NCBI GenBank assembly: GCA_043811915.1
Contig: JBDRMS010000011.1
Coordinates: 1 to 63,234, forward strand
DNA length: 63,234 bases
Origin: a bacterium
GTDB taxonomy: Bacteria; Patescibacteriota; Andersenbacteria; UBA10190
Reading direction: 5' to 3'
Shown: piece by piece, positions 1 to 63,234 of the stretch
Position numbering within the stretch: the first letter of the stretch is position 1
How the letters are laid out: the number at the start of each line of letters is the position of its first letter
The notes under the pieces: generated by a model
The model's input: the letters and a program-made list of their open reading frames with translations, nothing else
Told to the model about the DNA's origin: nothing
The model's database searches: none
Program-made: the position numbers and the translations under genes

Positions 1-1131
1 GGCTGGTATGAGATAACGGCCTACACCGACACCAATACTGTTACTCTAGACCGCGCCCCCGACGGCGGCGTTGGCGGAGTAAGCAGCGGCGTCGGCGAAG
101 TGGGCGGCGCCAGAGCCGTGCCCACCGACGCCTTTTTTGAAGCCCTGACCGCCGGCAACACCGTGTACTTGAAGGTGGGCACGTACACTTTGACGGAGAA
201 TGTAAACATTGCTAATGACGGCACCTACGCCCTCCCCATAACCGTCAAAGGCTACAACACCGCCCGCGGAGACAACCCTACAGGCGACAGCCGGCCGACC
301 ATTGCCGCCAATGCTTATGATTGGACATTTGATAATTATTGGACAATACGAAATTTGATATTAACTACAACTGATCTCTTTGGATTTTATGTTGGTCTCT
401 CTAACATTATAGAAAACTGCAAGTCCACCAATAACTCTCCTACTGCAAATCGCTCAGCTTTTTTACTTTCTAGCAATAGCAAACTCATTAACTCTGAAGG
501 AGTATCAACAAATGGAGACGCTGTATCTCTTAGTACCTATAACGGCGTTATTGGTTCATACCTCCATGATAGTAATATTGGAATATCATCAACGCATCGT
601 GTAAACAAAATTTTATTTAACATTATTAACACCAACACAACCGGAATATCCGCAATCAACACTAGCTACAATCGTGGGCATAGCATTGTTGACAACACCA
701 TCTACAACTCCACCACCGGTATCACCTTAACTACTACTCAGCTAAGCTCTTTCATGAACAACATCATCGACAGCAACACCACCGGCGCTTCCGCCACTTC
801 GGAATATAAATCCAACTGGTGGGATTACAACAACTGGTCCAACAACGGCGCCGATGTCTCTAACGTTACCAAAGGAGACAACGCCCTGGCCCTCGACCCC
901 GGCTTCACCGACGCGCCTAACGGCATTTTTACCATCGCTTCCTCCCTGGCAGCCAAGGCCTTTCCCGGTCTCTTCCCCGGTGCCCTCACCACCGGCTATC
1001 TGGACACCGGCGCCGTGCAGCGGCAGGAATCCACTCCCACTCCAACCCCTTCCCCAACCCCCGCTACCTCGCCTTCCTTGATCATCAAAGGTGGACCGCT
1101 GCTCTTCAAGGGCGGATACACTATCAAATAA
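1..1131 (+). CDS. Surface/secreted right-handed parallel beta-helix repeat protein, 5'-truncated by the window edge, with a C-terminal Pro/Thr/Ser linker
   Basis: Frame 1 has no stop from base 1 to the TAA at 1129-1131, so the GTG at 100 need not be the start. Repeated N/T/G-rich turns (NTNTTGISAINT, YNSTTGITLTT, IDSNTTGASAT) fit PbH1-type beta-helix coils. The tail is STPTPTPSPTPATSPS followed by LIIKGGPLLFKGGYTIK. Confidence 0.6.
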   Translation, partial: GWYEITAYTDTNTVTLDRAPDGGVGGVSSGVGEVGGARAVPTDAFFEALTAGNTVYLKVGTYTLTENVNIANDGTYALPITVKGYNTARGDNPTGDSRPTIAANAYDWTFDNYWTIRNLILTTTDLFGFYVGLSNIIENCKSTNNSPTANRSAFLLSSNSKLINSEGVSTNGDAVSLSTYNGVIGSYLHDSNIGISSTHRVNKILFNIINTNTTGISAINTSYNRGHSIVDNTIYNSTTGITLTTTQLSSFMNNIIDSNTTGASATSEYKSNWWDYNNWSNNGADVSNVTKGDNALALDPGFTDAPNGIFTIASSLAAKAFPGLFPGALTTGYLDTGAVQRQESTPTPTPSPTPATSPSLIIKGGPLLFKGGYTIK

Positions 1132-1242
1132 GTACAATACAAACCTCCGATGTTTGTTTTGCCGCTACAAGCCGTGAGGCAGCAATATATTACAAGTAAT
1201 CCCTGCTTATACTGCCACCAATTAGTCTAATTTCCCAGCCTA

Positions 1243-1251
1243 TGGCATAAT
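1243..1251 (+). promoter_or_regulatory. Extended -10-like element TGgCATAAT, 9 nt upstream of the ATG at 1261 (leaderless or near-leaderless mRNA)
   Basis: TGGCATAAT is read directly at 1243-1251. There is no Shine-Dalgarno between it and the start codon. Confidence 0.35.
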
Positions 1252-1260
1252 GAATACTGC

Positions 1261-1575
1261 ATGACCCCCAAAACAAAAAAGGATAACGAAAACAAGCCAG
1301 CCACCAAAGCTGATGTAGCCAATCTAAGCGAGGATATCGACCACTTGGCAATTGCTACCAAAAATACTTTCACTCGCCTGGAAAAAGATATCTCTGGTCT
1401 TAAGAAAGGCCAAGCTAATTTAGAAAAAGGCCAAGCCGGCTTGAAAGAAAACCAGGAGAGAATACTGTCAATCGTCCAGTCGATTGACGAGCACTTCAAA
1501 GAGTACCGCGACCTTCCCGGAAAAGTTGAGAACCTCGAAGTGGACGTCTTCAAGCTCCAGACCCGCCCGCGCTAA
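1261..1575 (+). CDS. Small coiled-coil protein (104 aa), paralog of 21716-21988
   Basis: Heptad-like charged sequence. It aligns clearly with the 90-aa ORF at 21716 (KPATKADVANLS / EPATQHDLSLLS; QERILSIVQSIDEHFKE / QEAILNVVQSIDTQLRE; VENLEVDVF / IRRLERSVF). Confidence 0.6.
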   Translation: MTPKTKKDNENKPATKADVANLSEDIDHLAIATKNTFTRLEKDISGLKKGQANLEKGQAGLKENQERILSIVQSIDEHFKEYRDLPGKVENLEVDVFKLQTRPR

Positions 1576-1627
1576 ACTCAAACCTTAAACTCAACTTAAA
1601 CTAAACTCGCGGAGATCGCGCCCATTC

Positions 1628-1657
1628 AATACTCCATATGACGTTATATGGAGTATT
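1628..1657. repeat. 30-bp palindrome AATACTCCATATgACGTTATATGGAGTATT (one G/T mismatch); copy 1 of a repeated palindromic element
   Basis: Base-by-base pairing around the centre at 1642/1643. It lies between convergent genes ending at 1575 (+) and 1708 (-). The core CTCCATAT(A/G)ACGTTATATGGAG recurs at 51312-51333. Confidence 0.75.
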
Positions 1658-1707
1658 AGCTTTAATTAGCGATAAATATCCCAACTGTCATCCTACTACT
1701 AAATAAT

Positions 1708-3129
1708 CTACCGCCAGGTGTCGAGCCAGAAAAGCATGTCGTGCAGTTCTCGCGGTAGCAAAAAGCCGTAAGTCAGGGGACTGAATATCACAAACATGGC
1801 CACCACCGCCCCTAGTAAAACAAAGTAATACTTTGGCTGCTTTAGCACACTGCCCGGCTTGAAAAATCCCTGGCCGTCTAACCACAAAACTCCGGCCAGC
1901 AAGGCAAACAACAGCGGCATCAGATAATGATAAAGAAACAGCGCCCGCGGCACCCGCATTAAGGGAACATAGGCGATAAAATAGCCAAAAATTAGAATCC
2001 ACATCATATTTGAAAATTGAAAATTGCTGCGCCCGCCGAAGCCTTTGGCGAAGGCTGGGAAAATTGAAAATTTTCTTCTCAATTCAAACAATCTTCGTAG
2101 TAACGAAAGGCATGCGAAAAAAAGTACAATTATGAATAATGCACTTCCCCCCCACCACACCAGCGGATTTCCCAAAAAGTAAATCGCTCCCGCCCGCCCC
2201 TCACCACCGCCGTACACCCAGTAAAACACCGAGGTCTGCATGATCGGCCAACTCCACCAAGAGCTGGCGTCCTGGTGCGTCGCCTCCAGATTATAATTCG
2301 CATCATACATTATCTTGTGTAATTCTTTTGTTTCTCTGATAAAGTCGGTCAAAATAAAGCCGTTCCACTGCGGCACCCGCCAGGCGTCGCCCGACCCGGG
2401 CAGCGGCAACAACGCGAAATGCAGCGCCCACCCCGCGCCGTACACAGCCATCCCGCTAACTGCAATCAACAAACCCACCGCCAGATACCGCCTCAACATC
2501 CTGTATGTTGTTGCCCGCAACATACTCCAGGCAATCAAAACCCCTATCAAGCCAACAGCCGCAAGTCCCGTAAACTTGGCTCCCACCGCCAATCCGCACA
2601 GCGCTCCCGTCAATAAACCGCCCGCCACCCAACGCTGCTTGTTTTCCATCCACAAATACGCGCTTATCGCCCCAAATATTGCCACCAGTAGAAGACCGTC
2701 CAATGAAATAATCCGGTTTTGCACCGTCAAAGCGTTATCAAACACAGCTATTATTGCCCCCAAAAAAGCCGCTGCATAACTTCCGCCCAGCTGTCGCAAT
2801 AATCGAAACAGAACCAGCGGCAATAAAACCCCCATTATTGCCGGTACCAGCCGAAAGCCTATTGGCGAAACGTCTCCATATTTCTGCCCGATACTTGAAA
2901 AAGACAGCCCCCCTTTGTAACCGGCAAGTTTTGCCATACCAGCCACCAGTAACTTGGCGTGAGGCGGGTGAATATCAAAAAATCGCTCCCCCGTACAGCA
3001 ATACGCCGTCACAAACTTGCCGAAGTGTACCTCGTCAAAAACCACTTCCCGCGGATAGTCTAGCCACATGAATTGGGTCGCCACTCCCGCCGTTATAATT
3101 ATTATTGCCAGCCAGGTACGTTCTCTCAT
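1708..3129 (-). CDS. GT39 / PMT-family dolichyl-(polyprenyl)-phosphate-mannose protein mannosyltransferase, polytopic membrane protein
   Basis: N-terminal YPREVVFDEVHFGKF motif (the DE...HFGK loop 1 of PMT/GT39 enzymes) and many TM helices. It is the last gene of the pilus operon, 3 nt after the preceding stop. Confidence 0.8.
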   Translation of the reverse strand: MRERTWLAIIIITAGVATQFMWLDYPREVVFDEVHFGKFVTAYCCTGERFFDIHPPHAKLLVAGMAKLAGYKGGLSFSSIGQKYGDVSPIGFRLVPAIMGVLLPLVLFRLLRQLGGSYAAAFLGAIIAVFDNALTVQNRIISLDGLLLVAIFGAISAYLWMENKQRWVAGGLLTGALCGLAVGAKFTGLAAVGLIGVLIAWSMLRATTYRMLRRYLAVGLLIAVSGMAVYGAGWALHFALLPLPGSGDAWRVPQWNGFILTDFIRETKELHKIMYDANYNLEATHQDASSWWSWPIMQTSVFYWVYGGGEGRAGAIYFLGNPLVWWGGSALFIIVLFFACLSLLRRLFELRRKFSIFPAFAKGFGGRSNFQFSNMMWILIFGYFIAYVPLMRVPRALFLYHYLMPLLFALLAGVLWLDGQGFFKPGSVLKQPKYYFVLLGAVVAMFVIFSPLTYGFLLPRELHDMLFWLDTWR

Positions 3130-3132
3130 CGG

Positions 3133-4908
3133 CTACGGCGAAGGCGACGGCGAAGGCGATGATACCAGATCATCATTTATGATCACCACTGTAGCCGTAG
3201 CCCGGCCTATTTGTACATCATGAGCGTTGCTTATCGCTCTTACTACTACCGCAGCGAAATCTTCATCAGCCTCCGCGATGTTATCACCAATCACCTCGGC
3301 CGGCACCACCTGGCTCTGCGGCCCACCCGGGTTAAACGTTAGTGTTACATTCGACCCGGTATAGTCATTGTCCGCCAGCCAAGCTCCCCCATCCTGTAAT
3401 TCCACTCTGACAGTCAAGGTGTCAACCACTACTTGCGACAAAGAAACCCTGAAAGCAACTGCGGTCGTGTCGGGAAAATTTCCTTCTAAAACTTCCGCCG
3501 GGCCGACATTGTCAATATTCACCGTTAATTGAGCCGGCGCCCCGTCAAAAACGCAGCTGCCGGGCGATCCCGTGCAGCTTCCTCCGATTTCGCTACACCC
3601 GGCCGGCCCTTCTGCCACCACTTCAACACTGCACCCCTGCGTCCAGCCACCCCAATAATAACTACACTCCGCGTTATCTGCACAAATAGTCCGACAGGCC
3701 CCGGAGGCACCGCACATCTCCCCACTAGCACAATCCTCATCTCCGTCACAAGCATCATTACTAGACGTCAAATTACACTCCTTGCCATTAGCACACCAGC
3801 TCCGGTTAGGATCAATATCGGGATCCGGCGGAGGACACGATACAGGGTTACACTCCTCCAAGCCGGGACAATTACCGCCCGGGTTATATCCGCCACGGCA
3901 GGAAGATACCGCCCCGCCTGCTGTCGCCGCTCGGCAATTCGGCACCCATGTTGTCTGACACTGTCGCACTACTTGCCAGCGTCCACAGCCGGTAAACGAC
4001 TCCGAATCTATATACTGACAACTCGATTGACAGCCAGCGGGACAATCCAGTGATGTCTCGCACCGGTCCTGCTTACAAACCATCGGACTGCTGTCTGCCG
4101 GACCGGTGTTATCATCCGACGGAAAAGTGATATCATACCAGTCCTCCTGGTAACAAAAACCGCTGAAGCATACATTTTGCGCCGGACACGTCCAGTCAGG
4201 ACAGCTAGCCGTGGGACACACGCCGCTTAACGGGCACAACGCCCCACTGGCGCACATTCCGCCCGGCATACAAGCATCTCCCTGTGGGTCAACCAAGGGT
4301 ATAGCCGTGCCGGCATCGGGACATAAACCGGCCAGTGGACACAATGTCCCGTTATCGCACAAAAGCCCCGGCGTACACGGCAAACCGGAAGGTGACGGCG
4401 GTACAGACACCGGTGGATTACAAATACCCGTCGTCGCGTCACAGCTCCGCGAGTCAGGGCAGGACACGCACGACTTTGGTTCGCCTTTCTCCGAAATATA
4501 CGTTACTACCTGCGTGTCGCGCACCGCCCCCGATGCCGCCGGCCACTCCACCAGTAGTTCCACTTTTTTGTAATCATTAGTTTCAGCCGTCAGCGGATCA
4601 TCCACGTATTGTATGGCCATAGTGAGCTGGTAAGTCTGGTTATTACGAACCACCGTTTCAACATACCCGGCAATCACTCCCGCTGGCTCGCCCGCGCCCG
4701 GCGACACAAACCCCACATCGTTATACGGCAACGATTCAATAAATTCTTTATACTCATTAACAATGGCCAGCGCTGCCACCTGCCGCTCCGCCTCCACCAG
4801 CAACCGCGTCGTTAATACCGACAAACCCAGTATCCCCACCGCAATTAAAGCAATAACAAACACCGACACCAGCACCTCAATCACGCTTTGTCCTTCTTCG
4901 CCAATCAT
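3133..4908 (-). CDS. Giant type IV pilin-like protein (591 aa): prepilin N-terminus, Cys-rich module, C-terminal Calx-beta-like domain
   Basis: MIGEEG|QSVIEVLVSVFVIALIAV has Glu at +5. I counted about 40 Cys between residues ~146 and ~455. The C-terminal region (DNDYTGSNVTLTFNPGGPQSQVVPAEVIGDNIAEADEDF) matches the Calx-beta consensus. The protein ends in SSPSPSPSP. Confidence 0.75.
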   Translation of the reverse strand: MIGEEGQSVIEVLVSVFVIALIAVGILGLSVLTTRLLVEAERQVAALAIVNEYKEFIESLPYNDVGFVSPGAGEPAGVIAGYVETVVRNNQTYQLTMAIQYVDDPLTAETNDYKKVELLVEWPAASGAVRDTQVVTYISEKGEPKSCVSCPDSRSCDATTGICNPPVSVPPSPSGLPCTPGLLCDNGTLCPLAGLCPDAGTAIPLVDPQGDACMPGGMCASGALCPLSGVCPTASCPDWTCPAQNVCFSGFCYQEDWYDITFPSDDNTGPADSSPMVCKQDRCETSLDCPAGCQSSCQYIDSESFTGCGRWQVVRQCQTTWVPNCRAATAGGAVSSCRGGYNPGGNCPGLEECNPVSCPPPDPDIDPNRSWCANGKECNLTSSNDACDGDEDCASGEMCGASGACRTICADNAECSYYWGGWTQGCSVEVVAEGPAGCSEIGGSCTGSPGSCVFDGAPAQLTVNIDNVGPAEVLEGNFPDTTAVAFRVSLSQVVVDTLTVRVELQDGGAWLADNDYTGSNVTLTFNPGGPQSQVVPAEVIGDNIAEADEDFAAVVVRAISNAHDVQIGRATATVVIINDDLVSSPSPSPSP

Positions 4909-5534
4909 GGAGCCGGCTTAAGATGCCCCCTCCTCGGCGTCGCTACTGTATTTATCGTCACCGCCGCCGGCAACTGATTTTCATCAACATCAATCACTAA
5001 AGAGATTTCCACTCTGTCAATTGCCTTTATATCAAAAGCCGGGTCAACCGCCACCGCCCTCGCTCCCCCCAGAGAATAAAATGTAAACAGGGAGCGCGTC
5101 TGCGATACATTGCGAACATTAACAGACAACACGTTCGACACTTCACCCCCTCCGGGCAACTCTGTCACTCCCCTCATTAATTTACTGCCGTCCAGCCAAT
5201 AGTGCACCTTCTCCGACGCGCTATCGGCATCGGTATTGGAATAAATCACTATCTCATTCGGACCGGCCTGTTGGATCCACCGTTCCTCTCCCCCGCTAAA
5301 TTGGCCGTCGCCGTCGAAATCAATACTGTGAGCATTACGGATAACATCGCTCATTCGTTCCATCTCTGTCCTTGCCTCTTCCACTATCCCTCCCTGCTCT
5401 ATCTGCATTCTTGACAGTCCAAAAACCCTGATTGCCAGAGAAAACAACGCCACCAGCACCACGGACCCCACCGCTACCGCTATCAACACCTCAATAAAAG
5501 TCAGCCCCCTTTCTTTAGCTTTTTTAATCATCAT
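4905..5534 (-). CDS. Type IV pilin-like (minor pilin/pseudopilin) protein, 209 aa
   Basis: MMIKKAKERG|LTFIEVLIAVAVGSVVLVAL is a prepilin cleavage/methylation motif with Glu5. There is a 4-nt overlap with the downstream gene. Confidence 0.8.
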   Translation of the reverse strand: MMIKKAKERGLTFIEVLIAVAVGSVVLVALFSLAIRVFGLSRMQIEQGGIVEEARTEMERMSDVIRNAHSIDFDGDGQFSGGEERWIQQAGPNEIVIYSNTDADSASEKVHYWLDGSKLMRGVTELPGGGEVSNVLSVNVRNVSQTRSLFTFYSLGGARAVAVDPAFDIKAIDRVEISLVIDVDENQLPAAVTINTVATPRRGHLKPAP

Positions 5535-6393
5535 CTATGATCCACACATTACGACTAGTCGGCCACGCTAAATTGCCGTTCCTCGGATTGCTAATAACCC
5601 CGCGCAAATACTCAATCGGCCACCAGCCTCCCCAGCGCTCCCACACGTTGTCAGCCACAATGTTAACCATCACCGTCTTCGACACCTCGCCCGGATTAAA
5701 GACCACCGCCTGATCCGCCGGCACAAAATCCTCCCCCGGCGTGGCCGCTATCGAGTAACCCTCCGCCCTAAAATCAACCGTCACCCGCAAGGGGTAGACA
5801 TGCGACAACACAATGGTAAAAGCCACTTGATTAACATCCGGCGGATCACCCTCTACTACCATCATCGTCCAAGCAGGGTTAAACTTTATTGTCGGCAGCG
5901 CCGTCTCCACCCCCGGCGCCCCGCACGTCACCTCCAAATCATGGTCCCACGACCGCGCGTAATATTCTGTTGTATCAGCCAGCGCCCCCGTCATTGACTC
6001 AATATCGGCCACTATCCGCTGGCACCGATTCTCTACCTCCAAATCATGGGCCAGCGCGGTAACGGTCACTGACCCGCCCCCCGCGCCGGCAAAAGTCAGC
6101 TCGTAACTGCCCATTATATGCCCCGCCGCGTCCTGCACCACCCCCACCAACGGACTGCTTAACCCCAGAAGATCGTCCGGCGTGTAAACCCCGCTGTTCA
6201 GAAAAAACAAAGTGCGCTCAACGCCGGCCTCGCCCACCTGAAAAGCCTGCTCTTCCTGTTCCTGGTCCGTAACCTCGTGGGATTGCCTGACAGCAAAGCC
6301 GAGCCACGCCGTGGCGATGACTAAAAACACCACAAAAAACATCAGCGTCATCGTCAGTACAGCACCCCGCTGCCTAAAATTTCTACCTTCCAT
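5524..6393 (-). CDS. PilX/GspK-like pilus-associated protein with a C-terminal Calx-beta-like domain, 289 aa
   Basis: N-terminal RQRG|AVLTMTLMFFVVFLVIATA hydrophobic helix without Glu5. The C-terminus (AATPGEDFVPADQAVVFNPGEVSKTVMVNIVADNVWE) fits Calx-beta. Confidence 0.6.
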   Translation of the reverse strand: MEGRNFRQRGAVLTMTLMFFVVFLVIATAWLGFAVRQSHEVTDQEQEEQAFQVGEAGVERTLFFLNSGVYTPDDLLGLSSPLVGVVQDAAGHIMGSYELTFAGAGGGSVTVTALAHDLEVENRCQRIVADIESMTGALADTTEYYARSWDHDLEVTCGAPGVETALPTIKFNPAWTMMVVEGDPPDVNQVAFTIVLSHVYPLRVTVDFRAEGYSIAATPGEDFVPADQAVVFNPGEVSKTVMVNIVADNVWERWGGWWPIEYLRGVISNPRNGNLAWPTSRNVWIIDDD

Positions 6394-6409
6394 AGAATAA
6401 AAATACCTC

Positions 6410-7027
6410 TTATTCGACTTCCTGTCCCAGGTTGGTTTTTAAGTTTCTAAGCTGCACCTGTGACAACACTTCCACCGGCGGCGGGTCTTCATCTACATTC
6501 GCGTCAATCAATAATCTAAATTCTATGTACTTAACTTCCGTCAGATCTATCGGCGACAAAGGCACCGGGTCCGCCGGGTAATTGCCCGAGTAATACGTAA
6601 ATATATCGCTGGCTCCATTACGTACCGCTCCCGCTACCACCGCCGTTTCTTCTTCTTCCTCATTGTACGCCAGCGGATCTCCGCTCGGTTTTATAATCCC
6701 CCGCGTAAGGTTAGTTCCCACTAGTTCGTAGCGTACTCTCTCCGTTATATCGTCGCTGTCCACATCCGAATAAAAAATAATCTTTTGTGGCTCCATAGCC
6801 ACTAACGGATACCCGCCCGTATCTGACTCCCGCGCCTCCCGCAGACCCTTGGATATGCGCTTCAACTGTACCCGTGCTGTTTCTGTTGCGCTGGCCTGCA
6901 AAAAAACTATCCGCGATAACGGATACCCGACCGCCATAAAACGCAACAGCGCCACCAGAATAATCGAACTGATACTTACCACCAGTATTATCTCCACCAG
7001 CGTCACTCCCTGGATTAATTTCTTCAT
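6410..7027 (-). CDS. Type IV pilin-like protein, about 205 aa (start moved to the internal ATG)
   Basis: MKKLIQG|VTLVEIILVVSISSIILVAL has Glu5. The ATG at 7027 forms an ATGA overlap with the stop of the upstream gene (7024-7026). The longer ORF-track start at 7051 would add a non-pilin leader. Confidence 0.8.
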   Translation of the reverse strand: MKKLIQGVTLVEIILVVSISSIILVALLRFMAVGYPLSRIVFLQASATETARVQLKRISKGLREARESDTGGYPLVAMEPQKIIFYSDVDSDDITERVRYELVGTNLTRGIIKPSGDPLAYNEEEEETAVVAGAVRNGASDIFTYYSGNYPADPVPLSPIDLTEVKYIEFRLLIDANVDEDPPPVEVLSQVQLRNLKTNLGQEVE

Positions 7028-8493
7028 TCGTTCGGCGTCAGCTCCACCCACACTCGGTCGCTATTTTCCACCGCTACCACTTGCGCGCTTTCCTGAAAAC
7101 CAGGCGCATTCACCGTCAAGTCATAATCGCCATTCCCCGGCAGGCTATCAAAAAACACCTGTCCCAATATTCCAGTCCCTTCACCCTCGTTATACCCCTG
7201 TCCCTCCAGGTTCACCGTGGCATTATCAACCGGCAAACCATCCGGCGAGATTACCGTTACATGAAGCGAGAACAACGTATATGGCACCAGCTTCACTGTC
7301 ATATCCAGCACTTCTCCCGGATTAACCGTGAGTGGCAGCAACAAACTCGTTTCCTTAATATCATACCCGGTCGCCGCCCCGTCAATTGAAAAATCATACC
7401 TGTCCCATACCAGGTTCTCGTAACTTGCCTGGCCCATCTCATCGGTTTGTCCTGCATCATCAAGCACGTACACGCTATCGCCATTTCCATCCACCCCAAT
7501 TGTCCTCGTTCCCCGAAAACTATAAGCCACGCTTAATGGCGCCCCGGTCTCATCGTCCTGCGTAGTCACAGATAAACTGGACACTTGGTCAATCACGAAT
7601 GTCTTACTGGTTAACTCGCGCACAATCATCGATAAGTGGGAATGATCATTATCTGGATAAAAGCTGGCCGTCGCGTCATATGTCTGCTCACTCGTATAGC
7701 CGGGAAAACTTACCGCCAACTCATAACTGTCTGCGCTTTCGGGCAGCCCCGGCAACACCAGTCGGCCTTCCGCGTTCGTCTCCGTTGTCATATCAATTGC
7801 CGGATTAGTCGCGTCATTGACAATCCGCACCGTCGCCCCTTCAACACCCGCTCCCTGCACATTCAATGCCTGAAAATCCAGCGTGCCGCCCAACTCCCCT
7901 CCCTCCATGCCCTGGGGAACCACCTGGGTAATAAACACCACCGACCGTATAGAATTCGGATGGTTCCAGTTCACTTCCACCCGTACTTGTTTGTAGTCAG
8001 TATTAATTTCATCACCCGGCAGCGAACCTTCCCCTCCCGTATCACATGTCCCTGTCGTATCGCCATGCGCCAAATGCGCATCCAGAGCCGCCGCCGGCAC
8101 TTCCATTGTTCTCTCCGAAGATGTACCCGGTTTATGACAAATAGTTATTTTCTCCTGTCCGCTACCTCCATCCAGCACCTGGCCGTCAAAAGGGTCGTCA
8201 ATATAACGAATATCTGTGCGCACCGTGTACGTCACACCATTACGTACCACTTCTTCTTCCTGTGGAATACTGCCGGCCGGCACTCCGCCAACCGTACCCA
8301 CATCAACGTAAGGCAGGTTCCGGACCATCTCCACTCGCTCGTTAGCCAGCGCCACCGCCGCCACCCGCCGCTCCCCCTCTTGAGCCGTACGCAGCGTCAG
8401 TACAAACAAACCAAACACCCCCGTCAACGTCGTCCCGATAATAAACGTCGCAATCAGGAGTTCAATTAAAGTAAACCCCTGTTGCGCTTTCAT
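7024..8493 (-). CDS. Large type IV pilin-like protein (489 aa) with two carboxypeptidase-regulatory-like beta-sandwich domains
   Basis: MKAQQG|FTLIELLIATFIIG is a canonical prepilin motif. GVEGATVRIVNDATN...NAEGRLVLPGLPESADSYELAVSFPGY and DGLPVDNATVNLEG...GDYDLTVNAPGF resemble CarboxypepD_reg folds. There is an internal ICHKPG...AHLAHGDTTGTC motif. TAATG junction with pilC at 8493. Confidence 0.8.
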   Translation of the reverse strand: MKAQQGFTLIELLIATFIIGTTLTGVFGLFVLTLRTAQEGERRVAAVALANERVEMVRNLPYVDVGTVGGVPAGSIPQEEEVVRNGVTYTVRTDIRYIDDPFDGQVLDGGSGQEKITICHKPGTSSERTMEVPAAALDAHLAHGDTTGTCDTGGEGSLPGDEINTDYKQVRVEVNWNHPNSIRSVVFITQVVPQGMEGGELGGTLDFQALNVQGAGVEGATVRIVNDATNPAIDMTTETNAEGRLVLPGLPESADSYELAVSFPGYTSEQTYDATASFYPDNDHSHLSMIVRELTSKTFVIDQVSSLSVTTQDDETGAPLSVAYSFRGTRTIGVDGNGDSVYVLDDAGQTDEMGQASYENLVWDRYDFSIDGAATGYDIKETSLLLPLTVNPGEVLDMTVKLVPYTLFSLHVTVISPDGLPVDNATVNLEGQGYNEGEGTGILGQVFFDSLPGNGDYDLTVNAPGFQESAQVVAVENSDRVWVELTPNE

Positions 8494-9710
8494 TAAATAA
8501 CATTTACCAGGTCGTAAATCGGCGATATCACCGACACCGCCAGCGCTCCTACCGCCAAACCCATCAATATCATCAAAATCGGCTCCATAATCGACGTCAA
8601 ATTCTTCATTGTCTGGTCAACTTCCCCCTCGTAAAATAGCGCTATCTCGCTTAAGACTTCATCCAGCGCGCCCGTCTCTTCACCCACCTTAACGATATTC
8701 GTCACAATAGGTGGAAACAGTCGCTTAAAATCTTCCAGAAAGTTGCTTAATTCCTTACCTTGCTTAACATGTTCTCGCGCCGCCACCAATACCCGCGCGT
8801 AACTGGGATGCGGCGTGTTCGCTCCCATTATTTCCAGCGCTTTAATAAAAGAGACGCCGCTGGCCAGAAGTGAACTCAAATTTCGGGCAAAGCGCGCCAG
8901 ATTTATCTTTTGTATTATTGGACCAAGTACCGGTGTCAAAAGCAACCCGTGCAGCACCGTCGCTCTTACCGACGACAATCGCATTGCTCCCCACATACCA
9001 GCCAGCAACACCAGGACACCCACAAAAATAAATGGCCAGAATGATTGAAAAATATCACTAAGGCCAATCAATATTCTTGTCGGCAGTGGCAAAGCTACAT
9101 CAAATCCTTCAAAAACTTCGACCAGTTTCGGCACCACAAAGAACATCATGGCTATCGCTACGGCAACCAAAGCCACCACAATCACCAATGGATACATAAG
9201 ACCCCCCTTCACCGCTCGCCCCAACTCGTATTCTTTCTGCAACTGTTGGGCCACGACTTCCAGTGACTCCTGCAAACGGCCAGTTGCCTCTCCCACCTGT
9301 ACAAAACTTACAAATAGAGGTGGAAACGCATTAGGAAACATTTGCATACTTTCCGCCAGACCTTTTCCTCTCTCAATGTCACTATAAAGTGCCTTCAGCG
9401 CCACCTTCATCGGCTTGCTACGCGTCTGCTGCTCCAAAGCCACCAACGACCGCTTAATATCCAGCCCCGCCCGTAGCATCAAAGCAAAATAGCGTGCGAA
9501 CAGTGCCCGCTCCAGCACCGGCACCCGATTAAACAAGCTGGAAAATAATGTCGCCCCCGGCAGACGCTGTGCCCTCTGCATATAACGCGTCAGTAACACT
9601 CCTTCACTTAACAAATCCTGCCCTAAAGTAGCGTGGCTGGTCGCCTCCCGCAGTCCCTGCACTAATTCTCCTGTTTTCTCTCTTCGACCTTCAAATGAAT
9701 AAATTGGCAT
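8493..9710 (-). CDS. pilC: Type IV pilus / T2SS platform protein, GspF/PilC family
   Basis: 405 aa, two repeated T2SSF-type halves, three TM segments, position immediately after pilB. Confidence 0.9.
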   Translation of the reverse strand: MPIYSFEGRREKTGELVQGLREATSHATLGQDLLSEGVLLTRYMQRAQRLPGATLFSSLFNRVPVLERALFARYFALMLRAGLDIKRSLVALEQQTRSKPMKVALKALYSDIERGKGLAESMQMFPNAFPPLFVSFVQVGEATGRLQESLEVVAQQLQKEYELGRAVKGGLMYPLVIVVALVAVAIAMMFFVVPKLVEVFEGFDVALPLPTRILIGLSDIFQSFWPFIFVGVLVLLAGMWGAMRLSSVRATVLHGLLLTPVLGPIIQKINLARFARNLSSLLASGVSFIKALEIMGANTPHPSYARVLVAAREHVKQGKELSNFLEDFKRLFPPIVTNIVKVGEETGALDEVLSEIALFYEGEVDQTMKNLTSIMEPILMILMGLAVGALAVSVISPIYDLVNVI

Positions 9711-9719
9711 AGTATTATC

Positions 9720-11453
9720 CTACTCCCTGGCTACACGTAATACTTCTTCTAAACTAGTCACTCCTGTAGCCACTTTTATAAATCCATCTTCAACCATATT
9801 TATCATACCCTGTTCTTTACGAGCCGCCGTCTCCAGTTCTGCCGACGTAGTTTGCGGCCTTATTATTGCCCGAATCTCCGGCGTTATCTCCATCACCTCG
9901 TAAATACCAACTCGCCCTTTGTATCCGTCGCGACACCTCTTGCACCCCTCTGCTTTATACATAACCACATCACTCCAGCCGCCTCCGTCCTTAATCACCC
10001 CTTCCCGCTGCAGCACAGCTAAAATAGCCTCCATATCAAACTCTTCCTGCATCTCCTTGACCACCGCCGCTGAAAACTTCTCCTTCTTGCGACATTTCTC
10101 ACACAAACGCCGGACCAGACGTTGGGCCATCACCAGATTCAACGTCGAGGCCAGCAAAAATGCCTCTATTTTCATATCCCGCAACCGCGGCAGCGCCCCT
10201 GCCGCACTATTCGTGTGCAACGTCGACAACACCAAATGCCCCGTCAGCGCGGCATTGACTGCCAGCGATGCCGTCTCCTCGTCTCTAATCTCTCCCACCA
10301 TAATAACATCCGGGTCCTGCCGCACTAACGACCGCAGGCCATTAGCAAACGTCAAACCAATCTTTGTTTTTACCTGGGTTTGATTAACCCGCAACATCCG
10401 ATACTCAATCGGATCCTCGATAGTGCTAATATTCACCTCCGGCGTACTCACTTCTTTCATTGCCGCGTACAAAGTTGTTGTTTTACCGGAGCCGGTCGGT
10501 CCCGTTACCAGCACCATGCCATTAGGACGTTTAATAGCCCGCCGCAACATCTTCAGCAGTTTTTCGTGCAAACCCAGGTCGTCCAGCCCTAAACTCTGTC
10601 CTGACTCATCCAGCAGACGCATTACCACCTTTTCCCCATCGTACACCGGCAGCGTTGATACGCGAAAAGCTATCTTATATTCTTCCGACTCCAGCTTAAA
10701 ACGACCATCCTGCGGCAAGCGATGTTCATCAATTTTCAAATTAGCCAACACCTTGATACGCGCCACCAGTCCAGACAGCACCGTCCTGGGCAAAATTAAC
10801 ATATCATGCAAAATACCATCAATGCGATAACGGATAATCACTTTGGTTTCCGTCGGCTCAATGTGAATATCAGAAGCCCTCTGCAAAATTGCGTGCTTAA
10901 GTATCGCTTGCGTCACACGAATAATAGGCAAGTCGTCAGCCGCCTTCAACAAATCCCCTTCAGTCATCACTACATTCTTCAACTCCTTGCTCACCACATC
11001 AGACAGTTCTGCCTCCAGACTCTGCTGGTATAAATTCAACGCTTCGCGCACTGCCGATACGCTGGCTTGAGATACCTCTACCGGCAAATCAACTTTTTTA
11101 TGAACAAACTCCACCATTTGCCGATCTCCCGGGTCAGCCATAGCCACCCGTAAAACTTCGCCTGTCTTCTCATAGGCCACAATCATGTGTTCCCGCGCCG
11201 ACGACTCGGGGATAATAGTCAGCACCTCGCGCGGTATGGTTTTTTCTCTCAAGTCAACAAATGGTACTCCTGCCACTTTCGCCTGCACCTGCGCCAGTAC
11301 TCCATCATCAACCAGCCCCGTTTCCGCCAACGTGGTATACAAAGTAGCCCCGCCAGCCAGCTGCTGCTGAATTTCAGCCAACTTGGCATCACTCTTCAGC
11401 GAACCACGCTCAATCAGGGTCTGCAAAACACTCTTGACAGTATCCTCCGCCAC
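9720..11453 (-). CDS. pilB: Type IV pilus assembly ATPase, GspE/PilB family, with an N-terminal T2SSE_N domain
   Basis: Walker A VTGPTGSGKTT, Asp/His boxes, tetracysteine motif CEKC...CKRC, 577 aa. Confidence 0.92.
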   Translation of the reverse strand: MAEDTVKSVLQTLIERGSLKSDAKLAEIQQQLAGGATLYTTLAETGLVDDGVLAQVQAKVAGVPFVDLREKTIPREVLTIIPESSAREHMIVAYEKTGEVLRVAMADPGDRQMVEFVHKKVDLPVEVSQASVSAVREALNLYQQSLEAELSDVVSKELKNVVMTEGDLLKAADDLPIIRVTQAILKHAILQRASDIHIEPTETKVIIRYRIDGILHDMLILPRTVLSGLVARIKVLANLKIDEHRLPQDGRFKLESEEYKIAFRVSTLPVYDGEKVVMRLLDESGQSLGLDDLGLHEKLLKMLRRAIKRPNGMVLVTGPTGSGKTTTLYAAMKEVSTPEVNISTIEDPIEYRMLRVNQTQVKTKIGLTFANGLRSLVRQDPDVIMVGEIRDEETASLAVNAALTGHLVLSTLHTNSAAGALPRLRDMKIEAFLLASTLNLVMAQRLVRRLCEKCRKKEKFSAAVVKEMQEEFDMEAILAVLQREGVIKDGGGWSDVVMYKAEGCKRCRDGYKGRVGIYEVMEITPEIRAIIRPQTTSAELETAARKEQGMINMVEDGFIKVATGVTSLEEVLRVARE

Positions 11454-11476
11454 CTAACTAGTGTACCATATGTTGC

Positions 11477-12220
11477 ATGAACGACTCTCCTGCTCTCAAA
11501 GTCGCCAGTCTTAGTGTTGAACTCGATGGCCACACCATTATCGATGACATCAATTTTACCGTCTCAGCCGGCTCAACTACCGCCATCATCGGACCAAATG
11601 GAGCCGGCAAATCAGTTTTGCTCAAAGCTATTTTGCGCTTGCTGCCAAAGACCAGCGGCCAAGTCCGCATTTTCGGTATTGAACACGAAAAGTACCGCCG
11701 TGTAGCTCCTTTACTCTCCTACATTCCCCAAGTAGTCAGCTTCGACCGGTCCTTCCCCCTCACCGTTCAAGGCCTCTTCTCCCTAAAATCGCCCCGCCCT
11801 CTCGGCATGAGCAGCACAGAGTCTCGTCGCGCCGGCGAACTTCTCGATCTGGTCGGCGCCAGCCACCTGGCGAACCAGCGTCTGGGCATATTATCCGGCG
11901 GCCAACTACAGCGCGTCCTGCTGGCTTATAGTTTAATGGATCAACCTAAACTTCTTCTGCTCGACGAGCCAGCCGCCGGCATTGATGTCCAGGGACAGGA
12001 AACTATTTATCCCCTACTCGCCCGCATCCAAAAAGAAGAGCAGTTGACCATGGTTATTGTCAGTCACGAATTGGAAATCGTTGTAGAGTACGCCGACCAG
12101 GTCTTGTGTCTTAACAAAAAAATTATGTGCTCCGGCCTGCCTCACAAAGTCCTCTCCAATGAAACCTTGCAACAAATGTACGGCACTCCAGTTAGTCATT
12201 TCTCCCACCACCACCGATAA
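11477..12220 (+). CDS. Metal (Zn/Mn-type, ABC-3) ABC transporter ATP-binding protein
   Basis: GPNGAGKS Walker A, LSGGQLQRV signature, LLLDEP Walker B. It is followed by an ABC-3 permease. Confidence 0.85.
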   Translation: MNDSPALKVASLSVELDGHTIIDDINFTVSAGSTTAIIGPNGAGKSVLLKAILRLLPKTSGQVRIFGIEHEKYRRVAPLLSYIPQVVSFDRSFPLTVQGLFSLKSPRPLGMSSTESRRAGELLDLVGASHLANQRLGILSGGQLQRVLLAYSLMDQPKLLLLDEPAAGIDVQGQETIYPLLARIQKEEQLTMVIVSHELEIVVEYADQVLCLNKKIMCSGLPHKVLSNETLQQMYGTPVSHFSHHHR

Positions 12221-12229
12221 TCAATCTGT

Positions 12230-13036
12230 ATGCTTGAACTTCTAGCCCTTCCCTTTTTCCAGCGCGCCCTGATCATCGGCCTTCTCCTGGCTGCTCTAAT
12301 GGCGGTTCTCGGCGTGATTATCGTCCTGCGACGCATGTCATTTTTCTCCGACGCTATCGGCCATGCCGCGCTGACCGGTATTGCCATCGGCCTATTACTC
12401 CAATTCAATCCTTTTATCAGCGCCCTCATTTACACCATGTTCGTCGCCGTTGCTATCTCCGGTATTCGCCTCAAATCCCGTCTTTCTCTCGACTCGCTGC
12501 TCGGTGTTTTCTTTGCCGCCTCCGTTGCCTTAGGCGTTATTATTGTTCAATTCACCCCCGGCTATCAGGCCAACCTGATCAGCTTTCTCTTCGGCGACAT
12601 TCTCACCGTCGGCAGCTTCGACGTAATTCTTACCATTATCGTCGTCGCTGCCGGCGCCATCACCATGCTGCTGGCCGGTAAAACTTTTATTACTATCGCC
12701 TTCGACCCGTCTCTGGCTAAAGCCGAGGGCACTGCCATTAATTTATACGAACTCGTTTTCCTTCTTGTTCTGGCCGCCGTCATCGCCTTGTCCATCAAGT
12801 TTATCGGCGTCATCCTGGTCACCGCCATGCTCATTATCCCTGCCGCCAGCGCTCACAATATCGCCCGCACTCTTACCGACATGTTTGTTATCAGCGTCAG
12901 TATCAGCCTGATATCCGTTATTATCGGTATGCTGCTAAGCGCTGTTCTGGCCACCGCTTCCGGCCCCACCATTGTCCTGGCCAGCACCGTCTTCTTCGCC
13001 CTGTCCCTTCTCATCAGACCCCTGGCCAAAACCTAG
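12230..13036 (+). CDS. Metal ABC transporter permease (ABC-3 / ZnuB-MntB family)
   Basis: 268 aa, 8-9 TM helices, SDAIGHAALTG-type motif typical of ZnuB/MntB permeases. Confidence 0.85.
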   Translation: MLELLALPFFQRALIIGLLLAALMAVLGVIIVLRRMSFFSDAIGHAALTGIAIGLLLQFNPFISALIYTMFVAVAISGIRLKSRLSLDSLLGVFFAASVALGVIIVQFTPGYQANLISFLFGDILTVGSFDVILTIIVVAAGAITMLLAGKTFITIAFDPSLAKAEGTAINLYELVFLLVLAAVIALSIKFIGVILVTAMLIIPAASAHNIARTLTDMFVISVSISLISVIIGMLLSAVLATASGPTIVLASTVFFALSLLIRPLAKT

Positions 13037-13091
13037 TTAACAACTACCAATATACAAGCCCCTCCCGCCGTCTAGGCCCACTTCTAAAGCT

Positions 13092-13117
13092 AAGGTTTAG
13101 AAAGAAGGTTTAGAAAG
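13092..13117. repeat. Perfect tandem 13-mer AAGGTTTAGAAAG x2, preceded by a partially complementary CTTCTAAAGC
   Basis: Read directly from the sequence. It lies between convergent genes ending at 13036 and 13144 and could form a bulged hairpin or terminator. Confidence 0.7.
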
Positions 13118-13143
13118 GTACCCAGAAGCCGTCTCGTAGCCAT

Positions 13144-14145
13144 TCAAACCGATGATACCACCACTGGTTCACGTTCAAGTTCTATGCCAAATTTCTTCTT
13201 GACGGCGGCTTGAATGTCTTCCGCTAATACCAGCAGTTCTTCAGCTGTTCCACCGTAATTGACCAGCGCCAGCGCATGTTTAGGCGAAATACCAACGTTG
13301 TCTCGCCGAAACCCCTTTTTATAACCCGCCTGCTCTACTAACCATGCCGCTGACACTTTCACGTCATTCCCAGCTTCAAAGTGAGGCACTTCATAATCTT
13401 TTTGTAACCGGGACAATTTGTCTCGGGGAATAATCGGATTTATAAAAAATGACCCGCACGACTGCAAGCCGGATTCTGCCATTAACGCCTTTTCTTTCCG
13501 TAGTTCAAGAACCACTTCCCGTACTTTTTCTAAAGTTGCTTTTTCACCTAATCTCTTAACCAATTCCGGGTACTGAACAACCGATTCACCCCCAGGCCGT
13601 AAACGAAAAGTTACTTTAGTCACAATATAGCGGCCGCTATCCTTTCCTTTAAACCGGCTGTACCGATAGCCAAATTGGCATTGCTTGCTCGAAAACAACA
13701 CCTCTCCCAATGTTTGCCTGTCTAATATCTCCACTTCATCAACAACGTCGGCCGCCTGTTGGCCATATGCTCCTACGTTCTGCACCGGAGCCGCCCCCAC
13801 TGAACCCGGTACACCAGACAAGCATTCCAATCCAGCCAGTCCGCGTTTAACACATTCCTCAACAACATTATCCCATTCTTCTCCCGCCGCCGCCTCAACC
13901 AGGCCGTCTTTTATAAACTTCATTCCCTTCAACTCGACCTTAATTACCAGTCCGGCAAAACCTTTATCGGCAAATATTGTATTGCTGCCGCCACCCAATA
14001 TATGCACCGCCAAATTTTTCTCACGCGCAAACAGTAAAGCCTCTTTCAAATCTTCCACAGTCGAACAAGACGCAAAATACTGCGCCCTGCCACCCAAACC
14101 AACCGTTGTCAATGACGCCAACAACACATTTCCCCTTACCTCCAT
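13144..14145 (-). CDS. murB: UDP-N-acetylenolpyruvoylglucosamine reductase
   Basis: FAD-binding GGGSNTIF motif plus the MurB C-terminal domain (GSFFINP, AAWLVEQAGYKKG). Confidence 0.9.
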   Translation of the reverse strand: MEVRGNVLLASLTTVGLGGRAQYFASCSTVEDLKEALLFAREKNLAVHILGGGSNTIFADKGFAGLVIKVELKGMKFIKDGLVEAAAGEEWDNVVEECVKRGLAGLECLSGVPGSVGAAPVQNVGAYGQQAADVVDEVEILDRQTLGEVLFSSKQCQFGYRYSRFKGKDSGRYIVTKVTFRLRPGGESVVQYPELVKRLGEKATLEKVREVVLELRKEKALMAESGLQSCGSFFINPIIPRDKLSRLQKDYEVPHFEAGNDVKVSAAWLVEQAGYKKGFRRDNVGISPKHALALVNYGGTAEELLVLAEDIQAAVKKKFGIELEREPVVVSSV

Positions 14146-14160
14146 AACCTTAAGTGTACT

Positions 14161-15690
14161 TTAATTAAATGCTCTCAAAAACTCAGCCAGCATTCGCACT
14201 CCATAGCCGGTCGCTCCTTTACTGTAGTAAGGCAGGCACACCCGCTCCACATAAGAAGGTCCCGCAATATCAATATGTGCCCACGGCACATTGTCCACGA
14301 ATTCACTCAAGAACAACGCCGCCGTTATGGCTCCGCCCGCCCCTCGCACAGTTGGAATATTGCGCACGTCGGCCACCGCGCTCTCCAAAAATCCCTTATA
14401 TTCATCCGGCATTGGCAGTTGCGCCATTCCTTCTCCCGCTTCCCACGCTGCCACCATTATTTTATCTCTCAATTCATCATCATTCCCCATCAACCCGGCC
14501 ACCGTACTACCTAATGCCACCACGCATGCCCCCGTCAGTGTAGCCAGATCAACAATGGCATCCGGCTTGTGTTCCGCCGCATAAGCCAAAGCATCAGCCA
14601 GTACTATCCGGCCTTCGGCATCGGTATTTAAAACCTCGATGGTTTTTCCATTCTTCGCCGTCAGAATGTCGCCCGGTCGATAAGCCTCTCCCGACGGCAT
14701 ATTTTCACAGGCCACAATCACTCCATGCACTTCAATGTCTACTGTCAGTTTATCCAATATCGAAAACAAACCCAGTACCGTGGCCGCGCCAGCCATGTCC
14801 GTCTTCATAGACTCCATCCCTTCAGACGGTTTAATATTAAGTCCGCCCGAATCAAACGTAATGCCCTTGCCAACCAGCCAGACTTTTTTCGTCTCCGGAC
14901 GATGTTCCTTCGGCAAGTAGGCAAGATGAATAACATAAGGTTCTTCATTTGATCCCTTTGCTACTGCCAAAAAAGCACTGAATCCCTGCTGTTTCGCCTC
15001 ATGTCGATCCAATACTTCCGCCTTTATTCTAAAAGATTTTCGCGCCAGGGCCCTTGCCTCTGCCACCAAAGTTTTTGGCGTCATCTTTTCCGCCGGCTGG
15101 TTTACCAGATCACGAGTCAGTTCTACACCACCCATCACCTGCCGGGTCATCTTTGCCGCCACCCGCACAACCGCCTGTTCATCGGCATCAACCAGCAACA
15201 GTAATTGACGCACGCCCCGCTGCCTGTGCTGCCGACGTAAACGCTCCGAGTATTCAGTAAAACTGTACCCCGCCAGAGCAGCCCCCTCAAACGACGCCGC
15301 CGCCAAATCGCGCGTCGCAACTCCGCTTTTCTGGCCATGAAAGTTAACCGCCACCTTTCTCAAACCATACTGCCTGGCACTTTGCATTACCTGGCCAATT
15401 CCCCTGCGCATACCTTCCATCATCCTGTTTTTTCCATCATCCTTTCTACCCAAACCAACTAATCCCACAAACGAAGCCTTCAGGCTGCGCTCGGATACCA
15501 CAAAAAGTTCAGTTGCCCCTCTCTCACCCTTAAAACCCATCCGCCGCATGCGTTCTTTGATTATCTTTTGCACACCAGGCGGCACAGACGTCGGCAGATC
15601 ACCTCCAACCGTAATTGGCACTATCAAAACATCGGTATCAACCATCGACAACCTGTCTGTCACAACCTTAACACCAATTGGCATAGCCAA
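14161..15690 (-). CDS. pepA: Leucyl aminopeptidase, M17 family
   Basis: NTDAEGRIVLADAL signature and VGKGITFDSGG metal-site motif. Confidence 0.9.
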   Translation of the reverse strand: MAMPIGVKVVTDRLSMVDTDVLIVPITVGGDLPTSVPPGVQKIIKERMRRMGFKGERGATELFVVSERSLKASFVGLVGLGRKDDGKNRMMEGMRRGIGQVMQSARQYGLRKVAVNFHGQKSGVATRDLAAASFEGAALAGYSFTEYSERLRRQHRQRGVRQLLLLVDADEQAVVRVAAKMTRQVMGGVELTRDLVNQPAEKMTPKTLVAEARALARKSFRIKAEVLDRHEAKQQGFSAFLAVAKGSNEEPYVIHLAYLPKEHRPETKKVWLVGKGITFDSGGLNIKPSEGMESMKTDMAGAATVLGLFSILDKLTVDIEVHGVIVACENMPSGEAYRPGDILTAKNGKTIEVLNTDAEGRIVLADALAYAAEHKPDAIVDLATLTGACVVALGSTVAGLMGNDDELRDKIMVAAWEAGEGMAQLPMPDEYKGFLESAVADVRNIPTVRGAGGAITAALFLSEFVDNVPWAHIDIAGPSYVERVCLPYYSKGATGYGVRMLAEFLRAFN

Positions 15691-15733
15691 AGACTATACT
15701 ACAACAACACAACAAAAGCAAAGCCTTAAGATT

Positions 15734-16276
15734 TTATTTTACCTCAATAGGATACGACTTCCTTGCCCAAATATAATAACAAACCCCCTCTTTCAAACGA
15801 ACAACCTCACATTCTTCTTCAAACAAAATTTTCTTCAGTCCCGGCAAATAAGAGCCCTCGCCACCCAGGCCTATCAGTCCTCCAGGACGCAAAACCCTAA
15901 TTATTTGCTGCACCGCACCTTTCAAGTCACTAATGTCGTGCAGCACATTAATAGCAATCACGATATCAAAAGACGACCGATCAAATGGTAAATTCATAAG
16001 ATCAGCCCTTCGCCATTTAAGCCGCTGCCCATATTTGTCCTGCAAGCGCTCAACACCATGCTCCATCTGCGCATCAATGTCTGTCGCCGTAAGCTCAACT
16101 TGAGGAAAAGTTTCTAAAATCCGACGCGACGTAAAGCCACCACCCGAACCAACCTCTAGCACCTCCCCTCGAAATGGATCGGGACAGGCTCGCAAAAAAC
16201 GGGGCACGAACCGGCGGATATGTATCCGGTGCGGCCAGGCGCTTAACCACCAACGTTGCAGGCGATTAACTCGCAT
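15734..16276 (-). CDS. Class I SAM-dependent methyltransferase
   Basis: VLEVGSGGGF motif I and LRPGG motif; 180 aa. Confidence 0.7.
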   Translation of the reverse strand: MRVNRLQRWWLSAWPHRIHIRRFVPRFLRACPDPFRGEVLEVGSGGGFTSRRILETFPQVELTATDIDAQMEHGVERLQDKYGQRLKWRRADLMNLPFDRSSFDIVIAINVLHDISDLKGAVQQIIRVLRPGGLIGLGGEGSYLPGLKKILFEEECEVVRLKEGVCYYIWARKSYPIEVK

Positions 16277-16518
16277 TAGACGCTTGGTGGAGACGGCGGA
16301 GTAGTTACAGCAGGCCCCTGTTCTTCTTTCTTGTCACCAGCGAACATCACCAGCGACACGATAACAGATAAAATACCAACCACAACCTGAATCCAGGGAA
16401 ACCCTCCTGTTAACCCCGTCAAGCCGGAATACAGCCCCGGAATTAAGTGGACCAAACCGCCAACCAGCAACAATACAGCCGCCCATAAACTTAAACTTTT
16501 ATTCGCCATACAACTCAC
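16276..16518 (-). CDS. Small two-TM membrane protein with a Pro/Ser-rich tail
   Basis: Two hydrophobic helices. It is wedged between glyA and the methyltransferase with overlapping junctions. I recognise no family. Confidence 0.45.
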   Translation of the reverse strand: MSCMANKSLSLWAAVLLLVGGLVHLIPGLYSGLTGLTGGFPWIQVVVGILSVIVSLVMFAGDKKEEQGPAVTTPPSPPSV

Positions 16519-17923
16519 CTCCTTGCTTCATAGTTTCCAGTATAGTATCTCTCCTTTTATTCGTATAGTTGCCAATTGTCAGAAATCGTTGACACAATAA
16601 GCGCACTTCGGCCGCTATACGCCGTATTTCATCCGAACGATCCATTGTCATCTCAAATTCATCAAATTCTTGCCCACCCCATGGTCTGCATATTTCCAGT
16701 ACCTGTGCCATCCAGTCGGCAATATACTCCATATCATCCTCCTTCATGCCCCGCGTTGTTACCCAGGGCGTTCCCAGTCGCAAAGCCGAAGGATCGGCTG
16801 GCGAGCGCGTCTCCTGCGGCATAGTGTTAAAATTAACCACCAGTCCCGCATAATCCAGAGCCCGAGCCAGCTTCTTTCCCAACAGCGGCGCTTTGTCGGT
16901 TAAATCAATCAGCACTAAGTGTTTATCAGTTCCTCCCGCCACCAGCTTAAAATCACGTCTCGCCAACTCTTCCGCCAGCCGCTTGGCGTTACTCACCACT
17001 CGCCGGGCATACTCCTTGAATTCCGGCTTTAACACCTCCCCCAACCCCACACAAATACCGGCTACGTTGTGATTGTGCGGGCCACCTTGTAAACCCGGCA
17101 GCACCGCCTTGTTTATTTTCTTTATCAAATCCCACTGTGCCAATATAATAGCCCCTCGCCCCGCCCGCAGCGTTTTATGGGTTGTCATAGTTACAATATC
17201 TGCTACTCCAACCGGCGAGGGAATAATGCCGGCCGCCACCAGCCCCGCCTCATGAGCAATATCAGCCATATACAACGCCCCCACCGTCTCGGCTATTGTT
17301 TTTATCTCCTGATGATTAATCAGTCTGGGATAAGCCGTACCCCCGGTAATAATCAGTTTGGGCTTGTAATCTCTGGCAATTCTGGCAATTTCGTTATAAT
17401 CAAAAAGCTGTGTTTTCGGGTTCGTTTTGTACTGCACCGTCTCAAACATACGCGACGTAATGTGCACCTTGCGGCTGCCGCCTAAATACACCAGCTGATT
17501 CGGGTCCGCCTTCTCTCTGGGCTCATAAGACCAGCCGTGCGACAAGTGACCCCCGTCCGGCAGATACATACCCATCATGGTATCCCCCGCTTCCATCACT
17601 GCCAGATAAACCGCCAAATTGGCGTTGCTGCCCGATAACGCCTGCACATTTACATCCCAGTCATCCGGTAAATTAAACGCCCGCCGCGCCCGGCTTATAG
17701 TCAGGCTCTCCAGTTCATCAACGTGCTGGTTCCCCTCGTAATATCGTCGATCCACATTGCCCTCCGAATATTTGTGCATAAACACCGACCCCACCGCTTC
17801 TCGCACCGCCGGGGAAAAGAAATTCTCCGAGGGAATTAAAGACAACTTATTCTGCTGCCGCTCCTCTTCGGCTCTAACGATGCCAAACACCACCGGGTCC
17901 ATTTTTTCGAGAGCGCCACTCAT
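16499..17923 (-). CDS. glyA: Serine hydroxymethyltransferase
   Basis: PLP-lysine motif TTHKTLRAGRG and full-length SHMT-like sequence. ATGA overlap with the upstream thyX-like gene. Confidence 0.93.
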   Translation of the reverse strand: MSGALEKMDPVVFGIVRAEEERQQNKLSLIPSENFFSPAVREAVGSVFMHKYSEGNVDRRYYEGNQHVDELESLTISRARRAFNLPDDWDVNVQALSGSNANLAVYLAVMEAGDTMMGMYLPDGGHLSHGWSYEPREKADPNQLVYLGGSRKVHITSRMFETVQYKTNPKTQLFDYNEIARIARDYKPKLIITGGTAYPRLINHQEIKTIAETVGALYMADIAHEAGLVAAGIIPSPVGVADIVTMTTHKTLRAGRGAIILAQWDLIKKINKAVLPGLQGGPHNHNVAGICVGLGEVLKPEFKEYARRVVSNAKRLAEELARRDFKLVAGGTDKHLVLIDLTDKAPLLGKKLARALDYAGLVVNFNTMPQETRSPADPSALRLGTPWVTTRGMKEDDMEYIADWMAQVLEICRPWGGQEFDEFEMTMDRSDEIRRIAAEVRLLCQRFLTIGNYTNKRRDTILETMKQGGELYGE

Positions 17924-19626
17924 GTCGCCACCCCCGATAATTCTTTTAGCTTGGCCTGAATTTTTTCTTCCTGCCCCCGCCGGGCAAAATCATATTTTCC
18001 CATATTAACACGCATGTGCCACGCTATTAAAGGATACACCTTTTCAATCAATCGAAACTTCTCCTGCTCAATAAATCTATAATCCGAATGTCCCTCTGGA
18101 ATAGTACGCAGTTCCATTTCCCAGAAACACGCCCGCAGGTTCTGCCACTGCATAAACCGCACCCGATGGGCCAAGGTCACCGCATACTGCGCCAATTCAT
18201 GGTCATGCGAGGCAATCTTTTCATACACCCCTTCCGCCCGTTCAACTGCCAAGCGGAAAGCTCCCGCCAGGCCTGCCTCCTCTATATCCGCCGGCACATC
18301 ATAACCATGTTGAATACAAAACTGCTGGCGCTGTTGCGTTAACATGCGATGCCGATGCAGATCCCGCCAACCTCCGATATTCATAATAACTTCAAACCTG
18401 ACGTAAGCACTTTCAAAAGCACGCCCCACTTTTTGCCAACGCTCTCCCCGCCCACTAAGATATTGGTTAATAATTTCTTTCTTACTCAATTCGCTCATCC
18501 CCCGCACCTTGACCAACGTGTCCCCCCATGATGCTCGGTTGGCCGAAGCTGAATACAGCATAGCCGTAATAATTTTCGTCTCGCCTTCACTGTCACTCTC
18601 AACCAAGGTCACCCGCGGACAACTGCCCGCTCCGGCCATCTCCGGCTGCAAATCCGCCAGGTGCTTTCCCGCCAGCGGCGCTACCCGTTGATTGCGACGC
18701 GCCATGTATTCCTGGTACTGCTCCGCCGCTCCCCGCGAGCCGGTATCTTTCAAACGCCGCAAAAATGACGGCACTATTTTGTACAATTCCCGATACGCTT
18801 CCTCCGCCGCCCAACGAATCTCCCCCAGGCGATGCCTGGCACTGCGTGCAATCATGTATTCAAAAGCCTGGCCGTTACCAAACAAGGCTAGTTGCGACAA
18901 GGTTGCTGCCGGTAACAAGCCCCGCACCGCGTCAAACGCCTTTTTCTCCAACACAGACACATTCTCCTTAGGCCAGCGTTTACCCAACCATACTTTAAGC
19001 TTTTCCTTTAGTTCCTCATACGTTTCAAACAACCCGTCCATCGCTTCCCGATATTCATTCTCCAAACCATAACCCATTAGCCGCGGGTCAGTGTAATATC
19101 GCCATTGCCCTCCCATCTTACTCGAATAATCCACATACCTGGTCGACTTCTCAATCGGAGCCAAGCCAATGCGCTGATCTTCAAAATGCTTTATCGCTAT
19201 TTGCGATATCCCTGTAAACACCAGGTGGGTCCCGGCCATCTGGGCAATTGAATCATCACCAAACTGCGCCAGCCACTTGTTATAAAAATTGCGGGCTCTC
19301 GGATTGGAAAAAATACTTTCTACCGGATGCTCGTGCAAAAATTCAACAAAAGCCTGTAAGTCATGCCCATATTTCTCCTCCGACTCCAAAAAAGGCTTCA
19401 GATATTCATCCAAAAATACTCGGCGCAGGTCTCCCTCCGCCCGAGACGTGCGCGAACACAAGGCACCAATTATTTCCGGTGAAAAAACAACTGGCACATA
19501 TACCGACCTATCAAGATTAGTAAAAAACGGAGACAACATCTCCGCCTCCCGCCACCCAAAACTATCCCGTTCAAAGGGCGGCGCAAACTCCGCCAGCTCT
19601 ATTTCGTCATCTGACATCCTATCCAT
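17920..19626 (-). CDS. thyX: Long-form (tandem-domain) FAD-dependent thymidylate synthase ThyX-like protein
   Basis: The C-terminal half carries WRDLHRHRMLTQQ (RHR ThyX motif). The N-terminal half has a degenerate copy (FGDDSIAQMAG...IEKSTRYVDY). Translationally coupled to glyA. Confidence 0.6.
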   Translation of the reverse strand: MDRMSDDEIELAEFAPPFERDSFGWREAEMLSPFFTNLDRSVYVPVVFSPEIIGALCSRTSRAEGDLRRVFLDEYLKPFLESEEKYGHDLQAFVEFLHEHPVESIFSNPRARNFYNKWLAQFGDDSIAQMAGTHLVFTGISQIAIKHFEDQRIGLAPIEKSTRYVDYSSKMGGQWRYYTDPRLMGYGLENEYREAMDGLFETYEELKEKLKVWLGKRWPKENVSVLEKKAFDAVRGLLPAATLSQLALFGNGQAFEYMIARSARHRLGEIRWAAEEAYRELYKIVPSFLRRLKDTGSRGAAEQYQEYMARRNQRVAPLAGKHLADLQPEMAGAGSCPRVTLVESDSEGETKIITAMLYSASANRASWGDTLVKVRGMSELSKKEIINQYLSGRGERWQKVGRAFESAYVRFEVIMNIGGWRDLHRHRMLTQQRQQFCIQHGYDVPADIEEAGLAGAFRLAVERAEGVYEKIASHDHELAQYAVTLAHRVRFMQWQNLRACFWEMELRTIPEGHSDYRFIEQEKFRLIEKVYPLIAWHMRVNMGKYDFARRGQEEKIQAKLKELSGVAT

Positions 19627-19636
19627 ACTTCCACAC

Positions 19637-20638
19637 TCACTCCTCTATTGCAAAAAACTCCCGCGCGATTTCCCAATAAGCCGGATTATCATTAATCTCT
19701 TTTTCCCAGTACCAGTATTCCGCTCCCCACCAGTAGGCCTCGGGTAGCTGCGTCCTCTGCGCAAATCTTTGCAGCTGCTGCATACGTGCCGGGGAAAAAG
19801 ACGCCTGTCGCTCCTCATTGCTTATATAAATATACGGCCCGCTGCCCCACGGCTCGCCCTGCAGTTCGGCAATAATAACCTCCTTGCCGCGAATCAGCTT
19901 CACCAGACGCGCCTTAGCCCGATACAACCAGGAGGGAAAAATGTAGTCGTAACTAAACAACCTGTGCGTGCGGCCGGAAAACACAGTCCGGTACATAGTC
20001 GTTCCCAGTACATCCCCATACCGCGCCGCCGGCAGCCACGAATTAAGCTCGCCTGAATCTGTTACTAAAATTGGATGGTCGCTATCCAGTGTTCGTATCA
20101 CCGCTTCTTCCTGCGCTAAAAAAGCATGATCCTCCGGCGGACACTCGCCAAAATCAAACAAGGGTTCGTTCTCCAACTGCCACATAGTCAAGGCGGGATG
20201 TCCCTTATATCGTTCCACCACAGCCCATAGCATTTCCAGTATCCTTCTCTGTTTCTCTTCCTCTGTTCGACTCTGAACCCACTCCGGTTCATGACATTCC
20301 GGCCAGCGCGGCAGCTTTCGTCCTATCGCCAATATAACCGCGGCCCCCTTCTCCGCTGCCCTGTCCATTTGATAATCCAGATCTTCGAAATCAGGCCTCT
20401 CCTCCTCTGGCTCAATCCGGTCCCAGTAAGCGCTAAGCCTGACGCGTCTCACTCCCAAATCATCCAGCAGCGCGTCATAAGTCTGCCGCCAGTCCAGTCC
20501 AATCCAATCCGCCTGCGGCGCCGAGAAAGACACGCCGTAAACCTGCCGCGGAGAATTTAAACTAGGCCGGGCAAGCAAGATGCCTAAAGCAGCAACCGTA
20601 ACCAGTAACCAGTAACTGGTAACTGGTAACTTCCTCAT
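19637..20638 (-). CDS. Secreted clan GH-A glycoside hydrolase (GH5/GH42-like)
   Basis: Signal peptide MRKLPVTSYWLLVTVAALG. MWQLENEP acid/base-like motif and IIAELQGEPW nucleophile-like motif. Confidence 0.6.
   Translation of the reverse strand: MRKLPVTSYWLLVTVAALGILLARPSLNSPRQVYGVSFSAPQADWIGLDWRQTYDALLDDLGVRRVRLSAYWDRIEPEEERPDFEDLDYQMDRAAEKGAAVILAIGRKLPRWPECHEPEWVQSRTEEEKQRRILEMLWAVVERYKGHPALTMWQLENEPLFDFGECPPEDHAFLAQEEAVIRTLDSDHPILVTDSGELNSWLPAARYGDVLGTTMYRTVFSGRTHRLFSYDYIFPSWLYRAKARLVKLIRGKEVIIAELQGEPWGSGPYIYISNEERQASFSPARMQQLQRFAQRTQLPEAYWWGAEYWYWEKEINDNPAYWEIAREFFAIEE
20599..20631. repeat. Heptamer-repeat block TAACCAGTAACCAGTAACTGGTAACTGGTAACT; left arm of a 33-nt inverted repeat
   Basis: It matches the reverse complement of 24000-24032 at 31 of 33 positions. 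It lies in codons 3-13 of the GH-A gene. Confidence 0.8.
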
Positions 20639-21615
20639 ACCAGCAACGCAACGCCCAGACTAACCAGCACAATACCGCCGATCTTTTGCCAGACTGCTAC
20701 CTGGGAAATCTCTTCTTTGAACAGCCTCGGCCACCAGACAGAAATCACCGCCGCCAACAACAATAAAAACACATACTGTGTCCCCTGCAGAGCGTTGGCC
20801 ACCGTCACGCTGCCCAAACTAATCGCGTAATTGAGCAGAATAAAGGCTCCAGCGGCCAGTGCCTTGTTGGCAACGAAGACAGCTGGAATAAGCAAGCCGA
20901 AACGAGCGGCGGGTGACGCGGCGGGATACCGGCGCCGAGGAACATTAAGCGCGAAGCGCGACTGTGGCCGCAGGCGGCCGGAGGGCTCCCGCCGCGGCAG
21001 GACCCGCCGCGACAACACAAAAAACAAAAACAACACCACCGCCACAACCGCCTGCACCACTCTGCTATATGCAAACACAGCCAGAAACACATCTGTATTC
21101 TCATAAATATACTTCATCACCGCGTAGTAACCGGCAAAAAACAGACCACTAATCACCGCTCCCGCCACCACGGATACCGACAATCCTCTGACCTTCAAAA
21201 ACTGCACGGACAAAAACAATCCGCCAATAATCAACAAAAAGACAGCTAGCAAGCTTCGTGTACTCAACACTTCTCCCAAAAATATCACCGCCAACAACAA
21301 TGTGAACGCCGGTACCGCTGACCCGGCAATCGGCACCACCCGCGACGGCTCGCCCTTCTTTAGCGCCGTAAAGAAAAACCACAACGCCACAATATAAAAA
21401 ACGGCCGCCAGTGCCGACCAACCCACAATAAACATCGTTAATGGCACATACCCAAATACCAACAATACCGCCGCCACCCCCGCCAGCACGGCCGAATAAA
21501 AAGTATAGCGCAATGGGTCGCTCACCCGCGAGCTACCACCCAATAAACTTTTATCAACCACAAACACCAGCGCATTGCCCGCATGCGCCACCACCGCCAG
21601 CAGAAGCCAGATCAT
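20635..21615 (-). CDS. EamA/DMT-family transporter with an unusually long Arg-rich central loop
   Basis: Ten predicted TM helices in two 5-TM halves. The central loop is RRVLPRREPSGRLRPQSRFALNVPRRRYPAASPAARFG. Confidence 0.75.
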   Translation of the reverse strand: MIWLLLAVVAHAGNALVFVVDKSLLGGSSRVSDPLRYTFYSAVLAGVAAVLLVFGYVPLTMFIVGWSALAAVFYIVALWFFFTALKKGEPSRVVPIAGSAVPAFTLLLAVIFLGEVLSTRSLLAVFLLIIGGLFLSVQFLKVRGLSVSVVAGAVISGLFFAGYYAVMKYIYENTDVFLAVFAYSRVVQAVVAVVLFLFFVLSRRVLPRREPSGRLRPQSRFALNVPRRRYPAASPAARFGLLIPAVFVANKALAAGAFILLNYAISLGSVTVANALQGTQYVFLLLLAAVISVWWPRLFKEEISQVAVWQKIGGIVLVSLGVALLV

Positions 21616-21680
21616 GAGCTAACTATAGCGTAAACCATCAACAAGTCCGCCAAGCGTCACGGATCAGGCCGCGTATATCA

Positions 21681-21708
21681 TTGCCGCGCCGACTCATTCA
21701 TGATAATT
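21681..21708 (+). promoter_or_regulatory. Putative promoter TTGCCG-N15/16-(G)ATAAT(T), ending 7-8 nt before the ATG at 21716 (leaderless-type)
   Basis: Hexamers read directly. There is no Shine-Dalgarno before the ATG. Confidence 0.35.
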
Positions 21709-21715
21709 TCAAAAC

Positions 21716-21988
21716 ATGCCCCGTCGGAAAAAGATGAACGGCGACGAACCCGCCACCCAGCATGATCTGTCTCTTTTATCCAGCCAGATGACAACTCGCC
21801 TGGACCGCCTGGAGGGAAAGTTTGACAAACTGGGGATGGGGCAGAAAGAGTTGAAAGAAGACGTAACTAGCCTCAAGAGAAGCCAAGAAGCTATCCTAAA
21901 CGTCGTCCAATCAATCGACACCCAGCTGCGGGAACACAAAACACATCCTGCCAGAATCCGCCGCCTGGAGCGTTCGGTGTTCCGCTAA
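21716..21988 (+). CDS. Small coiled-coil protein (90 aa), paralog of 1261-1575
   Basis: See the alignment under 1261-1575. It is the only plus-strand gene in a long minus-strand run. Confidence 0.6.
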   Translation: MPRRKKMNGDEPATQHDLSLLSSQMTTRLDRLEGKFDKLGMGQKELKEDVTSLKRSQEAILNVVQSIDTQLREHKTHPARIRRLERSVFR

Positions 21989-22000
21989 TCTCCCCAGGCA

Positions 22001-22429
22001 TTACTTATCCACATACGACAGAACAGCTCTACAGTAGCGTGGGTACAGCTTAAGCACCTTTTTTCTACTGGCATCAATCCGCTTTGCGTCCACTCTGTCA
22101 TATTCATGCACCAGCACATTGCGCACCGCCCCGCTGCCGGCTATGTCGGCCGCCAGCTCCGGCGGCAGCGCTCCCATCTTGCCCATCAGCTCAAAAGTCT
22201 CCCGGTAGCTGGCCGGAGACTGCAGCAGCTTCGGATCCGTGTCAGCAATAATGTGGTGGTTAATGTCAATCGCCCGCTGAATAATCTGCTGCATAATGTT
22301 GTTGAAAGCGTGGTGCTGAATAGGGTCGGCAAAAATCTCCGCCATAGTCTTATCCTTGAAATCAACCAAGAGCGCCAAGTCATCAGTTATCGCCTGCACC
22401 TTCTGTTGAATGTACTCCCTGTCTGTCAT
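22001..22429 (-). CDS. hepT: HEPN-domain toxin, HepT/DUF86 family
   Basis: RNVLVHEY (Rx4HxY) motif near the C-terminus. ATGA overlap with the upstream nucleotidyltransferase gene. Confidence 0.85.
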   Translation of the reverse strand: MTDREYIQQKVQAITDDLALLVDFKDKTMAEIFADPIQHHAFNNIMQQIIQRAIDINHHIIADTDPKLLQSPASYRETFELMGKMGALPPELAADIAGSGAVRNVLVHEYDRVDAKRIDASRKKVLKLYPRYCRAVLSYVDK

Positions 22430-22815
22430 AAAGCCGCCAGCCGCTTGCGTCGAAAAGACTCTCTGATGAGATCCAAATCATAACGGGCATCGTGCCGCAG
22501 CGCGAAAGCGTAGGATCGGAAGCGGGCAAAAGCCGTATGGTCCCCCGCCAGAAATTGTGCCGTCCCCATAACCGAAAACAGAAAATAAGGGTTCTCCGAA
22601 TGCAGTGAGCGCAAGTCCACCTCCCGCCCAAACGCCTCCGCCAACATTTCCGCCAGCTTCTGCTCCTGCCGGGCCGACAGCGGCCCTCCGGCGCCCGTTG
22701 CCCGATAACCCACATCAACGTCGCTCTCCGCGTGTGCGCCTCCGCGCGCTTGAGATCCGAACAAAGCCAAAAAAGCCAGGCCGAATTTCTTGGCTATGAC
22801 CTCCATCTTCTTCAT
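22426..22815 (-). CDS. mntA: Minimal nucleotidyltransferase antitoxin, MntA family (start moved to the internal ATG)
   Basis: FGSQARGGAHAESDVDVG (GSxxRG...DxD) motif. The start MKKMEV at 22815 removes the overlap with the GH1 gene. Confidence 0.8.
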   Translation of the reverse strand: MKKMEVIAKKFGLAFLALFGSQARGGAHAESDVDVGYRATGAGGPLSARQEQKLAEMLAEAFGREVDLRSLHSENPYFLFSVMGTAQFLAGDHTAFARFRSYAFALRHDARYDLDLIRESFRRKRLAAL

Positions 22816-22859
22816 CTGTCCACCGCTAATCACCATGCCACTAAGTGTAGCGCCGCCTC

Positions 22860-23978
22860 TCACTTAAATCCACCGCCCGCGCTTTCAATAATCGCCTTAT
22901 AGACATACGCGCTCGGCCGCACCTTGCGCTCCATCGTTTTATAATCCACCTCCACCAGACCAAAGCGCGGGGCGAAGCCTTTTTCCCATTCGAAATTATC
23001 CAGCAACGCCCAGTGCAAATACCCCTTAACGTCCGCCCCTTGCCTCTGTGCCTCTTCAATCGCTCGCAGATGATCCCGGATAAAATCAGCCCGCCGGCTG
23101 TCATCTGCATCCGCCAGACCATTTTCCGTCACATAAATCGGCAAATTATACCGCTTCATATCAACCAGCGCCCGCGTCAAACCCTCCGCACAAATCGGCC
23201 AATCTAAATCCGATTTCGGCCCCTGCCACGGCTTATTCTGATCAACAAAATAATAATTAACGCCAATATAGTCGTGCCGGCCGCGCGTCAAACTAAAAAA
23301 GTAATGGTTAAACCAGTAATTTTTCAATCTCTGCTCGGGAGAATAACCAATAACATGCTTGGCCAAACCCACCCGCGCCAGTGGGCTAGCCCGATGAATA
23401 ATCCGATAGGCTCGCCGATGCGCCGCTGCCATATTTTTTAGCACCCTCCACATCGACCAGACATTTTTCTTCTGTGGCGGCCAGCAACCGTGCCAGTATG
23501 CTTGGCTGGCATAAACTACCGGCTCGTTAATTGTCACCCAGAAATCAATTAAATCCCCCAGTCGATTTATTATTATTTCAACATATCGAGTAAACTCCTC
23601 AATTGCCTCTCTGCTAACCCACCCACCGCTCTTTGCCAACCACAGTGGATTAGTAAAATGATGCAGGGTTACAAAAGAAATCATGTTCTGCTTTTTCAGT
23701 TCCTCCAGTACTTGCCGATAGTGTTTTAGGGCCTGCTCATTCCACTTCCCTTTTTCATTCTCAATCCTGCTCCACTCCAGTGACAGGCGGTAAGCGTTGT
23801 GCCCCAGACTTTTTGCCAAAGCAAAATCCTCCTTAAAACGAGAATAATGATCGGCCGCCCGACCAGAAGAGGTAACCCCCGGCGTATTCTGTTCCCACTC
23901 CCACCAGTCATTATGCGTATTATTACCTTCAACCTGGTGAGCACTGGTCGCCGCCCCCCAAATAAATGGCTCCGTCAT
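22860..23978 (-). CDS. GH1 beta-glucosidase (short, 372 aa)
   Basis: TINEP acid/base motif, YVTENG nucleophile motif, and a WGAATSAHQVEG N-terminus. Confidence 0.88.
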   Translation of the reverse strand: MTEPFIWGAATSAHQVEGNNTHNDWWEWEQNTPGVTSSGRAADHYSRFKEDFALAKSLGHNAYRLSLEWSRIENEKGKWNEQALKHYRQVLEELKKQNMISFVTLHHFTNPLWLAKSGGWVSREAIEEFTRYVEIIINRLGDLIDFWVTINEPVVYASQAYWHGCWPPQKKNVWSMWRVLKNMAAAHRRAYRIIHRASPLARVGLAKHVIGYSPEQRLKNYWFNHYFFSLTRGRHDYIGVNYYFVDQNKPWQGPKSDLDWPICAEGLTRALVDMKRYNLPIYVTENGLADADDSRRADFIRDHLRAIEEAQRQGADVKGYLHWALLDNFEWEKGFAPRFGLVEVDYKTMERKVRPSAYVYKAIIESAGGGFK

Positions 23979-23999
23979 CCCTCCATTGTACCAATTACC

Positions 24000-24032
24000 A
24001 GTTACTAGTTACTAGTTACTGGTTACTGGTTA
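24000..24032. repeat. Heptamer-repeat block AGTTACTAGTTACTAGTTACTGGTTACTGGTTA; right arm of the 33-nt inverted repeat
   Basis: Reverse complement TAACCAGTAACCAGTAACTAGTAACTAGTAACT versus 20599-20631 shows 2 mismatches. It spans the last codons and stop of rpoD and the spacer before the GH1 start. Confidence 0.8.
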
Positions 24033-24859
24033 ACTCGCTGCACGTTTTGTCGCTGACGCAATCGCATCAAAGCTACGTTCTGTAATTGCCTTACCCGCTC
24101 ACGACTAATACCAAATTCTGCCCCGATTTCTTCTAATGTGTATGGTCGCTCCCCGCTCAAACCAAATCGCAACTCCACAATTCTCTTTTCTCTTGGCGGC
24201 AAAGTATTAACCGCCTCCCGCACATCATTACGCACCAGCTCTCTTTGTGTTTCCTGCTTCGGGCTCAAAGCTTCCGTGTCCTCAATCAAATCTCGTAATT
24301 GCGTCTCATCCTCCCCTTCTCTCCCTCGCACCGTCGCCTCCAGCGACACTATATCCACGCTGGCTTCTTCCAATCTAAGCAAGGCACCCATAGACATACC
24401 CATCTCCTTCGCCAGCTCCTCCGACATTGGCCAGCGTCCCAGAACCTGATATAGTCGCTGCCTCATTCGCTGCATAGCCAGCACCTGGTCCGCCACATTC
24501 TCCGGTAAACGCACCAGTCGGCGAGATTTTAGCGCCCGTAAAATTGCCTGGCGAATCCAATACACTCCGTATGTTGAGAATCGTGTTTTAAACTCCGGCT
24601 TAAACCTGTCCACTGCCCGCATTAAACCAATGTTTCCCTCCTGAATAAGATCTAACAGCGCCTCCGAGTCATTCCCCCTGGCATATTGTTTCGCAATGTT
24701 AACTACCAATCTTAAATTAGCCTTCATCATCTGCTGGCGGGCACTTTCGTCCCCCTCTTCCTGAATACGCCTGGCCAGCTCCGCCTCTTCTTCAGCCGTT
24801 AAAAGCGGCGTCTCCCCAATCTCTTCCAGATATTGTCGTAGCGTTGATCTCTCCTGCAT
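24023..24859 (-). CDS. rpoD: Sigma-70 family RNA polymerase sigma factor (short RpoD/SigA-like, no region 1.1)
   Basis: YLEEIGETPLLTAEEE (region 1.2), LIQEGNIGLMRAVDRF...YWIRQAI (region 2), and TLEEIGAEFGISRERVRQL (region 4.2). Confidence 0.9.
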   Translation of the reverse strand: MQERSTLRQYLEEIGETPLLTAEEEAELARRIQEEGDESARQQMMKANLRLVVNIAKQYARGNDSEALLDLIQEGNIGLMRAVDRFKPEFKTRFSTYGVYWIRQAILRALKSRRLVRLPENVADQVLAMQRMRQRLYQVLGRWPMSEELAKEMGMSMGALLRLEEASVDIVSLEATVRGREGEDETQLRDLIEDTEALSPKQETQRELVRNDVREAVNTLPPREKRIVELRFGLSGERPYTLEEIGAEFGISRERVRQLQNVALMRLRQRQNVQRVNQ

Positions 24860-24893
24860 GGACTATGCAGTAAAGCAAAAAAACCCGCACCAG

Positions 24894-25460
24894 TCAATGT
24901 CCCGTGGCTCTCTCCAGATACTGACCAGATCGGGTATCAATCCTGATTGTGTCGCCCTCCTTGATAAATAATGGCGCCTTTACTTTAACTCCCCCCTCCA
25001 CTTCTATTTCCTTCATTACATTTGTTGATGTATCACCCTTCACACCCGGTGGAGCAGTAATTACTTTTCTATCAATTTTAATCGGCAACTCCACGGCCAC
25101 CGGCGCTCCATCAAACAACAACAAAGTCGCTTCTTGCCCCTCCAGCAAAAACCTAGTCATTTCTCCTACCACTTCCTGCCCCAACTCCGCTTGTTCATAA
25201 GTGCCCTGATCCATAAAGGTATATTTGTTTCCATCCGCATATAAAAACTGGTTCGGCTTGCGTTCAATATTGGCCTCCATAATTTTATCCGACTGCATAA
25301 ACGTATGCTCTTTTACCCGTCCTGTTCCCAAGTGTTTTAACGTAGCGCGCACCACCGGCCGCCGCTGCTGTTTCCGCAAAAATTCAGCCGACATCGTAAG
25401 ATACGGTTCTCCCTCCAGTACTATTGCCACGCCCTTGCGGACGTCATTCATGCCTAACAT
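24894..25460 (-). CDS. efp: Translation elongation factor P
   Basis: It aligns by eye to E. coli EF-P across all three domains (LEGEPY..., GDTIRIDTRSGQYLER). The start is taken at an internal ATG (25460 or 25451) so that it no longer overlaps the upstream ORF. Confidence 0.9.
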   Translation of the reverse strand: MLGMNDVRKGVAIVLEGEPYLTMSAEFLRKQQRRPVVRATLKHLGTGRVKEHTFMQSDKIMEANIERKPNQFLYADGNKYTFMDQGTYEQAELGQEVVGEMTRFLLEGQEATLLLFDGAPVAVELPIKIDRKVITAPPGVKGDTSTNVMKEIEVEGGVKVKAPLFIKEGDTIRIDTRSGQYLERATGH

Positions 25461-25470
25461 GCCTGTCAGC

Positions 25471-25752
25471 TTAACGTACTCCCGGAGCAAATCCGCTATC
25501 GCCGGAGTAATTAATGCTCACTACCGGATATCCAACCCATCCTTTGAGTACCATCTGTCTAGTTTCAGCGCCATCAAACACTTCTTCTTTTTTAATCTCC
25601 GCTTGGCTCGCGTTTTCCCGGTTAAAAACTCGCAACGACAGCACATCAGATACATTTGTCTGGCCATAAGAGCTGATAAAAGGCGTCATTAACACAGCCG
25701 CCACCACTGACAGTAAAAGAAGAAGATACGTTACCAAATTATAATTAGCCAT
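25471..25752 (-). CDS. Hypothetical small membrane-anchored protein
   Basis: An N-terminal hydrophobic helix is the only support. No recognisable family and no clear RBS. Confidence 0.35.
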   Translation of the reverse strand: MANYNLVTYLLLLLSVVAAVLMTPFISSYGQTNVSDVLSLRVFNRENASQAEIKKEEVFDGAETRQMVLKGWVGYPVVSINYSGDSGFAPGVR

Positions 25753-25802
25753 AAGTTGTACTATCAACAACTACTATAAATACAATAAAATGTCAAGTAA
25801 AC

Positions 25803-25831
25803 TTGCCATAACCCAAAAATTAAGTTAACAT
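25803..25831 (+). promoter_or_regulatory. Putative sigma-70 promoter TTGCCA-N17-TAACAT
   Basis: Hexamers and the 17-nt spacer were counted directly. It lies about 34 nt upstream of the ATG at 25865. Confidence 0.4.
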
Positions 25832-25864
25832 ACGCAACATTAACCTACAAGGAGGTGAACATAT

Positions 25865-26029
25865 ATGATGGACGAAACAACAGAGGAGCCCACTATGCCG
25901 GAAGTGCCGGAGGCCCCCATGGAGCCAGAGATGCCTACCGAGGCACCTGCGCCAGAAACAACAGAGGAAGCACCAGTCGAGGAGGAGCCGACTACAGAAA
26001 CGCCTGAAGGTGAAACTCCCGTTTTGTAG
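25865..26029 (+). CDS. Small (54 aa) highly acidic Pro/Glu/Thr-rich protein, absent from the ORF track
   Basis: AAGGAGGTGA Shine-Dalgarno at 25849-25858, 6 nt before the ATG. The ORF is MMDETTEEPTMPEVPEAPMEPEMPTEAPAPETTEEAPVEEEPTTETPEGETPVL, followed by a strong terminator. Confidence 0.65.
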   Translation: MMDETTEEPTMPEVPEAPMEPEMPTEAPAPETTEEAPVEEEPTTETPEGETPVL

Positions 26030-26044
26030 ACACTAATGGTTTCT

Positions 26045-26090
26045 AAAAGCACACCCCCGGGTAATCCCCAGGGGTGTGCTTTTCTTTTAT
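26045..26090 (+). terminator. Rho-independent terminator
   Basis: 13-bp stem AAAAGCACACCCC / GGGGTGTGCTTTT with a 13-nt loop, followed by a T-run. Confidence 0.8.
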
Positions 26091-26109
26091 ATGCTATTAA
26101 AGTGACTAT

Positions 26110-26394
26110 ATGTTTTCTCTCTCCTGGGATTCAGCAGCCGCTCAAGCCTTGGAACAAACCATGTGTCAGGCTCCGGTGCCCCGCATAATCAAGGGTCAAG
26201 TCAAAAAACAGATTGAAAAAGCAGCCGAAAACTCTGCCCGCGCTGCCGGCCACTCATCTGTCACCGCCGAAGATCTTATGCAGGGCCTTCTCGCCAACAT
26301 GCCCGCCGACATGCGCGGTAAAATAGAAGAAGCGATGAAAAAAGGGCCCGCGGGGCTTCAAAACCTGGCCAAAGATTTCGACAATATTACGTAA
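26110..26394 (+). CDS. Small protein resembling the PCP_red (protochlorophyllide reductase subunit B C-terminal-like) domain
   Basis: The pattern W..AA...L....P.P.IIKGQVKKQIEKAAE...G...VT.EDL recalls stand-alone PCP_red domain proteins. The RBS is weak. Confidence 0.45.
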   Translation: MFSLSWDSAAAQALEQTMCQAPVPRIIKGQVKKQIEKAAENSARAAGHSSVTAEDLMQGLLANMPADMRGKIEEAMKKGPAGLQNLAKDFDNIT

Positions 26395-26409
26395 TATGGA
26401 GATTTTTAT

Positions 26410-27201
26410 TTACGCCGCTCTTTTTGTTTCTTTTTGCATTTGTTTGTAAAGTTTCGCCGCGCGCCTGAAATCCGCCGGCTCGTCCAAGTCCGTACTGGTC
26501 CGCGGGTCCAGTACATACCCGTGCAGATTTTCTCCCCACACATTGTCATACTTTAAACACTCCGGCCGCAAAATAAATTTTCGCCGGGTAATGTCTATTT
26601 GCCCATCCTGGAAATAAACCGGGAACTTATCTTGTATCTTCTGGCGCGGCTGATCCGGCCCCTGCTCCTGTCTAAAAGCATTGTCAAAAACCGGTTTTAA
26701 TTTCCCATTCCCTCCCATTTCCCACATTTTGTAAGGATGCAATGGAGTCGGTATTACACTCTTCAAGCCATCAGCTTTTGATTCCCTCATGTGCTCCACC
26801 ATGTTGTCAATATCTTTTGGAAACCGCAGGGGACTGGTCGGCCGCAAATTCACCAATAGCTCCGGTTTCCAGCCATGATCTTTTTCCATCCACTTAACGG
26901 CGTGGTGATAAAACCCAGCATCACCGCTATTTGGCAGCGAATACTTCTTCGGGCGGGGGATTACTATCGCCCCTAGCCTTGAAGCTTCTCTGGCAATCCT
27001 CTTGTCTTCTGTTGACACCAGCACTACGTCAATTTTTTCTGCCATTAAGGCCACTTCCACCGCCCAGGCCAGCAGGGTCTTACCCCCCAGTTTTTGCAAA
27101 TTCTTATACGGAATGCTTTGTTTTCCGCCTCGCGCCGGAATAACAGCCGCCACTTCAATCGGCTCGCGTCTTGGGTTTAATACCTTCCTTTTCATGCACA
27201 A
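26410..27201 (-). CDS. neuA: Acylneuraminate (nonulosonate) cytidylyltransferase, NeuA/CMP-sugar synthetase family
   Basis: AAVIPARGGKQSIPYKNLQKLGGKTLLAWAV matches the N-terminal motif of CMP-NeuAc/CMP-NulO synthetases. Confidence 0.85.
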   Translation of the reverse strand: MCMKRKVLNPRREPIEVAAVIPARGGKQSIPYKNLQKLGGKTLLAWAVEVALMAEKIDVVLVSTEDKRIAREASRLGAIVIPRPKKYSLPNSGDAGFYHHAVKWMEKDHGWKPELLVNLRPTSPLRFPKDIDNMVEHMRESKADGLKSVIPTPLHPYKMWEMGGNGKLKPVFDNAFRQEQGPDQPRQKIQDKFPVYFQDGQIDITRRKFILRPECLKYDNVWGENLHGYVLDPRTSTDLDEPADFRRAAKLYKQMQKETKRAA

Positions 27202-27300
27202 ACATAACCACCTCTGGACAAAAAAAACAAGGGGCGCTATACAAGCTAGGTGTTAACTCGCACATTTGCCCCTTACCAACTCTAAGAGGAGAATAACGTT

Positions 27301-27780
27301 ATGGCCATCATTTTCGACATCGACGATCGGCAGGCCCTTCGCGAACAAGTGCTGTACCACCCTATCTGGAAAACAGTCCTGGACTGGCTTTCCCAACTTC
27401 ATGGAGATGCAACGCCCGGCGAACACACCGTCGACAAAGACGAAAAGGTTATAGCCACCATCATAGAATCACCGCTACGCGCAATACCATATGCGCCCTT
27501 TGAAGCTCACCTGGCAAACATAGACGTTCACTATTGCCTAAAAGGACATGAAATCATCAACCATAAACCAACTACCCGAGTTAAGCAGTATCGACAGGAC
27601 GCAGGCAAAGATGTAACCTTCCACAGCGGACACAACCGCCACAGCGATATCTTAATGTCACCAGGCTTGATAGCTATCTTCTTCCCGGAAGACGCTCACC
27701 GCCCGCTGCAAAAAACTCACCTCCCGAACGACTCCGTCAAAAAAGTCGTCGTCAAAGTCCCCTTAATAGCCCTTCTCTAG
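27301..27780 (+). CDS. YhcH/YjgK/YiaL family protein (DUF386; sialic-acid-associated cupin-like)
   Basis: It aligns by eye to E. coli YhcH: EAHLANIDVHYCLKGHEII vs ELHEQYIDIQLLLNGEERI, and PGLIAIFFPEDAHRP...VKKVVVKV vs PGMFAVFMPGEPHKP...IKKVVVKV. AAGAGGAG RBS. Confidence 0.8.
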   Translation: MAIIFDIDDRQALREQVLYHPIWKTVLDWLSQLHGDATPGEHTVDKDEKVIATIIESPLRAIPYAPFEAHLANIDVHYCLKGHEIINHKPTTRVKQYRQDAGKDVTFHSGHNRHSDILMSPGLIAIFFPEDAHRPLQKTHLPNDSVKKVVVKVPLIALL

Positions 27781-27797
27781 TTCAACCTCACAAAGTT

Positions 27798-28727
27798 ATG
27801 CCTACACTCGGCAACACAAACCTTACAGTTTCTTCTATCGGCCTCGGCACGGTGGAAATTGGCTTGCCCTACGGCATCGACGTCAAATCCCTACCGTCAG
27901 ACAAAGAAGCCGAGCGCATCCTCAAAACAGCCGTTGAACTCGGCATCACCTATTTCGACACCGCCCGCGGCTATGGCGTCGCTGAAGAGAGAATCGGGCG
28001 GTCTGGCATCAGCCAGCAAGAAGGCATCGTTGTCGGCACCAAATGTGGTCAGTTCCTCAAAGATGAACCAAATTTACATGGCGCAGATTTAGTCAAACGC
28101 ATCCGCGACGAAGTGGATATCAGCCGTCGCAACCTCAAGCTAGACATTCTCCCCCTTCTACAACTCCACATCGAATCCCCGGATTTCGACAACCTGGATG
28201 AGCTAGTCGACATCATGCAGAAGCTGCAAAACGAAGAAAAAGTTCAGCATGTCGGCCTCGCCTGCCGGGGAGAAAAAGTCCCGCTAGACACACTTGGCTC
28301 TGGATTTTTTGAGACAATCCAGGTTGCTTACAGTATTTTGGATCAGCGCATGGCAGTCAAAGTTTTGCCCGCCGCCGCCCAAAACAACGTCGGCGTCATC
28401 TGTCGATCGGTCCTGCTGCAAGGCGTCCTCACGCCAGCTGTCGAAAAGCTACCCGACAGGTTGTCTCCTCTGAAAAATAATTCACGAAAAGCTGCCCGAA
28501 TTGCCGCCGAACTCGGAATAGACCTGCCCACTCTGGCTATTCGCTTTGCCGCTTTTCACCCCGCCGTCTCCATCACCCTGATCGGCACCACCAGGCCAAA
28601 ACACCTGGCCACAACTCTGGCCGCAGTTCAAGCGGGACCCCTGCCTAAGACAGTCTTGCAAAAACTGGCCAAACTTGCTACAAATGACCCTTCACAAGTA
28701 GACCCCTCTCAATGGCCAAAAATGTAG
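27798..28727 (+). CDS. Aldo/keto reductase
   Basis: GLGTVEIG..., FDTARGYG, and a typical AKR length of 309 aa. Confidence 0.85.
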   Translation: MPTLGNTNLTVSSIGLGTVEIGLPYGIDVKSLPSDKEAERILKTAVELGITYFDTARGYGVAEERIGRSGISQQEGIVVGTKCGQFLKDEPNLHGADLVKRIRDEVDISRRNLKLDILPLLQLHIESPDFDNLDELVDIMQKLQNEEKVQHVGLACRGEKVPLDTLGSGFFETIQVAYSILDQRMAVKVLPAAAQNNVGVICRSVLLQGVLTPAVEKLPDRLSPLKNNSRKAARIAAELGIDLPTLAIRFAAFHPAVSITLIGTTRPKHLATTLAAVQAGPLPKTVLQKLAKLATNDPSQVDPSQWPKM

Positions 28728-29473
28728 ACAATCCATTTAGCCTCACCGGTAAAGTAATTTTACTCTCCGGCGGGGCTGGTTTTTTAGGTAAATATTTCAC
28801 CAGGGCACTTGCCCAGGCCGGCGCCACTGTAATCACCGCCGACATTAGTAAAAATGCCAATATACAAATGGATGTATCTGACAAGCAATCAGTCCAGAAC
28901 GGGTTCTCTCAAATTATAAATAAATACAGGAAAATTGACGTTGTTATCAACAATGCCGCCATCGATCCCAAGTTCGACAGCCAGACAGGCGACAACAAAA
29001 AATTATTCCAGAATTATCCCGAGAGGCTGCTCGATCAGAGTCTTGATGTCAATCTAAAAGGCTGCGTGCTCGTCGCCCAACAAGCCATCAAGCAAATGCT
29101 GAAACAAAAACAAGGCAATATAATCAATATCTCTTCTATTTATGGCTTGGCCGGTCCTGACCAGCGCATTTACCCCCCAGGCACTCAAAAGCCAGTCGAC
29201 TATGCCATAACCAAAGGTGGTATTGTCATGCTGACCAGATATTTAGCCACCACGTATGGCAATAAAAACATCCGCGCCAACACTCTGTCCCTGGGCGGCG
29301 TACTCAAAAACCACAGCCAAATCTTCCAGCAGAAATATGGCCAGCGCACTCCGTTCGGCCGCATGGCCAGCCCAAAAGAAGTCGGCTCCCCTCTGGTATT
29401 CCTGGCTTCCGACGCTTCGGCCTACATGACCGGCGCCAATCTTATTGTCGACGGCGGCTGGTTAGCCTGGTAG
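28712..29473 (+). CDS. Short-chain dehydrogenase/reductase (SDR)
   Basis: GGAGFLG cofactor motif, NNAA, catalytic YAITKGG (YxxxK). Confidence 0.85.
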   Translation: MAKNVDNPFSLTGKVILLSGGAGFLGKYFTRALAQAGATVITADISKNANIQMDVSDKQSVQNGFSQIINKYRKIDVVINNAAIDPKFDSQTGDNKKLFQNYPERLLDQSLDVNLKGCVLVAQQAIKQMLKQKQGNIINISSIYGLAGPDQRIYPPGTQKPVDYAITKGGIVMLTRYLATTYGNKNIRANTLSLGGVLKNHSQIFQQKYGQRTPFGRMASPKEVGSPLVFLASDASAYMTGANLIVDGGWLAW

Positions 29474-30121
29474 CTACCGCTGCAGTGCGGCATCAATCGC
29501 CGCCTGTACATCCTCAACTAAAAGCTGTCCTCTATACTGCACTCCGTTTATATAAATCGACGGCGTGGCGCGCACCCTTATCGCCTTGCCGTCACTAACA
29601 TCACGCTGCACCTCATCCTTGAACTCTCCCTCATCCAGTGACGCCCGAAAAACATCCATATTAAGCTCCAGTTCCTCGGCATGCCTCTCCAGGTCTTCTC
29701 GAACCAGCACCCCCTTATCTTCAAACAATAAATCAGCATATTCCCAGAATTTACCCTGTGCCCTCGCCGCCAATGACGCCTCCGCTGCCATATCAGAGCC
29801 TTCGTGCTGCAATAAGGGAAAATGTCTAAAAACATGCCGCACTGATTGGTTAGATCTTTCCTCCATAACTTCTTTCATCACCAAATGAAACGTTTTGCAA
29901 GCCGGACATTGAAAATCCGCAAATTCCACTACCGTCACCTCGGCATCACTTGCCCCCAAAACAGTACCGCCGTCTGGTACTAATTTGCTCGCTTGGGCCG
30001 CCGACACATTCTCACCTTCATCAGAACTACCCCTGCCCGCCAGCCAGGCCCCGCCAACGATAATTAACACCGTTGTCACCAAAAGGCCAATGGTTATTTT
30101 AGCTTCATTTGTTATTTTCAT
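29474..30121 (-). CDS. Membrane-anchored DsbA-family thiol:disulfide oxidoreductase
   Basis: N-terminal TM helix, FADFQCPACKTFH (CPAC active site). Confidence 0.85.
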   Translation of the reverse strand: MKITNEAKITIGLLVTTVLIIVGGAWLAGRGSSDEGENVSAAQASKLVPDGGTVLGASDAEVTVVEFADFQCPACKTFHLVMKEVMEERSNQSVRHVFRHFPLLQHEGSDMAAEASLAARAQGKFWEYADLLFEDKGVLVREDLERHAEELELNMDVFRASLDEGEFKDEVQRDVSDGKAIRVRATPSIYINGVQYRGQLLVEDVQAAIDAALQR

Positions 30122-30527
30122 AGGAATCTTTGGTACTTAACCTAAACCACACCAGTAAAAAAGCAATAGCAGATAATGACGCACTAGTCAAGCACCAACT
30201 ACACCAGGCTTTGATCACAAACGCTTCCAAATATGTCAGGACCGCCGACACAGCCAGGCCAATAGCCGTCACGACTATCAACGACCACTTGAACCGCCCG
30301 GCTTCCTGCGGAGTCCAAAGCGCCGCCAACACACCCAATCCAAAGTAATAAGCCACCCCGAACAAAGGAGTTGGCACTCCCAGTATCGATGAAAAATTAC
30401 TCGCTCGAACATCGTCACAACCATGCCCCGAAAAACACAGCATTGCATCAGTCCTTTGGTACGACAGTAAAAGATAACCTGACACCAGAAGTCCCAACAC
30501 TGCCACGATCAGCAACAACTTACTCAT
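30105..30527 (-). CDS. Vitamin K epoxide reductase (VKOR) family protein, a DsbB-type partner of DsbA
   Basis: Loop cysteines CFSGHGC, SSILGVP motif, CSWC in the last TM helix. 17-nt overlap with the dsbA-like gene. Confidence 0.85.
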   Translation of the reverse strand: MSKLLLIVAVLGLLVSGYLLLSYQRTDAMLCFSGHGCDDVRASNFSSILGVPTPLFGVAYYFGLGVLAALWTPQEAGRFKWSLIVVTAIGLAVSAVLTYLEAFVIKAWCSWCLTSASLSAIAFLLVWFRLSTKDSYENNK

Positions 30528-31323
30528 TCGTCATTTTCTTGCGGGCCACTACCACTATTCCTGTTGATGCCACCCAGGGAGATATGGCATTAGCCGCCTT
30601 TTTCACCAACAATCCCAAGGTATTTAGTTTATAAGGCTCCGACCCCCGCAAAAACGGCCAGTCAATGTGCAAACCATAATGACTGTCAGGATCTGGTAAT
30701 TCGTGCGGCTGCATTTCCAGCACTTTAAATCCAGATATTTCCAATAATTTCTTTAATTCACCTCTGTCAAATAAATAGTTAGAAAAGGTTGGCTGGTGAC
30801 TCAAAAAATTTCGAATAATTTTTTCCAGACGCTTTAGCGGCACGTAGATCAGCCGTCGCAACGTATTTAAAGATGGCACTTCCACAAAGAAAACACCATC
30901 GTCTTTAAGCACCCGCCTGACTTCCTGCAATGCCTCTTTCACTTTATTCTCAATATATTCCAGTGTGCCAATAGCCAACACCCCGTCCAGGCTGCCGTCG
31001 GCATAAGGAATAGCCGTCATGCTGGCCACTTTCACTTTCAAGTCAGGATCATACTCGGTCAGCGCCCGCACCGTTCTGGCCGCGATATCTACTCCTTCCA
31101 CATCATAGCCTTCTTCCTTTAAAAACAGTATCCACCCCCCAATACCACACCCCACATCCAGTAATTTTCTGTCCTTCGATAAATACTTTTCCAGTAACGG
31201 CCAAAAATCCTGCTTCCGAAACTCCGCACTGCTTTTACCCGCAATGTGCTCCTGCGCAAATTTATCCTCCCGGTACCGCTGCCGGTCAAAACCTTTAGCA
31301 TAAAATTTCTCTAGTTTGTACAT
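30520..31323 (-). CDS. Class I SAM-dependent methyltransferase
   Basis: LLDVGCGIGGW motif I. Between the neuB fusion and VKOR with 4-nt and 8-nt junctions. Confidence 0.8.
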   Translation of the reverse strand: MYKLEKFYAKGFDRQRYREDKFAQEHIAGKSSAEFRKQDFWPLLEKYLSKDRKLLDVGCGIGGWILFLKEEGYDVEGVDIAARTVRALTEYDPDLKVKVASMTAIPYADGSLDGVLAIGTLEYIENKVKEALQEVRRVLKDDGVFFVEVPSLNTLRRLIYVPLKRLEKIIRNFLSHQPTFSNYLFDRGELKKLLEISGFKVLEMQPHELPDPDSHYGLHIDWPFLRGSEPYKLNTLGLLVKKAANAISPWVASTGIVVVARKKMTNE

Positions 31324-31327
31324 AGTC

Positions 31328-33208
31328 CTATTTCATATATTGCTTTAAGCGGTTCATGGCTTGCAAGAACCCTTTGCCCTCATGCAAATGTCCTTGCCAG
31401 ATTTCCGGAACCATTGTTCCTTGGTAACCCGCCAGGGGCTTTAATATTGTCTCCCAGTCAATCGTACCTTCTCCAATCTGTAAACCCTCATCACCCATAC
31501 CGGCCGCATCCGCCACATGCAAATGATTTATATAGGGTTTTAGCATTTTAACCATATTAATCAACGACTTCTTTTTCGCATTACATGCCAGAGCCGCATG
31601 CGAAGTATCAAAACAAATCTTATAACCGGTTTTCTCCAACCACTGCCTAATCTCCTCACCCAGCAGAAAAATGTTTCCTACCCACTCACCACCAAACACC
31701 CACGGCCTCGGTGGCAGATTCTCCGGTAATACCTCCACTCCGTCAGTCTTTAGCCGACCAAGAATATCAGTAAAAATGTCCAACAATTTTCCAGCCTCAA
31801 GCGTTGGCTGTAAAGTTATCCCGCCAGGATGTACCACCAACTTGGGTTGTCCCGCAAACGACTCGCCCAGACGTCGCGCTATGTCTACACTACGCTGTAA
31901 AGTGTTAAACGCAATCTGCCGCTCCGCCGCGTCCTCCGCCGATGGGTTCAGATAGGTACGATGCATATACTCCGGCGCATGCACCACCACTTCCTGCTTA
32001 TAATTTCCTCGCGGCACTTCTTCATCCAGATCCCTATCAGAAAGATGAAACTCAAACACATCCGGCTCATACTTTAAATACTGTTCAAAATCATGGAAGC
32101 GCACCACCGGCCCCCATCGCCAGTTTATACCAGTGCTTTCAAAATTGTCCAAAACAGCGCCGGCCGCCAGGTCGTCTTCCGTCAATACATCACCGGCAAA
32201 GATGTCCCGCTGCGCTACCACCCCCACCACTTCATTCATGCGTTGAGGACTAAGTCCTTTAGCCGGACTCTTGGTCGTCAACATGTCGCGCTCTATTGTA
32301 ATCCCATCGGCAATAAACTTTTTCGCTACTATACTCTTGCCCAATATCTCCCGATTCATAACTTCTGCCCGCGATATCTTTTTTACCCCATCACCCAAAG
32401 CCACTTCCACCTGTCTAATTCCGTCAACCATTTTTTTAAATTCATCCAGTGTCAGACTGGCCTTGTGGTCTGGCCCTTCCAGGCTTTTATCAAGCGTTAA
32501 GTGCTTCTCCACTATATTTGCTCCGCGCGCCACCGCTGCTATTGGCACCGCGATGCCTCGCTCGTGACCCGAGTAACCCACCGGCACTCCATACTCCTTC
32601 AATTTGTCCATGCACCGCAAATTTATTTCATCAAACGGTGCCGGATAAACGTTATTACAGTGCAATAGAGCAAACTTAACACCGAGTCGACGCAGCAGCT
32701 GAACCGCATGTTCAATCTCGCTCCCCTCACTCATCCCTGTTGACACAATCATTGGCTTGTTAAATCCAGCCACATACTCCAACAGCTCGTCGTTGGTCAT
32801 GTCCGGTGAACCAATTTTGTACAATGGAACATGCAGCCGCCGCTCAATATCGTCCGCACTTGCCTTGTCCCAGGGATTAACCAGAAACATAATGCCGCAC
32901 TCCTTCGCATAGTCCTCCATTTCCACATATGCCTCATCCGGCAACTGAAATTCCTCTAGTAGGGGAATGAGATATTGATACTTTTGCTCTCCCTGATTAG
33001 GATTATTTAAAATCTGCTGCTGGTATACCTGTGCTAAATCCCGTCTCTGAAACTTAATTGCATCCGCCTTCGCCGCTGCCGCCGCTGCAATCAGTTGTTT
33101 CGCCCGCTTGACGCTGCCATTGTGGTTTATGCCCGCTTCGGCAATAACAAACACCGGCTCTCCCGAACCAATTTTCCTTTTTCCCACCTGCAAACAGTTA
33201 TTCGACAT
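31328..33208 (-). CDS. neuB: N-acetylneuraminate (nonulosonate) synthase with SAF domain, fused to a C-terminal xylose-isomerase-like TIM-barrel (sugar phosphate isomerase/epimerase) domain
   Basis: VIAEAGINHNGS and the HCNNVYP-type NeuB core, then the SAF domain (ILGKSIVAKK...GDVLTEDDL). This is followed by about 270 aa with AP_endonuc_2/TIM-barrel features (VVHPGG, FDTSHA, HLHVAD). Confidence 0.85.
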   Translation of the reverse strand: MSNNCLQVGKRKIGSGEPVFVIAEAGINHNGSVKRAKQLIAAAAAAKADAIKFQRRDLAQVYQQQILNNPNQGEQKYQYLIPLLEEFQLPDEAYVEMEDYAKECGIMFLVNPWDKASADDIERRLHVPLYKIGSPDMTNDELLEYVAGFNKPMIVSTGMSEGSEIEHAVQLLRRLGVKFALLHCNNVYPAPFDEINLRCMDKLKEYGVPVGYSGHERGIAVPIAAVARGANIVEKHLTLDKSLEGPDHKASLTLDEFKKMVDGIRQVEVALGDGVKKISRAEVMNREILGKSIVAKKFIADGITIERDMLTTKSPAKGLSPQRMNEVVGVVAQRDIFAGDVLTEDDLAAGAVLDNFESTGINWRWGPVVRFHDFEQYLKYEPDVFEFHLSDRDLDEEVPRGNYKQEVVVHAPEYMHRTYLNPSAEDAAERQIAFNTLQRSVDIARRLGESFAGQPKLVVHPGGITLQPTLEAGKLLDIFTDILGRLKTDGVEVLPENLPPRPWVFGGEWVGNIFLLGEEIRQWLEKTGYKICFDTSHAALACNAKKKSLINMVKMLKPYINHLHVADAAGMGDEGLQIGEGTIDWETILKPLAGYQGTMVPEIWQGHLHEGKGFLQAMNRLKQYMK

Positions 33209-33242
33209 AACGTAGCCCTACACTATAATAAAACCACCGTCA

Positions 33243-33356
33243 ATGCCAACCATTTTTTCCCATCTTTTAATGTGGGGGGTTTTCACGCTGATCGGCCTTA
33301 TCTTCGGCCTCATTCTAGCTTACGCCTTGGCCATCTCCGGAAAAAGCAAGTTATGA
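33243..33356 (+). CDS. Possible 37-aa single-TM mini-protein
   Basis: MPTIFSHLLMWGVFTLIGLIFGLILAYALAISGKSKL. Its TGA overlaps the ATG of the next small ORF (ATGA). No clear RBS. Confidence 0.25.
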   Translation: MPTIFSHLLMWGVFTLIGLIFGLILAYALAISGKSKL

Positions 33357-33565
33357 ACTATACTAATCTCTTCCACGTCGTCGCCCTTGTCATTTTCTAT
33401 GCCATCACTGGTTTCGGACCCGGCTTTATTTTTGGACTGCTTATCGGCAACATTTTCGCCGCCCGCGACGAAAAAACCATCATGCAAAAACAATACGAAG
33501 CCGTCGACGCCGCCGACCACCACAACCGCCAATGGCACTCCAGCCACCAGCGCTGGAAAAAGTAA
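33353..33565 (+). CDS. Possible 70-aa membrane protein (internal start of the 156-aa ORF-track entry)
   Basis: MNYTNLFHVVALVIFYAITGFGPGFIFGLLIGNIF is a hydrophobic hairpin. The upstream part of the long ORF is antisense to the neuB start. Confidence 0.4.
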   Translation: MNYTNLFHVVALVIFYAITGFGPGFIFGLLIGNIFAARDEKTIMQKQYEAVDAADHHNRQWHSSHQRWKK

Positions 33566-33568
33566 CCA

Positions 33569-34984
33569 CTACTTTAATACTTCAAAAACATCTCCCTCCT
33601 CTGGTCGTTCTACTCGCCACTCTGGATGCGCTTTCAGTAATTGCCCTTTCAGGTCATCCGCCTGGTGCGGTTCACCGTGTACCAGAAAAACATTCTGCAA
33701 GCCATTAATCCTCTCCGCATAAGCCTGCAATTGATTGCGGTCTGCGTGTGCCGACAACTCATTAAACAAAAAGACCTGCGCTTTAACCGGTAACCAATCA
33801 CCAAAAATTCTGATGCGCCTCTCTCCCTCCAGAATACTCCTGCCCATAGTTTCCTGTGCCTGATAACCAGTTATGAATATAGCGTTTTTCTCGTTACCAA
33901 CGTGTTGCCGCAAATGATGCACCACTCGTCCATACGACATCATGCCCGACGCTGCAATAACCATGAAAGGGCCTCGCTTTTCGTTTAATTGTTTCGATTC
34001 CTCCGCCGACTGGGTGTACCGTAAATTTCTAAAAGCAAGCGGCCTGTCACCCGGATCCTTGAAGTCAGTCCATGACTCTTCGTCATATTCCCGCCGGTGC
34101 CGCCGATACACGTCCGTCAAATTAGCGGCCAGGGGCGAATCAACATAAATCGGAAAACGCGGCAGCCTCCCCTGGTCAGTCAACTTATGCAGTAAATAAA
34201 CAATGCCCTGCGTCCGCCCTAGCGAAAAGGCCGGCACAATCATCTTGCCGCCTCGGTTTAGTACCGCTGTAATATTTTCCACCAGTCTCTCCTCTGCCCC
34301 CTCTTGCGATTCGTGCACGCGGCTGCCATAGGTACTCTCCAGCAACAACGTCTCAATCTCTTCTTCCGGCACTTGCGGATCAAATAAAAGCGGCAACCCC
34401 GGCTGTCCCACATCACCGGAAAACGCCACCCGCTTAAAGCCTCCCCCTCCTTTCTCTTCAAACTCCAATACGCATATCGCCGACCCCAGAATATGACCGG
34501 CATCATAAAGCTTTAATTTCACCCCCTCCATAACTTCATGCCACTCCTCGCTGTGTCTTACGTATGGCACTTCCACAAACCGGCTTATTACTTCCTCCAC
34601 ATCGGACTCATCAAACAAAGGCAGGCGCTCATCCGGCGTGCCCAGCTTGTGTCGCTGACGGTATCTGGCATCCTGCCACTCGATTTTAGCCATGTCCCCC
34701 AACATTAGTCTTGCTACATCCTTGGTCGCCGCCGTAGCAAATATGGAGCCCTTAAACCCGTGCTTTATCAAGAGCGGCAACATGCCGCAGTGATCAATGT
34801 GAGCATGTGACAACACCACTTGATCGATTGCTTCCGGTTGAAAGGAAAAACTGCGATTCTTTCTTCTGGCCTCACCTGACCCCTGCCACGTTCCGCAATC
34901 AAGCAAAATTTTCCTCTTCCTCACCTCCAACAAATGTTTACTGCCAGTCACGCCCCCTGCCCCGCCGTAGAATGTAATCTTCAC
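33569..34984 (-). CDS. MBL-fold beta-CASP family RNA-metabolising metallo-hydrolase
   Basis: SHAHIDHCG motif 2, beta-CASP and C-terminal motifs, 471 aa. GTGA junction with the upstream gene. Confidence 0.85.
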   Translation of the reverse strand: MKITFYGGAGGVTGSKHLLEVRKRKILLDCGTWQGSGEARRKNRSFSFQPEAIDQVVLSHAHIDHCGMLPLLIKHGFKGSIFATAATKDVARLMLGDMAKIEWQDARYRQRHKLGTPDERLPLFDESDVEEVISRFVEVPYVRHSEEWHEVMEGVKLKLYDAGHILGSAICVLEFEEKGGGGFKRVAFSGDVGQPGLPLLFDPQVPEEEIETLLLESTYGSRVHESQEGAEERLVENITAVLNRGGKMIVPAFSLGRTQGIVYLLHKLTDQGRLPRFPIYVDSPLAANLTDVYRRHRREYDEESWTDFKDPGDRPLAFRNLRYTQSAEESKQLNEKRGPFMVIAASGMMSYGRVVHHLRQHVGNEKNAIFITGYQAQETMGRSILEGERRIRIFGDWLPVKAQVFLFNELSAHADRNQLQAYAERINGLQNVFLVHGEPHQADDLKGQLLKAHPEWRVERPEEGDVFEVLK

Positions 34985-35511
34985 CTTTGTTCAACCACCA
35001 CTGAACCCTTGAGCTGCGGATTCAAATGATCATAAAATGGCCACGTGCCCACTTCTGAAAAAGTAAATGTATACTCGTCCCCGGTCGCGATGCCCCGTTC
35101 AGCATCAAAAATATCTGATACCGGCCAGTGCAGTGCCTGTCCATTATTAACAAACTTCACTGTGTTACCTTGTGTCACTGTTATCGTTTCTGGAGAAAAT
35201 CCTACATCCGTCATAGAAACAACCGCAACCTCCCTGCCACCTTCGCCCACCGGCGATGCCGTCGGAGAAACATCTTCTGTCGGCGAAACCGCGGCCCCCT
35301 CGTTATTATCCCCGTCATCATCCGGCGCCGGCAGATCCGGCTTCATCTGCAAAAACTGACTGTTGGAAGTCCCCTTCTCCGGCACTTCCTCCAAAGACGA
35401 CTCTCCTTGCGGCACCACGTCTCCATTGGGCGCCGTCGAACGATACATCATAACGCCTCCAACCACCAAAACCACCCCCACCACTAACAGCAAAAAGCCC
35501 ATAAACTTCAT
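34981..35511 (-). CDS. Membrane-anchored cupredoxin-like domain protein (no Cys ligand)
   Basis: N-terminal TM helix, acidic linker, and C-terminal ITVTQGNTVKFVNNGQALHWP...WPFYDHLNPQLKGSVVV resembling plastocyanin-fold proteins but lacking the copper Cys. Confidence 0.55.
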   Translation of the reverse strand: MKFMGFLLLVVGVVLVVGGVMMYRSTAPNGDVVPQGESSLEEVPEKGTSNSQFLQMKPDLPAPDDDGDNNEGAAVSPTEDVSPTASPVGEGGREVAVVSMTDVGFSPETITVTQGNTVKFVNNGQALHWPVSDIFDAERGIATGDEYTFTFSEVGTWPFYDHLNPQLKGSVVVEQR

Positions 35512-35552
35512 AGTTAACCTTGAGTATATCTATGTGATCCCACAACTTCAAT

Positions 35553-35581
35553 TTGACATATCAGGACAACCATGCTACACT
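35553..35581 (+). promoter_or_regulatory. Putative sigma-70 promoter TTGACA-N17-TACACT
   Basis: Hexamers and spacer were counted directly. It lies 54 nt upstream of the ATG at 35636. Confidence 0.45.
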
Positions 35582-35635
35582 CATCCAATCTGTAACATTG
35601 CTCTCACTTACTGCCCTTTACCCAATTTAAGGAAG

Positions 35636-35959
35636 ATGGCTATGACAGCGACAACGCTGACAGTCCTCGCGATCGTCTTCGCCCCAACGGCAATAATCAC
35701 GGCGCGGCTGCTCATAGAGCTCCTCCATCATCAACAATCTCCAAGCCACACCAATCATTTCACATCACCCTACGTTGACCGCTGGCTACACGAACACCCC
35801 GAACCAGATCGAGCCACTGACCTGTTGAAAAAACTTCACTTCGAGATAAAGCGCAACCAACACCCAGAGTATATAGAAGCGATTGAGGAAACTCTGCAAA
35901 CAGAGCTGGCTCAAAAAGGCAAGTACTGGTACTTTGTCCCATTAGAACGTTCGCGGTAG
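35636..35959 (+). CDS. Hypothetical protein with an N-terminal TM helix (107 aa; internal start of the ORF-track entry)
   Basis: AAGGAAG lies immediately before the ATG. Promoter upstream and hairpin with T-run downstream. Confidence 0.5.
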   Translation: MAMTATTLTVLAIVFAPTAIITARLLIELLHHQQSPSHTNHFTSPYVDRWLHEHPEPDRATDLLKKLHFEIKRNQHPEYIEAIEETLQTELAQKGKYWYFVPLERSR

Positions 35960-35979
35960 AATATTTCCAAATTCTTTCT

Positions 35980-36004
35980 AACCCTCAACCACCCGAGGGT
36001 TTTT
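35980..36004 (+). terminator. Hairpin AACCCTC-N8-GAGGGTT followed by TTT
   Basis: Read directly. It overlaps the 3' end of the convergent helicase gene. Confidence 0.5.
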
Positions 36005-39000
36005 ACTTGCAATAATCACACTTCCCGCACCCTTTTCCTTCTAAAAACTTAAGTTCCTTAATCTCCTTCCACACTTTTCTTATCATTTCTTTCAACTCGT
36101 CTGTTTCATCTCCACCTATAATAAACTTTTTTTTCACCAGCTTCCCCGTTCGCTTGCTCGGCTGCACAAAATCAATCTCGCCGCTCACCACCTCATAACC
36201 AAATTTCGGCGACAAATCTCCAAGTAGTTTATAAAAAACAATTTGCCGCCGGTAATTACCTTCCTCCCTCAAATGTTTGCCGGCATTGTCTGGATTTCCC
36301 GTCTTGTAATCCACTACATTTACCTTTTTCTCATTCAATACCTCTGCCTTGTCCACCTTTCCCGTCAATATCAGGTCTTCAAAATGCACTCCATGCGAGC
36401 GAAAATCATACTCCACCAAAGCTTTTGTTTTAAAACTTTTCGCGTAAAATCGATAATAATTCTTTAGTATTTCCTTGCCAAACTGCACACTGTCACTTCT
36501 CTCCCTCCTCGTTAAATCTTCAAAGCCTAAATAATAAACAAATCTGTCTATTAAGTACTTTTCACCAGGCAGGCGCCCATCTTCATTTAGCTTCAAAAAT
36601 AAATCCTTCAGTGCTCCGTGTACTGCCGTACCAAACGCCATGTGTTTCGTCTTAGCCGCCGGCACATGCAATAAATTACGGTAATAAAACAGCCGCGGGC
36701 ATTCCAGGTAGTTATTCAAATGCGTAACGCTCATAGTATAATTTTTCAGCCGCTCGGCCAGCCACTCTTTTATATCGCCATTGTTACTCAATTCAAGTGG
36801 CGACAAATGCATGATCTTAAGCCGCTCCACCGCTTCTTCTTCCAGCTCTGAAGTGTCAATCTTTTTCATATGTTCATCTCCCACTTCCCGCACAAAAATT
36901 GAGGGCACAAGCTCCCGTCCGCTGCTCCCATACCGGGCCGACGTCAAGTACGCCTGCAGCCTGGCCCGCGTCAGTGCCACATAAAAAAGCCGCCGCTCAT
37001 CCTCGTTTCCTTCCTGGCCCTGAATCGGGTCAAACTTAATTATCCCCGCCGGCAGCGACACTCGGTTTCTATCTCGAACATTACCCCAATGATGATCAAC
37101 CAACTTAATTATAAACACGTGCTCAAATTCCAGTCCTTTAGCCTTGTGCACCGTCATCAAACGTACTGATCTCTTCTTTGTCTGCCACGGCTGCGCCGCT
37201 AAAGCCATATCGTTATCTGCCAGCACGTCCATCCGTGCCACAAAGTCCTTCACCCCCAAAGGCCCGTTGCCGGAACTGATCTTCTTTATCTCGTCAAACA
37301 CAGTCGACACCTTATCAAGTAATGGCAGCTTGTCGTCACTCTTCAATACATAATCCCACCAGCCGGATTCGTTTAACACCACATCAAAAAAGTACTGCAG
37401 GGTGTGATTTTTCTCCACCATCCGCCACTGCGCCAGCTTTTTTGTCAGCTCTTTGAATGGCCCGGTATCTTTCACGCCCGCTTCTTGTAAAAGGTCATCC
37501 CGCGAAATCACTGTCAGTAATCTCCTTCTGCTTCCTGTGTAATACAACACCTTCAGCACATCTAGCGCCTCCAGCTGCCAGAAATCATACTGCAGAATAT
37601 CAGCCAGCACCTCGTCCCTTTGTTCGTCCGCCAAATACGTCAATAACTCCAATAACTGCCTGATTTTAACATCCTTCAACACATCCTCGCCCACTTCCAG
37701 CCGCACTGGAATTTCCATTCGCAGCATTACATTCATCAGGTCCGCTGCATCTTTGTTAAATCTGTATAGTACCGCAATCTCGTCCGGCTCCACCCCCTGA
37801 TCAACCAAAGCTTTTATCTTCCAAGCCACTCCGTAAGCCTCCTCATCTTCTGTGTCAAACTCCAAACGTTCCAATAACACACTCTGTCTGCCGCTCACCG
37901 CTTCAAGTTCCGTTGTTACTCCTGGTACATATCCAGCTACCAATCCCTTATTATTGACAATTACTCTGTCTGCCGCATCTAAAACTGTCTGCTGGCTGCG
38001 ATAATTATTCTTTAGCGTTATCACTTTCACATCCTTCCGGTACTGCTCATAAAAAGCCAGCAGATTTTCCAGTGACGCCCCCTGAAAACGAAAAATAGAC
38101 TGTTTGTCATCGCCCACTACAAAAATGTTCGCACTGGGATAAAAATTGCCCAGTAAGCTAACCACTTCATTTTGCGCTCCATTTGTATCCTGGTACTCAT
38201 CCACCAGTATGTATTGATATTGCTCCTGGTAATGTGCTAAAAGCCCTTCGTCATCACGAAATTTCTCTACCACCCGCATCACCATATCTTCATAGTCATA
38301 TCGCCCCCGCTTCTTTAGTTCCCTTTCATAATCTCGATACACTTTCAATAAATCCTTTTGCTTCGGCAGCTGCTTTTTCATTCCATCAAATATGCGCTTC
38401 CAGTCATTTTTTAATTTTGTCCTCGCCCTCCCCTGTTCTCTTTTTCCTCCTGCCTCTTTCCGCAACACCACATACTCTTCATATTTTTGCCTCAAGGGCC
38501 CCCAGTTCAATTGCCGGTAAACGTTGTCACACATTTCATCCGTGCGCTCATCTGCCTTTACCGCAAAGAAATCAGCCAATATTTTATCCGCCCCCACCAC
38601 AAACTTTTCCACTTTCTCTAAAATCTTTTTAAACTCATCCTCGCTTACTCCCTCCTGTTTTAATTTTCTCACGTTTTCAATTACGTCACGCAAAAACAAA
38701 TGCGGGTTGCCAAACGGTTTAAGCGCACTCGCTCCCGGCAGCCTATCCAAAAGCTTCTGGAACAATTCCACTCGCTCTATATCAGACAACACTTGCCACT
38801 TCCCTTTTATCTGCGCAAACTTCTCCGGCCATTCCTGGATTACATCATTACAAAACGAGTGAAAAGTACTAATCCGAACATAATAGGCTGCCTCACCCAT
38901 AATTTTAATCAGCCGTTGCCGCATCGCCACCGCCGCCGATTCCGTAAACGTCAGACACAGAATGTTCCCCGGATTCATTTGCGTCCGTCGCAATATATTA

Positions 39001-39173
39001 GCCACTCTCATCGCCAGTACCTGCGTCTTACCCGTGCCCGGACCAGCCAGCACCATCACCGGCCCCTCAATCTCATCTACCGCTCGCTGCTGCTCGGCAT
39101 TCAATTGCCGGTACAGCTCGTCAAAGCCAGCCTCTGACTTTACTTTTGCTCTTTCTCTAACCGCCGTCGCCAT
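36003..39173 (-). CDS. UvrD/PcrA-type SF1 helicase fused to a C-terminal PD-(D/E)XK (RecB/AddA-like) nuclease with a 4-Cys cluster
   Basis: Walker A AGPGTGKTQ, DEYQDT, and VHKAKGLEF...YVALTRA helicase motifs. The C-terminus has the VNVVDYKTG nuclease motif and Cys at YLEC...GCGKCDYC. Confidence 0.85.
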   Translation of the reverse strand: MATAVRERAKVKSEAGFDELYRQLNAEQQRAVDEIEGPVMVLAGPGTGKTQVLAMRVANILRRTQMNPGNILCLTFTESAAVAMRQRLIKIMGEAAYYVRISTFHSFCNDVIQEWPEKFAQIKGKWQVLSDIERVELFQKLLDRLPGASALKPFGNPHLFLRDVIENVRKLKQEGVSEDEFKKILEKVEKFVVGADKILADFFAVKADERTDEMCDNVYRQLNWGPLRQKYEEYVVLRKEAGGKREQGRARTKLKNDWKRIFDGMKKQLPKQKDLLKVYRDYERELKKRGRYDYEDMVMRVVEKFRDDEGLLAHYQEQYQYILVDEYQDTNGAQNEVVSLLGNFYPSANIFVVGDDKQSIFRFQGASLENLLAFYEQYRKDVKVITLKNNYRSQQTVLDAADRVIVNNKGLVAGYVPGVTTELEAVSGRQSVLLERLEFDTEDEEAYGVAWKIKALVDQGVEPDEIAVLYRFNKDAADLMNVMLRMEIPVRLEVGEDVLKDVKIRQLLELLTYLADEQRDEVLADILQYDFWQLEALDVLKVLYYTGSRRRLLTVISRDDLLQEAGVKDTGPFKELTKKLAQWRMVEKNHTLQYFFDVVLNESGWWDYVLKSDDKLPLLDKVSTVFDEIKKISSGNGPLGVKDFVARMDVLADNDMALAAQPWQTKKRSVRLMTVHKAKGLEFEHVFIIKLVDHHWGNVRDRNRVSLPAGIIKFDPIQGQEGNEDERRLFYVALTRARLQAYLTSARYGSSGRELVPSIFVREVGDEHMKKIDTSELEEEAVERLKIMHLSPLELSNNGDIKEWLAERLKNYTMSVTHLNNYLECPRLFYYRNLLHVPAAKTKHMAFGTAVHGALKDLFLKLNEDGRLPGEKYLIDRFVYYLGFEDLTRRERSDSVQFGKEILKNYYRFYAKSFKTKALVEYDFRSHGVHFEDLILTGKVDKAEVLNEKKVNVVDYKTGNPDNAGKHLREEGNYRRQIVFYKLLGDLSPKFGYEVVSGEIDFVQPSKRTGKLVKKKFIIGGDETDELKEMIRKVWKEIKELKFLEGKGCGKCDYCK

Positions 39174-39934
39174 ATCATCAGCAAACCACCAGTCACCACG
39201 ATAATCAAGCTCAAAAGCTGTCCTCGAGTCAGCCCAAAAATTAATTCATATTGCTGCACCCGCAAATATTCCATGCCGAAACGGACCACACCAGCCAGTA
39301 TCAGAAACAACGCCGCCACATAACCAGAATCTTTTGTACCTGCAAGGATTAATACCCTCTTTGATTTTGATAGGGAAAAGCTTAGCGGGGTTTTGCGAAA
39401 GCCAGCAGAGATTCTCAAATTCCAAAAAAGTATGCCAAATATCAAAACATTCACTGCCACCGCAAAAAACTGCGCCAGCGGCCCCGCAAACAACTCCCCG
39501 TTGATAACATTACCCAGTCTGCCCGCTGCCAGTCCCAGCGCCGCCGACACTACTGCTACATCGGCCAGTTTCCAGAAATTGATTTTTAGTTGCCGGCTGG
39601 CCAGCCACAACGCCAGCCCCACGCCAACTGATCCTCCGTGCCACGACATGCCCCCCTGCCACAAAGTAAATATTTCTTTGGGATGTGCCAAAAAATATCC
39701 CGGCTCGTACAACAATGCAAAGCCCAGTCGGCCTCCTACCAACACTCCGGCCATCCCCAGCGTCAGCACATACAACCAATCCTCTTTCGACAATTCCAAA
39801 TCTCGATACTTCGCCAGCCGCGGCAGCAAGTACCAGACAATACCAAAAGCTGCCAAATATAAAACTCCATACCAGCGTATCTGCCAACCGAACAAATCAA
39901 CCGCAATTTCCCGCGCCGGAAATAAAGAAATCAT
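39140..39934 (-). CDS. lgt: Prolipoprotein diacylglyceryl transferase
   Basis: IRWYGVLYLAAF N-terminus, GGMSWHGG motif, GRLGN motif. Confidence 0.88.
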   Translation of the reverse strand: MISLFPAREIAVDLFGWQIRWYGVLYLAAFGIVWYLLPRLAKYRDLELSKEDWLYVLTLGMAGVLVGGRLGFALLYEPGYFLAHPKEIFTLWQGGMSWHGGSVGVGLALWLASRQLKINFWKLADVAVVSAALGLAAGRLGNVINGELFAGPLAQFFAVAVNVLIFGILFWNLRISAGFRKTPLSFSLSKSKRVLILAGTKDSGYVAALFLILAGVVRFGMEYLRVQQYELIFGLTRGQLLSLIIVVTGGLLMIWRRRLEKEQK

Positions 39935-40054
39935 ATATGAAGTATTAACCAGACACTAAAAATCTCCACCTTGACAAGTAACCGTTTATAGACCACAATG
40001 AAACCCGTTGTTATTTTCCAACCCGCATCAAACCTCTTTTTAAGGAGAAGTAAA

Positions 40055-40285
40055 GTGATCGCTTTTGCCAAGCCAGCCTCCGCACCTCGCCGCCGAAGAC
40101 GCCGACAGCGCGAACAACAACACGCATGCGCGATTGACAAAGGCGGTAAGTGCAAAGAGTGCGGCCAGCAGTTCGTGCAGTGCCAGGCATTCAACGGAAA
40201 CCGCTGCACTATCTGCGGCAGCTACATGGACGAGTGCGGCACCTGCAATTACATGCATGAATTCGGCCGCTGGTATTTTCACTAA
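40055..40285 (+). CDS. Small Arg-rich, 8-Cys zinc-ribbon-like protein (76 aa from the GTG; the ORF track gives 39998)
   Basis: AAGGAG at 40042-40047, 7 nt before the GTG at 40055. Contains RRRRRRQREQQ, then CKEC...C...CTIC...CGTC. Confidence 0.5.
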   Translation: MIAFAKPASAPRRRRRRQREQQHACAIDKGGKCKECGQQFVQCQAFNGNRCTICGSYMDECGTCNYMHEFGRWYFH

Positions 40286-40342
40286 AAGCAAACGCAGATA
40301 ATATGTCTTCGTTATAAGTTGCGTTCTTCACACCTTCTCCCA

Positions 40343-40380
40343 ACCGGCAAGCCCCTAAAAGCCCGCCGGTTTTTTCTTTT
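40343..40380 (+). terminator. Hairpin ACCGGC-N16-GCCGGT followed by TTTTTCTTTT
   Basis: Read directly. It lies downstream of the Cys-rich ORF. Confidence 0.55.
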
Positions 40381-40406
40381 CTAGCCCTATTCCAAGCAAT
40401 TCCGAA

Positions 40407-40433
40407 CAATTCCGAAGATTATCTTCGGAATTG
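40407..40433 (-). terminator. 27-bp perfect palindrome CAATTCCGAAGAT-T-ATCTTCGGAATTG, 25 nt downstream of the MscS-family gene
   Basis: 13-bp arms were verified base by base. It is preceded by the direct repeat CAATTCCGAA. The U-run is weak, so the terminator function is uncertain. Confidence 0.45.
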
Positions 40434-40458
40434 CTTTGTTATGCCGTATCAAGACAGT

Positions 40459-41520
40459 TTAGGCCTGCTTTAGGTAAACCGTCCTAGTTGGGTAAGCCAT
40501 TTCGATCCCCTCTTCCTCAAATCTTTTCTTTATGCCAAGCAGCACTTTCTGGTGCGTATCCACATATGTTTTATATTCCTTGCTCTTTACGTGATACACC
40601 GCCTCAAACCGAAGCGCCGAATCCCCGAACTCAATAAAGTGCACCCGGTCAAACCTCGTCTCCTCCTGTTCTTTGATAATTTCTTTGACTAGATCCGGAA
40701 TATTCTTAAGTTTTGAACTGGTCGTCTCGTACATCACCCCAAAAGTAAACACCACCCTCCGCTCCTTCATTCGTCCCATGTTCTGCAACACGCCCGATGT
40801 CATATCTTTGTTTGGCACCACAATTTCTTCCCCGCCCACGGACTTTATCCGCGTTGTCTTTATTCCCACCAGCCGCACCGTTCCTTTGTGCTTTCCCACA
40901 ATCACAAAGTCGCCCGGCTCAAAGGGCTTGTCAAAATAAATAGCCAGTGAGCTGAACAAGTCTCCTAAAATATTTTGCGCCGCCAGCGCCACCGCAATAC
41001 CTCCAATACCCAGACCGGCAATCAAAGACGTTATATCAACACCCAAATTTGACAATACAAATAGTGCTGCCACTGCCCATAACACAATACTCAACAAACT
41101 GTGCACCACCTGAATAACGGACTGCGACCGCTTGTCATCCGCCCGCGACATACGCCGCTTAATATAAAACTCAATTAAAATCTGTAAAGCCATAATCACC
41201 TGGTAAACCAGCCACACCAGCAGTACCACATCAACAATTTTTCTGCCCGGTCCCTCAATATTTAAATAACGCAGCGCCACATAAAAAGAAATAAAAGTAT
41301 AAAACGGCGGCTTAACTGTTTTTACCACTGCAACCAGCGCATCATCCAAATCCATACTTGTTCGTTCCGTCACCCTCTCCAGCGACCGCAACGCTAGCCA
41401 TTGCGTCCACTTCAACACGAACACCACTGCCACAAAAATCAATCCGGCCGCCAGGTAATCAAATATCGAATTCCCCCCCAACGCGTATTGCCAGAAACCA
41501 GTATTAAACAATGGGTCCAT
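40459..41520 (-). CDS. Mechanosensitive ion channel, MscS family
   Basis: TM3 and beta-domain signature (GDFVIVGKHKGTVRLVGIKTTRIKSVGGEEIVVPN). Confidence 0.88.
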   Translation of the reverse strand: MDPLFNTGFWQYALGGNSIFDYLAAGLIFVAVVFVLKWTQWLALRSLERVTERTSMDLDDALVAVVKTVKPPFYTFISFYVALRYLNIEGPGRKIVDVVLLVWLVYQVIMALQILIEFYIKRRMSRADDKRSQSVIQVVHSLLSIVLWAVAALFVLSNLGVDITSLIAGLGIGGIAVALAAQNILGDLFSSLAIYFDKPFEPGDFVIVGKHKGTVRLVGIKTTRIKSVGGEEIVVPNKDMTSGVLQNMGRMKERRVVFTFGVMYETTSSKLKNIPDLVKEIIKEQEETRFDRVHFIEFGDSALRFEAVYHVKSKEYKTYVDTHQKVLLGIKKRFEEEGIEMAYPTRTVYLKQA

Positions 41521-41550
41521 ACAACTTAAGCATAGCCTAAGCCGGGCTCA

Positions 41551-41587
41551 AATAAAAAAAGGGTGATTGATGCATGATCATTCACCC
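41551..41587 (-). terminator. Rho-independent terminator (minus strand)
   Basis: On the minus strand: GGGTGAaTGAT-loop-ATCAaTCACCC followed by TTTTTTTATTT. Confidence 0.75.
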
Positions 41588-41601
41588 AAACACGCGTCAC
41601 T

Positions 41602-41949
41602 TTAGGCCGCTTCCTGCGCTTCTTTTGCTTCTTCTCTCTCTTTTTTCTGCCTCAACTTTTCGGCTACTGAATCTCGGTCACCCGGCAATTTCACCTCGCT
41701 CCACGACACAGCATCTCCATTGCGGATGTGCCCGGCGTGTACAAAGCCTCCTCCTCTTCCACTCCACAGTACCTCTGCCGCCGATGCGATAGTCACGTTG
41801 CAGCTTCTACAAACACCCCACTCTCCCCACAACTTACTTAATCCACGTTCCCAATCCTGTCCTCTGAATCTTGGGTCAACGTACAGAGACAGAACATCAC
41901 AGAGCCGCATCGACGGTACCCGAACACTAGTTCCTGTCGCAGTGGACAT
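41602..41949 (-). CDS. Hypothetical protein (115 aa from the internal ATG) with a Lys/Glu-rich tail
   Basis: GAAGGGAG RBS, 7 nt before the ATG at 41949, and its own terminator. No family recognised. Confidence 0.45.
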   Translation of the reverse strand: MSTATGTSVRVPSMRLCDVLSLYVDPRFRGQDWERGLSKLWGEWGVCRSCNVTIASAAEVLWSGRGGGFVHAGHIRNGDAVSWSEVKLPGDRDSVAEKLRQKKEREEAKEAQEAA

Positions 41950-42029
41950 AACTAAACTCCCTTCAAGTGGAAAAGGTACCAAACCTGCCAGACACCATGT
42001 CTAGCGTATTACCTCATCATACGGATTTT

Positions 42030-42060
42030 AAAAAAAGTGTCAATAATTGTTGACACTTTT
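42030..42060 (-). terminator. Rho-independent terminator (usable on both strands)
   Basis: AGTGTCAA-N6-TTGACACT stem flanked by an A-run and a T-run. Confidence 0.75.
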
Positions 42061-42075
42061 CAACTAACGTCACTC

Positions 42076-42822
42076 TTACTGCAGATATTTTCCTACCGCC
42101 GCCTTAACAGCATCATACGGCTGCGCCCCGGAAAGGGCTTCTTTCTCGCCATTTGGTCCAATAATCACACTATAAGGTGTTCCCATACCTCCGGCCTCTT
42201 CCGCGTCAGCCAAATCCTCGGCCACCCGATCGGCGAACAATCCCGTGTCCAGACAAGTTTGGAACTGCTGAATATTCGCCACCCCGGCTTGTCCCGCCAA
42301 GGCCGGCAATGTGGTTAAATCAAGCCCGTCATTAGAAGGAGTGGCTTCGAATATGGCATCCAGCATTTCCCAGAACTTACTCTGTTCACCAGCACATTCC
42401 GTAGCCTCCGCTTCCTTTGACGCCTGACTATGCAACTGCTCCAATGGAAAATGGCGAAACACCCACCGCACATCATCCGGGTACTCGCTAACTAATTGCT
42501 GCGCTGTCAAATGAAACCGCTTGCAAAATGGACACTCCAGGTCCGAATACTCAATAACCGTTACTTTGGCGTCCACTGCACCCATAACATGGTCCGTCTC
42601 GTCCACCGGACGAATGTCGCCAACTGTAGCCCCCGCCACTTTTTCCTCGCCAAACTCCGCCGCTACATCAGCCTCCAATGGCTGGTCTGCCGGCGCTCCT
42701 TTTCCCCCAAAATAAACAGCCGCCGCGATCAGCACCCCCGCGATCACTATGGCCACTGGCACTCCCATCGGCGACGGTGCGCCCTCTCCTTTTCCACTAT
42801 TTGTAGTTGCATCGTCAGCCAT
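42076..42822 (-). CDS. Membrane-anchored DsbA/thioredoxin-like thiol:disulfide oxidoreductase (second copy)
   Basis: TM helix, then YSDLECPFCKRFH (CPFC active site). Confidence 0.8.
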   Translation of the reverse strand: MADDATTNSGKGEGAPSPMGVPVAIVIAGVLIAAAVYFGGKGAPADQPLEADVAAEFGEEKVAGATVGDIRPVDETDHVMGAVDAKVTVIEYSDLECPFCKRFHLTAQQLVSEYPDDVRWVFRHFPLEQLHSQASKEAEATECAGEQSKFWEMLDAIFEATPSNDGLDLTTLPALAGQAGVANIQQFQTCLDTGLFADRVAEDLADAEEAGGMGTPYSVIIGPNGEKEALSGAQPYDAVKAAVGKYLQ

Positions 42823-42869
42823 CGCTTCAGTCTAATGCAGCAAAAATAAAATGCAACTATACTAAAAAC

Positions 42870-43676
42870 ATGTATTTCCTCATTGACATTGGCGGCACCA
42901 GTACACGGCTGGCCATCTCCCGTGATGGCGCAACATTTGACAAACCAGAGAGCATGCCTACCCCCCAGAACTTCGACGAAGCCATGGCCCGGATTGCCAC
43001 CCTCGCCCGAAAACTTTCGAGCCGCAACAATATTAAAGCCGTCGTTGGTGTACCCGGGCCTCTCGACCAGGCCAAAACCAAAATACTTGGTGCGCCTAAC
43101 CTCCCTGGCTGGCACAACAAACCCCTCAAACAAAAGCTCGAACAGGAACTCGATGTTCCCGTCTTTATAGAAAACGACGCCGCTCTAGCCGGCTTGGGTG
43201 AAGCCGCTGCCGGCGCCGGCCAAGATTACTCCATCGTTGCCTACCTCACCATCAGCACCGGTGTAGGCGGTACCAGAATAGTTAATAAAAAAATCGATTT
43301 AAACGCCATTGGTTTCGAGCCAGGCCACCAGATAATCATATCAGAGCAAGGCAAGATCCTAAGCCTTGAAGACTGTGTTTCCGGCACTGGCCTTAAAAAC
43401 CGCTACGGTAAGCCGGCCGAGCAGATTGCCGACCCTGCCATCTGGGACAAAGTAGCCCGGTTCTTAGCCTACGGCCTTAACAATATTACCGTTCACTGGT
43501 CTCCTCACTGCATCGTTCTCGGCGGTTCCGTAACGAAAAGTATTCCCTTCGACAAACTACAAAATTACTTCCAGCAAATAACAACTATTTATCCACAACT
43601 TCCTGTTCTTAAACCGGCTGCTCTTGGCGATTCAGCCGGCCTGGCTGGCGCCCTAGCCTATTTAACTATAAAATAA
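42870..43676 (+). CDS. ROK-family sugar kinase (glucokinase-like)
   Basis: MYFLIDIGGTSTRLA ATP-binding motif and ENDAALAGLGEA. The internal ATG at 42870 is preferred over the ORF-track start. Confidence 0.8.
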   Translation: MYFLIDIGGTSTRLAISRDGATFDKPESMPTPQNFDEAMARIATLARKLSSRNNIKAVVGVPGPLDQAKTKILGAPNLPGWHNKPLKQKLEQELDVPVFIENDAALAGLGEAAAGAGQDYSIVAYLTISTGVGGTRIVNKKIDLNAIGFEPGHQIIISEQGKILSLEDCVSGTGLKNRYGKPAEQIADPAIWDKVARFLAYGLNNITVHWSPHCIVLGGSVTKSIPFDKLQNYFQQITTIYPQLPVLKPAALGDSAGLAGALAYLTIK

Positions 43677-43701
43677 TCACCTAGTCTTATGCTTGATAAA
43701 C

Positions 43702-45039
43702 ATGGCCCAACAAAACACATCTTTCGATAATTTTATCTCAACCCTCCAATCGGCTGGCGACCAAATTTCAGCCCACCCTGACGTCATCACTTACCTCACT
43801 AAACCCCAGCGCACCGTCCAAGTTGAAATCCCCCTACCCCTGGACGACGGTACCATCCAAATTTTCCACGGCTACCGGGTACAGCACAACAATGCCCGCG
43901 GTCCCTACAAAGGAGGAGTTCGTTTTCACCCCGACGTCGACCTTAACGAAATAAAAACTCTGTCCGCCTTGATGACTATTAAGACCGCGGTTGCCGATAT
44001 CCCCTTTGGCGGCGCCAAGGGTGGCATCACTATTGATCCCCAGGCCCTAAGCGATGGAGAACTACAACGTCTCTCCCGTCTTTTTATCGAACGCTTAGGC
44101 CCCGTCATCGGCCCCAACTTAGATATTCCCGCCCCTGACCTTAATACTAACGCCCAAATCATGGCCTGGTTCGCTGATGAATATAATCGCCTAAATAGCG
44201 CCGAGGCCCACCGCCTCGCCACTTTTACTGGCAAACCACTTTCTCTCGGCGGTAGCCAAGGGCGCGAAATGGCCACCGGCCAAGGCGGCCTTTACGTTCT
44301 ACTTGAATACCTACAACAAAAAAACTTGCGCCATCTCGGATCAACCGTTGCCGTGCAGGGGTTCGGCAATGTCGGGCTTCATTTCGCCCGGCTGGCCGAC
44401 GAAGCCGGGTTTAAAGTCGTCGCCATATCCGACGTTAAGGGAGGCATTTACCACCCCGCCGGCCTTGACGTAAGATCCATTATTAAGGCCCAGACTATAG
44501 GCGGTAGGCTAGTCAAAAATATTTGCTATCCCAAACTGAACGTGGCCGAAAGTAGTCGCCACGTCGGGGACTGCAAAGAAATTACCAATGCCGAACTTAT
44601 CGAGCTCGACGTCGACGTCCTTGTCCTCGCCGCCATAGAAAACCAACTCAACGTCAATAACGCAAACAACATACAAGCTAAACTAATACTCGAACTGGCC
44701 AATAACCCTACTACCCCAGGAGCCGACTACGTACTAAACAAAAATAACATACCCATCATTCCCGATATTCTAGCCAACGCCGGCGGCGTCACCGTCAGTT
44801 ACTATGAATGGACACAAAATCTACAAAACTTATACTGGACCAAGCATGAAGTGGGCAAGCGCCTTAAATACCAAATGCAATCGGCCACCAAAAATATTTT
44901 ATCCCGACAAATAAACGGCGCCTCCCTCCGCCAAGCAGCTTATCAACTGGCCCTAAGCCGCCTGCAAGAAACTATTCTCCTGCGCGGCTGGGTTAAGCCC
45001 CGCCCCCAAGACGCCGCCGGACGGTTTAATAATCGCTAA
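43702..45039 (+). CDS. gdhA: Glutamate dehydrogenase (Glu/Leu/Phe/Val dehydrogenase family)
   Basis: PFGGAKGGI catalytic-Lys motif, GFGNVG Rossmann motif. The ATG at 43702 lies inside the TTG-initiated ORF. Confidence 0.92.
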   Translation: MAQQNTSFDNFISTLQSAGDQISAHPDVITYLTKPQRTVQVEIPLPLDDGTIQIFHGYRVQHNNARGPYKGGVRFHPDVDLNEIKTLSALMTIKTAVADIPFGGAKGGITIDPQALSDGELQRLSRLFIERLGPVIGPNLDIPAPDLNTNAQIMAWFADEYNRLNSAEAHRLATFTGKPLSLGGSQGREMATGQGGLYVLLEYLQQKNLRHLGSTVAVQGFGNVGLHFARLADEAGFKVVAISDVKGGIYHPAGLDVRSIIKAQTIGGRLVKNICYPKLNVAESSRHVGDCKEITNAELIELDVDVLVLAAIENQLNVNNANNIQAKLILELANNPTTPGADYVLNKNNIPIIPDILANAGGVTVSYYEWTQNLQNLYWTKHEVGKRLKYQMQSATKNILSRQINGASLRQAAYQLALSRLQETILLRGWVKPRPQDAAGRFNNR

Positions 45040-45053
45040 CGAAAGCCCCCAAT

Positions 45054-45212
45054 TCACCGGCGCGCGTGACCGTACTCGTCATCCACGCCATGCTCGCCAT
45101 CCGTGCAGTCACAGGGAGTAAGTTCCTGACCCTCTTTTAAACAGTCCCTGTTATCACAAATTTTAGGCTCATCAGACTCTCCCCCACAATTTGTACACGT
45201 GTAATGAGTCAT
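45054..45212 (-). CDS. 52-aa Cys-rich small protein, absent from the ORF track
   Basis: Minus-strand AAGGAGGTGG RBS, 7 nt before the ATG. Sequence MTHYTCTNCGGESDEPKICDNRDCLKEGQELTPCDCTDGEHGVDDEYGHARR (6 Cys). Confidence 0.6.
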   Translation of the reverse strand: MTHYTCTNCGGESDEPKICDNRDCLKEGQELTPCDCTDGEHGVDDEYGHARR

Positions 45213-45236
45213 TTAAAACCACCTCCTTATTACTAT

Positions 45237-45392
45237 TCACCGAATTATCATTATTACCATAACGCTCACCACAAACAAAGCCAGCCAGGCCGCTGTGTAA
45301 ACAACCAATTTCACCCCATCAGCCACTCGTTTTTCCTGCCAAAACAAGATTAGTAGAAACGCCACCATGCCTAATGACAATTTTTTATCCAT
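45237..45392 (-). CDS. Possible 51-aa two-TM mini-protein
   Basis: MDKKLSLGMVAFLLILFWQEKRVADGVKLVVYTAAWLALFVVSVMVIMIIR. It lies between the DsbD-like gene and the Cys-rich ORF. The RBS is weak. Confidence 0.3.
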   Translation of the reverse strand: MDKKLSLGMVAFLLILFWQEKRVADGVKLVVYTAAWLALFVVSVMVIMIIR

Positions 45393-45425
45393 CTATCTGT
45401 TAATATACCCTGACTTTCCTCTTAA

Positions 45426-46637
45426 CTAAAACACCAGCCACCCTGGTTTAAACAGCATGAGTAGTCCTAAAATAACCATCAAAATACCACCAATCAGCGT
45501 TGTCCATTTACTGTACTTCCCCGTTAATCCAATTTTGTCAAAACTGTAAAGTGCCAGAGCAAAAACTATTACATCATCCAGTATGTAAGCTGCCATATAC
45601 AAACCAACATAAAATTGTCTTCCCCACCACGCCAGTTGATTCACGTCTAATATCTTGGTGAACACCTGGGGAATGCCGATCGAGCAGGCAAATTCAAAAA
45701 TATTGACCGAAAAAGCCAGACCGATAATGCCCAGCGCCACCAGTAGTGTCAGCGGCTTCGACACTAACTTCTTTGCCCGCTCTTCAATCTTCGCCTTCTG
45801 CTCCTCGCCGGCTACGCTGCACACCGGCACAAAAGTCCACCACTTGTATAAGAAGTAGCCACCACTGCCCATTGCCATAAATGCAATCAGTGGCATCACA
45901 ATGTTATCCAGTGCCACAAAATCCCAAACCAGCAGCCACACCATCAAAATGAGATAGTACATAATCCCCTGGGCCAAAATAAACAAACCGGCGAACTGCC
46001 ACATCCTCTTTCTTGACCTTGCCTGTGACAACAGCAACAGCAACATAACCAACACCCACATGGCACAGGGGTTAAATCCGTCTATCAAACCCAAAACCGC
46101 CGACAGCACCGGCAGCGAAAAACTCCCTACATCAATCACCGTGCCTATCAGCGGCAAACTTATCATCAGCGGCTCATCAACCGGACACGGTTCCATCTCC
46201 GAACACACGCTAGCTGACAAAACACTGGCTACTCGCGCCCCGCCTGCTGCAATATCAGCAAAGCTTACATTATTCCCTTCTTCCACTAATAGTTCCCGCC
46301 ATCTCTCGCCCGTGGTCTCGGCCGAATCAAAACCAACCATAAGCGTTCCCCTGATTAACGCTATTGGTGTCGCTTTTTGTAATTCATACGTATTCGTCAC
46401 TTGCTCAAACAACTGCCAGTTATCTTCATCAGCCAGGTCGTAATACTGCACCCGTATCTGCGGTTGCTCCCTCGTTAGCTCATCCAAGAAATCTCCCGCA
46501 TCCCGACAATGGGTACATCCCTCCCGTACAAATAGATGCACAATTCCCGCTTCCTCCGCTCCTGTCACCGGCCAGGCCGGCACCAGCAAAACAGCCAGCA
46601 AAATCAGCCCGAGTCCGCCTTTAGATAACTTCGTCAC
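45426..46637 (-). CDS. Fusion of an exported glutaredoxin/thioredoxin-like domain (CTHC) to a DsbD/CcdA-like thiol-disulfide transporter membrane domain
   Basis: Signal peptide, FVREGCTHCRDAGDFL, then 6-8 TM helices with Cys in the TM segments (NPCAMWVL, FEFACSIG). GTGA junction with iscU. Confidence 0.7.
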   Translation of the reverse strand: MTKLSKGGLGLILLAVLLVPAWPVTGAEEAGIVHLFVREGCTHCRDAGDFLDELTREQPQIRVQYYDLADEDNWQLFEQVTNTYELQKATPIALIRGTLMVGFDSAETTGERWRELLVEEGNNVSFADIAAGGARVASVLSASVCSEMEPCPVDEPLMISLPLIGTVIDVGSFSLPVLSAVLGLIDGFNPCAMWVLVMLLLLLSQARSRKRMWQFAGLFILAQGIMYYLILMVWLLVWDFVALDNIVMPLIAFMAMGSGGYFLYKWWTFVPVCSVAGEEQKAKIEERAKKLVSKPLTLLVALGIIGLAFSVNIFEFACSIGIPQVFTKILDVNQLAWWGRQFYVGLYMAAYILDDVIVFALALYSFDKIGLTGKYSKWTTLIGGILMVILGLLMLFKPGWLVF

Positions 46638-47011
46638 TTCTCCAGTTTACTACGATAATCCGCCAATGCCTTTTGCAACGCCTCCACCCCTAATACCGAA
46701 CAGTGCTTTTTAATCGGCGGCAATCCGTCCAGGGCATTTGCCACTTCATCGCAGGAAAGCCTAAGCGCTTCTTCTATATTTTTCCCTTTCACAATTTCCG
46801 TCACCATTGAACTACTGGCAATAGCTGCCCCACAGCCAAAAGTTTTAAATTTAGCGTCAACTATCACCCCTTTTTTCACTTTTATGTACAGCTCCATAAT
46901 GTCTCCGCACACCGGGTTGCCAATCCTTCCTACACCACTTGGCTCTTTCATTTCTCCCACGTTACGCGGGTTCATTAAGTGATCCTTAACTTTGGCACTG
47001 TAATCAAACAT
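46634..47011 (-). CDS. iscU: Fe-S cluster scaffold protein IscU/NifU-like
   Basis: NPRNVG, GNPVCGDIMELYIKV, FGCGAAIASSS, KHCSVLG motifs. The start is probably MFDYS. Confidence 0.9.
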   Translation of the reverse strand: MFDYSAKVKDHLMNPRNVGEMKEPSGVGRIGNPVCGDIMELYIKVKKGVIVDAKFKTFGCGAAIASSSMVTEIVKGKNIEEALRLSCDEVANALDGLPPIKKHCSVLGVEALQKALADYRSKLEK

Positions 47012-48155
47012 TTGTTCTCTCCTTTTCAATTACCAAGGGCGACATGGCCCGCAATCTTTCAACTATCCCCGGCAATATTTCAATCACTCTGTCTACTTCT
47101 GCTTCAGTACTATCTTTACCCAGCGAAAAACGCAATGAGCCATGCGCCAGCTCATGCGATAATCCCATAGCCAGCAGTACATGTGAAGGCGTGAGGCTCG
47201 CCGACGAGCAAGCCGAACCACTGGAAGCAGCCACTCCCACAGCATCCAAATGCAACACCATAGCCTCACCCTCAACATGCTCCACAGAAATGTTTACATT
47301 GCCCGGCAATCTTTTTTTCGGATGGCCATTTAATTTTACTCGCTCAATTCTGTCCGTTAGACCCGCAATTAATCTGTCTCTCAACAACGTTATTCTCTTC
47401 GCCTCCTGCATTCTCTTTGCCGCCAGGCTGGCTGCCTCACCCAGGCCTACTATTCCCGGTACATTCTCTGTACCGGCCCGGCGCCTGCTCTCCTGATCTC
47501 CTCCGTGCAGTAAAGATTTCAACCATACTCCTTTTCTAACATAAAGCGCCCCCACCCCTTTAGGTCCATAAAACTTATGGGCCGACAGGCTTAACAAATC
47601 AACATTCAATTCTCCAACATCAACTGGCACCACGCCCACCGTTTGCACCGCATCCGTGTGAAATAAAATTTTGTGGGCCCGCGCCACCTCGCCTATCTCT
47701 CTAATCGGCTGAATGGCTCCTATTTCATTGTTAGCATGCATAACAGAAATCAAAACAGTTTCATCTGTTATGGCTCGTTCCACATCCGCTACATTTACCA
47801 ATCCATATTCATCAACCGGCAAATATGTCACCTCAAGACCCTCCTTGGCTAAGAATTCAGTTGTCTTCAGTATTGAATGATGCTCAATAGCCGAAACAAC
47901 CATGTGACCTCTCCTGCCGTGTAAAACCATGTTATTAGCCTCCGTACCGCTGCCCGTAAAAACCATTTCCTCTGTCTGCGCTCCTATCAATGCCGCCACT
48001 TGGCTGCGAGCCTTGTCCACCGCCGCCCGCGCCACCCCGCCGTGCCAATGCTGTGAAGATGCATTTCCGTAATATTTACCAAAAAAAGGCTGCATCGCCG
48101 CGACCACCCTTTTATCACAAGGTGTAGTCGCCGCATGGTCTAAATAAACTTTCAT
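47004..48155 (-). CDS. iscS: Cysteine desulfurase (NifS/IscS class)
   Basis: SAHKFYGPKG PLP-lysine motif and SSGSACSS active-site Cys loop. Confidence 0.92.
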   Translation of the reverse strand: MKVYLDHAATTPCDKRVVAAMQPFFGKYYGNASSQHWHGGVARAAVDKARSQVAALIGAQTEEMVFTGSGTEANNMVLHGRRGHMVVSAIEHHSILKTTEFLAKEGLEVTYLPVDEYGLVNVADVERAITDETVLISVMHANNEIGAIQPIREIGEVARAHKILFHTDAVQTVGVVPVDVGELNVDLLSLSAHKFYGPKGVGALYVRKGVWLKSLLHGGDQESRRRAGTENVPGIVGLGEAASLAAKRMQEAKRITLLRDRLIAGLTDRIERVKLNGHPKKRLPGNVNISVEHVEGEAMVLHLDAVGVAASSGSACSSASLTPSHVLLAMGLSHELAHGSLRFSLGKDSTEAEVDRVIEILPGIVERLRAMSPLVIEKERTNV

Positions 48156-48208
48156 GTGCTAGAATACCGTATTATACATAGACTATTATATCAATAAACT
48201 TTATAACT

Positions 48209-48463
48209 ATGCCTAACAAAAAAGAATATCCGCGCAGCAAAGAAGGATCTAATATCGCTAAAATAGTTGTCGACCGCGATCTGTGTATAGCCGCCCAATC
48301 TTGTCTGGCTCCCGCCCCCGGTACTTTCGAGATAGACGGTGAAAACAAAGCTATTGTTATAGATGCCAACGCCGTCGACGATGATGCTCTAATACTAGCC
48401 GCCCAGTCCTGCCCCACTAGAGCTATTCTCCTTTTTGACAAAGAAGGTAGGCAGCTAAATTAA
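48209..48463 (+). CDS. Small ferredoxin (single-cluster type)
   Basis: VVDRDLCIAAQSCLAPAPGTFEID...AAQSCPTRAI pattern typical of 3Fe/4Fe single-cluster ferredoxins. Confidence 0.75.
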   Translation: MPNKKEYPRSKEGSNIAKIVVDRDLCIAAQSCLAPAPGTFEIDGENKAIVIDANAVDDDALILAAQSCPTRAILLFDKEGRQLN

Positions 48464-49719
48464 TGGATTTCAAGTACCTCATCATCGGCGGCGGCGTTGC
48501 TGGCACCACTGCCAGCAACGCCATCAGGCAAAACGACAGTCAAGGCTCAATCACCATTGTCAGCGACGAACCTCATTATCTGTACTCCCGCATTATGCTG
48601 TCCAAACCCAACTTCTTTTTGGGTAAAATTCCTTTCGAACAAATCTGGCTTAAGGACAAATCGTGGTACGAGCAAAATAAAATAGAATTTATCGGTGGCA
48701 AAAAGGCCATTCAGCTAGACCCGGACAAGAAAATAATCAAGCTGGACGACGACACAGAAATTAAATATGACAAGCTGCTCCTGGCCACCGGCCTAAATGC
48801 CCGCCACTTATCTGTACCCGGTGCCGACAAGCAAGGCGTCTTCTACCTACGCACTCTGGACCATGGTAAGTCCATCATTGAAGCCGTCTCCTCTGTAAAA
48901 AAAGCTGTGGCCATCGGCGGAGGTTTCATTAGTTTCGAAATGGCCAACCTGCTCCAGCTATCCGGCGCTGAAGTCTCCATCATTATTCGTGAATCCCTTT
49001 TCTGGGACCCGATTCTAGATGCCACAGCCAGCAAAATTGTTGAGACCGCCATCACCAAAGCCAATGTTAAAATCGTCCGTAATGCTGAAATAAAACAGGT
49101 GGGTGGTAATAGCCACGTCACCAGCGTGACCTTGAGTGATAATACCACTCTTCCCTGCGACATGGTTATATGCGGTATTGGCGCCAACTGCGACACCGGG
49201 TGGTTAAAAAAATCAGGCCTTAAAACAGACCGCGCTATTTTAGCCGATCAATATCTTAAAACTAACCTGCCTGACGTGTGGTCGGCCGGCGATGCCACCG
49301 CCTTCGACGACCCCATCCTCCAGGAAATTGTTCACCTGGGTAATTGGGTCAACGCCCAGGAACAAGGACGTATCGCCGGCCTAAATATGGTGGGCCAGAA
49401 GCAATCCTTTACCTTCGTTTCCTACTACACTACCCACGGCTTTGACATATCTGTCACCTTCATCGGCAATGTCCGCCCCAAGAATGAATTCCAGACTATA
49501 GTCCGTTCCGGACCAGGGGAAGGCGTGCACACTCAATTATTAGTGATAAACGACGAATTGGTCGGCGCCGTTCTCATTAACCAAACCCAAATCCTGCGTC
49601 CCATCACGCAATTAATCGAAAAAAATGTTAACATGGCAGATAAACACGAGCAGCTGTCTGACCCTAACTTCGACTTAAACACACTCATTCCCCAACAACC
49701 ATCATGCCCAACAAACTAA
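48463..49719 (+). CDS. FAD-dependent pyridine nucleotide oxidoreductase (ferredoxin-reductase-like)
   Basis: IIGGGVAGTTA FAD motif, a second Rossmann motif VAIGGGFISFE, and WSAGDAT. TAATG junction with the ferredoxin gene. Confidence 0.8.
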   Translation: MDFKYLIIGGGVAGTTASNAIRQNDSQGSITIVSDEPHYLYSRIMLSKPNFFLGKIPFEQIWLKDKSWYEQNKIEFIGGKKAIQLDPDKKIIKLDDDTEIKYDKLLLATGLNARHLSVPGADKQGVFYLRTLDHGKSIIEAVSSVKKAVAIGGGFISFEMANLLQLSGAEVSIIIRESLFWDPILDATASKIVETAITKANVKIVRNAEIKQVGGNSHVTSVTLSDNTTLPCDMVICGIGANCDTGWLKKSGLKTDRAILADQYLKTNLPDVWSAGDATAFDDPILQEIVHLGNWVNAQEQGRIAGLNMVGQKQSFTFVSYYTTHGFDISVTFIGNVRPKNEFQTIVRSGPGEGVHTQLLVINDELVGAVLINQTQILRPITQLIEKNVNMADKHEQLSDPNFDLNTLIPQQPSCPTN

Positions 49720-50639
49720 AATACGCCATCGTTCTAGCCCTGGGAACTGCCCTCATATCCGGCACCAACACCTTCCTTACTAAAACTGCTGTCACGGCTG
49801 TATCAGATCCCGTTGTCTTCACCTTTCTTAAAAACACCGTCGTGGCCCTCATCCTAATCGGCCTTATTGCCCTTACCAGCCGACGACACGAACTCAAAAA
49901 CCTGTCTCGTCGCGACATTACAAAACTTCTGGCCATTGGTGCTATTGGCGGCAGTCTTCCCTTCATTCTCTTTTTCACCGGACTCACTCTGGTTCCCGCC
50001 GTCACTGCCGGTTTTATCCATAAAACACTGTTCATCTGGGTTGCCCTGCTGGCCGTGCCGTTTCTCAAAGAAAGAATTGGCAATTTACAACTGGCCGCCC
50101 TTGCCTTGCTCCTTGGCGGCAACCTGGCCTCATTTGGTTTGCCCAAACTTACTTTGGGCACAGGCGAACTAATGATTCTGGCTGCCACTATTTTATGGGC
50201 TATGGAAAATATCATTGCCAAAAAAGCCCTGGCCGGGCTTTCCAGTCCCCTCGTAGCCAGCGCCCGCATGGCAATTGGCTCTTTAATAATTCTAGTTATC
50301 ATAGTTACGCAGGGAAAAACAGCCCTACTGTTCAACCTATCCACTTTTCAGTGGATCTGGACACTCATAACCAGTCTTCTGCTAACCGGATATGTCCTAA
50401 CTTGGTACACCGCGCTTAAAGCAGCCCCCGCCACCCTGGTCGCTAGTCTGCTCGTCCCTGCCACTCTGGTCACTAATATCTTAACGGCTATCTTCGTAAC
50501 TCATACTTTCCCCACCACCCAGTTGATAAGCGGGACGTTCCTGGCCCTGGGCGTCACCTTCATTATCTCCCGAGCCAATAAAATATCTCCTGCTCATGGA
50601 CGGCGTCGCCCGTTGCTCTCGTTATTCCCTCGGTCCTAA
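49704..50639 (+). CDS. EamA/DMT-family transporter
   Basis: Ten TM helices in two EamA-like halves. Confidence 0.75.
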   Translation: MPNKLKYAIVLALGTALISGTNTFLTKTAVTAVSDPVVFTFLKNTVVALILIGLIALTSRRHELKNLSRRDITKLLAIGAIGGSLPFILFFTGLTLVPAVTAGFIHKTLFIWVALLAVPFLKERIGNLQLAALALLLGGNLASFGLPKLTLGTGELMILAATILWAMENIIAKKALAGLSSPLVASARMAIGSLIILVIIVTQGKTALLFNLSTFQWIWTLITSLLLTGYVLTWYTALKAAPATLVASLLVPATLVTNILTAIFVTHTFPTTQLISGTFLALGVTFIISRANKISPAHGRRRPLLSLFPRS

Positions 50640-51321
50640 TCGGCTGCACCTGTGCGGCCCCGACCTAAACCGCGAGGTACTATCTTACATCAATGAAAAC
50701 ATTTCCGACGACGGCCTGATCAGCATCCTAAAACAGTTCAAAACCTTATATCCCTACCTCCAGCAAATCGCCCACGCCAACCAGATCAAAGACCCCTTCG
50801 ACCCCCGCGTCGTTGAAGCCTACTGGATAGGTAACAGCCTGCTCGACACCATCACTGCCAAAATTTACTATCGACATCTCACCGATAATGTTCAAGTTCA
50901 AAAAATGTCATCCTCCAAGCAGGTAGATAAGTTAAAAGACAAACTCGCCCAGGGCGCTCTCATGCATCATTCCTTCCACGTTTTAAATATTTGGCGCCGC
51001 ACCGGCCATCACGATATCGAACATACCCCGGACACCATAGACAAATGCTGCGTCACCTGGGGTAAAATTCTTAAAGTATCCGGCCCCACTCTAATCGTCT
51101 CCCGCCAGCCCATCTTTGGGCCCCCAAAAAAGCAAAAAATTATCCGCCAGCTGGAACACGCCTCCCTGCTCGACGACGTCAAAGCAGGAGACTACATCTC
51201 CATCCATTGGGACACTCCATGCGAAATTATCACCCCTAAACAAGCCGCCAACCTGACTAAATACACCCGGCTGTCAATAAATCTCGCTAACCAAACCCTA
51301 ACTCACCAAACCTCCATATAA
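50596..51321 (+). CDS. Conserved hypothetical protein with an N-terminal CSRYSLGPNRLHLCGP motif
   Basis: The N-terminal Cys motif looks like a DUF family I cannot name with certainty. The C-terminal part (CCVTWGKILKV...GDYISIHWDTPCEIITPKQA) loosely recalls the HypC/HupF OB-fold logic. Confidence 0.5.
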   Translation: MDGVARCSRYSLGPNRLHLCGPDLNREVLSYINENISDDGLISILKQFKTLYPYLQQIAHANQIKDPFDPRVVEAYWIGNSLLDTITAKIYYRHLTDNVQVQKMSSSKQVDKLKDKLAQGALMHHSFHVLNIWRRTGHHDIEHTPDTIDKCCVTWGKILKVSGPTLIVSRQPIFGPPKKQKIIRQLEHASLLDDVKAGDYISIHWDTPCEIITPKQAANLTKYTRLSINLANQTLTHQTSI

Positions 51322-51333
51322 CGTTATATGGAG
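51312..51333. repeat. 22-bp perfect palindrome CTCCATATAACGTTATATGGAG; copy 2 of the element at 1628-1657
   Basis: Verified base by base. It contains the TAA stop of the upstream gene and ends 13 nt before the ATG at 51347. Confidence 0.8.
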
Positions 51334-51346
51334 TACTTTCCACCCT

Positions 51347-51775
51347 ATGTCTAAACTCCAAGTGTGGCTGTTTGGCAATCCGGATTTTAATCCCGACGCC
51401 CTGCCTTTAAAGCTCCTGCCTGAACTTCAACAGCGCCTGCCCAGCTTTGATCTTATCATCAAAGACCCTAACGAAGAGTGGCGCCTGTCGAAAAAACTCA
51501 TCATCATTGACACCGTCCAGGGCATCAAAAAAATCACTACTTTCACCTCCCTCGACCAGTTTCAAAACGCACCCAACATAACAGTCCATGATTTTGATCT
51601 GCTCACCAATCTCAAATGGTTATCCAAATTAAAAAAACTCCCGCCCTTCCTGATCATCGGCCTGCCCGCTGGTATTTCAAAAAAAGAAGCTTTCAATAAA
51701 ATCATCGCTATTCTTACGCCCATTTCATTTTCAGGAAGTGGGAAGCGCAGCTCATGCACGGATCATACGCCCTGA
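51347..51775 (+). CDS. Hydrogenase maturation endopeptidase-like protein (HycI/HyaD family, divergent)
   Basis: VWLFGNPDFNPDALP (cf. GNxxxxDD), LIIIDTVQG, TVHDFDL and FLIIGLP match the order of the metal-ligand and core motifs of [NiFe] endopeptidases. It lies next to the hydrogenase genes. Confidence 0.55.
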   Translation: MSKLQVWLFGNPDFNPDALPLKLLPELQQRLPSFDLIIKDPNEEWRLSKKLIIIDTVQGIKKITTFTSLDQFQNAPNITVHDFDLLTNLKWLSKLKKLPPFLIIGLPAGISKKEAFNKIIAILTPISFSGSGKRSSCTDHTP

Positions 51776-53003
51776 TCAACTTTTCCATCTCAAGCTGAAT
51801 CTCCGCCTGGCTCAAATTTTGCGGCAACAGCTCTTCAATTCGTCTACCCACATCCTGCTCAATGTTCACCTGGTTTTGCCCCGTCGGCACCACGATAGCA
51901 CCAGTGGCTACCTTGCCGTCTTCCCCAATCTGTACCCGGTGATACAGTGTGCCTCGTGGCGCCTCCACCACCCCTACACCTAAACCATATTTTCTGGTCG
52001 GCTGCGCCGGCGGCTCCTGCTTAAACTCCGTATTGCTTAACATCTCTACTGCACTATCTAGTGAATGCAAAATCTCAATGGCTTGCGCCAGATTATTGTG
52101 AAAAACATTCGTCGACGGAAACAGCTTTAAGGCTTCCTTGGCCTCCTGCCTCGTCTTTTCATGCAGCGTATTCTTCGATAAATTAAGCCGCGCCAGCGCC
52201 CCCACCATAAAAGATTCTCCCCGATATTGGTACCCGGAAGCCTGGGAATAGGGGATTACCACCCGCTCCAAATGATCCCGCCAGTCTCCCTCCGCAATCA
52301 CCGCCCCCGAATCATTTTTTATCTCTCCTTCCAGAAAAGTAAACGGGTTCCCCACCAGCGCCATGTAGTGCGTCTGGCGGTCAAATTTAAATTCACATTT
52401 CTTTAAAATATCAATCAGCCGCAAAACGGCCGGCCGCACGTCTTCAAGTTTTTTCTTAGCCTTGGTCACTTCTACCTGGTCCGGCACCTTTAAGAAACCG
52501 CCGATCACCGGGTTGATCGCGTGCACGCTGCGCCCGGCGATAATCTCCGCCAGATAGTTGCCCGCCGCCTTGATTGCAAACGCGTCGTGCAGCAACTGAT
52601 GCTGCTCCTCATCATTCTCGTCAAACTCCAGAAAGTTGTCTTTGCCATATATGTCCGGCAAAGCAAACAAGTACAGGTGCAAAGCGTGATCACGAATCAA
52701 CAGCGCCGCCACCGTCAGACGCTTCATCACCATACTCTGCTCTGACGGAGAAATCCCCAGCGCTTTCTCACACGATTCAATCGAGCACAACAAGTGCGCA
52801 TTGGAACACGTGCCGCATATCCGTGCCAGTAATTGCGGTAGCGCCACGTATGGCTTACCTCGCATGGCCTGGGTATAAAATCTCTTAAACTCCCTAATGG
52901 CAAACTCCACATTTTCCACTCTTCCGTTACGCACTTTCACCGTCAGTGAAGCCGCCCCCTCCACCTTTGTTATTTCATCTAAAGAAAGATCAATGTTGTG
53001 CAT
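51714..53003 (-). CDS. [NiFe] hydrogenase large subunit, cytosolic group-3-like (429 aa)
   Basis: N-terminal RICGTCSNAH and C-terminal DPCMSCASH nickel-iron ligand motifs, followed by a 7-aa extension FLKMKWA. Confidence 0.9.
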   Translation of the reverse strand: MHNIDLSLDEITKVEGAASLTVKVRNGRVENVEFAIREFKRFYTQAMRGKPYVALPQLLARICGTCSNAHLLCSIESCEKALGISPSEQSMVMKRLTVAALLIRDHALHLYLFALPDIYGKDNFLEFDENDEEQHQLLHDAFAIKAAGNYLAEIIAGRSVHAINPVIGGFLKVPDQVEVTKAKKKLEDVRPAVLRLIDILKKCEFKFDRQTHYMALVGNPFTFLEGEIKNDSGAVIAEGDWRDHLERVVIPYSQASGYQYRGESFMVGALARLNLSKNTLHEKTRQEAKEALKLFPSTNVFHNNLAQAIEILHSLDSAVEMLSNTEFKQEPPAQPTRKYGLGVGVVEAPRGTLYHRVQIGEDGKVATGAIVVPTGQNQVNIEQDVGRRIEELLPQNLSQAEIQLEMEKLIRAYDPCMSCASHFLKMKWA

Positions 53004-53469
53004 ACTTCCTCAAAGCCGCATTAACCAACTCCACAAACTGATCCGGGTTCATTGGACAACCCGGCAACTCCGCGTCAACCTTTATAATCTCTTTTAGCGC
53101 CTGCACTTTTTCCAGATGATGAAAACGCTCCATGATAAAACTAATTTCCTGTTTGGTTTTGGCATCAAAAGTATTGCGCTGGCCGGCCGGCATACCAATT
53201 ACTGCACACGCCCCCACCGCCACCACCATGTCCGACTTACTGCGTATCTCCTCCAGTTTCTTCTTTTGTTCCTCTGATGATATCGCCCCTTCCACAAAAG
53301 CCACGTCCAGCTCATCCAACACGTTCTTTGTCTGCAATACCCGCGCGTGCCTAAAGTCAATTAATTTACGCCACTCCTGCCAGTGATCATTCAGCACCTC
53401 CGTAAACACTATGGTCGAATCTTCACAACAGGTAAAAGTAAACCACCCCACCCGCAGCTTTCTGCTCAT
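52990..53469 (-). CDS. [NiFe] hydrogenase small subunit, truncated NuoB-like form (159 aa, four Cys, no Tat signal)
   Basis: WFTFTCCEDS, VAVGACAV and LPGCP correspond to proximal [4Fe-4S] ligand positions. There are only 4 Cys in total (C14, C15, C88, C138). No RRxF signal peptide. Confidence 0.8.
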   Translation of the reverse strand: MSRKLRVGWFTFTCCEDSTIVFTEVLNDHWQEWRKLIDFRHARVLQTKNVLDELDVAFVEGAISSEEQKKKLEEIRSKSDMVVAVGACAVIGMPAGQRNTFDAKTKQEISFIMERFHHLEKVQALKEIIKVDAELPGCPMNPDQFVELVNAALRKYAQH

Positions 53470-54431
53470 ACCTCAACCGGCGTCAGCGCCTCTCTATCCG
53501 CCAGCACCGCGATAATATTGTCCGCCGCCAGTTCTGACATAGCCGACCTCGTTTCCTGTGTGGCCGACGCCGTGTGCGGCGTCAATATCACATTGGTGCA
53601 TTCCGCCAAACCAGGAGCCAGTTCCGGCTCGTTTTCTAAAACATCCAGAGCCGCTCCCGTTATTTCCTTATTCTGCAAAGCCGTAACCAGCGCCGCCTCA
53701 TCAACCACTGGCCCGCGCGACGTGTTAATAAGTAAGGCAGTTTTCTTCATCACGCCCAGCCGTTCCTTGTTTATCAGATGTCTGGTCGCCTCGACCAACG
53801 GCACATGCAAAGACAGCACGTCCACTTCCGGCAACATAGTGTCCAGCTCGGGATAGAATTTAGCGCCTGTCGCTTGTTCAAATTCATCGCTTGGTTTCAA
53901 GTCGCTGTACGCCACTTTCATACCCAATCCGGCTTGTGCCTGCTTCCCTACTCCACTGCCTATCCTACCCAAACCAATAACTCCCAAAGTTTTACCTTGC
54001 AACTCTGTACCCAACAACAACATCGGCCGCCAGCCCTCATACTTTCCGTCTCGTATGAACTGGTCCGCTTCAACTATCCGCCGCGCCAGTGACGTCATTA
54101 AGGCAATAGTGTGGCCAACCACCGCCTCCGTCAGCACACCAGGCGTGTTAGTCACCACTATTCCTTTGGCCGCCGCCGCCTTGACATCAATATTATCATA
54201 GCCCACCGCGTAATTAGCAATTATTTTGAGCTGCCCGCCCGCCTCGCCAATTTCTTCCGCGCCGATCTTATCAGTTAACAGTGACAGTACAGCGTCATAC
54301 TCTTTCAATGCCGCTACTAATTCATCCCGCGATACCAAACTTTCCTCCTCCCGCATCACCACCTTGTGCCCCGCCTCTTTTAACTTGTTAACTCCCGCCT
54401 CCGGAATTTTGTATGTAATAAATACTTTCAT
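53466..54431 (-). CDS. D-isomer-specific 2-hydroxyacid dehydrogenase (glyoxylate/hydroxypyruvate reductase-like), 321 aa from the internal ATG
   Basis: GLGRIG NAD(P) motif and the catalytic R (TSRGPVVD), E (LENEP) and H (TPHTASAT). The start MKVFITYKIPE at 54431 is preferred over the ORF-track start at 54575. ATGA junction with the small subunit gene. Confidence 0.88.
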   Translation of the reverse strand: MKVFITYKIPEAGVNKLKEAGHKVVMREEESLVSRDELVAALKEYDAVLSLLTDKIGAEEIGEAGGQLKIIANYAVGYDNIDVKAAAAKGIVVTNTPGVLTEAVVGHTIALMTSLARRIVEADQFIRDGKYEGWRPMLLLGTELQGKTLGVIGLGRIGSGVGKQAQAGLGMKVAYSDLKPSDEFEQATGAKFYPELDTMLPEVDVLSLHVPLVEATRHLINKERLGVMKKTALLINTSRGPVVDEAALVTALQNKEITGAALDVLENEPELAPGLAECTNVILTPHTASATQETRSAMSELAADNIIAVLADREALTPVEV

Positions 54432-54540
54432 ACCCCCATCATAAAACTTTTTCTCTTGACACGCTATAATAATCTGGCTACCATCTTTCCGTTCCGTCCT
54501 TTGCCAATAAAATACCTTCCCCTTAAAAAAGGCTGAAACA

Positions 54541-54960
54541 ATGAGGCCAACAAAAAAGCAGCTCGATCTACTCAAACGCTACACAAAGCACGGCGCTCCC
54601 TTCCCTACCACTAAAGAGGCCTGCTCCACCTTAATTAACTTTCTCTTCTACGGCGAGCGTGGCCCGCAAAACAATTGCTCTGCCCGTCTCGCTCTATTCC
54701 GCCGATGGACCGGAGCCACCGTCAAAGTAGTCAGAAGCAACCACCGCTGTCGCGGACGCCTGGGCCAAGTAATTGGTTGGCGCATGCGCTCAAAAGACGA
54801 AATCGCGCAACTACTAAAAGCACCAGCGAGAACAAACAGCCCCTTTCCTTTTATGGCTATTGTCAGACTAGATAGAATCGACCGCCCCATCGCTTTTTCT
54901 CTGTCTGATCTGAAAGTAGTCAACCACGGCCGGCAAAAGCTCCTCTTTGACCTCATTTGA
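54541..54960 (+). CDS. Hypothetical protein (139 aa), divergent from the hydrogenase operon
   Basis: The ORF length is the only support. No family recognised. Confidence 0.4.
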   Translation: MRPTKKQLDLLKRYTKHGAPFPTTKEACSTLINFLFYGERGPQNNCSARLALFRRWTGATVKVVRSNHRCRGRLGQVIGWRMRSKDEIAQLLKAPARTNSPFPFMAIVRLDRIDRPIAFSLSDLKVVNHGRQKLLFDLI

Positions 54961-55051
54961 AATCCTAGAGCAGCCTCTTAACCCAGCCGTGCTTTTTTCT
55001 TTCTGGAAATAAAGCTGGACGGCTGTCCCCCAGTATCTAGACTGATATGAT

Positions 55052-57400
55052 ATGCACATTGGCCGCGCCAGCTTGTTTAAACTACTTCTGCCAGCAGTAC
55101 TAGTAGCCATCGCCGCCTTATTCCTTTCTTCTCTGCCTCAAGACCGGGAAAAGGAAGTAGCCGTGCCGACCGACGCCGGTCAGCCACACCTCACTCTAAC
55201 AACTGGAGAAAGTATCATCCAAACTTTCCTGGGTACCGGCAAGCCCATCGCCGGACTGGTACTATTCTCACCTCTGGAGAAGCTTGGGTTAAGGTCCGCC
55301 CAGGTAGAAATTTACGATCAGAACGACAACTTACTATCTAAAAGCACCATAGACCGCACCGAATATCGCAACGACAAACTAGCCCTAATTTTTGGCATCA
55401 AGCCAATTGCCACCAACGCCAAACAGCCTCTAAAAATTAAGGTGACTGGCTTAAGTAATCAGCCTGTCCCGCTACTCGTTAACGTAGAAAGTAATTATCT
55501 AGGCGGAAATCTACAAAACCACCAGTTATCCGGGCCAACCAGCGACATATCCTTTTCCTTAATTCATCCTTTGCCTACTCAATTTGCCACCAGGCAAGGA
55601 GTAAAAATTGGTTTAATTGTACTTCTGGGTAGCGTATTAATAGCCCGTCTGCCAAAACATCGCTACTTGACCACCACTTTGTTACTGATAATAACCTTAC
55701 CCCTGGCCACCGGCGGCTTCTGGTTCTCGAGCGGCCAGTGGGGCATGTCCGACTGGGATTTGTTTGCCCCCATGAATGAAGGCTACCGTCAAGCTATTAT
55801 CAATTATCACGCTTTCCCCTTCTGGAATCCCTACACCTTCGGCGGCGTGGCGGCCTTAGGTGACCCCGAGTTTCCTGTAATATCTCTAAGCTTTCTCTAT
55901 ATTCTGTTAGTCGGAGTTCCCCTCGGCTTTCGCCTGGCTATTTACACCTCAATAATTTTAAGCGGCCTGGGCATGCTCGCTTTAAGCAAACGTTTGGGCC
56001 TGACCGCCCAAGCCGCCCTGCTCACCGCCATTGCCTTTCCTCTTAGCACTTCCATACTGCATAGATTCGTGGAGGGGCATACCCAATACTTTGCCATCGC
56101 CTGGATTCCCTGGATTTTCTGGGCCTGGCTCGGCGCTTACAGAAAAAGGAGCAGCGGATTAATCTGCGGCCTCTTCCTTGCTCTCACTTTCTACCAGGGC
56201 GGCATATATATTCTCTTTTATATTCTGCCGGCCCTTATTGCATTCATCTGGCTAGCCCAAAAACCTTTGACCGCTCTTCGCACAACCCTGTCCGCCGGCT
56301 TGTGGTCGTTCGGTCTGGCCGCTTTCAAAGTTTTACCAGTCCTGGCCTGGATAAAAGAATTCCCCGATGACTTTTATCACGTCTCAAGTTTCTCTCTGCC
56401 CTATTGGGTCGACATCTATTTGCGGCGACACCTGCATGGATCATCAATTCTGCCCAATCAAAGTGGCGGCTGGCACGAGTACGGCTCCTACATCGGTTTT
56501 GTTGTTCTTGGTCTTGCCATTTTAGGCTTGTCGCAAATAAAAAGCTGCCGGGTAGTACGCGTACTGCTTTTGGGTTTTGTCACTACCTTGTTAATCGCCT
56601 CTGCCGGCCCGGCCCTGGTCCCTGTCTTCGACGTCATAACCTGGCTGCCACGCTCCAATATAACCCGCCTGGCAATTTTTAGCGTCTTTACAGCCGCACT
56701 GCTAGCCGGCCTTGGTCTTGATACCCTGCAAAAACACAGCAATCGGTGGGGACACTACCTTGCCCCCACTTTGGTTGGCCTTATTGCCATCGACCTAATG
56801 AGCCTGGCTTACCCCATGTCAGAGATGGCCTTTACCGTGCCGCCGGTTGTCCCATCAGTTATAGTAGCCCCCTACCCCATCGCTTATACTTCTGACACAT
56901 ACTCTGTCCGCATCAACGGAGTGGATGAACCACGCACCTACGCCGCCACTCTGGCTGGCTGGGGAACGCTAACCTACCGACCCAACACCGCCCCACCGCT
57001 GGCCGCCATACCAGACAACAAGTATATTCATTCCTCTGATCCCGCAGCACAAGTGAGACTAACATCGTGGACGCCTAACCAAGCACAGCTGGAAGTTATC
57101 ACCCGGCAGAAAACCACCATAACCCTAAACGGCAATTACTCCCGCGGCTGGCACGTTAACAATCAGTTAGCCGACAACAACAATGGCCGGCCAGCTGCCA
57201 CTATGCCATCCGGCCGGCATTTGCTCAACTTCGAATACCGTCCCTCCGGCTACCCGTCAGGCCTCATCATCACGCTCGTAACCATGCTGCTCGCCAGCCT
57301 TCAAATTATCTTTTTACTCCCAAAGACACCAGCGGCGTTCCGGGAAAACACACCGAGTAGTCAGTATGACCCAGCACCAGCGCCGGCGCCTTTGCTTTAA
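55052..57400 (+). CDS. Large polytopic membrane protein (782 aa), possibly a GT-C/YfhO-like glycosyltransferase
   Basis: N-terminal anchor plus a soluble ~170-aa domain, then more than 10 TM helices and a C-terminal soluble domain. The family assignment is tentative. Confidence 0.5.
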   Translation: MHIGRASLFKLLLPAVLVAIAALFLSSLPQDREKEVAVPTDAGQPHLTLTTGESIIQTFLGTGKPIAGLVLFSPLEKLGLRSAQVEIYDQNDNLLSKSTIDRTEYRNDKLALIFGIKPIATNAKQPLKIKVTGLSNQPVPLLVNVESNYLGGNLQNHQLSGPTSDISFSLIHPLPTQFATRQGVKIGLIVLLGSVLIARLPKHRYLTTTLLLIITLPLATGGFWFSSGQWGMSDWDLFAPMNEGYRQAIINYHAFPFWNPYTFGGVAALGDPEFPVISLSFLYILLVGVPLGFRLAIYTSIILSGLGMLALSKRLGLTAQAALLTAIAFPLSTSILHRFVEGHTQYFAIAWIPWIFWAWLGAYRKRSSGLICGLFLALTFYQGGIYILFYILPALIAFIWLAQKPLTALRTTLSAGLWSFGLAAFKVLPVLAWIKEFPDDFYHVSSFSLPYWVDIYLRRHLHGSSILPNQSGGWHEYGSYIGFVVLGLAILGLSQIKSCRVVRVLLLGFVTTLLIASAGPALVPVFDVITWLPRSNITRLAIFSVFTAALLAGLGLDTLQKHSNRWGHYLAPTLVGLIAIDLMSLAYPMSEMAFTVPPVVPSVIVAPYPIAYTSDTYSVRINGVDEPRTYAATLAGWGTLTYRPNTAPPLAAIPDNKYIHSSDPAAQVRLTSWTPNQAQLEVITRQKTTITLNGNYSRGWHVNNQLADNNNGRPAATMPSGRHLLNFEYRPSGYPSGLIITLVTMLLASLQIIFLLPKTPAAFRENTPSSQYDPAPAPAPLL

Positions 57401-58247
57401 GTTTTTCCTGCAAGTTACCCATCACATCATACACTTCGGCCAACCCCTGGCCGGTAGCTACCGTTTCCCCTGGCTTCACCAGGAAACGGGTGATGCCGAT
57501 GGACGAGATGCGCGGTTCATCCGAATAATGCAGGATTTTCGTCGCCTCACCCGCCGACCGCTCCCCGTCAGTGCTTTCCACCATACCCAGCTTGCCGAAA
57601 ACCGACCACAGCGCCTTAACCCCAACTTCAATGTTCTTTTCATTAATAACATATGACTCGCCCAGCTCCAGGCTGAACGCCGCCACGCCTTGCCTAAGCA
57701 TCGTGTAAGACAGCGTCCCCTGATATACATCACTGTCCAGTACTACCGGCATAGCCAAACTGGCCGACAATAACTTTACTTGATCATACACCTTTGCCGT
57801 CGTGGACCGAGGCTTCGGATCAATTAGGACATAGGGAATAGAGCGGCTCCAGTCATTATGTAAGTCAAGCACCACCGTCGGCTGGCTAGCCATAATCGTG
57901 GTACTGATCAGGTGAGCTATTCTTTCCGCCAGGGTACCGCTGGCCTTGCCGGGAAAAGCCCGGTTGAGATCCTCCTCAGAAATCGGCACCTGGCGCGTAG
58001 CCACCTCAAATCCAAAAGGGTTAATCAGCGGCAGTGCGCAAACTGTCCCCCGTCGCAACGGTTGCTCTCGTAAACGCTTAAATATCTCCTGAATTACTAC
58101 CACACCCCCTATCTCGTCACCGTGCACACCGGCCGTCAACCAAACTACCGGACCAACTTTAGCCGCCTTGGCTGATAAAACCGCCAGCTTCCGCTGCGTG
58201 ATCAGCGAGCGGAAAGACAAATCAATAAAATAATTCTCAAATCTCAC
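57306..58247 (-). CDS. Succinylglutamate desuccinylase/aspartoacylase (AstE/AspA, M14-like) family hydrolase
   Basis: AGVHGDEIGG zinc-ligand motif and a family-typical length of 313 aa. Confidence 0.75.
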   Translation of the reverse strand: MRFENYFIDLSFRSLITQRKLAVLSAKAAKVGPVVWLTAGVHGDEIGGVVVIQEIFKRLREQPLRRGTVCALPLINPFGFEVATRQVPISEEDLNRAFPGKASGTLAERIAHLISTTIMASQPTVVLDLHNDWSRSIPYVLIDPKPRSTTAKVYDQVKLLSASLAMPVVLDSDVYQGTLSYTMLRQGVAAFSLELGESYVINEKNIEVGVKALWSVFGKLGMVESTDGERSAGEATKILHYSDEPRISSIGITRFLVKPGETVATGQGLAEVYDVMGNLQEKLKAKAPALVLGHTDYSVCFPGTPLVSLGVKR

Positions 58248-58288
58248 AGACTCTCATAGTATCCCAGCTGCTGCTGCCGAACAAGAGT

Positions 58289-59452
58289 CTACGCATGCAC
58301 GCGGGCGCGACGCCGGTTGCCCCAATTGCGGCGGCGGTCAGGCGGCAGTGTCGGTAAAGACAGTATATCAATACGCTGCCGGACTGACCGCTCAATATCA
58401 CTGACTTCTTTTCGTTGATCGGGGGTGGCGAAAGAAACAGCCTTCCCTTTTTTGCCAGCCCGGCCGGTCCGGCCCACGCGGTGAACATAATCGTCGGGGT
58501 TATCCGGTAAATCATAGTTAATCACCAGCTCAATATCGATAACATCTATGCCGCGAGCGGCGATGTCTGTTGCCACTAACACCCGATGCTTTCCTGATTT
58601 GAATCCCTCAAGAGAACGTCGGCGTTGTGGCAGCGATAAGTTAGAATGCATTTCAGCCGCGTCGTGTCCCATACCGCGCACCGCTCGACAGATTCTCTTC
58701 GCCCCATATTTCGTTCGTGAGAATACCAGCACCGTGCCGCTATGATCAGTCAGTAATTTATCCAGCAATTGATTCTTTTGTTGCCTTTCCACCACATAAA
58801 GTTTTTGATCAACCCGTTCGGCCACGGTGCCAGAAACTGCTACTTCCACCCGCACTGGATTCACCATATATTGATCAACCATGCGCAGAATTTCCTGCGG
58901 CATCGTGGCAGAAAACAACATCGTTTGTCGCTGTCGCGGGACATGGTTCACAATCCGTCTGATTTGCGGAGCAAATCCCATATCGAGCATCCGATCCGCC
59001 TCATCAAGCACTAACACACCAACATTCCCAAGTCTAAGCGTCCGTTGTTCGAGATGATCATTTATTCGCCCAGGCGTGCCGACAATGACGTGCGGCCCGG
59101 CCTTGATTTGCTTTATCTGTTTTGGCAGGGCGCTGCCGCCAATAAGCAGCGCGGTGCGCAGACCCAGCGATCGGCCAATTTTCTGCAACTCCTCATCAAC
59201 CTGTGCTGCCAGCTCGCGTGTCGGCAGCACAATTAGGCCCCGCCTTTTCGTGCGAGAAATTTGTTGTATCAGCGGTACGGCAAATGCCAATGTCTTACCG
59301 GTACCTGTTTGAGCGATACCGATAACATCACGCCCGGCGGCGGCTTTGGGAATCGCCTCAATTTGAATTGGAGTCGGGGTAGTAAACTGCAGCTGCTCAA
59401 CAATAGCCAACAACTTGGGCGAAATACCTAGCCCGGCAAATTTTACGGACAC
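58289..59452 (-). CDS. DEAD-box ATP-dependent RNA helicase
   Basis: Q-motif, AQTGTGKT, DEAD, SAT, HRVGRTGRAG, and an Arg-rich tail. GTG start. Confidence 0.92.
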   Translation of the reverse strand: MSVKFAGLGISPKLLAIVEQLQFTTPTPIQIEAIPKAAAGRDVIGIAQTGTGKTLAFAVPLIQQISRTKRRGLIVLPTRELAAQVDEELQKIGRSLGLRTALLIGGSALPKQIKQIKAGPHVIVGTPGRINDHLEQRTLRLGNVGVLVLDEADRMLDMGFAPQIRRIVNHVPRQRQTMLFSATMPQEILRMVDQYMVNPVRVEVAVSGTVAERVDQKLYVVERQQKNQLLDKLLTDHSGTVLVFSRTKYGAKRICRAVRGMGHDAAEMHSNLSLPQRRRSLEGFKSGKHRVLVATDIAARGIDVIDIELVINYDLPDNPDDYVHRVGRTGRAGKKGKAVSFATPDQRKEVSDIERSVRQRIDILSLPTLPPDRRRNWGNRRRARVHA

Positions 59453-59592
59453 AACAATCTTATTAATAGTGGCTTAAACATGGCGACCCGAATCCGTTTG
59501 GGTCGTCTGTCGCACCATACGGTCAAGTAAAACCAATGAACTATTGATATGCCAATTAGACTTTTTTGTCAAGCCCCACTTTTAGGCATAAA

Positions 59593-60576
59593 ATGAACTC
59601 AGTTATGTTAAAAAAGATATCCTGGGTTCTTTTATACCTAGCAGCCTTTATACCGACTGGCTTTTCTCTCTATTATTTTTCGGAAAAGAACTTACTTCCA
59701 GCCCTTGTCGCCTCCGCAATCTCAATGTCAATTTACACCCTGCTCATTATTAAAAACTTAAGGTTTTTAAGCTCGGTGTCGTTTTTTACCATGCTTCTAG
59801 TGTCTTTACTAATAGTTTCTGTTTCTGGAAAACAACCCGGCGGCATTTTTCCCAATATCTCGGAGGAAAAATCTTATATGTTAGCCCTGTCATTGCTCAT
59901 ATTTTTTCTTCTGATTAATTCTGTTTTTTGGGCTAAAACAAAACATGGTTTTAAAAAACTAATATCCCTGCTCTGTACTGCCCTGTATGTTCTAATGTTA
60001 GCAACCGCTGGATCGGGACCCCCCTCGTATTATCAAAACTTTGTTTATACGCGGATTAATATATTAATACTTTTATTCTTTAGTATTTTCTTAATTTTTA
60101 AAAAGAAAAAGATTCTAGGGTTTCTTGGCATACTTCTATCAATCGGAACATTACTTCTAAGTGCCAGTATGTTCAAAGAAAAAGTCTATACCCTTGACGA
60201 CCAGGAACAAAAGAAAGTGGTTGCCTTCATTGAACCTATAGCTAAAGAAATGTTTGATTATTACAACAAAGAAGACTATGACAACTTTTGTAAATACTGT
60301 GGATTTGTTCTAAAAAACATGCTGAAAGCTAATCCCATAAACGACAAAAGAGAGCTACTTGGTCCCTATACTTACTTCGATGAGGTAAATATTGTTATTC
60401 GCAAAGGTGGCCGTTATTATGTGGAATACCCGGTAAAATTCCAAAAAGCAAAAAACCTGTCGTATTTAACATTTGTCATGGAAAACATTTCTTCCTCTGA
60501 TCCCAGTCTTTATGGTTTCGCAATTTCCGACAAGCCGGAGCAGTACACCCAGGCAGGATTTGAGATGGAAAATTAA
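59593..60576 (+). CDS. AT-rich gene for a multi-TM membrane protein with a C-terminal soluble domain
   Basis: About 7 TM helices, then the KEKVYTLDDQEQKK... soluble domain. Its composition differs clearly from the neighbouring genes. Confidence 0.5.
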   Translation: MNSVMLKKISWVLLYLAAFIPTGFSLYYFSEKNLLPALVASAISMSIYTLLIIKNLRFLSSVSFFTMLLVSLLIVSVSGKQPGGIFPNISEEKSYMLALSLLIFFLLINSVFWAKTKHGFKKLISLLCTALYVLMLATAGSGPPSYYQNFVYTRINILILLFFSIFLIFKKKKILGFLGILLSIGTLLLSASMFKEKVYTLDDQEQKKVVAFIEPIAKEMFDYYNKEDYDNFCKYCGFVLKNMLKANPINDKRELLGPYTYFDEVNIVIRKGGRYYVEYPVKFQKAKNLSYLTFVMENISSSDPSLYGFAISDKPEQYTQAGFEMEN

Positions 60577-60638
60577 GACCTGCAATCTAACAAAAAGGTC
60601 AGCCGTCATTTGCCTGAATTTTTCCTCTTTTACACTGC

Positions 60639-62717
60639 TTATTCTGTACAGTCACCAGGACAATTTTCTTTCGTTTCCCCAAAATCGGGCTCACACATAG
60701 TATTCCCGCAAACACTGTCCTCTTGTTTGCCGGGAACTCTGCTTTGCTCACCTTGCTCCGTTTTAATATCTTCCGCAGAGGGCGCCACGGCAAAAGTCAG
60801 CCTATTAAAAATTATTGAGGCCGCAGTGAGTACCAAAAGAGCTCCCGTCGTTACTGATAAGATAATCGTCACTTTTTTCGTATTAAGCTTTAATCGCGAA
60901 ATAAATTTGGCGTCCTTAAGTTTTGCTCCTGCTGCCCTTACTTTTTGGAAGTAAGGAAATCTTAAAACAGTCAGATAGAAAGCAAGGGTCAGAAAAGACA
61001 ATCCGAAACCGAAGCCAAACAGCATCCCTGGCATTTTCTTATTTACTTGTGCCGTTGCCGGTTTAGAGGAACTTTCCTGCTTGACCGTGCTTTCCATTGA
61101 CCCCATCTTTCCCATTGGCGACGGTTCAAGCACAGTCGTACAAGGAAATGTTTTTCCTTCATTGGGAGAAAAGGTTTCGAAAAAATATGTCGACCCCGAA
61201 GTCCCGGCCACCACATATTTCCCATTTCCGGAAACATCAATCTCACCAACATATTCCCCCAGGCTGACCTCTTTATGGAAATTTTTGTCTCCGGCCTTGT
61301 ACAAGTGGACCTTGCTGTCTGCTCCTCCCGCGGCCAAAACTTCTCCCCGATCACTGATTTCAACTGCTCCCACGCTGGCATTTATTTTCCAGGTCAGCCT
61401 GGGCTGACTTGAATTACTATCAAAAACATAAACATCGCCGCCAAAAGTTCCCGCGCCGATCAGTTTGCCATCGTCAGAAACCGCCAGGGCCCTGATTGAC
61501 TTATTGTCCGGGGTATCAATTTTCCAGGTAGGCTCCTTGTTGCCATTCTTGAAAACGACTAAACCGCCTCTGTCCGATTCCAGGCCAAACGCTACCAGGC
61601 TGCCATCGCCGGAAATTTGTGCCTCGTCAACCGGCGAATCACGTGTCAGCATCTCGCTTTTTAAAACCGGCTGGTTGGAGTCTCTCGAAAAAATATAAGC
61701 TCGTCTATCCGGACAACCAGTTGCTCCGGCGATAAATCTGCCGTCATTTGATAAGGAAACTTCGTGGAAATTACCGCTCGCATGGTATTGCCACAAAGAC
61801 TTCCCGCTTTTCGCATTCCACAAAATAACCAGGTTTGAATTTTGATCATTTTCGTTTCCCGCTGTACCGGCTGCCATATAGGCGCCATCTTTGGAAATTG
61901 CCACCGAATAAGCGCCATTATTGCCAGTGGTGGCCGTCCATAAAGGCTTGTTGGATTTTTTATCAAACAGATAGGCCTGGTTGCCGATAGAAGCGAAAAT
62001 TTTTGAACCGTCTCCTGAAATATCAATGCCTCCTTTCACATCACCGGGAGTGTCTGTCTCCATGCCGGTCGGAAAAATCCAAAGCGGTTTTGGGCTGCTG
62101 GTGTCAAAAAAGTAGATATTCCTAACCGTTAAAGCAGCTAAATATTTGCCGTCATCTGACAAGGCAACTCCGGAAACCCAGGCCGACTCGGTGGGATAAC
62201 TCCAGAGTTTTTGCCCCGTCCCGCCATCGATTAAAGCTATTTCATTGTCTTTAAAATCTCCCTCGAAAAGCACGGGGCCGTTGCCCGGAGAATCAATAAT
62301 TCCTTCTCTTGTCTTGCCTTTGCCGTTCGAAGCTTCAAAAAAGAAAAAATTAGAGCCTAGCTTATTAGGCACATATTTGTAAGCGTACTTTACGCCTTTT
62401 TTATAATCCTGATCGTTTGGATTTTCTGGAGAAACATCAAGCCACTGGCCGTTGAAATAAAGCCTGACATATTCCGGCGCCCTGCCTTCCTTGTCTCTGT
62501 AGGTAGTGTGATAAGTATATCTTTGGCAAACAGGTCCCCACATTGGATAAACCCCGCCATTTTCCAAAATCGGGTCTTCTGGGGTTTTCGCCAACTTTGG
62601 GATGATCCTCGCTGGAGCATCTTTGTCTTCCGCAAAAACATTAGCTGCAAAGCCAGCACAGACTACCGCTAAAAAACCAATAACAAAAGTAACAACTATT
62701 ACTCTTTCCCTCATCAA
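60639..62717 (-). CDS. Exported beta-propeller repeat protein (WD40/PQQ-like, ~8 blades) with two C-terminal TM helices and a 4-Cys tail
   Basis: Signal peptide. Eight repeats of the type (I/L/V)S.DG..(I/V)A.G.......(Y/F)(F/L/V)(F/Y)(D/E/K). TM helices MLFGFGFGLSFLTLAFYLTVL and VTIILSVTTGALLVLTAASIIF. Tail CGNTMCEPDFGETKENCPGDC. Confidence 0.7.
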   Translation of the reverse strand: MMRERVIVVTFVIGFLAVVCAGFAANVFAEDKDAPARIIPKLAKTPEDPILENGGVYPMWGPVCQRYTYHTTYRDKEGRAPEYVRLYFNGQWLDVSPENPNDQDYKKGVKYAYKYVPNKLGSNFFFFEASNGKGKTREGIIDSPGNGPVLFEGDFKDNEIALIDGGTGQKLWSYPTESAWVSGVALSDDGKYLAALTVRNIYFFDTSSPKPLWIFPTGMETDTPGDVKGGIDISGDGSKIFASIGNQAYLFDKKSNKPLWTATTGNNGAYSVAISKDGAYMAAGTAGNENDQNSNLVILWNAKSGKSLWQYHASGNFHEVSLSNDGRFIAGATGCPDRRAYIFSRDSNQPVLKSEMLTRDSPVDEAQISGDGSLVAFGLESDRGGLVVFKNGNKEPTWKIDTPDNKSIRALAVSDDGKLIGAGTFGGDVYVFDSNSSQPRLTWKINASVGAVEISDRGEVLAAGGADSKVHLYKAGDKNFHKEVSLGEYVGEIDVSGNGKYVVAGTSGSTYFFETFSPNEGKTFPCTTVLEPSPMGKMGSMESTVKQESSSKPATAQVNKKMPGMLFGFGFGLSFLTLAFYLTVLRFPYFQKVRAAGAKLKDAKFISRLKLNTKKVTIILSVTTGALLVLTAASIIFNRLTFAVAPSAEDIKTEQGEQSRVPGKQEDSVCGNTMCEPDFGETKENCPGDCTE

Positions 62718-62746
62718 TATACCTTATCACTCCTACGTTTCGCGTT

Positions 62747-62780
62747 CAAAAAACACCCTCGCTTTTAGAGGATGTTTTTA
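62747..62780 (-). terminator. Rho-independent terminator of cspA
   Basis: Minus-strand RNA ACAUCCUC-loop-GAGGGUGU followed by a U-run. The plus strand also has a T-run. Confidence 0.65.
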
Positions 62781-62791
62781 CGCTCGCGTAT

Positions 62792-62989
62792 TTAGGCGCG
62801 CGCTACGTTGGTAGCTGCCGGGCCCTTTTCACTGTCAACGACTTCAAAAGTAACCGCGTCGCCGACTTTTAGTTCGTCGAAAGTTACTCCCTTCAATTCA
62901 TTGGAATGGAAGAAAAGATCCTTCGACTCACCCTCGCGGGAGATGAATCCAAAACCTTTTTCCGTAAGCGTTTTGATAGTTCCGTTCAT
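62792..62989 (-). CDS. cspA: Cold-shock protein (CSD)
   Basis: KGFGFI (RNP1) and LFFHSN-type (RNP2) motifs; 65 aa. Confidence 0.92.
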   Translation of the reverse strand: MNGTIKTLTEKGFGFISREGESKDLFFHSNELKGVTFDELKVGDAVTFEVVDSEKGPAATNVARA

Positions 62990-63057
62990 ATGATTTTATC
63001 TTTCCCTTGTTTTACTATAGAAACTCGACGAGATTTCTGACGTCAAAATGACTGCTT

Positions 63058-63088
63058 CCTTTATATATCAAACAGCAGTTTTGTCAAA
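63058..63088 (-). promoter_or_regulatory. Possible cspA promoter (TTGACA-N16-TATAAA on the minus strand), giving a 5' UTR of roughly 65 nt
   Basis: Hexamers were read from the reverse complement of 63060-63087. A long csp leader would be consistent with known cspA biology. Confidence 0.3.
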
Positions 63089-63234
63089 CTTAACTGGCTC
63101 CGTCCAAATAACTGTGGTGCAAAACTAAGAAAAGGCGGTTTACTTAGGGGAGAAACAAACACCCTTAAAACAAACCACCTTTATGACCAACAATATTGCG
63201 GAAATCTTTTCTTTACAAGGCTTTGATGTACACG

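Follow-up and report, generated by a model that had tools for sequence, protein, structure and literature searches.

The eight minus-strand genes between positions 11453 and 1708 of the analysed DNA are probably the promoter-proximal portion of an operon for a type IVa-like pilus in an ultrasmall Patescibacterium of the Andersenbacteria type, with two putative GspI-J-K sets of tip or priming pilins and a mannosyltransferase of family GT39 (PMT) among its products (Table 1). The window, i.e. the whole stretch that was analysed, is the entire 63,234-bp contig JBDRMS010000011.1, and the absence of a gene from it therefore says nothing about the genome.

Table 1. Features of the pilus region, in window coordinates.
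Feature	Position	Strand	Evidence
PilB extension ATPase, 577 aa	9720..11453	-	T2SSE and MshEN
PilC/GspF platform protein, 405 aa	8493..9710	-	T2SSF, two copies
p489, modular minor pilin (I), 489 aa	7024..8493	-	N_methyl and CarboxypepD_reg
p205, undecorated minor pilin (J), 205 aa	6410..7027	-	G/VTLVE and AF2/Foldseek
p289, Glu5-less tip pilin (K'), 289 aa	5524..6393	-	PilX_N/ComZ family and Calx-beta
p209, minor pilin (J'), 209 aa	4905..5534	-	N_methyl and paralogy to p205
p591, modular minor pilin (I'), 591 aa	3133..4908	-	G/QSVIE and Calx-beta
GT39 PMT, 473 aa	1708..3129	-	PF02366 and PF16192
Palindrome with a perfect 13-bp stem, AATACTCCATATGACGTTATATGGAGTATT	1628..1657	.	50 nt 3' of the PMT stop

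The rechecked coordinates bear out the gene sizes and tight packing given in the first-pass annotation: from PilB to PMT the junctions measure +9, -1, -4, +16, -11, -4 and +3 nt, PilC and p489 overlapping by 1 nt. The length of p205 is counted from an ATG, while its longest reading frame starts from a GTG at 7051 and has 213 aa. The N-terminal motifs also read as had been claimed, with G/xxxxE followed by a hydrophobic helix in p489, p205, p209 and p591 (G/FTLIE, G/VTLVE, G/LTFIE and G/QSVIE) and RQRG/AVLTM, which lacks Glu5, in p289. The proposed check with the Pfam N_methyl model was positive for p489 (2.5e-7, 30.4 bits) and p209 (1.7e-6, 27.8 bits), slightly sub-threshold for p205 (18.1 against 21.2 bits) and gave no reported match for p591.

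Searches of the window agree with the earlier statement that it encodes no conventional major pilin and no pilD, pilT or pilMNO. A regex scan over all contig ORFs of at least 40 aa found no further prepilin, and Pfam scans of ~48 other ORFs of the contig found no PilD (Peptidase_A24), PilT or PilMNO. By phmmer, PilM, PilN and PilO sequences of relatives had no match in the window, and PilB detected no second T2SSE-family ORF there. PilT was not seen in the loci examined. Genes for DsbA and VKOR are located on the same contig as the pilus operon.

PilB contains a T2SSE domain (PF00437, 2.2e-134) preceded by an N-terminal MshEN domain (PF05157, 7.8e-14), and is 50-70% identical to PilB from 80 Patescibacteria genomes. 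PilC consists of two T2SSF repeats (PF00482, 9.5e-55). The top NCBIfam models for the two proteins are PilB (TIGR02538, 555 bits for PilB) and GspF/PilC, all scoring under their equivalog cut-offs. These matches support the initial recognition of a type IV filament operon.

p489 begins with a pilin module (residues 1-~205) that is interrupted by a Cys/His insertion of ~65 aa; behind this module come two to three β-sandwich domains of the CarboxypepD_reg type (6.7e-19). The AF2 model of residues 1-205 (pLDDT 83.5) has a long α1 helix and a four-stranded sheet and found no significant Foldseek neighbour in the PDB. The N-terminal module of p591 (residues ~1-145) is, by sequence comparison, a paralogue of that of p489 (40% identity, phmmer 4e-20); it is followed by a region with 40 cysteines from residue 147 to 452, a Calx-beta domain (482-580, 1.6e-9) and an SSPSPSPSP tail. 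Both modules are tentatively assigned to the PilV/GspI class through sub-threshold HMM matches, which cover mostly the N-terminal helix region. TIGR02523 PilV is the best match for 24 of the 25 members of the module family (best 7e-12), followed by ComGE and GspI, p489 itself scoring 26.8 bits where the cut-off is 52.2, and the family profile matched only the N-terminal helix in PDB sequences. p489 has 182 homologues; among the 120 listed, identity is 45-82% and those named by organism are Andersenbacteria-type.

p205 models as the two-sheet fold of GspJ, XcpW and PilW placed on a prepilin helix (AF2, pLDDT 91.1). The ten best Foldseek matches in the PDB are all XcpW, EpsJ or GspJ chains (E 6.5e-5 to 2e-3, probability 1.0, TM 0.51-0.59), with TTHA1219 from Thermus at ranks 11-12, and 344 homologues of the protein were found. 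p209 is a paralogue of p205 (phmmer ~1e-18, 29% identity), and by inference from this paralogy alone it would belong to the same GspJ/PilW class.

p289 consists of a PilX_N/ComZ-type N-terminal module of ~135 aa and a C-terminal Calx-beta domain (3.4e-9); position +5 is Met, and the motif QAFQVGEAGV is present. Its own match to PilX_N is weak (0.093), and its assignment to the GspK/PilX/ComZ class of tip pilins, which agrees with the GspK/PilX-like nature first ascribed to it, leans on the family: 7 of 16 members match PilX_N (best 7e-6), and the family profile matches Thermus ComZ (6qvi) at 5e-5.

The Calx-beta, CarboxypepD_reg and Cys-rich modules reported earlier are thus present by Pfam and Cys count, and the adhesin role proposed for them is plausible. 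The description of all five pilins as oversized and domain-decorated holds for p489, p289 and p591, which are modular pilins as defined by Raynaud et al. 2021; it does not hold for p205 and p209, which have no extra modules and are of ordinary size for GspJ/PilW-class minor pilins.

Sequence comparison shows that the operon is conserved among Andersenbacteria-type genomes. In the closest relative, L090, the gene order is that of the window, p289 and p591 have orthologues of 285 aa (with Calx-beta, 2e-92) and 605 aa (41 Cys, 5e-235), respectively, and homology ends at window position 1709. The palindrome located where synteny with relatives stops is a possible terminator. All related loci with enough sequence (n = 9: L003/L088, L004, L006/L083, L007, L016, L017, L085, L087 and L090) have a PMT orthologue within the pilus operon, at two different positions. 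In 9/9 relatives with DNA beyond PMT a ComZ-like pilin of ~460 aa follows, so that PMT was internal to the ancestral operon. The claim that the operon ends in PMT accordingly does not hold for the nine related loci, whose continuation the window lacks. The ComZ-like pilin (long K), which in relatives has HSNGGIRxDG in its C-terminal region, is absent from the window contig.

Wherever the DNA of relatives continues, PilM/N/O-like genes follow the ComZ-like pilin, giving the order I, J, I'/K'/J', PMT, long K and then PilMNO. PilM_2 was detected in the same operon of L083, L084, L085, L087, L088, L089 and L090, and in L058 (1.6e-32), while the PilM-like ORFs of L007 and L017 were judged by sequence only. 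About 50 Patescibacteria loci share the arrangement PilB-PilC, two to three pilins, a Glu5-less protein of ~420-600 aa and PilM-N-O, which is a canonical minor-pilin block. The I' and J' proteins vary between species in their modules, which include LTD, ConA-like lectin and LVIVD domains and up to ~100 Cys, p209 orthologues ranging from 224 to 959 aa with added modules; such variability is expected of exposed binding modules.

I-J-K-type sets in type II secretion systems (T2SS) and type IVa pili (T4aP) form a tip from which polymerisation of a distinct major pilin is primed. In the reading preferred here, set 1 would be composed of p489 (I) and p205 (J), with the ~460-aa ComZ-like protein as the K partner in relatives, its gene missing here, and set 2 of p289 (K'), p209 (J') and p591 (I'); the five pilins may build two separate tips or a single larger complex. 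By analogy with T2SS and T4aP, the prepilins would be cleaved by a PilD encoded elsewhere, an I-J-K trimer would nucleate on PilC with the Glu5-less K topmost, and a small major pilin, also from elsewhere, would polymerise below this tip. The grafted modules would thereby be placed at the pilus tip, where they might bind ligands or serve as adhesins in contact with a host cell or substrate. Before assembly, PMT would most likely O-mannosylate Ser/Thr residues in the Pro-rich linkers and tails of these pilins, on the outside of the membrane.

The proposed sets resemble GspI-J-K/XcpV-W-X of T2SS and FimU-PilV-W-X of T4aP in the superposition of the p205 model on XcpW/EpsJ/GspJ, the PilV/GspI-like I modules, the Glu5-less K and the adjacency of the genes, which follow those for the ATPase and the platform. 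Unlike those systems, the window has no GspH/FimU-class member or major (pseudo)pilin in cis, the set is duplicated, I and K carry large grafted domains, and the host presumably is a monoderm lacking a secretin. In the Thermus thermophilus PilA2-PilA3(TTHA1219)-ComZ system, the tip pilin ComZ is GspK-like (PMC6561018); the p289 family matches its N-terminal pilin module and p205 resembles TTHA1219, whereas p289 has a Calx-beta domain in place of the large C-terminal domain, the long form not being found on the contig. Cyanobacteria are also known to have two minor-pilin priming sets; those of Synechocystis are paralogous, include PilX members with β-solenoid domains, and have been proposed to prime filaments that differ in function (10.64898/2026.02.12.705559). 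Those sets occupy separate loci and were tested experimentally, while the sets of the window are interleaved with PMT in one operon and known from sequence.

The modular pilins are of an already described kind that is frequent in CPR bacteria. Proteins such as S. sanguinis PilB and PilC likewise have a functional module grafted C-terminally on a pilin module and are proposed to be tip-exposed; the survey of such pilins catalogued N_methyl with PF13620 among the most frequent architectures, together with many CPR examples, and lists no GT39 association (PMC8179133). The window differs from the surveyed cases in having three modular pilins in one operon, one with a 40-Cys region.

The one CPR system that has been studied is that of the Saccharibacteria member Nanosynbacter lyticus TM7x, whose PilB/PilC machines T4P-1 and T4P-2 are encoded with about five pilins per locus, including PilV- and PilW-like minor pilins and large PilX proteins, Glu5-less or non-canonical, that carry binding domains at the C-terminus and are proposed to lie at the tip (PMC11623550). 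TM7x combines such elaborate minor pilins with small, highly expressed major pilins, and its pilus genes are distributed over four loci; unlike the window, its loci include a small major pilin, and locus one also PilT, PilD and PilMNO (PMC11623550). The TM7x modules are a β-jelly roll and a β-propeller rather than CarboxypepD_reg, Calx-beta and Cys-rich domains; pilin O-glycosylation is predicted there too, and no glycosyltransferase was described in the pilus loci (PMC11623550). Given the minor-pilin classes of the window and the scattered loci of TM7x, it is to be expected that 63 kb should contain no major pilin, PilD or PilT, and the gene for the shaft pilin probably lies elsewhere.

PMT is, on the evidence of its sequence, a genuine GT39 enzyme, as first annotated, and is predicted to transfer mannose to Ser/Thr. 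It matches PF02366 (5.8e-41, 141 bits, cut-off 22.7) and PMT_4TMC (PF16192, 3e-34, 119 bits, cut-off 32.4), is of the bacterial type with no MIR domains, and aligns with Pmt1, Pmt2 and Pmt4 in the PDB at 3e-39 to 3e-24, its catalytic-loop sequence vvFDEVHFGKF aligning identically with the eukaryotic PMT in 9i5k. The NCBIfam Pmt equivalog model gives 37.8 bits against a cut-off of 800, and the protein is therefore a distant member. The 63-kb contig yielded no identifiable polyprenyl-P-mannose synthase. To our knowledge, bacterial GT39 activity has been studied solely in Actinobacteria and never on pilins. No report of a GT39 enzyme within a pilus operon was found in the literature, and this linkage seems to be the new part of the system. 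P. aeruginosa TfpW, a GT-C arabinosyltransferase (10.1101/2020.04.19.049825), and TfpO/PglL are likewise lipid-carrier-dependent membrane GT-C enzymes encoded beside their presumed pilin substrates; their target is the major pilin, and they do not belong to GT39.

Ser/Thr/Pro-rich segments number 12 in the 44 pilins of PMT-linked loci and 2 in 70 pilins elsewhere, an enrichment that is confounded by phylogeny; the latter two both come from L009, which belongs to the clade but has a contig that breaks off early. The co-occurrence of PMT with such pilin linkers suggests O-mannosylation of the pilins. PMT might instead be a general protein or envelope mannosyltransferase that resides in the operon through co-expression or history, which we consider rather unlikely. 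In Actinobacteria, GT39 enzymes have many secreted proteins as substrates, mannosylating Ser/Thr in the disordered linkers of exported proteins (PMC11727336); L007 and L017 keep PMT though their pilins lack S/T/P-rich segments, and a TPTPTPSPTP linker is also found in a non-pilin ORF adjoining PMT (window positions 100-1131). A general role accounts less well for the concentration of these linkers in PMT-linked pilins and for the place of the gene amid the minor-pilin genes of all nine sufficiently long related loci: retention inside the operon at two positions argues for selection on the linkage.

An apparatus for competence (DNA uptake) or a T2SS-like pseudopilus, in place of an adhesive pilus, is improbable, even though the conserved Patescibacteria partner is ComZ-like and Thermus ComZ is a DNA receptor (PMC6561018), GspE and GspF models score PilB and PilC nearly as high, and an ATPase, a platform and five pilins equal the gene count of comGA-GG. 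The ComZ-like long K is missing from the window, the modules of set 2 are species-variable β-sandwich, lectin and Cys-rich domains of the binding type, and CPR bacteria are generally taken as monoderm. As identities for the whole region, a type II secretion system was rejected, since the window lacks the secretin GspD, GspC/L/M (Pfam, contig ORFs) and GspG and the relatives carry PilM_2, a marker of T4aP-type machines, and so was a ComG operon, since the first pilin after PilC is of the 489-aa PilV class and not a ComGC-like protein of ~100 aa; the NCBIfam ComGC model matched no window pilin at E <= 0.1 and one of the 25 I-module family members at 0.033.

That the filament or a short pseudopilus is built purely from large decorated pilins, as the first-pass annotation implied in calling the system made only of these, is very improbable: no small pilin was found on the 63-kb contig or within ~10 kb of pilB in 80 related loci, as far as their contigs reach, and the GspH-like first pilin of other Patescibacteria is missing from operons of the p489 type, but all five pilins classify as I, J or K types, i.e. 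minor, tip or priming pilins, and none is major-pilin-like, bulky rigid modules fit poorly in a shaft (as argued for ComZ, PMC6561018, and for modular pilins, PMC8179133), TM7x does have major pilins, and the contig represents an estimated ~5-10% of a typical CPR genome.

Within the tip-set reading of the operon, it is tentatively proposed, as a possibility and not as the expected outcome, that the Andersenbacteria-type GT39 enzyme is a dedicated pilin modifier, encoded amid two paralogous tip-pilin sets and mannosylating fast-evolving adhesin pilins, rich in disulfides, at their Pro/Thr/Ser linkers. If true, this would be the first case of pilin glycosylation by a GT39 enzyme, and would give protein O-mannosylation its first functional context outside Actinobacteria, in attachment-dependent bacteria.

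The eight minus-strand ORFs lie at the positions given by the first-pass annotation and encode PilB, PilC, five pilin-like proteins (p489, p205, p289, p209 and p591, named by their length in amino acids) and a GT39 protein O-mannosyltransferase (PMT). The junctions between successive ORFs measure +9, -1, -4, +16, -11, -4 and +3 nt. The Pfam check of N_methyl, T2SSE and T2SSF bore out the assignment of PilB, PilC, p489 and p209, with a sub-threshold match for p205, and the cleavage motifs of the five pilin-like ORFs are exactly those read earlier, including the Glu5-less site of p289. Protein p591 contains 40 cysteines within residues 147–452 and has the C-terminal end SSPSPSPSP. A promoter and terminator consensus scan of 1000–12000 scored no better than shuffles, so the operon boundaries cannot be set in that way.

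Genes of the pilB operon in the window
Gene	Coordinates	Strand	Pfam matches and remarks
PilB	9720-11453	-	T2SSE (2e-134), MshEN
PilC	8493-9710	-	two T2SSF repeats
p489	7024-8493	-	N_methyl, CarboxypepD_reg
p205	6410-7027	-	N_methyl, sub-threshold; 213 aa if begun at upstream GTG
p289	5524-6393	-	Calx-beta, faint PilX_N; Met at +5, not Glu
p209	4905-5534	-	N_methyl
p591	3133-4908	-	Calx-beta
PMT	1708-3129	-	PMT, PMT_4TMC; 473 aa, last gene of eight

As had been noted, PilD, PilT and PilM/N/O are absent from the window, both by Pfam searches of the ~48 remaining ORFs and by phmmer searches with PilM/N/O of the relatives and also with PilB. A pattern scan of all ORFs of at least 40 aa in the 63,234-bp contig gave no further prepilin. 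The window is this complete contig, which we estimate at roughly one-tenth or less of a CPR genome.

The AF2 model of p205 (pLDDT 91, built from 52 sequences) has XcpW, EpsJ or GspJ chains as all ten of its top PDB neighbours (E 6.5e-5 to 2e-3, probability 1.0), with Thermus TTHA1219 ranked next. The model identifies p205 as a GspJ/PilW-class (J) minor pilin of ordinary size, and p209 is its paralog (about 1e-18). The N-terminal modules of p489 and p591 are also paralogous (4e-20; 40% identity) and align with the second, small pilin found in generic operons of Patescibacteria. TIGR02523 PilV is the best match in 24 of the 25 members of this module family (best 7e-12), followed by ComGE in 19 members and GspI in 14, all under the curated cut-offs. 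The AF2 model of p489 residues 1–205 (pLDDT 83.5) shows a helix, a sheet of four strands and an insertion of ~65 aa. As query, a 205-aa fragment of p489 retrieved only 18 proteins, mostly partial, so that the full-length protein had to be used. Since a Foldseek search of the p489 module model against the PDB gave nothing better than E 0.1, the probable placement of both modules in the GspI/PilV-type (I) class rests on the HMM evidence. Family profiles of p205 and of the p489 module matched, among PDB sequences, the generic N-terminal pilin helix alone. The insertion ITICHKPGTSSERTMEVPAAALDAHLAHGDTTGTC lies inside the pilin module of p489 at residues ~116–150 (window ~8044–8148) and contains conserved Cys, His and Asp; it is found in some orthologs only, has no Pfam match and might form a small element that binds metal or is clamped by disulfides.

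A profile of the p289 family hits the ComZ pilin module from Thermus (PDB code 6qvi) at 5e-5; ComZ is a tip pilin of the GspK-like type (PMC6561018). Seven of the 16 members of the p289 family match PilX_N. On the class evidence for the five proteins, the set reads I, J, K', J', I', where K stands for the GspK/PilX/ComZ type and primes for a second set, and none resembles a major pilin. The most surprising claim made from the sequence, a pilus composed of giant pilins only and devoid of a major pilin, is not supported, as all five classify with I, J or K minor-pilin types.

A PilB scan of GTDB genomes yielded 80 loci, nearly all with Patescibacteria/CPR labels or a generic ‘bacterium’ label and one from a MAG labelled Bdellovibrionales. 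The closest PilB loci (59–70% identity) include Candidatus Andersenbacteria MAGs, others being generically labelled, and the organism-named homologs of p205 and p489 are mostly from Andersenbacteria. A common layout is found in about 50 Patescibacteria loci: histidine kinase and response regulator, PilB, PilC, two or three pilins of which the first is weakly GspH-like, a Glu5-less ComZ-like protein of 420–600 aa, and PilM/N/O. The histidine kinase and single-domain response regulator lie directly upstream of most Patescibacteria pilB operons (L058 8588-9930 and ~50 others), their place being taken in the window’s clade by divergent ABC-transporter genes. No small prepilin ORFs outside the operons were found in the flanks of the 80 loci.

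In the window’s clade PilC is followed by a pilin of the p489 type (440–540 aa) and then by one of the p205 type. In the related loci L007 and L017 these precede PMT, a long ComZ-like K pilin and PilM/N/O-like genes; in L016 PMT and the long K are present, up to the end of the available sequence. A second set (I', K', J') stands ahead of PMT in L003/L088, L004, L006/L083, L085, L087 and L090. Sequence of L004 stops directly after PMT; all second-set loci with sequence past PMT contain the long K (439–476 aa) and then a PilM_2 gene, followed by PilN/PilO-size ORFs in those extending far enough. The closest relative, L090 (GCA_964562905.1), has a gene order identical to that of the window, with a K' of 285 aa containing Calx-beta and an I' of 605 aa with 41 Cys. 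A second PilM gene after the first PilM-N-O block (L090 19719-20621, L017 20440-21486) hints at a second machinery set immediately downstream in these two relatives. The loss of PMT in L089 is only apparent and reflects a 100-N scaffold gap, not a deletion.

The operon had been described as ending in PMT, which holds for this contig but not for the ancestral arrangement, where comparison of the loci places PMT inside the operon. PMT is terminal on this contig only, because the relatives continue past it with the long K and the nucleotide homology of the window to L090 ends at the PMT stop codon. No remnants of long K or PilM were detected by tblastn in window 1–2000. L001, a locus from another assembly, matches the window down to position 1407, the end of the L001 contig; this break and the end of synteny next to PMT may reflect a rearrangement or an assembly junction. 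Convergent with PMT is an ORF at 100–1131 (+) of 343 aa, beta-helix-like (DUF5123, 5.7e-5) with a C-terminal TPTPTPSPTPATSPS linker, which has no counterpart in any related locus.

PMT matches eukaryotic Pmt1, Pmt2 and Pmt4 (3e-39 to 3e-24), conserves the catalytic loop ‘VVFDEVHFGKF’ and has no MIR domain. All related loci of sufficient length have an ortholog of it within the operon, at two different positions, which argues for functional coupling of PMT to the pilus operon. Ser/Thr/Pro-rich segments number 12 in 44 pilin-like proteins of PMT-linked loci versus 2 in 70 elsewhere, and both of the latter come from L009, which belongs to the clade and has a contig that stops short of the PMT position. 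This distribution fits a predicted mannosylation of pilin linkers, the correlation being confounded by phylogeny; L007 and L017 keep PMT and have pilins without such linkers. Linkers of secreted proteins are mannosylated by actinobacterial GT39 enzymes (PMC11727336). The p205-type (GspJ-class) pilin of L009 (12379-13086) is undecorated except for a (TPTPTS)n tail of ~29 residues, which reads as a textbook O-glycosylation-type linker. No account linking GT39 to pilins, or describing it in Patescibacteria, came up in full-text literature searches, and the closest precedent is the GT-C enzyme TfpW, coded next to P. aeruginosa pilA (10.1101/2020.04.19.049825). The window also encodes a 626-aa fusion of NeuB with a xylose-isomerase-like TIM barrel and a nearby CMP-sugar cytidylyltransferase (31328-33208 and 26410-27201). 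These form a nonulosonic-acid pathway, here in a bacterium with a small genome, and might be another source of surface glycosylation.

The modules of I' and J' vary by species and include a lamin-tail domain, a ConA-like lectin domain, LVIVD repeats and 98–100-Cys regions, as expected of surface-exposed binding modules. The second I-type pilins of two relatives contain 100 Cys in 823 residues (L085 10719-13190) and 98 in 775 (L088 10727-13054). A DsbA-like thioredoxin gene overlapping a VKOR gene and a second DsbA-like gene are present in the window (29474-30527 and 42076-42822); they make up a system for disulfide formation outside the cytoplasm, which would fit the 40 Cys of p591.

We propose that the prepilins would be processed by a PilD coded elsewhere, and that an I-J-K trimer with the Glu5-less K at its top would nucleate on PilC. 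A major pilin, also coded elsewhere, would then be polymerized below the trimer by PilB, displaying the grafted modules at the pilus tip, with disulfides supplied by the DsbA and VKOR of the same contig. The first set is the conserved one, completed in relatives by the ComZ-like K, and the second is the variable one. The two sets may each prime filaments with a function of their own, a situation shown in Synechocystis (10.64898/2026.02.12.705559), or else form one larger tip. Readings as a T2SS or a ComG system are rejected, as the window lacks a secretin, GspC/L/M and a ComGC-like pilin and the relatives have PilM_2.

The contig as a whole (1–63234) has a very marked strand asymmetry. The GC skew of its + strand has an overall value of -0.26 and amounts to -0.46 at third codon positions, for genes on either strand, and its sign is constant throughout; the pattern resembles an unusually large mutational bias tied to replication. 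Other genes encode a ThyX of 568 aa with two Thy1 matches, about twice the usual length (17920-19626), a HepT-like RNase and MNT-type nucleotidyltransferase pair, probably a toxin-antitoxin system (22001-22863), and the large and small subunits of a NiFe hydrogenase (51714-53469). The tRNA and Rfam scans of the 63 kb gave no tRNA genes and no Rfam families at the gathering threshold.

Elaborate minor pilins alongside small major pilins have already been described in TM7x, as have scattered pilus loci and PilX proteins that lack Glu5 and have C-terminal domains (PMC11623550). Modular pilins have been cataloged too, with many examples from CPR and with PF13620 pilins among them (PMC8179133). The system in the window is real and well conserved, and these precedents make it one of a known kind. 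What seem to be new are the GT39 gene inside a pilus operon and a duplicated tip set that is Cys-rich and diversifies fast. For the way in which ultrasmall CPR bacteria find and hold hosts, type IV pili are the leading candidate, and to our knowledge the contact-making pilins are known for one Saccharibacterium only. Here a stereotyped operon is kept across a whole environmental lineage, with a conserved I-J(-K) priming set, a diversifying I'-J'-K' set and a GT39 enzyme. The lectin-like, Calx-beta and hyper-Cys-rich modules of the second set are concrete candidates for determinants of host or substrate specificity, and the locus offers a testable substrate set for bacterial O-mannosylation.

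Follow-up and report, generated by a model that had tools for sequence, protein, structure and literature searches.

A group 3b-related, two-subunit [NiFe] hydrogenase of the Patescibacteria hyd2 type, with a nearby ferredoxin and FAD reductase as proposed redox partners

Introduction

A clade of CPR [NiFe] hydrogenases was named 'hyd2' by Jaffe et al. 2020 (BMC Biol 18:69, PMC7304191) and is described in the excerpted text of that paper as 3b-related, placed on a long branch and of 'uncertain' function, with a small subunit shortened to a mean of 164 aa and no proximal beta or gamma subunits. The same excerpts report PF07992 and Fe-S proteins near a subset of hyd2, and a HypC-like family in the hyd2 neighbourhood.

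Among other known systems, the top-scoring large-subunit relatives are those of the group 3b enzymes SHI/SHII of Pyrococcus and Thermococcus (HydADBG; 9nez, 5yxy): a family profile (A1) compared with PDB sequences scored 257 and 256 bits against the 3b alpha subunits of P. furiosus and T. kodakarensis, respectively, 208 against MvhA, 147 against the more distant Hox large subunit HoxH, and 138 against FrhA. The group 3d HoxFUYH hydrogenases (5xf9) resemble the system described here in having a short small subunit, HoxY (189 aa, carrying only the proximal cluster), which is matched by the hyd2 small-subunit profile, and a separate flavoprotein module that links H2 to NAD(H). However, Hox enzymes use a NuoE/F/G-like diaphorase that contains FMN and several Fe-S clusters, whereas the present locus encodes an unrelated PF07992 FAD reductase with two dinucleotide-binding domains and a free monocluster ferredoxin. 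The architecture of this reductase (PF07992 plus Reductase_C/Rubredoxin_C) is that of class I P450 and ring-hydroxylating dioxygenase chains and of PadH of phenylglyoxylate:NAD+ oxidoreductase. The likeness extends to its pairing with a monocluster CxxAxxC...CP ferredoxin and to its top NCBIfam matches, PadH and HcaD-type ferredoxin-NAD+ reductases, but here the chain would end in a [NiFe] hydrogenase, where the known systems have an oxygenase or a 2-oxoacid oxidoreductase as terminal partner. We know of no characterised pairing of a PF07992 reductase and small ferredoxin with a [NiFe] hydrogenase.

Set against the excerpted description of hyd2 (PMC7304191), the core of the locus is the same, with a Patescibacteria host, a 3b-related large subunit and a small subunit of 159 aa as compared with the published mean, while this lineage has an extra, translationally coupled gene for a 2-hydroxyacid dehydrogenase (HADH). 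The two-subunit architecture, pointed out in an earlier note on this DNA, is not novel, having already been published as CPR 'hyd2' (Jaffe et al. 2020, PMC7304191). By its sequence the locus is an intact cluster of this known Patescibacteria type.

Results and discussion

Hydrogenase genes and subunits

In the window (the whole analysed stretch of DNA, 63,234 nt), the minus strand carries an operon of three coupled genes, whose ORF coordinates match those of the earlier note exactly. The HADH gene (53466-54431) is the first of these, and its stop codon shares an ATGA at 53466-53469 with the start codon of the small-subunit gene (52990-53469), which in turn overlaps the large-subunit gene (51714-53003; 429 aa) by 14 nt at 52990-53003. 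The small and large genes are free of internal stop codons and frameshifts. Converging on them is a plus-strand operon (48209-51775) encoding a ferredoxin, an FAD reductase, an EamA/DMT-family transporter, a DUF6390 protein and a HycI-like protease, joined by overlaps or short gaps. A Pfam scan of 40 ORFs of at least 130 aa in the window plus ten ORFs at the locus found no HyhB/HyhG, HoxEFU, MvhD or FrhB type genes. The claim that Fe-S partner genes are lacking holds for the minus-strand operon but not for the locus, where the ferredoxin and FAD reductase genes, which the earlier note had also seen, open the convergent operon.

The large subunit matches PF00374 (E 5e-30), and its top NCBIfam matches are ShyA (250 bits) and HydA (220 bits), far under the equivalog cut-offs. 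Both Ni-Fe ligand motifs noted previously, RICGTCSNAH (residues 61-70) and DPCMSCASH (414-422), are present, and the L1/L2 cysteine motifs, the E of KVEG and the R of EAPRG are invariant in 15 family members. Like the group 3b SHI/SHII enzymes, which are cytosolic and NAD(P)-linked, the protein has a large subunit of about 428 aa with a C-terminal DPCxxCxxH followed by a short tail; unlike them, it has EGA where EGH is canonical. Based on these profile scores and the published tree, the large subunit is assigned as group-3b-related, of the CPR 'hyd2' type. Relatives of the hydrogenase are encoded by 334 species-representative genomes, and the nearest homologues are Patescibacteria wherever the source name is reliable, with other labels on a few MAG records.

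The small subunit matches PF01058 (E 1.5e-21), but its alignment covers only residues 3-149 of the 261-aa delta subunit of P. furiosus sulfhydrogenase I (9nez_A), and therefore the C-terminal part (about 110 aa), the domain holding the medial and distal clusters in group 3b SHI/SHII, is missing; AsrA/AsrB-like beta and gamma subunits, also part of those enzymes, are absent here. Its conserved cysteines are C14, C15, C88 and C138, the CC pair replacing the N-terminal CxxC of group 3b, and the shortening is uniform in all 18 aligned family members. Judged from this alignment, the small subunit carries the proximal-cluster domain only. It has no twin-arginine leader, as had been claimed, its first cluster cysteine lying already at residue 14. 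The ligand motifs, the leaderless small subunit and the Pfam scan together support, at the level of sequence, the proposal of a [NiFe] hydrogenase that is cytosolic, has two subunits and an intact catalytic site, and lacks the canonical diaphorase genes of group 3.

A shortened small subunit, beta and gamma genes that were not found in the window, EGA in place of EGH and scores far below the equivalog cut-offs are also what would be expected if the gene pair were a decaying or non-catalytic paralogue (a remnant or sensor) of a canonical four-subunit 3b hydrogenase. Against this, large subunits at 61-100% identity all keep the four Ni-Fe cysteines together with the Glu of the proton path and the canopy Arg, the truncation is uniform, the reading frames are undamaged, and the pair occurs in the 334 species together with a dedicated protease and a chaperone-like gene. 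We consider decay hardly credible, and this pattern of conservation effectively refutes it.

Maturation genes and transporter

The gene at 51347-51775 on the plus strand, convergent with the large-subunit gene and overlapping its 3' end by 62 nt, is predicted to encode a divergent HycI-type hydrogenase maturation endopeptidase. PF01750 (HycI) is the sole recurrent match of its family, found in 11 of 16 members (best E 3.8e-5, 24.0 bits against a cut-off of 23), while the window protein itself reaches E 0.025 against PF01750 and E 0.009 against TIGR00072. The 142-aa protease resembles HycI/HybD in these recurrent matches and in its invariant D/D/H set (D17, D55, H81), but it has diverged so far that neither a profile search of PDB sequences nor hhalign against E. 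coli HycI gave a significant match. The gene is convergent with the large subunit and at most 2.5 kb from it in 65 of 73 species loci.

The neighbouring DUF6390 gene (50596-51321, plus strand; PF19927) adjoins hyd2 in 57 of 68 species loci. In an AF2 model of the protein (pLDDT 85.9, pTM 0.85), the C-terminal domain is a HypC-like OB-fold: its top four Foldseek hits in the PDB are HypC structures (2z1c_B, TM-score 0.73; 3vys_A, 0.81; target-normalised; probability 1.0), alongside weak PF01455 matches. The invariant C151 and H204 were placed by inspection at HypC Cys2/His51, the hhalign match spanning only residues 189-218. Unlike HypC/HybG, DUF6390 has a Cys/His-rich helical domain of about 150 aa, without a structural match, in front of the HypC-like domain, so that its cysteine is internal rather than N-terminal. 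The protein is probably a chaperone of the large subunit. The EamA/DMT-family membrane transporter gene (49704-50639, plus strand; PF00892) is found in 34 of 57 species loci and is fused in frame to DUF6390 in four (L034, L038, L042, L059).

Ferredoxin and FAD reductase as candidate redox partners

The first two genes of the plus-strand operon encode an 84-aa monocluster ferredoxin (48209-48463; PF13370 and PF13459) and a reductase with PF07992 and Rubredoxin_C/Reductase_C domains (48463-49719). We propose the former, of [3Fe-4S] type by its CxxAxxC...CP motif (present in 43 of 44 family members), as a candidate electron carrier, and the latter, as a putative FAD-dependent NAD(P)H:ferredoxin oxidoreductase, as the candidate diaphorase of the hydrogenase.

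A synteny survey of 80 species loci of hyd2, 58 of them informative for a reductase within 10 kb, placed the reductase within that distance in 42, and in 22 of the 33 loci flanked on either side by 8 kb or more. It lies directly upstream on the same strand in 24 loci, on that strand but further upstream in 12, in a downstream cluster like that of the window in four and in another orientation in two, and is adjoined by a same-strand ferredoxin in 34 of 39 cases. In L077 and L059 a single reading frame encodes a full-length reductase joined to a full-length small subunit, and clustering at 90% identity gives at least 14 protein clusters of such fusions, whose linkers measure 2-40 aa and are unrelated to one another. 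Fusion or fission must have occurred more than once, since the L077 fusion is more similar to unfused reductases (75-80% identity) than to most of the other fusions. In L094 the genes for large subunit, protease, DUF6390 and EamA come immediately after the fusion gene, and no ferredoxin is adjacent. The relatives thus suggest that the nearby ferredoxin and FAD reductase serve as electron partners of the hydrogenase, and conserved synteny, fusion into the operon and the in-frame fusions all back the earlier suggestion that the enzyme docks onto this pair. Counting against it, the potential of a [3Fe-4S] ferredoxin may be too positive for efficient H2 evolution.

The pair very often adjoins genes for the NifS cysteine desulfurase (47004-48155; TIGR03402, 539 bits, over the 531 cut-off) and the NifU scaffold (46634-47029; TIGR03419, 185 bits, just under the 188 cut-off), which in the window (46634-48155, minus strand) are divergent from the ferredoxin gene, and its primary role there may be Fe-S cluster assembly. 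This adjacency recurs in at least 14 loci, with NifS/NifU beside the pair in L001, L007, L008, L011, L015, L047 and L048, and as NifS-NifU-ferredoxin-reductase loci in L063, L067, L078, L080, L081, L083 and L085. It is accordingly conceivable that the pair serves NifS/NifU cluster synthesis, lies near hyd2 only through Fe-S demand, and leaves the hydrogenase with some other true partner. Consistent with this, L093 has a NifU-domain-ferredoxin...reductase arrangement with no hydrogenase nearby, and in 16 of the 58 informative loci, mostly of Kerfeldbacteria type, neither ferredoxin nor reductase lies within 10 kb. However, the pair lies inside the hyd2 operon in 24 loci, often without NifS/NifU, and a maturation role hardly explains in-frame fusions of reductase and small subunit; we regard an exclusive role in cluster assembly as improbable.

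Somewhat less improbable, though still unlikely, is a ferredoxin-dependent, H2-evolving fermentative hydrogenase whose donor is ferredoxin reduced by 2-oxoacid:ferredoxin oxidoreductase (POR), the FAD reductase acting outside the hydrogenase and only balancing ferredoxin against NAD(P)H. About 12 of the 80 loci have POR alpha/beta genes divergently adjacent to hyd2 (counted for this reading, together with L092, as divergent or as lying between the ferredoxin-reductase pair and hyd2), and in 10 of these an ADP-forming acetyl-CoA synthetase accompanies them; that the ferredoxin is a free 84-aa protein also fits. On the other hand, the fusion partner of the small subunit in those at least 14 clusters is the reductase and not the ferredoxin, no POR gene was found among the same Pfam-scanned ORFs of the window, and POR usually passes its electrons to a low-potential acceptor of another kind than a CxxAxxC [3Fe-4S]-type ferredoxin.

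The HADH gene as a lineage-specific addition

The product of the HADH gene matches PF02826 (E 4e-57) and PF00389 (E 2e-29), with glyoxylate reductase PRK13243 as its top NCBIfam match (339 bits, under the 455 cut-off). The motifs GxGxxG and catalytic SRG, ENEP and TPHTAS can be read in its sequence, and by these features it is an NAD(P)H-dependent D-2-hydroxyacid dehydrogenase, glyoxylate/hydroxypyruvate-reductase-like. A GGGGG Shine-Dalgarno-like run precedes its ATG at 54431; the frame is open up to a TTG at 54575, a longer start that would overlap the divergent gene at 54541-54960.

The earlier note had raised the possibility that H2 turnover is paired with 2-oxoacid reduction, in which case HADH would be the functional partner of the hydrogenase in a dedicated H2:2-oxoacid (glyoxylate, hydroxypyruvate or pyruvate) oxidoreductase system. 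The transfer from H2 via NAD(P)H to a 2-oxoacid is thermodynamically downhill, and the ATGA coupling of HADH and small subunit is kept in the window and in L007, L175, L008/L010 and L009. The coupled order of HADH, small and large genes is, however, confined to relatives with 77-88% large-subunit identity, and even there an antisense gene (442 aa) splits it in L061 (87%), and L176 (77%) has no HADH in front of the hydrogenase. Where the upstream sequence suffices (71 species-representative loci), HADH is found upstream in only two, both at 81-87% identity, and in none at 73% or below, while among the 80 HADH homologues in metagenomes that come nearest, 79 do not adjoin a hydrogenase. The gene order is hence conserved among the closest relatives and not beyond. 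Enzymes of the HADH family have no Fe-S or flavin group, so free NAD(P)H is the only link to the hydrogenase that they allow, direct electron transfer being excluded. A dedicated pairing, against which this distribution speaks, is very improbable. The evidence suggests instead that the HADH gene is a recent, lineage-specific addition before the hydrogenase genes.

Proposed function

Taking these observations together, we hold it to be reasonably probable that the locus encodes a 3b-related hyd2 heterodimer with the ferredoxin and FAD reductase as redox partners and with HADH recruited later. Electrons would move between the Ni-Fe site and the proximal cluster, and from there to the separately encoded [3Fe-4S]-type ferredoxin, which would replace the missing medial/distal-cluster domain, and on to the FAD of the putidaredoxin-reductase-like NAD(P)H:ferredoxin oxidoreductase, giving the net reaction H2 + NAD(P)+ <-> NAD(P)H + H+. 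Electrons from a 2-oxoacid:ferredoxin oxidoreductase may also enter at the ferredoxin in relatives that have this enzyme beside hyd2, so that the POR genes adjoining hyd2 in the loci named above fit this reading too. The large subunit would be matured by the protease and the HypC-like DUF6390 protein.

The HADH gene would have been recruited before the small-subunit gene in one young lineage, with co-expression most plausibly reflecting an NAD(P)H pool common to HADH and hydrogenase. HADH, which would not be a subunit of the hydrogenase, could serve fermentative redox balance as a second NAD(P)H sink, or could consume NAD(P)H derived from H2.

The excerpted text of Jaffe et al. (PMC7304191) is silent on reductase::small-subunit fusions, on how often the operon arrangement occurs, on the HycI-like protease and on a link with POR and acetyl-CoA synthetase. 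What is new here is evidence pointing to the ferredoxin and the PF07992 FAD reductase as redox partners of hyd2.

Gene structure and affiliation of the hydrogenase

The hydrogenase locus comprises three minus-strand genes, called from an ORF listing and direct reading of that strand, which encode a D-2-hydroxyacid dehydrogenase (HADH; 53466–54431, PF02826 and PF00389), a 159-aa hydrogenase small subunit (52990–53469, PF01058) and a 429-aa large subunit (51714–53003, PF00374), with Pfam E-values ranging from 1e-21 to 1e-57 across the three. A single ATGA at 53466–53469 contains both the stop codon of HADH and the start codon of the small subunit, and the two subunit genes overlap by 14 nt. When 15 family members sharing 61–100% identity were aligned, both Ni-Fe motifs of the large subunit (RICGTCSNAH and DPCMSCASH) proved invariant, and the same holds for the KVEG Glu and the EAPRG Arg. 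ORF listing, Pfam and alignment therefore agree with the earlier note in its description of three coupled genes with intact Ni-Fe motifs, and the conservation pattern across the family leads us to reject a decaying paralogue. Towards the C-terminus the aligned large subunits share H-FLK followed by tails of varying length. A convergent gene for a protease-like protein overlaps the large-subunit gene by 62 nt at their 3' ends (51714–51775), an overlap that arises from the non-conserved C-terminal tails of either protein.

The small subunit lacks a Tat leader, its first cluster cysteine being residue 14. When 18 small subunits were combined into a profile, this covered the 261-aa delta subunit of P. 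furiosus sulfhydrogenase I at residues 3–149 only, indicating that the domain binding the medial and distal clusters is missing, and the same alignment revealed no C-terminal ferredoxin-like domain in the small subunit. Four cysteines are left (C14, C15, C88 and C138), of which the first two stand side by side (CC) instead of in the CxxC spacing of the Pyrococcus protein.

By profile scores, rather than a tree, the large subunit is nearest to group 3b references. A PDB search with the large-subunit family gave 257 and 256 bits for the group 3b structures 9nez and 5yxy, followed by MvhA (group 3c, 208 bits), HoxH (group 3d, 147 bits) and FrhA (group 3a, 138 bits); the best NCBIfam matches were likewise the Thermococcales 3b alpha subunits ShyA (250 bits) and HydA (220 bits), ahead of FrhA (121 bits) and VhuA (109 bits), all of them far under the equivalog cut-offs. 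The enzyme thus resembles the Pyrococcus SHI type in its large subunit, which scores best against 3b and keeps the L1 and L2 cysteine motifs, but differs in retaining only the proximal-cluster domain of a delta subunit that in 3b enzymes spans ~240–260 aa and carries proximal, medial and distal clusters. It also differs in its neighbouring genes, since the 3b tetramer includes a HyhB/HyhG (AsrA/AsrB-like) diaphorase encoded alongside. Pfam searches of 40 window ORFs of at least 130 aa and ten locus ORFs found no genes for HyhB/G, HoxEFU, MvhD, FrhB, HypA–F or radical-SAM proteins, and 3b beta and gamma subunits were equally absent from the Pfam-annotated loci of relatives. The enzyme also departs from group 3d HoxEFUYH: the NuoE/F/G-like families of the HoxEFU diaphorase were found neither in the window nor in relatives' loci, and HoxH is the more distant from the large subunit.

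This anatomy matches a published variant. Jaffe et al. (2020; BMC Biol 18:69, PMC7304191) divided the 3b-related hydrogenases of the CPR (Patescibacteria) into hyd1 and hyd2, the latter described there as a long branch in the large-subunit tree with a consistently truncated small subunit (mean 164 aa versus about 250 aa), without proximal beta (Fe-S) and gamma (NAD-binding) subunits, and in a subset accompanied by a PF07992 FAD/NAD(P) protein, a distinct Fe-S protein family and a HypC-like family; its function was called 'uncertain'. In the window we found a CPR host with typical CPR gene content, a truncated small subunit (159 aa, compared with 162–173 aa in called genes of relatives), no 3b beta or gamma subunit, and both a PF07992 reductase and a Fer4_13 ferredoxin. 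As every hyd2 feature that could be checked agrees, the 'minimal hydrogenase' is a known variant of which the window contains a further member. A literature search returned no later papers on hyd2.

Relatives of the large subunit number in the thousands in the protein database, and among the best 120 all those with an informative source name are from Patescibacteria (Kerfeld-, Veblen- and Parcubacteria). Scanning one genome per GTDB species showed a relative in 334 species. The 80 best of these loci are almost all from Patescibacteria, although some MAG records bear generic or other labels, and the nearest named relatives among species representatives are Andersenbacteria (72–73% identity). 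Complete or near-complete genomes with hyd2 include those represented by the 1.1-Mb contigs JACROE010000002.1 and JBMOKY010000001.1. The GW2011 and RIFCSP genomes from which several of our loci derive are presumably among the datasets sampled by Jaffe and colleagues.

The dehydrogenase as a recent recruit

The earlier note had proposed, as one of two alternatives, that coupling to HADH pairs H2 turnover with 2-oxoacid reduction. Both Pfam domains of HADH score above their cut-offs, the SRG, ENEP and TPHTAS motifs of an Arg-Glu-His catalytic set can be read in the sequence, and the best NCBIfam match (PRK13243) reaches 339 bits against a cut-off of 455, so that no substrate-level equivalog is attained. 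It is a conventional member of the glyoxylate/hydroxypyruvate reductase branch, dependent on NAD(P)H and lacking a one-electron cofactor.

Its association with the hydrogenase is narrowly distributed. Apart from the window itself (100% large-subunit identity), HADH is coupled to the small subunit only in homologous loci with 77–88% large-subunit identity (L007, 88%; L175, 86%; L008/L010, 81%; L009, 77%); the conserved order of dehydrogenase, small and large subunit genes that the note's reading implied is broken in L061 (87%) and absent in L176 (77%), which has no HADH upstream. The interruption in L061 is an oppositely oriented 442-aa gene with no function assigned (L061:3357–4685) lying between HADH and the small-subunit gene. 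HADH precedes hyd2 in only 2 of the 71 species loci with enough upstream sequence, and among its best 80 relatives in JGI metagenomes (46–76% identity) only one stands beside a hydrogenase, on the contig of L007. This distribution, together with the ordinary enzyme family, indicates that the pairing is a recent operon recruitment, most plausibly because both enzymes draw on one NAD(P)H pool. The distribution and the lack of a one-electron cofactor in the family also speak against HADH as a diaphorase subunit. HADH is thus neither a new coupling mechanism nor a diaphorase substitute, and the pairing is a local, recent arrangement rather than a new metabolic principle.

Ferredoxin and FAD reductase as candidate partners

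Facing the hydrogenase genes is a convergent, tightly packed plus-strand operon encoding a ferredoxin (48209–48463), an FAD reductase (48463–49719), an EamA transporter (49704–50639), a DUF6390 protein (50596–51321) and the 142-aa protease-like protein (51347–51775), its successive junctions being overlaps of 1, 16 and 44 nt and a 25-nt gap. Upstream of the ferredoxin gene, in divergent orientation, are the genes for NifS and NifU. Scans for sigma-70 promoters and intrinsic terminators across 51000–55200 gave counts near the shuffled expectation and hence no information on transcript structure, and no RNA family of Rfam turned up anywhere in the window, so that the operon has no riboswitch.

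Some features of the window lie apart from the hydrogenase. Its strand-specific GC skew is extreme: on the plus strand it amounts to -0.26 overall, with third codon positions at about -0.45 to -0.6, and it becomes far weaker past about 58 kb (third-position values of -0.02 to -0.22); since its sign is the same for genes on both strands, the asymmetry is tied to replication or mutation and not to transcription. A 568-aa ORF at 17920–19626 contains two stretches matching the ThyX (Thy1) domain and is about twice the normal length of ThyX. The 403-aa Trx-like membrane protein at 45426–46637 was compared with a 403-aa gene product upstream of hyd2 in locus L001 and is not homologous to it. A contig identical to that of the window is present in the Logan run SRR27458547.

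We surveyed synteny by calling ORFs in 80 species loci and searching them with ten window proteins. Small and large subunit genes adjoin or lie within about 1 kb of each other in nearly all loci reaching the upstream region; in L079 the small-subunit match is 3 kb away. The 142-aa protein is convergent with the large subunit and no more than 2.5 kb from it in 65 of 73 loci, overlapping the large-subunit gene in 37, and DUF6390 and EamA are present in 57/68 and 34/57 loci, respectively. The reductase gene occurs near hyd2 in 42 of the 58 informative loci, and in 22 of the 33 where flanks extend at least 8 kb on both sides. It is placed directly upstream of the small and large subunit genes on the same strand in 24 loci, further upstream on the same strand in 12 (mostly as NifS-NifU-ferredoxin-reductase), in a window-like downstream cluster in four and in another orientation in two; it is absent despite adequate flanks in 16, and flanks were too short to see it in the remaining 22. 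A same-strand ferredoxin accompanies the reductase in 34 of 39 cases, and 43 of the 44 members of this ferredoxin family carry CxxAxxC...CP, the signature of a [3Fe-4S] monocluster.

In several relatives the reductase and the small subunit form one polypeptide. The Lloydbacteria locus L077 encodes a 629-aa ORF composed of a full-length reductase and a full-length small subunit joined by a Pro/Ala/Ser-rich linker, the same junction is found in L059, and L094 has a gene of this fused type with the large-subunit, protease-like, DUF6390 and EamA genes coming immediately after it. With the L077 fusion as query, the protein database yielded at least 14 clusters (90% identity) of 570–629 aa containing both PF07992 and PF01058, with linkers of 2–40 aa that are unrelated in sequence. 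There are unfused reductases 75–80% identical to the L077 protein, nearer to it than most other fusions (45–54%, with protein P0122 alone at 75%), implying that fusion or fission occurred more than once. These fusions are the strongest evidence for physical cooperation between reductase and small subunit, and we found no mention of them in the consulted sections of Jaffe et al. 2020 (PMC7304191). Operons in 24 loci and the fusions thus back one alternative of the earlier note, docking of the hydrogenase onto the ferredoxin and FAD reductase, and its other alternative, the pairing with 2-oxoacid reduction, is not supported as a principle.

We therefore posit an electron path in which the large subunit would split or form H2 and electrons would pass through the proximal cluster of the small subunit to a free [3Fe-4S]-type ferredoxin, which would stand in for the lost medial/distal domain and relay them to the FAD of a reductase resembling putidaredoxin reductase or PadH; this reductase would in turn exchange electrons with NAD(P)(H). 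What we observed are the anatomy, synteny and fusions; this path, along with reaction direction and nucleotide preference, we infer.

The ferredoxin may also deliver electrons from 2-oxoacid oxidation, and this reading chiefly competes with, or complements, the NAD(P)-linked one. In favour of this, about 12 of the 80 loci, and also L092, encode the alpha and beta subunits of 2-oxoacid:ferredoxin oxidoreductase (POR) between the ferredoxin-reductase pair and hyd2 or divergently from hyd2. POR lies divergently beside hyd2 in L063, L066, L067, L070, L072, L078, L080, L081, L083, L085, L086 and L088, and at L092:11171–15878; ADP-forming acetyl-CoA synthetase is encoded alongside in 10 of the ~12, and among the loci listed here it is missing beside POR only in L066 and L086. 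Wherever the upstream region is available, the POR block sits between the NifS-NifU-ferredoxin-reductase block and hyd2. Enzymes of 2-oxoacid redox chemistry are thus repeatedly gathered at hyd2 loci, an oxidising POR in these relatives and a reducing HADH in the lineage of the window.

A second rival to the NAD(P)-linked reading is that the ferredoxin-reductase pair belongs to the NifS/NifU system, to which it is frequently adjacent; locus L093 moreover carries the pair with no hydrogenase nearby. A minimal NifS-NifU set beside the pair is seen in the window (46634–48463) and in L001, L007, L008, L011, L015, L047, L048, L063, L067, L078, L080, L081, L083 and L085, and this recurrent adjacency suggests a possible additional role of the pair in supplying Fe-S cluster assembly. 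The association of the pair with hyd2 itself, through shared operons and reductase-small subunit fusions, is what the diaphorase reading draws on.

Candidate maturation proteins

The only recurrent match of the 142-aa family is to PF01750 (HycI), obtained for 11 of 16 members with a best score of 24.0 bits against a cut-off of 23. The window protein itself falls under that cut-off (14.9 bits, E 0.025) and matches TIGR00072 at E 0.009. D17, D55 (in IIDTV) and H81 (in HDFD) are invariant across the family, and we equate them, tentatively, with the metal-binding triad of HybD. The tails of the large subunits beyond DPCxxCxxH are what a substrate of such a protease would be expected to carry. A PDB profile search with the family returned chance matches only, such as GST theta and Fur, hhalign against E. 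coli HycI was not significant (probability 0.2%), and a single-sequence AF2 model was too poor for a fold search (pLDDT 43). We read the protein as a putative, divergent HycI-type endopeptidase.

DUF6390, a Pfam family without assigned function of which our literature search found no mention, could be modelled well from a 40-sequence alignment (AF2 pLDDT 85.9, pTM 0.85). The top four Foldseek matches of its C-terminal ~80 residues are all HypC structures, with target-normalised TM-scores of 0.58–0.81, and by our own inspection the invariant C151 and H204 are placed at Cys2 and His51 of HypC. Sequence evidence for this relationship is weak (PF01455 at E 0.0098 and 0.0018; hhalign against E. coli HypC at E 0.025), and hhalign against HypD gave no match. 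DUF6390 thus resembles HypC/HupF in an OB-fold with conserved Cys and His, but the essential Cys2 of HypC is N-terminal in a free protein of ~80–90 aa, whereas the corresponding domain of DUF6390 begins at about residue 150 of 241 aa, which makes its cysteine internal. The N-terminal helical domain, with invariant C7, C20 (in CGPD) and an HHSFH (HHxxH) motif, had no structural match. Four loci encode in-frame, minus-strand fusions of an N-terminal EamA to a C-terminal DUF6390 (L034:11657–13333, L038:11642–13333, L042:11714–13393 and L059:3524–4771), which tie the putative HypC-like protein physically to a membrane transporter without known substrate.

Standard and hybrid maturation genes accompany hyd2 in some relatives. 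In L044, a canonical HypC-HypD-HypE set (11865–13921) directly follows the protease-like gene, demonstrating that hyd2 can occur with standard Hyp machinery; no DUF6390 gene was seen in this locus, whose contig ends within hypE, and in the remaining 79 species loci neither HypD nor HypE lies within 10 kb. In L083 (12203–14855, minus strand), the protease-like gene is followed by HydG (TIGR03955, 562 bits against a cut-off of 312), beside which lies a 422-aa fusion of HypC (TIGR00074, 49.5 versus 48 bits) to HydE (TIGR03956, 287 versus 255 bits). [FeFe]-type radical-SAM maturases are here joined to a [NiFe]-type chaperone domain, as also seen in L057:2–532 and in proteins P0361–P0378. In an exhaustive search of representative proteins, 15 further representatives gave matches that start at the HypC domain's first residue and run on into the HydE domain, and all 10 representatives scanned with NCBIfam contained both domains. 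Two of these 10, P0363 (881 aa) and P0371 (906 aa), are triple HypC-HydE-HydG fusions. Some members of the family belong to Omnitrophota and bear only the name HydE at NCBI. We found no relevant literature on HypC-HydE fusions.

Implications for hyd2 and the Patescibacteria

Taken to its full extent, our reading would make hyd2 a self-contained hydrogenase system not yet characterised, with a P450-type FAD ferredoxin reductase and a [3Fe-4S] ferredoxin as a diaphorase non-homologous to known ones and sometimes fused to the small subunit, and with its own streamlined maturation kit of a HycI-like protease and a HypC-like DUF6390 tied to EamA, the HypC domain in some relatives being fused to [FeFe]-type HydE/HydG. 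We consider it improbable that this reading holds in full. If it were true, the CO and CN ligands of the [NiFe] site could in those relatives come from a HydG-type tyrosine lyase and not from HypEF. For specialists in hydrogenases, the locus itself may be of less interest than the HypC-like nature of DUF6390 and the occurrence of HypC-HydE(-HydG) fusions next to a [NiFe] hydrogenase.

H2 is considered central to the fermentative and symbiotic way of life of the Patescibacteria, a group of abundant, ultra-small organisms most of which have not been cultured. Hyd2 is their most divergent hydrogenase clade, and its function was left open in 2020. The comparative evidence, namely a shared operon in 24 species and reductase-small subunit fusions that look independent in at least 14 cases, turns that question into a concrete, testable proposal in which a [3Fe-4S] ferredoxin and an FAD reductase would serve as the diaphorase.
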